Origin: a virus | Virus genome (UHGV): UHGV-1341054 | Length of the DNA stretch: 25,777 nt | Strand: one strand, 5' to 3' | Shown here: one piece after another, positions 1 to 25,777 of the stretch | Layout of the letters: each line of letters opens with the position of its first letter | Numbering within the stretch: position 1 is the stretch's first letter | Notes under the pieces: model-generated | What the model saw: the letters and a program-made list of their open reading frames with translations, nothing else | Databases searched by the model: none | Told to the model about the DNA's origin: nothing | Made by a program: the position numbers and the translations under genes

Positions 1-915
1 GGCAGCAGGACCGTTTGAGCAGGCGTTCTTGGAATGTAGATTTTCGTTTTTCTCCAGCAATACCTTACGCCGTGCAGCCCGATCGCATTCGTCACGACCA
101 AGCAAATAGCCATTAATCTCTCTAGGGAACTGACCAAGCACCTTAACCATGTACTCAATGGAATCGCGCCCACCATATTCCAGGAGTTTCTGCCTGATAA
201 ATTGTGGCGTAACAAACGGAGATTCTTCTGAGTTAAGAACAATTGCGGTCCAGATCCCTTTCGGATTACCCGGAGTCTTTGCAAGAGAATGGTGCGAGTC
301 GTAGAAATAACCACTTGGTCTGGTTGGCTGGGAAAGCATAAGCATCCGGTTATCTTCTTCTGTCAAAGCCCCGGTCATTACCCCGATCGCTTTATCAGAT
401 ATACCTGATGCTTCATCCAGAATTAGAAGCAAATGTGCCGCGTGCTCCCCCGCCAGCGCTTCTTCGTTACCGAGTCGATAACCTTTGCAGAGAACTTCCC
501 AGATCCCTTTGCGGGAACGCTCATAAAACATGGTGTCAGATAAGACAAAGTAAGTCTGTAGCCACCCATGACGCTTTACTGCGTTCGCCCAATACTGTTT
601 AACGTATTTGAATACGCCTGTTTTTACCTGGCCTATTTTGTTTGCGACGATGATGACACGGGCATCCGGGAAGAGAATCAGATAAATCAGCAACAACATT
701 GCCGTTAACGATGATTTCCCCGTACCGTGACCAGAAGTAACGGTGGTCCTACTCCCCTTTTGCTGTACAGACTGGATGATCTCCTGCTGCTGGTGGGATG
801 GAAACATGCCGAAAATATCAACAACAGCCTGGGTAAAGTTGTAGCGATATTTAATAACCATGTCGCGCCAGCGTGGATCACTGGTGACGCACTTAATCTT
901 ACGACTGCGCGCCAT
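1..915 (-). CDS. pacB: Terminase large subunit, N-terminal 305 codons (PacB-like); 3' end lies beyond the window start
   Basis: Minus-strand frame is open from ATG at 915..913 to position 1 (absent from the ORF track because it runs off the edge). Translation [29 protein letters not shown]... contains a Walker A P-loop ([11 protein letters not shown]) as expected for a terminase ATPase. Start overlaps the stop of the upstream gene (TAATG). Confidence 0.75.
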
Positions 916-2279
916 TAATCGGCCTCTGGCGATTCTATGGCGATTTCATCATATCCGCCGTCATACTCTGTATCTGACGCGTCGTAATCGCCGTAAATTT
1001 CAGCCGTTGCGGAGGGGTCTATATCCAATTCATCATCGTTGGACTCGAATTCACCTGCCTTACGCTCACCATTTTGGTCATAATCACCACACCCCAGGTC
1101 TTCAACTATTGTTGCCACATCGGCACGGCGATCTGCCAACCACTGCGGATGGTTAGCCTGGAGTGAGGCGAACTCCCGCGCTTCTTTGTCCAGTTGTTCA
1201 TCATCAACATCATTGCTGTCAGAAATTGGCGGTTCCAGAAGCGTGATGGCTTTCGCCGCACGCGCAGCCAGGATTGCAGGAACACTTACCCCTTGCCGCT
1301 CGATGTATTCCGCAACACCTATATCGTCCAGTTCCTCGCGCTCGCGCATACGTATAGCGGTTGCGATAACCCTGGCGGCGCGTGCATCAGCGCCAAGACG
1401 ATAGTCAATCTCTTTGCTACGTTGCTCTGCCTGTAGGCGTGCAATGTCCAGTTTTTCTCTGGCCTCAGCCTCTTTAAATGCCTGCTGCCGCGCCCCCTGA
1501 ATCAGTTTTTCCTGGCCTTGCTGGAGTTTTTGCTCTGTCTGATAAATGGCTGCGAGGCGGCTGATGAAGTCGTTCATGTAATAGGCGGCATCCTGCATGA
1601 GGCCGCAGAGACGCTGGGCCGGGTGCATCCCTTCCGGCTCGCCATCGCCTAAAATATCAATTTCTTTACGTAGCCGTGCCGCCTCCATGTCTACAATTGA
1701 CTGGTATTCTATGGCGCGTTCCTGAGCCATCAGTATGGCCTTACGCAGATGTTCAGCTGCACCGTTCTGCATCATTTCACGGGCGACATTTTTCGACGGC
1801 AAGGTGGCACATTGTGCTGATTCGCCAGGGATCATTTGCAATGATCCCTGACTTGAAGATGCCTTTTTATCCTTTTCTGGGATCATTTTTGCTTTTTTAT
1901 CGGCAAATGATCCCTTTGATAAATCCACTAACTCACTGTTATCAAAGGGCTTATCAGCATGATCCTCGTTACGCTTGCGCGGCATCTCCCTGAATTGACT
2001 TGTCGCTGGCCTATTGTCAGTTTTTGTAAATTCTGATTCTTTTCCGCTCGCTCGTTGTTGTCTTTTTGTCCCACCAGCACGGGGTTGCTGGCGTGTTCTG
2101 GCGCGGTTCTTTGATGGTTTAACTTTGGCCTGCACCTCATTTTTTTTCATATTGAGATGCTTTCTGGCAGTGTTGAAACTAAGGCCATTTTGTTCACAGT
2201 ATTCCTTTACCGTGATCCCTTTTTCCTCTTTCAACGCCAGAAACCGGGCACGATGCTCTTCCCAATTAACCAGTGTCAT
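915..2279 (-). CDS. pacA: Terminase small subunit (PacA-like), 454 aa
   Basis: ORF immediately upstream of and coupled to the large subunit. N-terminus [42 protein letters not shown] looks like a terminase small-subunit HTH. The gene contains a GATC-rich repeat cluster (1828-1914), as the P1 pac site lies inside pacA. Start overlaps the upstream gene stop (ATGA). Confidence 0.65.
1828..1914. other. Candidate pac (packaging initiation) site: four copies of a GATC-containing 9-mer as two inverted pairs
   Basis: GGGATCATT at 1828-1836 and 1879-1887; reverse complement AATGATCCC at 1840-1848 and 1906-1914. Each carries a Dam GATC site. Analogous to the clustered TGATCA/G hexamers of the P1 pac site, but not the same sequence. 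Confidence 0.45.
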
Positions 2280-2668
2280 ACAGCAACACCACGGCGTTTA
2301 ATGGCTTCATTCCACAATCGGTTAGCCATGTTCACCAGTTCACGGCGTTCCGTCTGATTCTTGCCAAAGATAAATCGGTTGGAATTCTTTACAAGCAGGC
2401 GGTCAAACTGCGGTGTACGTCCGCGTACCTTAAACTGATACCCGTCAAGGCCATGAAGCCAGTATTTGCGCGGGTATACGCGGTCATCGCGCTCACAAAT
2501 AGCCCTGCTCGAACGAACAAAGTGACGGATGATATTGTTAACATTGACACGTGACACGTGAAGATGAGGATATTTATCTTTGGCGAGGGTGGTTATCTCA
2601 GTGACTGTAAGATAACAGTCTTTCCTGATCATGATATCCGCTATTTCGGCACTGCTGATTTTATCCAT
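2276..2668 (-). CDS. Hypothetical protein, 130 aa; by position could be a late-gene regulator, unverified
   Basis: ATG at 2668..2666; stop overlaps the pacA start (ATGA). In P1 the gene upstream of pacA is lpa, but the match here is positional only. Confidence 0.55.
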   Translation of the reverse strand: MDKISSAEIADIMIRKDCYLTVTEITTLAKDKYPHLHVSRVNVNNIIRHFVRSSRAICERDDRVYPRKYWLHGLDGYQFKVRGRTPQFDRLLVKNSNRFIFGKNQTERRELVNMANRLWNEAIKRRGVAV

Positions 2669-2748
2669 TAAGTCCCCCGGGCAGAGAATGACCGAGGGGT
2701 ATATTAATCAGTATGTTAATTGTTTATAGACTGTCTAAAGGTGAGTAA

Positions 2749-2779
2749 TGTTAGAAATTACAGGTTTTATTTCTAACAC
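2749..2779. promoter_or_regulatory. Inverted pair of the recurring motif (TGTTAGAAATT ... ATTTCTAACAC), candidate operator or promoter element
   Basis: TGTTAGAAA at 2749-2757 and TTTCTAACA at 2771-2779 form a perfect 9-bp inverted repeat with a 13-bp spacer, in the 110-bp intergenic region upstream of the 2276..2668 gene. Confidence 0.35.
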
Positions 2780-3174
2780 TACCATCTGCTTAAACGAACA
2801 ATATGTCTTACTTTTGCGGACCACTTCCCTTTGGTTTTGTTGACTACCGCCTGCGCCAGCCTTAACTCGCTTTCATAATCAGCCTTGCGCCCATCGTTTT
2901 CCGACAGCAAATAGCCTTCAACTTGTGGTACGGTCAGATAGTCCTGATCAACATTAAGTGGTCCTGTGGGTGCTCTGAACGGCGTTAGTTGCTTTGCGTT
3001 CCAGTTAAATCGAATACGTACGTCACGAACGGCAAGGGTTGCATACCCATGCACGGTACTTTCGTAACCTAGTTTTGTTTCACCTGCATGACATGACGTG
3101 ATTTTGCAGTCAAGCAACGTCCAGTCCATTTCCTTAGCTTGTTCAACTGTTAGCTTCTGCTCTTCGTACATCAA
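2779..3174 (-). CDS. Hypothetical protein, about 130 aa
   Basis: ORF-track TTG start at 3174; a more likely ATG at 3171..3169 overlaps the stop of the upstream gene (translational coupling). Confidence 0.55.
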   Translation of the reverse strand: MMYEEQKLTVEQAKEMDWTLLDCKITSCHAGETKLGYESTVHGYATLAVRDVRIRFNWNAKQLTPFRAPTGPLNVDQDYLTVPQVEGYLLSENDGRKADYESELRLAQAVVNKTKGKWSAKVRHIVRLSRW

Positions 3175-3746
3175 AATGCCTCCCAGTCAGTTGCCATAAT
3201 GTCTACGCTGCTGGCAAACCAGTCAGAACGTGCTTGCAAAGCACCATCCATCATTACCAGACGTGGAAGAATGGAGACTTTGACGCCCTTTTGCACGTTG
3301 AATATTCCTTCCGGAAGAAAGCTAACCATCTTGTCCTTACTTTCAATGCAGCCGGGTTCGAGTGATATGTACTGTCCTTTAGGCCAGGATTTTCGGCGTG
3401 CGTCTAATCCGTTCATTAACCAGTGGATTGCGACAGAAAAAGGAATGTTTGCTTTGGCAATGGAAAGTCCACCAGCGACAGCCTGTTTATGAAACTTGAG
3501 GAGTTTTACAGCGGCCTCGGCAAGCGCAACATAAGGTTCGGGATGGACTTCGGTAAGGCTGCATCCACGAACTGTTACTGTCACAGCATGGGAATCGCCT
3601 TTTGACGCCGTTTCGATGTTGACCCCTTTGTTTGACAGTGCGTGATACAAAGCGTCACCCATGCATGACCAGCGTTCATTGCGTCCAATGAACTCACTCA
3701 AGATGCGGTCCTGCTCTGTATACGTTGCATTAGCCAAAACAGTCAT
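3171..3746 (-). CDS. Hypothetical protein, 191 aa
   Basis: ATG at 3746 preceded by a strong SD (AGGAGAGG, 4 nt spacer); contiguous with and coupled to the downstream gene. Confidence 0.65.
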   Translation of the reverse strand: MTVLANATYTEQDRILSEFIGRNERWSCMGDALYHALSNKGVNIETASKGDSHAVTVTVRGCSLTEVHPEPYVALAEAAVKLLKFHKQAVAGGLSIAKANIPFSVAIHWLMNGLDARRKSWPKGQYISLEPGCIESKDKMVSFLPEGIFNVQKGVKVSILPRLVMMDGALQARSDWFASSVDIMATDWEAF

Positions 3747-3984
3747 AACCTCTCCTTTCCTACAGACGTAACTATTCCCCGGATACCCGGTAGTGTGTGT
3801 CTTGTTTCGTATTAGTATGAGATACAGCCTTAGCGACTATATGATGGGTTGAGATAGGGTTGTGGCGGTGGTGCCTCCACCTGCCAGGACAGCCACCCCT
3901 GGCGACGACACTTACCAGAACGATTTTGTTTATACAAAAAAGTTGAAGAAAATGGCTTCGTCACGTGCGCATAGCCGCAATTAC

Positions 3985-4095
3985 CACAACGGTAAGGATG
4001 TTCATTGCATCGACCGTCAAGGGCTGCTTTTCGATGATGACTCTACTTCGCAAGCGATAATGACGCGCTAATCAAACACCCTTACCTGTTATGTG
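3985..4095. repeat. Conserved-arm hairpin E1 (CACAACGGTAAGG ... CCTTACCTGTTATGTG)
   Basis: Left arm 3985-3997, right arm 4079-4095. Arms are reverse complements apart from one extra T in the right arm; about 81-nt loop. Confidence 0.4.
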
Positions 4096-4275
4096 CCGTG
4101 CTCTTCCGGCTGTCACACCGAATCGCCAGGATGGTGAGTCCTCGGTCCGACGATATGAACGGGGCTTGCACATTCCGGCTACCTGATGTGCCCATACAGT
4201 GTTAGTAAAAGGTACCTAACAGCTACACCAGACCGCTATCGACGCATGTGCCATACGCCGTGTTACAACCAAATA

Positions 4276-4351
4276 TGGTGGCCCCTACCGGACTTGAACC
4301 GATGACCGTGCGATTATGAGTCGCCAGCTCTAACCACTGAGCTAAGGGGCC
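4276..4351 (-). tRNA. tRNA with anticodon CAU, most like tRNA-Ile2 (lysidine type); Met not excluded
   Basis: Minus-strand 76 nt GGCCCCTTAGCTCAGTGGTTAGAGCTGGCGACTCATAATCGCACGGTCATCGGTTCAAGTCCGGTAGGGGCCACCA. 7-bp acceptor stem, D and T arms, anticodon loop CTCATAA, encoded CCA. Closely resembles E. coli ileX as recalled from memory. Confidence 0.85.
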
Positions 4352-4357
4352 GGATTA

Positions 4358-4462
4358 CTATTTACTAAGTGCTTCAATGGCGCTAACAATGCCGCCTACA
4401 ACTATGGCAACAATAATAATGAGAACAATTGGATACTTGTCAGCAAAATCCCAGAATCCCAT
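4358..4462 (-). CDS. Small hydrophobic peptide, 34 aa (MGFWDFADKYPIVLIIIVAIVVGGIVSAIEALSK)
   Basis: ATG at 4462..4460 preceded by SD GAAGGA (6 nt spacer). One predicted TM helix. Stop TAG at 4358-4360 lies 6 nt before the tRNA-Ile 5' end. Start overlaps the stop of the upstream small ORF (TGATG). Not in the ORF track (under 60 aa). Confidence 0.4.
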   Translation of the reverse strand: MGFWDFADKYPIVLIIIVAIVVGGIVSAIEALSK

Positions 4463-4665
4463 CACTGATCCTTCGAAGCTATTTTAAATATCGGCCATAC
4501 CAATGTTACGGCTACTGCCACCAACGCCCCGTCCGATAAAACCGACAGGATTGTGCTGGTGAAATCCACCAGCACGGACAGCTTGAGCACCATGCTCCCT
4601 ACTCTCCAATTGTTGTGGTTACCGGTACTGATCTCCGGCTTAGCGACCCCGGCTACTGACTGCAT
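4462..4665 (-). CDS. Small membrane protein, 67 aa from ATG 4665, or 43 aa from internal ATG 4593
   Basis: Hydrophobic C-terminal half (ALVAVAVTLVWPIF). Internal ATG at 4593 has SD GGAGAG; the 4665 start has a weak RBS. Coupled to the downstream 34-aa ORF. Confidence 0.3.
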   Translation of the reverse strand: MQSVAGVAKPEISTGNHNNWRVGSMVLKLSVLVDFTSTILSVLSDGALVAVAVTLVWPIFKIASKDQ

Positions 4666-4733
4666 TGCAGTGTGTGAACTCGCCTCGTGTGTCGCTGGGG
4701 CATTTCTTTCCGCGCATCAGTCTGCGCATCAAC

Positions 4734-4809
4734 CACAACGGAAAGAGCATTGGCTAACCAGGCTCGCCGACTCTTCACGATTATCGGCTCAATGCTCTTA
4801 CCTGTTGTG
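4734..4809. repeat. Conserved-arm hairpin E2 (CACAACGGAAAGAGCATTG ... CAATGCTCTTACCTGTTGTG)
   Basis: Left arm 4734-4752, right arm 4790-4809, about 19 bp with mismatches and one extra T in the right arm. The 37-nt loop holds an inner hairpin GCCGA...TCGGC. Confidence 0.4.
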
Positions 4810-4987
4810 CGCTCCGTTTCGTGGAGCTAACGGCGGGTGATCGGGCCGCACCAGACTGGACTTATTTCAGCGTTATGCTCATGCCAGAGAATCAAACTGT
4901 GATGGTCGGTGCTGAACTCCGACACAGGGTTGTAGCAAGCCCCGCAAAGCGCGCACTACTGTAGTTGCGGCACATCAGCCTGTGCAT

Positions 4988-5088
4988 TCACCACAATGTT
5001 GAGAACACTGGTTGTCACGCTGCAACGCAACATTTATTCGTAAATTGGGATATGACCCCGTTACGACAGTGTTCTCAACGTTGTAGTG
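4988..5088. repeat. Long hairpin E3, 14-bp perfect core stem with CACAA/TTGTG-type base
   Basis: TGTTGAGAACACTG (4997-5010) pairs with CAGTGTTCTCAACG (5067-5080); the flanking CACCACAA and TTGTAGTG extend the stem imperfectly; 56-nt loop. Confidence 0.35.
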
Positions 5089-5224
5089 CCGGTTACGGTT
5101 CCGGCCAGGTCTCTTCCTCAACGGGGTGTTCTCCATACGGGCTACCGTTTATTGGTCGTTCCTGCGGTTTATGTTGTGAAGCCAGATGCTTATCTTCTGG
5201 TTGCTTCTAAGAGCTGCACTTCAT

Positions 5225-5311
5225 CACAACGGTAAGGGTACTTCGTAGGGATTCGAACCCTCTGCCAAGCACGGCGATCTCCGACGTCGCAAAATACCCT
5301 TACCTGTTGTG
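5225..5311 (-). ncRNA. tRNA-like fragment (T-arm mimic) enclosed by conserved-arm hairpin E4, directly 3' of tRNA-Thr
   Basis: Arms CACAACGGTAAGGGTA (5225-5240) and TACCCTTACCTGTTGTG (5295-5311). Interior contains GGGTTCGAATCCC (T-stem-loop with TTCGAAT) but no matching D or anticodon arms and no CCA. Right arm ends 1 nt from the tRNA-Thr 3' end. Confidence 0.35.
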
Positions 5312-5312
5312 T

Positions 5313-5388
5313 TGGGGCCGATTAACGGACTCGAACCGCTGACATCCTGCTTACAAGGCAGGCGCTCTACCAACTGAGCTAAATCGGC
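5313..5388 (-). tRNA. tRNA-Thr (anticodon UGU)
   Basis: Minus-strand 76 nt GCCGATTTAGCTCAGTTGGTAGAGCGCCTGCCTTGTAAGCAGGATGTCAGCGGTTCGAGTCCGTTAATCGGCCCCA. Canonical cloverleaf, anticodon loop CTTGTAA, encoded CCA. Confidence 0.9.
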
Positions 5389-5390
5389 AC

Positions 5391-5465
5391 TGGCGATGGT
5401 GAGTGGATTCGAACCACCGACCAGTTGGTTAACAGCCAACTGCTCTACCGCTGAGCTACACCATC
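5391..5465 (-). tRNA. tRNA-Asn (anticodon GUU)
   Basis: Minus-strand 75 nt GATGGTGTAGCTCAGCGGTAGAGCAGTTGGCTGTTAACCAACTGGTCGGTGGTTCGAATCCACTCACCATCGCCA. Canonical cloverleaf, anticodon loop CTGTTAA, encoded CCA. Lies 2 nt upstream of tRNA-Thr. Confidence 0.9.
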
Positions 5466-5662
5466 AATTACCGGGTACGTCTCCGGCAAGGGCTTCCACC
5501 TTCGTATGCTTTTCGGCGCACCGCGCCCTGGCTGCAATTCGGTAACAGGGAGTGCATGACCCTGGCTTCCGGCGTAGTTAGCGCCTTCCGCATGACGGGA
5601 TATACCCGCTTAGGTTTGGAACTGTCCAAATGCTGTTAAGCACCGGCTGCTGCGCGAGTTGC

Positions 5663-5745
5663 CACAACAGATAAGGACGCTGCCAAGAAAGACCTGACCC
5701 TTCTCATTCATCTGGTTAATCACACCAGCGCCCTTACCTGTTATG
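5663..5745. repeat. Conserved-arm hairpin E5 (CACAACAGATAAGGACGC ... GCGCCCTTACCTGTTATG)
   Basis: Left arm 5663-5680, right arm 5728-5745, 15 of 18 complementary; lies upstream (in minus sense) of the tRNA-Asn/Thr pair. Confidence 0.4.
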
Positions 5746-5926
5746 ACTCCCCGTTCTTTAATACACAGACGGGAAAACTCTGCGGTCGATTTCTTGACGG
5801 GGGGCGACTCATACCCCGTGGCGTCAGGCTTCTTAGGCCGCTACCATCATCAGATCATCGTTTGCATTTACTTTAATGGTCGGTTTCTAAACCGCCGCAA
5901 AGTCGCTAACCATGACGAAAACACTG

Positions 5927-5951
5927 AAAAAAAGCCCACCCGGAGATGGGC
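5927..5951 (-). terminator. Candidate rho-independent terminator (minus strand)
   Basis: In minus sense: GCCCA-TCTCCGGG-TGGGC followed by TTTTTTT (A-run 5927-5933 on the plus strand). Confidence 0.45.
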
Positions 5952-5970
5952 AAATACGCTACATCTCACA

Positions 5971-6049
5971 CAAGAAAGAAGCCGACTGCCTGAGCTGGAT
6001 CCACTTTCAAATGCCCGCAGAAAGGGATCACAAGTCGGCTTCTTTCTTG
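5971..6049 (-). ncRNA. Large hairpin (17-bp perfect stem plus inner inverted repeat), candidate structured sRNA ending at the 5927-5951 terminator
   Basis: CAAGAAAGAAGCCGACT (5971-5987) pairs perfectly with AGTCGGCTTCTTTCTTG (6033-6049). Inner arms GATCCACTTTC and GAAAGGGATC. The overlapping ORFs on both strands look spurious. Confidence 0.3.
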
Positions 6050-6265
6050 ATGCGGCACTCTCTCCGCCCGTCACCGCTCTGTCTCGGTTGTCGCGTTTGC
6101 CACGCCAGCCGTAACGAGGTTTAAAGTCTTTGCACGTTTCCATCACTCGACTGCCGTCTGTGGCTGTTCGTTGCGGCGGGGGTGCCTCCCCCTGGGGATA
6201 TCCCCGGCCTTACCCCATTCTTTCAAGACACAATGCAAGGCCACATCCGCATAGGTGCATTACCG

Positions 6266-6331
6266 CAACATTAAGGAGACTCAGGGCAAAAGATACTCGC
6301 CACAAAAAATCCCTATGCCTCCTTAATGTTG
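6266..6331. repeat. Hairpin with 13-bp perfect stem (CAACATTAAGGAG ... CTCCTTAATGTTG)
   Basis: Perfect reverse-complement arms at 6266-6278 and 6319-6331 with a 40-nt loop; no adjacent T-run. Confidence 0.35.
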
Positions 6332-6552
6332 AGGATGTGCATTGATGATGACCCGAAGCAGCCTGGCCCACTAAGCACGTTTCTCTGCCAGATCATCATC
6401 ACTGCACGCCCTGAATGCATTGCCATCCGTGGCGTTGAGGTCGCTTGTTGTTTACTCCGCAAAATGCACTTTTGGAGAACACTTTATGGAGCATCATCAG
6501 TTCCTGCTGACCTGTTCTTGCCATTTGCACGGGCGCCTGGCTTACGCATTAT

Positions 6553-6579
6553 ATTTCTAACATTTTCATTTGTTAGAAG
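6553..6579. promoter_or_regulatory. Inverted pair of the recurring motif (ATTTCTAACA ... TGTTAGAAG)
   Basis: TTCTAACA and TGTTAGAA form an 8-bp inverted repeat with an 8-bp spacer. In minus sense the sequence reads ATGTTAGAAATATAATG, which contains a TATAAT -10-like hexamer. Confidence 0.35.
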
Positions 6580-6714
6580 TGCTGGTGGGTTAAGATTTGG
6601 CGAAAAAGAGTGACGCTCTACCTGCTGCAAGCCGTGTTGAGATATCACCCCACCAGCACGAAAAATTTTAGGACAACCACACAAAACAATCAATGTGTTA
6701 TTTTGTTCAACTCA

Positions 6715-6726
6715 AATTTCTAACAC
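6715..6726. promoter_or_regulatory. Recurring motif copy AATTTCTAACAC
   Basis: Exact copy of the 12-mer also found at 9140-9151; lies just downstream of the 6743 gene stop at the head of the noncoding region. Confidence 0.3.
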
Positions 6727-6742
6727 ATTAATTTAATGCCAA

Positions 6743-8063
6743 TCATCTCCCGTACAAATCTTCAACACCGCCGTTCTTTTTATCCCACTCATTCGCCCAT
6801 ACCCGACAGGAATCAATGATTTCCTGTCGGCAGTCGCCCTGCATGAATGGCAACTCGTCATGAAAGTTGCTTGGGATGCAGGCCACACTGAAAACAGTAT
6901 CAAATCCGGCGTCCTTGATGCCTTCCATCGTCTCAGGGCGCATTTTTAACTCGTCAACCGGGGCATCTTTGGCATCCATAATGCGTCGATGCAAGCGAGG
7001 ATAATCCTCTTCAAGGTACGCCATAATCTTATTGTGAAGGCATTCGTCGATGTCGTTGTTCCAGTCTTTGGCAAACTCAGGCATTCGGTAATAAAGTGGC
7101 GTTCCCCAAACTGACGGGATCACATCCATTGTCAGCAAACGGTTTGTTCTAATTTGCAGGTGATAGTTAGCAGTAAGTAATGATTCTCCCCGCTGTCCGG
7201 TTTCCATCTCAAGAAAGTCGTTTTTTTCCGCATGAATAAAATCTGNNNNNNNNNNGGCCATGTGGGTATTCGTGAATATAAGCAACCGCATCCCTGCCAT
7301 CGTACATGAGCGGGAAAGATTCCGGGCGTTCTGGCATACCGCAGGCGCGATTCAGATCATACCCAAGCTGAGAACATTCACTCTTTAACTTCTCGATGAT
7401 AGCCTGAGCAGAAGCAAGTTTCTTACGCAGGCTTACGTTCTCGCCCTGGTATTTAATGCTCACTTTGTTCAGTTCGGATACACGCTCTTTAAGTTCGCGG
7501 CGTTCTCTTTTAAGGGAACGGTTATCTCTCTCGCTGTCATCCAGGCGTTTTGCCAGGCTGGACGGGAAGTCTTTCTTATAGCGCCGTAAATCTGACTCTG
7601 CCGCTGCGCGTAGCGTGTTGGCCTGCTGGAGACTGGCTTCAAGTGTACCGATCTCTCTTTTATGCTGTTCTGCATACTCAGTAATGATTTCACCCAGCGT
7701 CTCCGCCGTGGCGCTCATACCGGTAGCATGGGAAAAACTGATCAGGCTGGCGTTAACGACACGCTGAAATTCTTCGAACTGATCAACCAGGGCGTTGTAG
7801 TCTGATGCACCCGCATCCAGTAGCTGATTGATGTCATTTACAAGGTTATCTGCTGTGGCAAGAGTGCTTTCAAAAAGGCGTTTTGACAGGTCATCTCCGG
7901 CAGTCCGCTTTTGTAACAACTGTATCTGGCTGCGGAGTGTATCGATATCCGCAGAAATGATGTCTTCNNNNNNNNNNATCAAGGACAAGGCAGAGTCAAT
8001 GGGTTGGAAAGAAGGTCAGAAATGATGTCTTCGGTGGAGGAGGTTACTGCTTGCTGACTCATG
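6743..8063 (-). CDS. Hypothetical protein, about 440 aa, N-terminal coiled-coil region; reading frame broken by two 10-N gaps
   Basis: ORF-track pieces 7209..7988 and 6743..7300 are protein-like only on opposite sides of the N run at 7246-7255, consistent with one gene and an arbitrary gap length. The likely true start is ATG at 8063 (SD AAGGA): MSQQAVTSSTEDIIS, whose EDIIS is encoded by a 16-mer duplicated either side of the N run at 7968-7977. Confidence 0.5.
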
Positions 8064-8089
8064 GAGGTTCCTTTTGAAACTTGAATTTA

Positions 8090-8101
8090 ATTTTCTAACA
8101 T
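8090..8101. promoter_or_regulatory. Recurring motif copy (ATTTTCTAACAT) about 30 nt upstream of the 8063 start
   Basis: Minus sense reads ATGTTAGAAAAT, between the upstream terminator (8143-8164) and the ATG at 8063; a TGnTAnAAA extended -10-like arrangement is possible. Confidence 0.35.
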
Positions 8102-8142
8102 ATTTTATTAGTAATTAAGTTTCTTTGGAATACCCATAAGTC

Positions 8143-8164
8143 AAAAAACCCGCCATTGGGCGGG
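8143..8164 (-). terminator. Rho-independent terminator (minus strand)
   Basis: In minus sense: CCCGCC-CAAT-GGCGGG followed by TTTTTT; 14 nt downstream of the stop of the 8178..8498 gene. Confidence 0.55.
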
Positions 8165-8177
8165 TATCAGAGGTTAA

Positions 8178-8498
8178 TCAAGGATGTATTACGGACCATA
8201 ACCAGATTGAGGCAAGGGCTAAAAGCAAGATAAGGATTGCAGCCAGCAACCATTTCATTCGCAAGAAACCTGGCTGATTAACGCCATTGGCGTATTCTGG
8301 ATCGGACATCTTTCCCATCCAGCACGCAGAAAGCAGCGTGGCATTTTCATTCATATCAAGTTCGTTCAGGGCTTCCCTGATGAGCGGGGCAGTAACCGCT
8401 TTGCGGGCGCTCTTCATAACGATGCTTCGCGTTCTGCCTGCGTCATCTGCGAATGCCAGACTGACGTAGTGACTTCTCAGCAAGGCGCGCACTCCCAA
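8178..8498 (-). CDS. Small tail-anchored membrane protein, 106 aa (C-terminal TM helix WLLAAILILLLALASIWLW)
   Basis: ORF with a single hydrophobic helix at the extreme C-terminus, followed by a terminator; function not assignable from sequence. Confidence 0.5.
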   Translation of the reverse strand: MGVRALLRSHYVSLAFADDAGRTRSIVMKSARKAVTAPLIREALNELDMNENATLLSACWMGKMSDPEYANGVNQPGFLRMKWLLAAILILLLALASIWLWSVIHP

Positions 8499-8680
8499 TC
8501 ATCAGCTAAAGAACTGTCCGGCGTGATATGGACTTTTTCGCCAGTAAAAAGGTTTGTGTAATCCACGTTCCCATTCACTTGCTTTTCAATTCCGATGCAC
8601 ATGGAAGGACTCCAACCACTGCGACGGGCAACAACACAAACTCCAGCGGGAACAAGTTCAGCCACGGTACTTAAATGCAA
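8477..8680 (-). CDS. Possible small protein, 67 aa, TTG start
   Basis: TTG start with GGAG about 10 nt upstream, 13 nt after the VRR-NUC stop; overlaps the next gene by 22 nt. Weak support. Confidence 0.25.
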   Translation of the reverse strand: MHLSTVAELVPAGVCVVARRSGWSPSMCIGIEKQVNGNVDYTNLFTGEKVHITPDSSLADDWECAPC

Positions 8681-8693
8681 AACATTTTCTCCG

Positions 8694-9167
8694 TTAAGTT
8701 AGATCAACATATTCCGTGATAGCTTTGATGGCTTCATCGGCACTTCGCGCCTCAAAGCAGTAGTAACCTGCTTCTGTGAGGCGTGTCATCCAGACGATTT
8801 GTTCGGGAGTTAGACGATTATTCCCTTGCTTCATCTCGATGCGCATTCCGTGATAACCGCCACGCGCAAGATCAATCGAAAGGTCTGGATAACCTTTCTT
8901 TTGCCCCTCAGCGACCATTTTGATAGCTGTCCTTATTCCACGAAGTCCTCCGTTCGGGGTGGCGTGTGTATGTTCGTACACATATCGCATGTGGCGATAG
9001 AGCCAATCCAGAACGCGAACCTGCTCGTAGTGTTCATGGTTCCCTTTGATTAGTTCGGGGTTATTTGCAAGCTCTAGAAGAGCGGCTGCGTGCAGGGTTT
9101 TTGCTTCAAATCCGTAATGGCGTCTTTTTGTTCGATTGTAATTTCTAACACATGTTATAGCTTTCAT
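8694..9167 (-). CDS. VRR-NUC domain nuclease (PD-(D/E)xK superfamily), 157 aa
   Basis: Motifs EHYEQVRVLDWL ... GYPDLSIDLARGGYHGMRIEMKQG ... LTPEQIVWMTRL match the VRR-NUC pattern (E...Q...WL, PDL, hExK). The N-terminal ~44 aa extension and exact start are uncertain; the AATTTCTAACAC motif lies inside codons 5-10. Confidence 0.7.
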   Translation of the reverse strand: MKAITCVRNYNRTKRRHYGFEAKTLHAAALLELANNPELIKGNHEHYEQVRVLDWLYRHMRYVYEHTHATPNGGLRGIRTAIKMVAEGQKKGYPDLSIDLARGGYHGMRIEMKQGNNRLTPEQIVWMTRLTEAGYYCFEARSADEAIKAITEYVDLT

Positions 9168-9326
9168 TAGCTGAAATTAACAACAAAATGATTAAAATGC
9201 CAAAACCATGCTAAATACTACTCAAGGGAGGTAGATATGCAACTGCTCGGACCTGCTTTAAGTTCAATGGATGACATGCATCAAAGAACTGGGTAAATCG
9301 CATTAAATCTACCCAGCATATTATTT

Positions 9327-9593
9327 TCAATAGTTTATCTTATCCTGTTCGGTAATACTGCTAATTGTCTTATCAATGGCTACTTTCCACCCATCAAAGT
9401 TTAAATTATCAATACGCTCGACCAATTTATCCTCAGTATGAGGATAATAAATCCAACTCCATTCATTAGGACTATCAATCTTTATCAGTGTAAAAACACG
9501 CTTATAACGATGAAAGTCAAGTTCGTATCCCTTTGACAATGCGTAATCTTTTAGATCATCAATCGTGAAAAGCCGATTCTTTCGCATAATCAC
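9327..9593 (-). CDS. Hypothetical protein, 88 aa, in a visibly AT-rich segment (moron-like)
   Basis: ORF coupled to the upstream gene (ATGA overlap at 9590-9593); base composition looks more AT-rich than neighbours by eye. Confidence 0.5.
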   Translation of the reverse strand: MIMRKNRLFTIDDLKDYALSKGYELDFHRYKRVFTLIKIDSPNEWSWIYYPHTEDKLVERIDNLNFDGWKVAIDKTISSITEQDKINY

Positions 9594-10024
9594 CCCGCCA
9601 TGCTGTATTTTTCTATAGATTCGTCATAACTGGTGTACAGATACGGTTCTGTATCATCAGCATAGCTTGCGACTTCAAGTTGGTGGACCTGATTGTAAAC
9701 CGCATCGTTTTCCAGACGTTCTGCCGAATACAAATGCGCCGCGAGAAGAGTCAATGCCGGGCGACTCATGCTATAGATAGTTGCCACATCGCCATCCACA
9801 ATCTGACCAAAGTCAGTAATTCCGCGCTCCAGCAATTGCGTTTTGATAGCAGGCCACCACGGACCATACAGCCGGTACAATAACGGTTCTTTTTTCAACC
9901 TTTCGACCATTACGCCAAGATAGGCATCCAGGTATTCACCTTCTCCCCTGCCAACAAGTGCCTGTGGCAAAATTTCTTCAAGGTAAGATTCCGTTGGTTT
10001 TACTGTGTCGATCAATGTTGTCAT
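9590..10024 (-). CDS. Hypothetical protein, 144 aa, acidic C-terminus; immediately downstream of the DarB-like gene
   Basis: ATG at 10024, 36 nt after the giant gene stop; C-terminal third is rich in D/E/Y (EVASYADDTEPYLYTSYDESIEKY). Confidence 0.6.
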   Translation of the reverse strand: MTTLIDTVKPTESYLEEILPQALVGRGEGEYLDAYLGVMVERLKKEPLLYRLYGPWWPAIKTQLLERGITDFGQIVDGDVATIYSMSRPALTLLAAHLYSAERLENDAVYNQVHQLEVASYADDTEPYLYTSYDESIEKYSMAG

Positions 10025-10060
10025 TTTAATTCGGCCTCTTTCGAGGCCGCTCCATATCTG

Positions 10061-13000
10061 TTAAGCCGCCGCTTCAATGATTTTACGCACTTCATCAATT
10101 GAATAGCGCGTCGATACCATCCAGGCCGGACGGTCAAAGTCCACATCGGCAACCGGGTTAACTTCGAAGTTCCAGAAACGCCCACCGATTTTCTTGATGG
10201 CATCTTTTGCGTTGCGAATAGATGAAGATCCGGGCATATCTGCAATGAGATAAACAGCACCAGCGTCTTCACTTACGCTCCACCAGCGACCGCGTACACG
10301 TGCTTTGGCGCGAATAGGCTTATCGTTTACCACGATAATGTAATCATCATTCGCTACCTCGTCAGCCTTGATCTCAGCTACATCAGCCTGTTCTTCCCGT
10401 TCAGTCTTAGCCGCCGCAAGACGTTCAGCAATCTCTGACTCCGTAGCGCCACCATTTTTAAGCGACACAAAGTCATCCCACGTTGCAGATTTCAGAGCAT
10501 CAGGCAAATCTTCCACATACCCGCCCGCTTTTAAGGCGTTAGCATGGCGTATAGCCATCCCGACAAGACGATTCAAGCTATATGCATCTGCGAAATCATC
10601 ACGGGTAATGCTTTTATCCTCAAATGCATGAATTAACGCCCCCGCTTTAATCCAGACTGTTGCAGATGTTTCAAGCGGATTATCGGCATTAGAAATGCTT
10701 AGTTGCGCACTGTAAACTGACTGATCTGCCAACGAGGCAAGTGACGCCCAACCATCTGCATCACTTTGCATTTTGTACTGATCAAACAGCGCATCACGCC
10801 ATGCATTTAGCGCCATGCGTGTTTTCTCAATTTTGGTTGTGATTTTGGACGTTCGCAGTTGTTCGAACATCTGCGAAATCTCCGAACCATTGGTGAAGGC
10901 TTTCATGCGCCCCTGGAAATCGCGGAAAGAAAGCACGCCTCGCCAGTACGTTTCCAGGCCTTCTCCATTTGGCTTGCGGAACAAGCTGCGGACATCTTCC
11001 TGAGTCACTTTTTCAAGTGAACGCCCGGAGAGATCGCGCCCTGCCATCCAGCCATCGAACGCCTTGACCACATCATCCATAGTGGCCTGAGCGCCCCATG
11101 CCTCCATACCTTGCTCATAATCGAAGCCAAACAATGCACGGAGAAAACCTTCTGCCTCTGAAATACGAAGTGGGTTATCACCTGTCTGGATTTTCGCGAC
11201 TTCGCGTTTTAATGCTTCGTCGTTTACATCAGGATAAATCCATTGTTCAGGTGCTATCTCGTCACTTCCAGATGCGCTAATTTTTTGACCAATCATCCCG
11301 CCATAGGTAAAGGCCATTTGAATCTGACCATTGGCGTTACGATAAGCCCAATAGTTTACATCCGGTGCTCCTTGCCAACCGCCACGATCTTTCCCGGTTA
11401 CCCGCATAACACCGCTACGAATAGCGTCATAGAATTGATCGCGAGAAAGAGAGGTTGAAAGCTGGTGGCTTTGAACACCACGTGCCGCTATTTCTCGTGA
11501 TTCAGCCACCCCCTCTTCAAATGTTACCGCTTCAACCACTGAGTCAAACGGTAATGTCATGGTTGAGCCAGGAGAACGAGAGTAGCGACTTGCTCTATCC
11601 AGCCAGGCGACGCGGCAGGTGTATTGCGCTTTTTCGCCCTCAATTTGTGTCACGCGCACAACCGCCGTTGTCTCGTGTTCAGCATCAATGACTGCACGGT
11701 AGTAACTACCTTTATGCAACAGGATGTTCTTGCCAGTGCGCATATACTCCTGCGGGTTCTGAATAACATCGATACTGATATCCAGCACACCAGACTTAAT
11801 AGCACGCTCCACATCACCACGAGAGCGTTTCATAACAGTATCCGCGTCCTTCGCCCTGGTGATTGCAAATCGCAATTCACGCACTCTTTTTTTAGCTTTG
11901 CTTAGTGCTGAAAGCGTATATTTCTGTCCGTTTTTGTTGGTGCCGCTCTTAATCAGTCCATCCAGATCACTCTGGTATCGTTGCGCCTGCTCCATCGCGC
12001 TTTTCAGTTCTGCCTCCATCATGCCGATATCCTTCCCGGCAGCATTCGCCGCTTTCAGGTAGTTATCGAGAGCATTATTGGCTTCGCGTTGCGCTTTAAG
12101 TCGCAGGCGTTCCTCACGTTCTTTCGACTGACGAGCCATAATTGCGCGTCGTTCTTCCGGATTTGCCGCCAGCATAATGGCGCGCTCATCAGCGTCATCC
12201 GCATCACCATTGGCGATCTCTGACATATCGGAGGTCATCACCATCTTGATCCAGTCTTTCTTACGTTTAAGCGTATCCAGACGGAAGTCATCGAATGTGC
12301 CTTTGCCACAATAATAGTGAACATTAACCTTCTCTTGCGGAGAACCTACGCGCGCACCGCGCCCATTTCGTTGGTCGATACTGGCTGGAGTCCAGGGTAG
12401 TGTCAGGTGGTGAATATCGGTCGTTCCAATATGCAGGTTGATACCTACTTCGGCTTTCTTGTTACAGATAATGATCCGCGTGCGCCCTTCGTTATAGTCG
12501 GCAGCAATACCTTCCATCCCCTCAAGGCCAGCATCATTTTTAGCAGAGAGATAATCCTCATATTGGGCCAGTTTACTGTAGTAGGTTTCCCATGCGCCTT
12601 CTTTGTATTCACCGTCTTTGTTTGGCGTCGGTTCGGTCGGTTTTTTGACCTTTTTCAGCTTAACACCACCAGCCTGGCTAACAGTCGTAGCATTGATAAT
12701 GCCTATCTCCTGCTCTGACATTTGCAACGCACTGGCAATGATGCGACGTAGTTTCTGGTGCTGGGCTTTCTCGTCGATAAAGATAATTTGCTTACCGTTC
12801 TTAAGCCCTTCACGCAGGTTCTCGATAAGTGCGGCATACTTAGGCGGGATCGGGTGTGACACCTGTTTCATGTCGATGCCTGCATCAGCAATTGCCTTGA
12901 GTATTTCAGCCTCCAGGTCAATGCTGGCACGCAATTCGACATGATTTGGATGCTCACTAAATGTTGTAGCTACAACCTTGCTGGTACGGGTACTGACCAG

Positions 13001-16000
13001 GCCTCCGGTCGCATCCTCCTCTGCTTCTTCTGCATCGTCTGCCGCTTTCCCACCAGCTACTTTTGGTAGGTTATTAGCTATAGACTTCACCTGTTCAGTA
13101 AGCTCTACAGGGAACTGGAATGTGATAGCGCTGGCGTAAAGATCCGGGTCGATAGCGACCTTATCCATGTCGCGAATGATAGAGAAAATGAAATCATCCG
13201 GTTTCCCGCGAGTGATATTGCCTTCATCATCGACAGTGACGTCATCACCACGACTTAACTCCTGCGCGCGTTTACGAAGCTCTTCATAAGCTGCTTGCTG
13301 CTCTGGAGTCATTGGGATCTGCAAGGTGTTTTCGACGATATCCGGGATTTTTACCGTTGCACCAACATCGGAAGCCGTTTTAAGCGTTGTCCAGCGGTGG
13401 AAAATGCCACGCAGACCATCAAGGTTCTGGAAGCCCACCAGCCCCTGTTTCTCTTCCACTTCGCCAGAAATTTTCTGGACCTGAACAGTGGCTGTTTTAC
13501 CGAACACTCGCACAAAGTCGTCAGGGGTAATAATCCCCATGTGCATCCACTCGTGCTGAGGGATCACCGTTGACAGCATGTTGAAGGCGTCAATAGGGCT
13601 ATTAACCAGCGGAGTTGCTGTCAGCATTACGACGCCGCGCCCATTGTGACGTTTCATCATGTACGCAGCTTTTACAGCCATGTCACGGGCCATTTTGGAT
13701 ACCGCCGGATTAGGTAAATATGCCAGTTGCCCCGCTTCACGCCCGGCACCAAAGGAGTTGCGGTAGTTGTGCCCTTCGTCGGCAATTACGCTATCGAAGT
13801 TCATATCCTCAAAGTACGGGATATTCTGCTTCTTCGCTGTACCGGTATTCGCGGCCTGGTCCTTAATCTTGTTCTTCTTCTGCGCATCACGGTGCTTGCC
13901 TGACGCCAGGTCAAGACGCCCCATTTCGGCGGCATTAAAGACAGCCTGCTGTGAGTTTTCTCCGATGGTTTCATCGCGCAACGGGATAGATGCGAACTGC
14001 TCTTTTGTCATGATGACCGTTCGCCAGTTCGACGATGGGATCATGTTCATGCGTTGAGCGATAACGGCACTGGCGGATTCTTTAACAACATTACGGGTGA
14101 TCGGATTGCCGTCGTTATCAAGTCGCGGGGTGCCGTCCTGGTCGAGCACTGGGGCAGTCTGAATATTTCCGTCACCATCGCGCACTTCGTCCAGACCGAT
14201 AAACATCATATTGGCGAAGGCATCTGCACTGTAGAAGCTCTGTGCCTCGTGATACCAGTTCTGGTATACGGCCTTTGGAACAACGATACAGGTACGTTTG
14301 GTTCGCCCGGTTTCAAAGTTATAGGCTTCCAGTGCCAGCGCGGTCGTCGTTTTACCCAAACCAGTTCCGAATCCCATAATCCCGCGCCCATCTTCCGACA
14401 GACGACGAACTTCTTCGTTCTGGTAAGAAAGCGGTATACGTTTCCCGCTGATGCCTTCAAGCCCCAGGGGTGCGTCTGAATGGGTAAATGGAATATAACC
14501 GTTAAAGGCGTCGTTATAATCGCGGGCGATCTGATCTGCCTGCGGGTGAGTTCTTAACCAGTCGTTAAAACTCGTCTCAAGCTGGGCGATTTTGTCCAGG
14601 TACTCGTTAGCGTTCTGTCCGCGCGGTTTAACACCGTTCAGGTAGTTCTCAAGCTGATTCAGGAAGCCATCTTTGTTATTCGCTTTCTTGAACTCGTTCC
14701 CGTTTTTGCCGTTTACGGTTCGTAGCTGGTAGCCAGTAAATACCCCGTCCTTACCTTCGTAATCGTCCGGGGATACCAGAATGCCGTTCTCAACCTTAAG
14801 GTCGGGTTCTGTATACTTAAACTCGTCATAGCCCTGCTCTGCCAGGAACTCTTTTATCAGGCGGCGATCCAACCACCGTGCGTTAAGGTTTACCGTGACT
14901 TTGTTCAGCGGTGTAAACGTGCGTTTCTCTTCGATTTTTGAAAGCTGGCGCTCAAAGTTGGCCTTCCGCTCTCCTGTGGACGCGTCTCGCCAGCCCACCA
15001 GCAGTGCCACTTTTGATTTAATATCACCGCTAGTGGCACGGCCCATCGGTAGCAGGCAACCATATCCATCAATAGCGATATCGTCGAATTTCGCCAGGTA
15101 TTCCAGTGCTTCATCGTCGTCTTCGGGCAGTTCGCCTTTAAACGCCTCGCGGAAGTCATCAAGATTGATAGGATTAAGGGCAACATCGCTGAAAAGGTGT
15201 GTCACAACCTGTTCCGGACGAGTGAAATCAATACCAGCAGCCCCTTTGCTAACATCAAGCCGTCCGGACAGCAGATCGGATGCTTCACCGTCCTGATTGA
15301 CGTTCCCGGTGAATGTCAGCCAGTTCTTCGCGCCCGCTTCGGTAATATCGTTTAGCTTAATAGCGTGTGGTGGGCCATATTTAGCAACTTCGGCAGCCGT
15401 CAGACGTGCGGCATCAGCCAGTTCATCATCGACGTTTTCACCAAGGTTACGCTTATCCAGCGCTTTATTGATAAGTTGTCCGATCAGCGCACCGCGCATA
15501 ATGCGCTCACGGTCTTTTTCGCGTTGTTTCCCAGCAAAGCGAATCATTGCCGCTACTTCATCACTGATAACCGATGGATAGTCGGAAGCGATCGCGGATA
15601 TCTGCCCCCATGACAGAGCCAGAATGCCGTTTGTTGATTGGAACGTTGTTTGCAGATCACCGAATGTCGAAACACCATATCGGCTTACATCAAGTACGGA
15701 GGATTTGGTTGTCGCATCTTTAACCCATTTCAGGCCATCAAACTCGTGCCAGATGCCACCTACAAGGCGCTTATCTCCTACTTTGGCACCCTGCCATGCC
15801 TGAGTAGTTACGCCAAGCAAATCCCAATTAATGCGGCTTTCAAAGCGGCGCGATAGAGCGGTTTTCATCGACTCATTGGATACACGACCGTCCTTTTTCA
15901 CCACCAGGGTGTTGCGGAAGCTGGTGCGTTCCATGTCGCCGTAAACGAATCGCTTCCCTTCGGTTGTAAACCACTTGCCTTTCAGAAAGGTATCCCAAAG

Positions 16001-16903
16001 GACATTTGCCGATTTTAGCGTCGCATCATCCGTATCGGGGATCATCTCCAGGAAGGCTTCCGGGTGTTTACGCAATACCCATACGTCCACAACTGTATCT
16101 GTACCGGATTCGCTGAACGTACCGGAAGGCATACGATGTGCGCCCAGAAATTCCGCTTTACGACTAACCTTGTCACGCAGTTTCTTGTATTTAGTGCCGT
16201 CGGTCATGCCGTTAGGCACCACCAGCACGATCAGTCCGCCAGGTTTAACCTTGTCAATGGTACGAAGCACAAAGTAGTTACCTACGTTCTTTTCGTTCGC
16301 ATAGGCAGGATCTAATCCAGCCACACCGGAACGACCTTCCCCGAACGGCACATTACCCACCGCGTGGTCATACATTGCGTCTTTGGCTGCAAGCGACTCA
16401 AACGCTCCGATATTCACATCATCTTCCGGGTGCAATAACTGGTTAATTCGACCAGAAATCGGAGACAATTCGGCGCTCGTCATTATCATTCCCTGCCGCT
16501 TCGTCTCCTGGAAAATTCCCGTACCCGCTGACGGTTCAAGAACATGACCGCTATCAATGCCGTAATCCGAAAATAAATCCCAGATACCTTCTGCCATAAA
16601 TTGCGGCGTGTAATACTCGTACTGACTTCCTTCGCCATCCGTCAGACCACCTTCCCCGGTGTATCCTGCAAGGATCTGACGCTGTTCGTCTGTCAACTGA
16701 GAGCCATCGAAACCGGGAGGCAAAGCGTTAAGAAGATTGACTGCCGCGTTATTAGCTGCCCGGCGAGTCTTCTGAATGCTGACGCCATCTACCTTCTTAA
16801 CGCCGAAGGCGGCGATTGCACGTGGTTTATGTAACCGACTGATAAGGTCAATCAGTCCACCAATGCTGGTGGCTGCATTGATTGAATTGAGTAATTTGTC
16901 CAA
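10061..16903 (-). CDS. darB: Giant 2280-aa protein: N-terminal N6-adenine methyltransferase domain plus SF2 helicase, DarB-like antirestriction protein
   Basis: Single uninterrupted 6.8-kb ORF. MTase motif I VLEPSAGTGIF and motif IV GNVPFG near the N-terminus; helicase Walker A GFGTGLGKTT, motif II VIADEGHNY, motif III LTATPLVN, motif VI QRNGRGARVG. Size and architecture match P1 DarB (2255 aa) as recalled. Plus-strand ORFs inside are antisense shadows. Confidence 0.8.
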   Translation of the reverse strand: MDKLLNSINAATSIGGLIDLISRLHKPRAIAAFGVKKVDGVSIQKTRRAANNAAVNLLNALPPGFDGSQLTDEQRQILAGYTGEGGLTDGEGSQYEYYTPQFMAEGIWDLFSDYGIDSGHVLEPSAGTGIFQETKRQGMIMTSAELSPISGRINQLLHPEDDVNIGAFESLAAKDAMYDHAVGNVPFGEGRSGVAGLDPAYANEKNVGNYFVLRTIDKVKPGGLIVLVVPNGMTDGTKYKKLRDKVSRKAEFLGAHRMPSGTFSESGTDTVVDVWVLRKHPEAFLEMIPDTDDATLKSANVLWDTFLKGKWFTTEGKRFVYGDMERTSFRNTLVVKKDGRVSNESMKTALSRRFESRINWDLLGVTTQAWQGAKVGDKRLVGGIWHEFDGLKWVKDATTKSSVLDVSRYGVSTFGDLQTTFQSTNGILALSWGQISAIASDYPSVISDEVAAMIRFAGKQREKDRERIMRGALIGQLINKALDKRNLGENVDDELADAARLTAAEVAKYGPPHAIKLNDITEAGAKNWLTFTGNVNQDGEASDLLSGRLDVSKGAAGIDFTRPEQVVTHLFSDVALNPINLDDFREAFKGELPEDDDEALEYLAKFDDIAIDGYGCLLPMGRATSGDIKSKVALLVGWRDASTGERKANFERQLSKIEEKRTFTPLNKVTVNLNARWLDRRLIKEFLAEQGYDEFKYTEPDLKVENGILVSPDDYEGKDGVFTGYQLRTVNGKNGNEFKKANNKDGFLNQLENYLNGVKPRGQNANEYLDKIAQLETSFNDWLRTHPQADQIARDYNDAFNGYIPFTHSDAPLGLEGISGKRIPLSYQNEEVRRLSEDGRGIMGFGTGLGKTTTALALEAYNFETGRTKRTCIVVPKAVYQNWYHEAQSFYSADAFANMMFIGLDEVRDGDGNIQTAPVLDQDGTPRLDNDGNPITRNVVKESASAVIAQRMNMIPSSNWRTVIMTKEQFASIPLRDETIGENSQQAVFNAAEMGRLDLASGKHRDAQKKNKIKDQAANTGTAKKQNIPYFEDMNFDSVIADEGHNYRNSFGAGREAGQLAYLPNPAVSKMARDMAVKAAYMMKRHNGRGVVMLTATPLVNSPIDAFNMLSTVIPQHEWMHMGIITPDDFVRVFGKTATVQVQKISGEVEEKQGLVGFQNLDGLRGIFHRWTTLKTASDVGATVKIPDIVENTLQIPMTPEQQAAYEELRKRAQELSRGDDVTVDDEGNITRGKPDDFIFSIIRDMDKVAIDPDLYASAITFQFPVELTEQVKSIANNLPKVAGGKAADDAEEAEEDATGGLVSTRTSKVVATTFSEHPNHVELRASIDLEAEILKAIADAGIDMKQVSHPIPPKYAALIENLREGLKNGKQIIFIDEKAQHQKLRRIIASALQMSEQEIGIINATTVSQAGGVKLKKVKKPTEPTPNKDGEYKEGAWETYYSKLAQYEDYLSAKNDAGLEGMEGIAADYNEGRTRIIICNKKAEVGINLHIGTTDIHHLTLPWTPASIDQRNGRGARVGSPQEKVNVHYYCGKGTFDDFRLDTLKRKKDWIKMVMTSDMSEIANGDADDADERAIMLAANPEERRAIMARQSKEREERLRLKAQREANNALDNYLKAANAAGKDIGMMEAELKSAMEQAQRYQSDLDGLIKSGTNKNGQKYTLSALSKAKKRVRELRFAITRAKDADTVMKRSRGDVERAIKSGVLDISIDVIQNPQEYMRTGKNILLHKGSYYRAVIDAEHETTAVVRVTQIEGEKAQYTCRVAWLDRASRYSRSPGSTMTLPFDSVVEAVTFEEGVAESREIAARGVQSHQLSTSLSRDQFYDAIRSGVMRVTGKDRGGWQGAPDVNYWAYRNANGQIQMAFTYGGMIGQKISASGSDEIAPEQWIYPDVNDEALKREVAKIQTGDNPLRISEAEGFLRALFGFDYEQGMEAWGAQATMDDVVKAFDGWMAGRDLSGRSLEKVTQEDVRSLFRKPNGEGLETYWRGVLSFRDFQGRMKAFTNGSEISQMFEQLRTSKITTKIEKTRMALNAWRDALFDQYKMQSDADGWASLASLADQSVYSAQLSISNADNPLETSATVWIKAGALIHAFEDKSITRDDFADAYSLNRLVGMAIRHANALKAGGYVEDLPDALKSATWDDFVSLKNGGATESEIAERLAAAKTEREEQADVAEIKADEVANDDYIIVVNDKPIRAKARVRGRWWSVSEDAGAVYLIADMPGSSSIRNAKDAIKKIGGRFWNFEVNPVADVDFDRPAWMVSTRYSIDEVRKIIEAAA

Positions 16904-16977
16904 AGGAGATCCCCTTCAAAGCCGTGAACTCCGCACATTGCGGTACGGCTTGAAAGGGTATGGAGTGTGTTAATTTG

Positions 16978-17057
16978 GGATAACAAAGTTGGCACCCAAA
17001 ACCGCCATTCATTAATGGAGTAGGTTTTAGCGTGCCCGGATAACAAATATGGCTGCC
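16978..17057. promoter_or_regulatory. Divergent control region: two direct repeats GGATAACAAAnnTGGC 60 bp apart flanking a short palindrome
   Basis: GGATAACAAAGTTGGCACCC (16978-16997) and GGATAACAAATATGGCTGCC (17038-17057); between them AAAACC ... CCATTCATTAATGG ... GGTTTT. Lies between the divergent starts at 16903 (minus) and 17114 (plus). Confidence 0.3.
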
Positions 17058-17113
17058 ATGAAAATCACACACTCCCCATAGTTTATGTTCGTTTGTTAAC
17101 CAGAGGAGTAGTT

Positions 17114-17599
17114 ATGGTGAGTACCGATCCTCGTTGGCTGATGGAAGCCCGTAAACATATTGGCCTGACAGAAATCAAAGGGGCTAAACACAATCCTGAA
17201 ATCGTCCAGTTCTGGCGAGACATCAAGCGCGGCGGCATTAAAGATGATGAAACGCCGTGGTGCGCGGCCTTTGTTGGCGCAATGTTAGAGCGTGTTGGTA
17301 TCCGTTCCAGCCGCTTCGAGTCAGCAAAATCCTACCTGACATGGGGTGAGGCGCTCGATACGCCAGCGTATGGATGTATTGCTGTATTTACTCGCGTGGG
17401 CGGCGGGCATGTCGGCTTTGTCGTTGGTCGCCGGGCGAATGGTGATTTGCTCATTCTTGGGGGCAACCAGGGCGATGCCGTGAATATCCGCGCTTTCCCA
17501 ACATCGCGCGTTTCAGGTTATCGCTGGCCTACTGGAGAACCACGGAATACTGCCTTACTTCCTAATGGTGAGGCCGCCACATCCACCAGCGAAGCGTGA
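17114..17599 (+). CDS. TIGR02594-type (NlpC/P60- or CHAP-like) putative peptidoglycan hydrolase, 161 aa
   Basis: Preferred start ATG 17114 with SD GAGGAG (ORF track gives TTG at 17093). Motifs DDETPWCAAFVGAML, GGGHVGFVVG and LGGNQGDAV fit the conserved Cys/His hydrolase pattern of this family. Only clear plus-strand gene in the window. Confidence 0.7.
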   Translation: MVSTDPRWLMEARKHIGLTEIKGAKHNPEIVQFWRDIKRGGIKDDETPWCAAFVGAMLERVGIRSSRFESAKSYLTWGEALDTPAYGCIAVFTRVGGGHVGFVVGRRANGDLLILGGNQGDAVNIRAFPTSRVSGYRWPTGEPRNTALLPNGEAATSTSEA

Positions 17600-17606
17600 C
17601 TCCACA

Positions 17607-17634
17607 CCCCGGTACAGGCCGGGGTTTCTGTATT
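17607..17634 (+). terminator. Rho-independent terminator for the plus-strand hydrolase gene
   Basis: CCCCGG-TACAGG-CCGGGG followed by TTTCTGTATT, 8 nt after the stop; sits between convergent genes. Confidence 0.5.
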
Positions 17635-17656
17635 AAGCTGTCATAATTTACCCACA

Positions 17657-18619
17657 TCATCCTCGGAATCCAGCAGGGATACGCCACTCACGATCATCAA
17701 ACTCAGTTTTGGTGCCTCGTTGTTTCATGAGCTTTAACGCCTCGTCAACGGTCTGGCAGCCCTGATAGGCCGAATAATCCATTGAAAAATCCAGCCCGTT
17801 GGCAGTCTTATTGGCCTTTCCCGCATTCCCTGTCCCGCGAATCCAGGCAATTTTATGAGCTAACTTTTCAGCAGCCCGATGTAGTGACAGACGTTTCGCG
17901 TGGCGGTCGTCAGCCTGACGTTTAGCGGATCGCGCTTTTGCAGCAGCTATGCGGCTGTTTATCTGCTCTTCGCTAACAACATGCGCTTCACTCAGAAAGT
18001 CTGGATTTAACTGAGTGGACACCGCCTGGGAAGCCTTTGGCTGAACCTGGCATGATCTTTCTCTTTTTTTGGTTACGGTTTTATTCTTCTTTTCTATTGG
18101 TTGTTCATCATGAACACGGGGGGAGTTGTTCATTTTGAACAGGGGGGCATTGACCTCAAAAAAAGAACGTACCTTTGAAATCAGTTGCTTAACCAGTTTC
18201 GTGGCATTAACAATTTTGACGCCCTGCTTACGTCCAGTCTCCAAAACGATGGAAATAAACTGGAGGAAATCAGGGGTGAAGCGGTAGACATTACAAACCT
18301 GAGCATTGTTACTGCCAATCTGATGTTGCTTGGTGAGCATTCCACATTTAACAGCCTCAGAAAATGCACGGCGAACGGTGGAGACGCTACGGCCCAGAAT
18401 GGCAGCCATATCAGCATAAGAGCGACGGATTATGTATTCGTCAGTTGACCCTGCCAGGTTGGAAAATTCGGCAATGATCGAACCGTGTGTTGGCGACAGG
18501 AATCCACTGTGCCGGGCAAAGAAACTTAGCTGGTGGCCTTTGATATGCTTATGGTACTCAGCGTTGCCTTTCCGCTCAAAAATGTTGAAAGTGATGGCAT
18601 CTGAATTTAAAATATCCAT
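17657..18619 (-). CDS. HTH-containing protein, possible replication initiator (Rep-like), about 320 aa
   Basis: Preferred start ATG 18619 with SD AAGGA (ORF track start 18652 lacks an RBS). Segment YADMAAILGRSVSTVRRAFSEAVKCGML is a typical winged-HTH; C-terminal region is basic and K/R-rich. Function is inferred. Confidence 0.55.
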   Translation of the reverse strand: MDILNSDAITFNIFERKGNAEYHKHIKGHQLSFFARHSGFLSPTHGSIIAEFSNLAGSTDEYIIRRSYADMAAILGRSVSTVRRAFSEAVKCGMLTKQHQIGSNNAQVCNVYRFTPDFLQFISIVLETGRKQGVKIVNATKLVKQLISKVRSFFEVNAPLFKMNNSPRVHDEQPIEKKNKTVTKKRERSCQVQPKASQAVSTQLNPDFLSEAHVVSEEQINSRIAAAKARSAKRQADDRHAKRLSLHRAAEKLAHKIAWIRGTGNAGKANKTANGLDFSMDYSAYQGCQTVDEALKLMKQRGTKTEFDDREWRIPAGFRG

Positions 18620-18725
18620 CTGTAATCCTTGATATATCAATGCGAGTTCCAAGTTTTGGTATATCAGCGTGGGTGTCTAAGACCTACGCCTCTGATAAAT
18701 CTACTCAAATAGATTTATCGCCCTC

Positions 18726-18749
18726 AAAAGCCGCCCCCCAGCGGCTTTT
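18726..18749. terminator. Bidirectional rho-independent terminator
   Basis: AAAAGCCGC-CCCCCA-GCGGCTTTT, with A/T runs on both sides; downstream of the 18866..19861 gene. Confidence 0.55.
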
Positions 18750-18815
18750 GTTCTTTCTACGCCCATCAAACTGAGCAACGAACGCGATCCTACCCGAAAC
18801 ATTAATCACTAATCA

Positions 18816-18848
18816 ACAGTGTATATTAATACACTGTGTTAGAAATTT
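18816..18848. promoter_or_regulatory. Perfect 22-bp palindrome abutting a copy of the recurring motif (GTGTTAGAAATTT), candidate operator or origin-proximal site
   Basis: ACAGTGTAT-ATTA-ATACACTGT (9-bp arms, 18816-18837), immediately followed by GTGTTAGAAATTT (18836-18848), upstream of the Rep-like gene. Confidence 0.4.
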
Positions 18849-18865
18849 AATTTAATCAAAAAGAC

Positions 18866-19861
18866 CTAACGTCGCGAAACAAAGATCAACGGGCTTACAT
18901 TCTTGTTGTTTTGAGATAGTGCTTGCTGCTTCTCTCCTTTCGTAACAGGCAGGCCATACGTTGCATTTACCCCCAGAGACTCAAGCATCGCTGCCACAAT
19001 TCGGGCGTCATCTTCTGACTGCATCCGACATAATGCACGGCGTTGCTCTGCACTGATGAATACAGGCATTTCCTGGATAGCGTCACGCAGGATACGACGG
19101 CATTTCTTCGCATCTTCACCCTGGCTTTCCATCATTGCTGTCTGAGCGCGTAGCTTGTCGCGAAGCTGCATGTTTTCCACTTCAAGGAGCATCAATTCTG
19201 ATTCCAGGGCTTCACGCTGTACTGATTCGAGCATGGCTTGCTGACTCTTCATTGCTGAGAAGTGATGCACAAGATCGGTGGCAGCATTATCTGTAAAGCC
19301 CTGAGCAATAAGCGCCGCGTGAATTGCAGCCTCTCTCTCCTCTGCTGACTCAAGCATCAGGCTTTTCTTGTCAAGGCTGATATAGTTAGGCACCGTCACA
19401 TAATCGAAACCATGAAACGACTTCACCATGGAGACTGAGGAATCCGGTCCAGATGTCGCCCATGACCACCCACCAGCACCTGAATTAATCATCCCCTGCA
19501 CTATACGCCCGGTATCGGTATCCAGAATTTCCTGTGTATGCGTAACAACACCATTGTCATCAACTGAAATATCAATCGTCCTGTTAGATGGTACGTTTTC
19601 AAGAACTACAGGCTTTCCATCCACCATGACGACTGAAACTTCTGGCAAATTAAGACTTTTGGTTTTGTCGTAATGCATTGCGCGGCGACCGTGGCCGTAA
19701 TAGCCATACATTTCACCGAGCGCAATCCTCTCTTTCGTCTCAGGATAATTCAATGTCTCCCGCACCGACTGAATAACGTAATTTCGGTTGTTTTGCGGCG
19801 TATGCTTACGAATTTTCTCGACCAAAGAGAAGCGATCCGTAACGGTGTTCAGTGATTGCAT
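18866..19861 (-). CDS. Hypothetical protein, 331 aa, coiled-coil C-terminal half; possible head morphogenesis protein
   Basis: ATG at 19861 with strong SD GGAGGG; tightly linked to the upstream 560-aa gene (13-nt spacer); followed by a terminator. Confidence 0.65.
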   Translation of the reverse strand: MQSLNTVTDRFSLVEKIRKHTPQNNRNYVIQSVRETLNYPETKERIALGEMYGYYGHGRRAMHYDKTKSLNLPEVSVVMVDGKPVVLENVPSNRTIDISVDDNGVVTHTQEILDTDTGRIVQGMINSGAGGWSWATSGPDSSVSMVKSFHGFDYVTVPNYISLDKKSLMLESAEEREAAIHAALIAQGFTDNAATDLVHHFSAMKSQQAMLESVQREALESELMLLEVENMQLRDKLRAQTAMMESQGEDAKKCRRILRDAIQEMPVFISAEQRRALCRMQSEDDARIVAAMLESLGVNATYGLPVTKGEKQQALSQNNKNVSPLIFVSRR

Positions 19862-19874
19862 TCATTCCCTCCGG

Positions 19875-21557
19875 TTAATTGCTCATCACGAATTTTGCGA
19901 AGTTAATCAACTGTTCTGGTGTCCAGTTTTCCGGGTTATCACCAGACGAGGCTGGCGCGGACTCATACATTCCATGCTCATTATTCGAGTCGGATTCGTT
20001 TTCCTTAAACTCCTTGAGCATGGTATTCAGCGTGTCGCTATCGATATGCAACTGTTCGGTAAACAGGTAACGCATAAAGGCTTCGCTGCCTGCCAGCTTT
20101 GGATTGTTCTGGATTTGATCCATGATTTGAGAAATGACGGCGACAAAGTTAGCGCGGGCATCCAGTTCTCTGTTTTCCTCTTCCTGAATAGCCGTATTCA
20201 TCGAGTTGAATTGCACGGCATAGGGACGATTGGCTTCGGTGTATACCTTGCCGTACTTGTACGCGAGATGAATATCCGACAGGCGGTAAATGGTTCTCTG
20301 TGCCGCCTGCCGTATCCAGTTAGCACGAAGCGCCGCCTGGATAGCGGTCTGTTGCCAACCTCCTTCTCCAAGCCCGCCGCTCATTTGATCGGCCCAACCG
20401 AGCATCGTAGCGTCAATACCTAAGCTGGCGGATAACTGACGAAGGTGAAACATAACGTCTTCGATGCCACTGATATCTGCGGGGATAGACTGCGTATCAA
20501 TAGTGATTCCGTTCTTCCCATCGCCCATGACCGGGATCAGATGGTTAAGCACGGTCGGGATGGCGTTGGCATTTATTGATCGCTGCGCCAGCATGTCACT
20601 GTGGCGCTTTAATGCCTGACTGACGCCTCGCGTATAGTTCGCGGCATTGACAGGATCGAGCGTATTAGTCGTCAGGGCGATAAGCCTGTCAATTTTTGCA
20701 GCGTTATTACGCGTAGATTTCAGCGCGGCAAGGGCAGCACATAGATTCAGGAATGGTTCGTAACTGTATTCCAGAAAAGACGTGCCATAGTTCTGTGTTT
20801 CAGTGAGCGGTTTGTCTTTCTGATCGCTCAACAGGGAATATCCCTTCGCCCCATAAGTCACGGGCATTAATTTATGCTGCGGTGTCCAGTATGGGTTTTT
20901 CATCGCAACCAGGTTCCACGGTTCTGTGATCACCCGGCGCATACTTTCAGAATCCAGGATGTAATCACCCCCAAAGCCAACAAACTGGCTCCCCCGATAG
21001 AACTCCTGGATGAAGTGAGGCAATGTGTAATAACTCGACTCGATGCCCGTAATCCCTTTCCCCTGCTCGGCATAGGGACGAACATACGACACACCAAAAA
21101 TAGCCATAATCATGGCCCATGACGGCAGGCCATCATTAATCATTGCCCCTAAATCGGCTGTTAACTCTTCACACCTTTTGACGGATTCAGTATCTGCCCC
21201 GTCTTTTGGCGCAAGCATAAACGCAAGCCCCGTTTTTTTTGACGGTGCCAGAGCGTGCGCAATGTGAATATTTAAGGCTGTGGAGATGGTTGGGCTTTTC
21301 GCCATCGTTTCCAGGATGTTGTACTTTTGCAGGCGGTCGCCGGGCAGTTCTGCCGAAATTGATACTGTATCTGCCGCGCTTGTCATGCCATCGCTATTGC
21401 CACCCAGGATACCCGGACGTAAAGCAGACAGGCCAGAACGCGCAACGACACTATGCCCGCTTGTAAAAACGACCGGATCAGCAGGCGTGACATCGCCACT
21501 GTTGAAGGCCTTCTTCAATGCCGACAGAAAGCCTTTGTTTTTATCTTTCGTTGCCAT
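19875..21557 (-). CDS. Hypothetical protein, 560 aa; possible portal or other virion structural protein
   Basis: Long ORF with ATG at 21557; no catalytic motifs recognised by eye. Plus-strand ORFs 19788..20423 and others overlap it and are rejected. Confidence 0.65.
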   Translation of the reverse strand: MATKDKNKGFLSALKKAFNSGDVTPADPVVFTSGHSVVARSGLSALRPGILGGNSDGMTSAADTVSISAELPGDRLQKYNILETMAKSPTISTALNIHIAHALAPSKKTGLAFMLAPKDGADTESVKRCEELTADLGAMINDGLPSWAMIMAIFGVSYVRPYAEQGKGITGIESSYYTLPHFIQEFYRGSQFVGFGGDYILDSESMRRVITEPWNLVAMKNPYWTPQHKLMPVTYGAKGYSLLSDQKDKPLTETQNYGTSFLEYSYEPFLNLCAALAALKSTRNNAAKIDRLIALTTNTLDPVNAANYTRGVSQALKRHSDMLAQRSINANAIPTVLNHLIPVMGDGKNGITIDTQSIPADISGIEDVMFHLRQLSASLGIDATMLGWADQMSGGLGEGGWQQTAIQAALRANWIRQAAQRTIYRLSDIHLAYKYGKVYTEANRPYAVQFNSMNTAIQEEENRELDARANFVAVISQIMDQIQNNPKLAGSEAFMRYLFTEQLHIDSDTLNTMLKEFKENESDSNNEHGMYESAPASSGDNPENWTPEQLINFAKFVMSN

Positions 21558-21628
21558 GAGTCACCGCGAAATGGTTTCCAGTTTCGCGGCAGCATAATCA
21601 GTGTGTTATTTCAGGGGGGTGAGAATCT

Positions 21629-22990
21629 TTACCTATGACTATTTTCGAACATCGAAAGACTCAATCCTTTCCCTTCACCAAATTCAGTTTCAATCTCATC
21701 GGAAACGGCAGACAAAATGCTACGCAGATCGACATCTCCGCCGCCGAACATATCGCCTAACGCTTGTTGCTGGTGAATAAGCTCATCGTTAATTTTTTGC
21801 GCCAGTTTCTTGAAAGCGGCCCCCATACGCTTAGCGCTTCTGTTGTTGGCAACAATAAACAGAGCAAGCGCTTCCGCTTCCGGAGTGCTATCTCCAAACA
21901 ATCCGCGCTGTGCGATCACCTCTTCTACTGCCTGACCGTTATCTTTTGCTTCACGAACAAGGTTAATTGCTTCCTGTAGCGCGGCAATAGCCTGTTTATC
22001 CAGACCATTCAATTGCTCTATGCCGTCTACCAGTCCGGTTACCGTGTCATGGTGAACATCGCCTGAAAGTGACTGCATTTGCGCAAAATCGCTGGCTGCC
22101 GTATTTAATGCGGTAAGGATGTTACGCATTTCCGGATCTGGCTCTTCCGCCACCAGCCGAACAAGCCTTTCATCCTTGTACGCTTTGGCAAAAATTGCAT
22201 TCTGGATGCGGTCGATAAGTTGTTTCGTTGGACGCCCATCGGCAGTAAGCAAACCTGCCGTCGCCGTATCACCTATTTCGCGCAAAAACGCACGAATAAA
22301 CGCATCATTGGACCGCGCCAGTAGATTTCCATCATCTGAAGGATTAAATAGCGCCATGACGCTCTCAGTGAGAAATTGCGCATCCGCATACGCTTTTTCA
22401 CTTGCAGCCATCTCTTGCAGATCGCTGATGTTTGAATCGCGGGCAAATTGTGCGCGGTCTACATCTGTGAGTCTTTCTCGCACCAATACGGGCATAGACA
22501 TTTGTGAAATGTCGTCAGGATTCAGACCAAACTCTTTTGCATGATCGATCAGGTACTGGCGATATTCATCCGCCTGCCCTTGCTCATAGGCACGCCAGAT
22601 ACCCATGCTCCTTCCGTTGCCGGATTCAACAACGTTGTCCGGACCAACTATCGGCGCTCCGTGGCTGCTCATGCCGGAATCCGTTAATTGTGCCGGGCGT
22701 AAATTGGAGGCAATACGGTTAACCTGGAGTTTGCTTGATAGCCGTGTACGGTCACGTGGCTGGAGTTCTTCCGGGAAGGCCGGATTAATCGTACCGTCAA
22801 GGTTGTTCGAAATGATCAGACTGCTGGCATCAACGACCTTAAAAGCCGTCTTTACCTCTGCCCCTTTACTGGTGACTACGTAACTACTGCGCCCCTGGCG
22901 TGTTTCTCGCCTCTCTAATGAAGAAACCAGCGCAATAACACTGTTAATGTCTGCTGCTTCGGATAGCGCGGAAGTAACTGACTTGTTCAA
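21629..22990 (-). CDS. Hypothetical protein, 453 aa (TTG start)
   Basis: TTG start at 22990 preceded by SD-like AAGGGGAG; no in-frame ATG nearby; function unknown. Confidence 0.55.
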   Translation of the reverse strand: MNKSVTSALSEAADINSVIALVSSLERRETRQGRSSYVVTSKGAEVKTAFKVVDASSLIISNNLDGTINPAFPEELQPRDRTRLSSKLQVNRIASNLRPAQLTDSGMSSHGAPIVGPDNVVESGNGRSMGIWRAYEQGQADEYRQYLIDHAKEFGLNPDDISQMSMPVLVRERLTDVDRAQFARDSNISDLQEMAASEKAYADAQFLTESVMALFNPSDDGNLLARSNDAFIRAFLREIGDTATAGLLTADGRPTKQLIDRIQNAIFAKAYKDERLVRLVAEEPDPEMRNILTALNTAASDFAQMQSLSGDVHHDTVTGLVDGIEQLNGLDKQAIAALQEAINLVREAKDNGQAVEEVIAQRGLFGDSTPEAEALALFIVANNRSAKRMGAAFKKLAQKINDELIHQQQALGDMFGGGDVDLRSILSAVSDEIETEFGEGKGLSLSMFENSHR

Positions 22991-23059
22991 AATACACTCC
23001 CCTTACATAGAAAGCAGGAAGTGTAAAAAGTGTGTGATTTATGGACTTACACGAAAGTG

Positions 23060-23081
23060 AAAGGGGCATTTCAGCCCCTTT
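23060..23081 (-). terminator. Candidate terminator or stable hairpin after the 122-aa gene
   Basis: AAAGGGGC-ATTTCA-GCCCCTTT, 3 nt downstream of the stop at 23084, with a short T-rich tail. Confidence 0.4.
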
Positions 23082-23083
23082 GA

Positions 23084-23452
23084 TTACCCTGCATAACCGT
23101 TGGCTTTCACCCAGCTTATGGTCTGCTCTTTAGCCTGTTCCAACGTAAGGAACTCGCCTACATAGTTTGAGATCCCACGTAGCGCATCAATAAATTCCAT
23201 TTGCGTGGACTTTGTGAATGCACCTCCAAGGAAGTCTGTCACTATCTTAGGAATGTCACCTGCAACAGTATCTGGCTGCGCCTGCGGATCCGATACTGAT
23301 TGGGCCGCAGCCCCAAGCCCCAGTTTAAGCATCACATCAACAATCTGCTTACCAATTGAGACGCGTTGCAATACTGGCGCGGTTTTCTGCGCCTGCATTA
23401 GATCTGATAGCTCTTTACCTAATTTCAGGCGTTCTAAAACAGAGATAGCCAT
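23084..23452 (-). CDS. Hypothetical protein, 122 aa
   Basis: ORF whose start overlaps the stop of the upstream 645-aa gene at 23452. Confidence 0.55.
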   Translation of the reverse strand: MAISVLERLKLGKELSDLMQAQKTAPVLQRVSIGKQIVDVMLKLGLGAAAQSVSDPQAQPDTVAGDIPKIVTDFLGGAFTKSTQMEFIDALRGISNYVGEFLTLEQAKEQTISWVKANGYAG

Positions 23453-25389
23453 TAAGCACCTCCCTGCTGAATTTCAGCCAGAATATTGATCAGGTAGTCA
23501 ACGGCTGCACCTACAGTTGCTTCGTTCTCGTCATATCGACCAGCACTGATAAGAGCGTTTGCAGCTTCCTGCACATGATCAAGTTCAGCACTTATGACCG
23601 TCAGATCGCGGGATGTGAACTGCTCCGGAACGGATTTCAGGTACTCAAGCGCTTTATCTGCTTCCTGGTCAGCTTCGCTTGCTGATTCACCCGCTTCTTC
23701 TGGCTCCGGCTCCTGTTCTGGTGCTGGTTGCGATTCTCGCTCAACTACAGGATCTGTTTTTACTTCGCTTGAATGATTTTGAAGGGCGTTATACACGTCC
23801 ATAATGAAAAGGTTCTCCCCATCACCAAGTGGATATGCCACGTTCGGGAACGCTTTGCGGAAAAGAATTTTAACTTGCGCCTTGAATGTTTTCAGGTCTC
23901 TTCCAAACAGATCTACATAGCCATCAATATGTTTTACCATGCTGGACGCAACCAGCTCGTTCGCCATCCCCTTCAGTTCATCGTCATCAGGCAGATAGCG
24001 TAATTCATACTGGCTGACTTCTTTATCTGTCAGTTTTCGGTCATAAGTAATTATCCCGTGACGAGCATATTCGTAATACGGATCCGCCTGGTCAGGACGG
24101 TCAAGTACGCCTTTATTTCCTTCCGGTACCGCACCTACAGCCGCCGGACGGGATTGCAGTGCATAGCGATATTTACCTACATCCTGAGTCTCTGGCTGTG
24201 ATACTGATTGCGGCCCAGGTTGTGGTTCTGGATCTGGTTGTAGTTCCGGCTGAACGGATGGCTCTGGCTGGCCTGGCAACACATCCACTTTGTATTGTTC
24301 AGCTTTATGTTCGCGATAGGCTTTCAGTAGTTTTGTTGCGGCATCAGCCTTGCTCTGACCATTAACGTCGCTTGCTTTAATGCTGTAGTTGCCTTCTGGT
24401 GCTGCTATGGTGACATAATTATCAGCACCAGTGCTGACGTACATAACCTCGGCTCCATTATCAAGCGTCGCTCGACCTTCGGTAGAAAGATTGCTTTTCA
24501 CCCGGCGCAACTGGTCGTTGAACGCTCGTTCCGGTTTCACCTTTTCTTTTGCTGATTTAAGTTGATCACGTTTGGCCTGCAACTGTGCATTAAGTGCTTT
24601 CTGGTCATCTAATTTTTTTTGCAGTTCGACAAGGCTTTCTCGCTTTTCAGCTAAACCTTGTTGCGCTGTATCTACCTGGCCAATCAATACAGAACGCTCT
24701 TCTGCCAATTTGTCGGCTTCATTTAGATAACCGTCAATATCTGCCTTCATTTTGTCCTGACGGGCTTTAGCTTTTTTGAACTTTTCACTATTGCGCTCAA
24801 TCAGGTTCGATAGCGCCTGGCATACCTGACTCAATGAAACATCTCGTCCGCCGATGGGGGCTACTACATGAGTTACATTGCGTTTATTAAGCAGGAACTG
24901 GAAAGCCACCAGTTCATCGCTGCTTTTAATCTTTGCACTGTCTGCCGTGGGGGAATGGAAGATAATGCTGGTGGTCTGACCGTCAGTAAGCGGGATAAGT
25001 GCCGTTAATACCGGAATGTTTGCTACCCGACGAACACGACCGATTATCGCTCCACCAATGCTGTTTCGCCCATTCTCATCTTCGCCAACTTCATCAGTAC
25101 CGGCAGATATATTTGTACCGTTGAGGCCTCGGTTTAGTGAGCGGACAAATGCCCGCATGGTCTGCGCAAGCCTGATCCTCGTCGTTGTGATGGATTCAAA
25201 CATCGCCTCATCGCTTTCAACGAGAATTTCATTACCCATATAGGCGAGTTCGATGTCTTCAAGCGTAGCGGCTTCGAGGAGAAGGTCATCATCAGTAAGC
25301 TCTTCACGACTCCATCTTCCTGGGACGTACCCCGTCAACGTGTCAGCAAAGGTGGACTGAATATTTATACGAATAGGATTTTTAATCAT
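23452..25389 (-). CDS. Hypothetical protein, 645 aa, with central coiled coil and P/E/Q-rich linkers
   Basis: Long ORF; coiled-coil stretch around KLAEERSVLIGQ...LQAKRDQLKS; linkers PGQPEPSVQPELQPDPEPQPGPQ and ESQPAPEQEPEPEE; start overlaps the stop of the upstream gene (ATGA). Confidence 0.65.
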   Translation of the reverse strand: MIKNPIRINIQSTFADTLTGYVPGRWSREELTDDDLLLEAATLEDIELAYMGNEILVESDEAMFESITTTRIRLAQTMRAFVRSLNRGLNGTNISAGTDEVGEDENGRNSIGGAIIGRVRRVANIPVLTALIPLTDGQTTSIIFHSPTADSAKIKSSDELVAFQFLLNKRNVTHVVAPIGGRDVSLSQVCQALSNLIERNSEKFKKAKARQDKMKADIDGYLNEADKLAEERSVLIGQVDTAQQGLAEKRESLVELQKKLDDQKALNAQLQAKRDQLKSAKEKVKPERAFNDQLRRVKSNLSTEGRATLDNGAEVMYVSTGADNYVTIAAPEGNYSIKASDVNGQSKADAATKLLKAYREHKAEQYKVDVLPGQPEPSVQPELQPDPEPQPGPQSVSQPETQDVGKYRYALQSRPAAVGAVPEGNKGVLDRPDQADPYYEYARHGIITYDRKLTDKEVSQYELRYLPDDDELKGMANELVASSMVKHIDGYVDLFGRDLKTFKAQVKILFRKAFPNVAYPLGDGENLFIMDVYNALQNHSSEVKTDPVVERESQPAPEQEPEPEEAGESASEADQEADKALEYLKSVPEQFTSRDLTVISAELDHVQEAANALISAGRYDENEATVGAAVDYLINILAEIQQGGA

Positions 25390-25664
25390 GCTTCATCCTC
25401 CAGCCGTGCTATCTCTTCTTTCAGCGAGCGTGTTTGGGCTTGCTCTTGTGCCAAAGCAGCTTTGACATTTCCAATCTCCTGGGTGGTTTTATCGGAGTTG
25501 CCCTGTACCTGCGTCAGTTTTTCTTTCGCCTGCGCTATATCCTCCTGGATTGAATCACGCGCCTGTTTTGCTTCCGCAAGTTTCTGTGAATTCGATTTCA
25601 CACCCTGACGTTTTTTGTTGTCGTCATCAATATTCTTCGCGGCTCTGGCGAGTTTACGTGCCAA
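25386..25664 (-). CDS. Coiled-coil protein, at least 92 aa (TTG start as given; true start uncertain)
   Basis: K/E/Q/A-rich heptad-like sequence. Protein-like translation continues upstream of the TTG to an in-frame TAG at 25755-25757 with no intervening start codon. Confidence 0.4.
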   Translation of the reverse strand: MARKLARAAKNIDDDNKKRQGVKSNSQKLAEAKQARDSIQEDIAQAKEKLTQVQGNSDKTTQEIGNVKAALAQEQAQTRSLKEEIARLEDEA

Positions 25665-25777
25665 CGTTTTTTGGAATGATGTTGCGCCACGATTGAATAA
25701 CCCAGCGATTGACTGGCCTAATGCAGCCAGGGTTTTGACTGGTTTGAACGGAACTATTTTCCCGTTAAGTTTGATAC

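Follow-up and report, generated by a model that had tools for sequence, protein, structure and literature searches.

The window, by which we mean the whole stretch of DNA analysed, comprises 25,777 nucleotides of the virus genome UHGV-1341054. Positions 17657-18848 of it hold the repL gene, read from the minus strand, and most of its upstream region. The raw open reading frame extends over 17657..18652 on the minus strand, and the likely start codon is the ATG at 18619..18617, which is preceded by an AAGGA sequence 7 nt on its 5' side and leads to a protein of 320 residues. The gene located 5' of repL is pro, encoding the head-processing protease, and the spacer between the two genes (243 nt) is free of open reading frames. 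On the other side, a convergent TIGR02594/CHAP gene is directly adjacent to repL; in plasmid CP091837, an IS200/IS605 insertion is found beside this TIGR02594 gene, outside the repL control region.

17657..18619, minus strand: repL, lytic replication initiator, 320 aa (ORF call, translation, tblastn, alignments, PHROG, AlphaFold)

In the AlphaFold model of RepL, we observed a confidently predicted N-terminal winged-helix domain (residues ~20-160), then a linker predicted to be disordered (~164-213) and a long basic helix (217-262). The C-terminal part is rich in K and R and terminates with a conserved IPAGFRG sequence. The winged-HTH protein with a basic C-terminus announced by the original prediction is therefore what this model and this composition display.

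By tblastn, RepL matches the repL genes of P1, P7, SJ46 and RCS47 with E-values between 1e-22 and 2e-19 and a coverage of 91%, the identity being 28-30% with those of P1, P7 and RCS47, and alignments revealed a C-terminal IPxGFRG sequence that is invariant in RepL and its P1-type homologs. With D6 orf20, whose annotation reads 'lytic replication protein, similar to P1 gene repL', RepL shares 65% identity, and PGAP gives the label 'lytic replication protein' to the protein of 99.5%-identical phage-plasmids of Shigella and E. coli. A precomputed match to PF26868 (Phage_P1_RepL) is recorded for relatives at 34-91% identity; our Pfam scan of RepL itself returned sub-threshold HTH families only and not PF26868, a model that was possibly missing from the copy scanned. 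RepL also matches PHROG 2418 (E 7e-93) and, weakly, two 'replication initiation O-like' PHROGs (E 1.5e-6 and 1.5e-3). Searches of RepL against NCBIfam and PDB sequences gave no family-level match and no solved relative. The family is small, with 15 representatives among 1.84e9 proteins; a scan of genome contigs retrieved two P1-type loci only, a word-based homolog search six proteins only, and a scan of viral contigs no match.

Could RepL nevertheless be a winged-helix transcription regulator devoid of replication function? The Pfam matches, all sub-threshold, are to HTH families such as Sigma70_r4_2 and HTH_36, and the best Foldseek matches are regulators of the MarR/ArsR/SlyA type, with E-values of 7e-3 or worse. 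However, these fold matches correspond to the generic winged helix, by which initiators and regulators cannot be separated, whereas the PHROG matches are replication initiators and not regulators. In addition, the similarity to P1 RepL covers the full length of the protein, including the non-HTH C-terminal half and its IPAGFRG end, and a cis-acting origin layout is conserved inside the gene, as described below. We consider such a regulator hardly credible. By homology, the repL product belongs among the initiators of P1 RepL type, in agreement with the resemblance to plasmid or phage replication initiators that had been proposed and that is borne out by the full-length P1 RepL homology, the 65% identity with D6 orf20 and the PF26868 matches of relatives. 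This gene identity was already known, as public records name it 'lytic replication protein', and the locus, as such, is an ordinary representative of a known type.

The host element carries a separate plasmid replicon of the RepB type, which indicates that repL is a second, lytic replicon, as in P1. The locus almost certainly serves the lytic replication of a plasmid prophage that is D6-like and related to P1, RepL being the P1 RepL homolog; the sequence evidence, namely RepL homology and the presence of the RepB-type replicon, thus supports the candidate lytic replicon of the original prediction.

A search for an origin in or near the gene had been recommended together with that prediction, and an origin-like layout is seen inside repL. 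Its elements are the following:

18053..18147: candidate oriL core, nucleotides 476-570 of the ORF, two tandem inverted-repeat units plus an A/T-rich tract (P1 layout, lineages, synonymous conservation)
18125..18147, minus strand: iteron-like unit 1, CCCCCC TGTTCA-AAA-TGAACA AC on the coding strand (sequence inspection)
18100..18124, minus strand: iteron-like unit 2, TCCCCCC G TGTTCA-TGA-TGAACA AC on the coding strand (sequence inspection)
18053..18099, minus strand: A/T-rich tract, 72% A+T, with a purine-rich coding strand and ending with AAAAAAAGAGAAAGATCA, counterpart of P1 AT2

The layout made of a C-run, an inverted repeat and an A/T tract recurs in seven RepL lineages which are, besides those of P1 and the window, D6 and the lineages L007, L093, L101/108/112 and L121. 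The half-sites vary from one lineage to another (TGTTCA, TGATCA, TGTCA or GGTCA) around an invariant TCA-N3-TGA core. In P1 and two further lineages, a DnaA box adjoins the repeats; origins of the window, D6 and L007 types have none. To our knowledge, no mutation of the P1 repeats themselves has been published so far.

When we compared the window with D6, the repeat arms and the C-runs were invariant and the spacers variable, and 34 of the 41 synonymous codons in the interval 141-200 were identical, for a background of 45% (P 8e-7). Similarly, in 51 distinct P1-type repL genes, nucleotides 451-510 hold only 2 of the 116 variable sites. In two Shigella plasmids, repL is split by a 1-nt deletion in the C-run of iteron-like unit 2. 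The GC-skew was discarded as origin evidence; the signal consisted merely of a local sign change and a mid-gene A+T maximum, which is too local.

In P1, whose record places oriL inside repL, an 88-bp fragment, T5, suffices as a RepL target in trans (PMC9948254). It consists of a single C-run + TGTCAGGATGAC unit followed by AT2, so that it functions with one repeat unit, and a synonymous mutation of AT2 abolishes amplification (PMC9948254). In our alignment, the position and the layout of the oriL candidate match those of this minimal target T5 plus AT2. The aligned P1 position, the recurrence in seven lineages and the suppression of synonymous change together make it likely that oriL is internal to repL, at 18053-18147, the A/T-rich tract 18053-18099 being a candidate DNA-unwinding element.

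It may be objected that the tandem inverted repeats are not an origin but a by-product of a peptide repeat, of the PPCQND type in P1, or an mRNA structure tuning translation. Indeed, in P1 and several lineages, the units are spaced by 24 bp, which gives a tandem peptide repeat PPxQxD xPPxQxD, and a small hairpin is possible at each repeat unit. In the window and in D6, on the contrary, the period is 25 bp and the units are read in different frames, yielding the unrelated peptides PLFKMNN and SPRVHDEQ; this spacing and this change of frame imply that the repeat belongs to the DNA and not to the peptide. Among the lineages, moreover, the peptides are wholly different while the DNA layout is kept. 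The oriL candidate codes for a linker that AlphaFold predicts to be disordered, and the equivalent P1 fragment of 88 bp, in non-coding form, is sufficient in trans for RepL-driven amplification. We therefore regard this objection as improbable and retain the repeats as part of the candidate origin.

The spacer between pro and repL contains the features that probably direct repL expression:

18835..18848, plus strand: recurring motif TGTGTTAGAAATTT, monovalent, probable D6-type C1 operator (motif scan, relatives)
18816..18837: near-palindrome ACAGTGTAT-ATTA-ATACACTGT, touching the candidate -35 hexamer from upstream (inverted-repeat scan)
18787..18816, minus strand: candidate repL promoter with -35 TTGATT (18816..18811), an 18-nt spacer and -10 TAGGAT (18792..18787) (conservation)
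18725..18750: GC-rich hairpin CAAAAGCCGC-N6-GCGGCTTTTG (inverted-repeat and terminator scans; conserved in D6 types and L007)

A scan of the window for inverted repeats with perfect arms (9 bp or longer) and short spacers (8 nt or less) gave 7 loci, while 300 local shuffles gave 0.70 ± 0.87. Three of the 7 lie in the 243-nt spacer, where the local shuffles predict 0.01. The sequence at 18816-18837, ACAGTGTATATTAATACACTGT, had been described as a perfect palindrome of 22 bp preceding the gene. Its two 9-bp arms are perfect, but its ATTA centre is not symmetric, and the reverse complement differs from it in these central four bases. It does lie upstream of repL, 28 nt past the pro stop codon, but 197 nt away from the repL ATG, with the GC-rich terminator-like hairpin 18725-18750 and two further inverted repeats in between. 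The fusion of this palindrome to a copy of the recurring motif was correctly noticed; TGTGTTAGAAATTT, at 18835-18848, overlaps the near-palindrome by 3 nt. The D6 lineage, with a RepL identity of just 65%, has retained the near-palindrome, the motif and the hairpins.

Other copies of the motif are present in the window at 2751 and, on the minus strand, at 2776, 6560, 6723, 8098 and 9148, the copy at 2751 being on the plus strand. In a near-identical plasmid of 79.7 kb, we counted 15 copies of GTTAGAAA for 1.95 expected (maximum 5). The motif stands 27 nt before c1, in bivalent form before lpa and ref, and also before icd and a VRR-NUC gene, a placement that is the same in D6 and parallels the annotated P1 C1 operators such as Oc4, OrepL and Ossb. 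The repressor of the element is 70% identical to D6 C1. We also looked in the window for the P1 C1 operator consensus ATTGCTCTAATAAATTT; this candidate was rejected, the best matches having 4-5 mismatches, and a different motif is used here. The over-representation of TGTGTTAGAAATTT and its sites before c1, lpa, ref and icd indicate that it is very probably the D6-type C1 operator. The P1 record, in which kilA-repL is under the control of C1 through the operator OrepL/Op53, agrees with the P1 example that had been cited in support of a repressor-controlled replication operon.

In the three lineages compared (window, D6-type and L007), the promoter hexamers are invariant and the spacer is fixed in length and variable in sequence; a GATC overlaps the candidate -10 hexamer. 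The site scores 8/12, under the threshold of the promoter scan, and the sequence slightly favours the assignment of TTGATT-N18-TAGGAT as the repL promoter. The motif is located ~20-40 bp upstream of the candidate -35 and not over the promoter.

An alternative is that the near-palindrome is the true repL operator, recognized by a dedicated dimeric repressor or activator, and that the neighbouring copy of TGTGTTAGAAATTT is incidental. It abuts the candidate -35, being centred near -45; the window and D6 lineages have both kept it, and the 79.7-kb relative has no other copy of it, as for a gene-specific site; the operator copy, for its part, tolerates SNPs (two in one near-identical plasmid, and the D6 variant is GTTAGCAA). 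Yet the left arm varies without compensation, matching at 8 of 9 positions in D6 types and being absent in L007, whereas the right arm and TTGAT are invariant, suggesting a promoter-proximal sequence rather than a symmetric site. Furthermore, the distance from the motif core TTCTAA to TTGAT is fixed at 22 bp in three lineages, the conserved repL module starts exactly at the motif in all relatives, and no candidate cognate regulator was identified for the near-palindrome. We thus hold this alternative to be rather doubtful and keep the C1-type motif as the probable operator of repL.

Two other roles of the near-palindrome were discarded. P1 LPlyz reads AAGTGATTT-GCAT-TATCCT, Lpa-dependent promoters being composed of a 9-bp -22 box, 4 bp and a -10; the LPlyz box differs from the near-palindrome, whose arm does not recur before late genes, and no other copy of ACAGTGTAT in a promoter-like context was found in the 79.7-kb relative. 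By inspection, the near-palindrome has no likeness to the TGTTCA-N3-TGAACA units either, as a site of RepL autoregulation would be expected to have.

The hairpin 18725-18750 is a good intrinsic terminator on the plus strand and a weaker one on the minus strand, where it is followed by just 4 U. With such a terminator-like hairpin between the candidate promoter and the gene, transcription of repL would require read-through or another promoter. A sense promoter downstream of the hairpin and ahead of the ATG was sought by eye, which gave only poor and non-conserved matches (in the window TTGAGG-18-TAGATT, whose spacing is 16 nt in D6). On the opposite strand, we noticed these features:

18585..18613, plus strand: antisense promoter-like site TTGAAA-17-TAAAAT (10/12), within repL codons 3-12 and pointing away from the gene body (promoter scan)
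18620..18762, plus strand: predicted cis-antisense RNA of ~140 nt, over the repL 5' UTR and Shine-Dalgarno sequence (folding, conservation)
18630-18666, 18667-18689 and 18693-18720, plus strand: stem-loops of the predicted RNA, followed by the terminator 18725-18750 and a U-run

The antisense hexamers are identical in D6 and in 18 of 18 distinct relatives, with a variable spacer, and all ten synonymous codons of this region are identical between the window and D6. The plus strand folds with an MFE of -51.9 kcal/mol and a z-score of -7.85 relative to shuffles, versus -2.57 for the sense strand; the D6 counterpart, with a predicted length of about 100 nt, has a z-score of -6.0. The proportion of paired cells is 97.4%, and the G-U wobbles suit the plus strand alone. 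With Rfam 15, only tRNAs pass the gathering threshold in the window, and the best match in 18500-18900 is RNAI, with 20.8 bits (E 0.12) for a gathering score of 47. These data suggest that an antisense RNA of ~140 nt probably exists.

The hairpin cluster 18628-18750 could instead act on the sense strand, either as a leader or attenuator of repL, or as a terminator of the portal-pro late operon combined with protein-binding palindromes, no antisense RNA being made. The hairpin does follow pro and would insulate repL from late transcription; conserved arms with variable spacers also suit sites for dimeric proteins. In L007, the hairpin is kept with 6 U on both strands, and the antisense promoter was not found at the scan threshold. 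Against this, besides the difference between the z-scores of the two strands, all one-sided substitutions and constant G-U pairs are compatible with plus-strand pairing alone. The terminator scan scores the antisense strand in the window, D6 and L007 (in the window and D6, that strand only), and the 10/12 promoter, in which neither the hexamers nor the synonymous sites vary, is directed into this cluster. A sense-strand role seems to us possible though unlikely, and we continue with the predicted antisense RNA.

Taken together, the best explanation of the locus is probably a RepL lytic replicon with a likely internal oriL and three proposed layers of expression control, functions that we infer from the sequence and from the published P1 experiments. 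In the first layer, a sigma-70-type promoter (18816..18787) would be flanked upstream by the near-palindrome and one copy of the C1-type operator; through this operator, the prophage repressor would prevent repL expression in lysogens. The second layer would be the conserved hairpin/terminator in the repL leader. In the third one, a constitutive antisense promoter located in the first repL codons may produce the four-hairpin RNA of ~140 nt, complementary to the whole repL 5' UTR including the ribosome-binding site and ending at the leader hairpin. The effect of this RNA would be to limit the leakage of repL expression, a role comparable to that of the antisense RNA P53as in the P1 lytic replicon. 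Once made, RepL would bind, probably as dimers, the two tandem inverted repeats 18100-18147 and would then open the A/T-rich tract 18053-18099, where the host replication proteins could load. A broader reading, whose chances appear to us evenly balanced, is that paired units made of a C-run and TGnTCA-N3-TGAnCA would be the RepL recognition sites, located ahead of the A/T-rich tract in every repL examined, with lineage-specific half-sites and a lambda-O-like action from linker-coding DNA, and that, in addition, a four-hairpin antisense RNA would gate the lytic replicons of D6 type.

PAC/BAC vectors and the copy-number amplifiers of biosensors make wide use of P1 RepL. In a study of 2023, the exact oriL sequence and the mode of action of RepL were given as unknown (PMC9948254). 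The window represents a divergent RepL lineage, and, when it is compared with six others, the candidate recognition element can be reduced to a short inverted repeat located by the A/T-rich region that was shown to be necessary. The new elements, both obtained from the comparison of lineages, are the probable sites of RepL binding and a candidate antisense RNA for repL control. If true, the lineage-specific half-sites would provide mutually orthogonal inducible RepL/oriL replicons and a defined minimal origin. For the annotation of phage-plasmids, which are often carriers of resistance genes, our analysis provides the probable operator motif of the D6-type repressor, as well as a candidate for an antisense regulator.

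Several known systems can be compared with this locus. The lambda origin is situated within the initiator gene O, where the linker is encoded, and is composed of four inverted-repeat iterons and an A/T-rich region. The window resembles it by the linker-embedded candidate origin, the inverted repeats next to an A/T tract and the N-terminal winged helix; it differs by its two units instead of four, by an unrelated C-terminal domain and by the lack of an adjacent partner gene of the lambda P type. Neither Pfam nor NCBIfam places RepL in an O-type family, and the likeness is architectural. RNAI of ColE1 and CopA of R1 are short antisense RNAs with several hairpins, ended by a terminator, constitutive and opposite to the initiator leader. 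The candidate RNA of the window is likewise multi-hairpin, terminator-ended and opposite to the initiator leader, whereas its score is below the Rfam gathering score and its target would be a lytic and not a copy-number replicon.

According to its record, the P1 lytic replicon consists of Op53/OrepL-P53/PkilA-kilA-repL, with oriL inside repL and an antisense promoter, P53as/PaskilA. The initiators are homologous over their full length with ~30% identity. In both cases, the origin, a candidate one here, is found inside the initiator gene at an aligned position, with an A/T-rich tract ending at GATC, a single (monovalent) operator of the prophage repressor, a probable one here, stands upstream, a GATC overlaps promoter hexamers, and the operon has at its 5' end an antisense promoter, again a candidate here. 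Unlike P1, the window has no kilA, repL alone following pro; its half-site is TGTTCA instead of TGTCA, without a DnaA box beside the repeats; its probable operator is TGTGTTAGAAATTT, upstream of the -35, instead of ATTGCTCTAATAAATTT, over the -10; it has a terminator hairpin between promoter and gene; and its predicted antisense RNA extends over the ribosome-binding site of repL, whereas that of P1 covers the promoter and the start of kilA. Phage D6 (MF356679), one of the D6-like plasmid prophages found in E. coli and Salmonella, shows the same portal-pro-repL synteny, and the probable operator, the near-palindrome, TTGAT-N18-TAGGAT, the hairpin, the inverted repeat of SL3, the candidate antisense promoter and the internal repeats are conserved in it. 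In contrast to D6, the leader of the window has an insertion of 43-44 bp, giving two extra stem-loops in the predicted antisense RNA, and downstream of repL the convergent TIGR02594/CHAP gene takes the place of the icd and anti-repressor genes of D6.

We observed that the minus-strand reading frame under study is a homolog of repL, the lytic replication initiator gene of phage P1:

17657..18619, minus strand: repL, 320 aa, ATG start with AAGGA upstream

By tblastn, it matched the repL of P1, P7, SJ46, RCS47 and other P1-like phages (E 1e-22 to 2e-19, 28-30% identity, 91% coverage), and its product is 65% identical to that of phage D6 orf20, annotated as 'lytic replication protein; similar to P1 gene repL'. 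Given this full-length similarity, the original prediction of a replication initiator is borne out, and its overall reading of a lytic replicon is supported; the locus represents a known kind and has been annotated before in public records. In the alignments, conservation spans the entire protein, with an invariant C-terminal IPxGFRG. RepL belongs to phrog_2418 (E 7e-93), matches to 'replication initiation O-like' PHROG families being weak, and its relatives carry PF26868 (Phage_P1_RepL); local Pfam and NCBIfam scans gave no family-level match for the window protein. The family is small, with 15 proteins at E <=1e-3 among 1.84 billion representatives in an exhaustive HMMER search. In the AlphaFold model (mean pLDDT 67.6), residues 20-160 form a winged-helix domain predicted with confidence, 164-213 are disordered and 217-262 make up a long helix. 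Foldseek with this model returned generic MarR/ArsR-type winged helices alone (E 7e-3 or worse), and a PDB sequence search found no solved structure of a RepL relative.

The region matches D6 and some 100 plasmids of Escherichia, Shigella and Salmonella, which are P1-related plasmid prophages; over 17000-19900, its identity to three Shigella dysenteriae plasmids of 79-80 kb and an E. coli plasmid of 76 kb is 99.5-99.6%. Since a RepB-family replicon lies elsewhere on the same plasmid, there are two replicons as in P1, repL being the lytic one. The gene order is as follows, the repressor gene c1 lying just beyond the window's left end:

Minus strand: pacB, pacA, lpa, tRNAs, VRR-NUC gene, gene for a 2280-aa darB-like SNF2 protein, then repL, pro, portal and head genes
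Plus strand: TIGR02594/CHAP gene

The three tRNA genes (4279-4351, 5316-5388 and 5394-5465, minus strand; Rfam 63-74 bits) are as in P1-like phages. The darB-like SNF2/methylase frame (10061-16903, minus strand) is annotated in NZ_CP026808, a near-identical 79.7-kb plasmid, as two overlapping CDS (N-6 DNA methylase and SNF2-related), pointing to either a frameshift or a difference in annotation. In an E. coli relative (NZ_CP091837), whose plasmid additionally has an IncFIA replicon, an IS200/IS605-family element (tnpA and a transposase gene, 101-1790) lies between the darB-like and TIGR02594 genes. In D6, a motif-preceded operon of icd and an anti-repressor gene (6964-8505) follows repL directly; at this place (17600-17656) the window type has no such operon, and an icd-like gene lies elsewhere on the plasmid (NZ_CP026808 9756-9941), so that the immI-like module has moved relative to repL.

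In P1, the lytic origin oriL sits within repL (P1 database record). Huan et al. 2023 (PMC9948254) reported that synonymous mutation of the 43-bp A/T-rich AT2 abolishes RepL-driven amplification and that the 88-bp non-coding T5 is enough as a RepL target in trans. Their supplement gives T5 as ccccctccccc-tgtcaggatgac-gtggc-[AT2]-gatcagtttccggcggtgccgg, and they remarked on the C/G-rich sequence preceding AT2. We found that this C/G-rich stretch consists of two tandem units, CCCCC-A-TGTCA-AAA-TGATA and CCCCC-TGTCA-GGA-TGACG. The window's coding strand reads, at the aligned position, CCCCCC-TGTTCA-AAA-TGAACA-AC / TCCCCCC-G-TGTTCA-TGA-TGAACA-AC, followed by a 47-nt tract (72% A+T) ending in AAAAAAAGAGAAAGATCA; units and tract occupy 18053-18147. 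The same layout, with a TCA-N3-TGA core and an A-rich tract carrying GATC near its end, recurs in other lineages with different arms:

D6: TGTTCA
L007 (a metagenomic 88-kb contig) and L121: CTGATCA-N3-TGATCAG
L093: TGTTCA and GGTCA
L101/L108/L112: TAGTCA/TGGTCA

The two window units, 25 bp apart, lie in different reading frames and encode unrelated peptides; across RepL lineages the encoded peptides are wholly different and the DNA pattern is retained. Between the window and D6, repeat arms and C-runs are invariant and the 3-nt spacers differ, and within codons 141-200, 34 of 41 identical residues use the same codon, versus a background of 45% (P 8e-7). Together, the difference in reading frame, the divergent peptides, the invariant arms and the codon identity argue for selection on the DNA of the repeat region and not on the peptide. 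Among 51 distinct P1-type genes, 2 of 116 variable sites fall within nt 451-510, and the repeat region encodes the RepL segment predicted to be disordered. From the layout, codon conservation, low P1-type variation and coding of a disordered linker, we infer that the oriL core lies at 18053-18147; the origin looked for in or near the gene thus has a candidate inside it. The inverted repeats are proposed as RepL binding sites.

A perfect DnaA box (TTATCCACA) stands immediately upstream of the first unit in the P1 (~3385-3393) and, mid-gene, P0016-like (L101/L108/L112) lineages, and an 8/9 box (TCATCCACA) at the same place, likewise mid-gene, in L093; the window, D6 and L007/L121 lineages have none beside the repeats. 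In two near-identical S. dysenteriae plasmids (NZ_CP026816, NZ_CP026818), repL is annotated as two CDS because one nucleotide is missing from the C-run (C6) of unit 2 (window 18100-18124); the deletion may be a sequencing error in the homopolymer, or else a genuine change within the candidate origin, inactivating or phase-variable.

Upstream of repL, the element predicted as a perfect 22-bp palindrome (18816-18837) has perfect 9-bp arms (ACAGTGTAT/ATACACTGT), but its ATTA centre is not symmetric. It is indeed joined to a copy of the recurring motif, the two overlapping by 3 nt, and it lies 197 nt from the ATG. The interval holds a GC-rich hairpin (18725-18750), a perfect 10-bp inverted repeat (18694-18719) and two more stem-forming stretches. 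The window has 7 loci with perfect inverted repeats of this size, versus 0.70 +/- 0.87 in shuffles, and three fall in the 243-nt spacer upstream of repL (0.01 expected). Four others of at least 9 bp lie at 1826-1855 (11-bp arms, inside pacA), 4553, 6804 and 9427. The right arm of the palindrome is invariant in the window, D6 types and L007; the left arm matches at 8/9 positions in D6 types and is missing in L007, and the half-site pair has no second occurrence in the 79.7-kb plasmid. A role as late-promoter element was tested and rejected; the palindrome may serve either as an extended promoter element or as the site of a dedicated regulator.

Upstream of the motif, sequences are wholly different among D6 subgroups, the conserved module starting exactly at the motif. 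The window, D6 types and L007 share TTCTAA-N22-TTGAT(T/C)-N18-TAGGAT, in which the 18-nt spacer, variable in sequence and constant in length, is a promoter signature:

-35 at 18816..18811 and -10 at 18792..18787, minus strand: candidate repL promoter, conserved hexamers, fixed spacer

The motif copy, a putative operator, lies upstream of it and not over it. GATC overlaps the -10 in the window, and the -35 too in D6 and L007, reminiscent of the Dam sites marked at the -35 of P1 PkilA. With a hairpin between this candidate promoter and repL, read-through or an unseen promoter is needed.

That hairpin was scored by the terminator scan on the plus strand only (tail UUUUGUUCUUUCU), likewise in D6 and L007. 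A promoter scan found TTGAAA-17-TAAAAT (10/12) on the plus strand at 18585-18613, within repL codons 3-12, with an identical site in D6; both hexamers are invariant among 18 distinct relatives and the spacer is variable. In codons 1-20, all 10 comparable synonymous codons are identical between the window and D6 (P 4e-4). The plus strand of 18620-18762 folds into four stem-loops (-51.9 kcal/mol, z -7.85, 0/200 shuffles), versus z -2.57 for the sense strand; the shorter D6 counterpart has z -6.0. Across 12 distinct aligned sequences, 97.4% of cells are paired, two pairs of stem-loop 3 change on both sides, and three pairs change on one side only, via G-U; by complementarity, these wobbles and the constant G-U pairs would be A-C mismatches on the sense strand. 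The predicted RNA would be complementary to the entire repL 5' UTR, including AAGGA. A 43-44-bp insertion in the leader of the window type relative to D6 types (18623-18693) gives two extra stem-loops (18630-18666 and 18667-18689). No Rfam family matched at threshold; the best match, ColE1 RNAI (18660-18751, plus strand; 20.8 bits versus a gathering score of 47, E 0.12), is a likeness in shape, several hairpins and a terminator, and not membership. In P1, RNA from the antisense promoter PaskilA/P53as was reportedly shown by Heinrich et al. 1995 to control the lytic replicon. The P1 database record places this promoter at the start of the lytic operon. What the analysis adds is a set of proposed RepL recognition sites in oriL that can be tested, together with a candidate antisense regulator.

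The recurring motif occurs in the window as follows:

18835-18848: TGTGTTAGAAATTT, adjoining the palindrome upstream of repL
2751(+)/2776(-), 6560(-), 6723(-), 8098(-), 9148(-): six other copies of TGTGTTAGAAAT

The copies at 2751/2776 form an inverted (bivalent) pair immediately in front of the lpa homolog (2276..2668). Single copies precede the VRR-NUC gene, a 403-aa gene and the tRNA region. The repL copy (18835-18853) differs by 2 SNPs in NZ_CP026808 (53965-53985, GTTAGAATTTT) and has flanking changes in L008, despite about 99.5% overall identity of both; D6 has GTTAGCAA at this position.

In NZ_CP026808, GTTAGAAA occurs 15 times versus 1.95 expected: 27 nt before c1, as inverted pairs before lpa and ref, and also in front of icd and the VRR-NUC gene and behind the recombinase gene. 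D6 shows the same placement, with the motif before c1, icd and repL and after dre, and the element's repressor is 70% identical to D6 C1. Because this distribution parallels that of the annotated P1 C1 operators, although the sequence is unlike the P1 consensus, the motif is very probably the D6-type C1 operator, and its copy at repL very probably the functional counterpart of P1 OrepL/Op53. With its candidate internal oriL, repL also resembles the ori-lambda/lambda O architecture.
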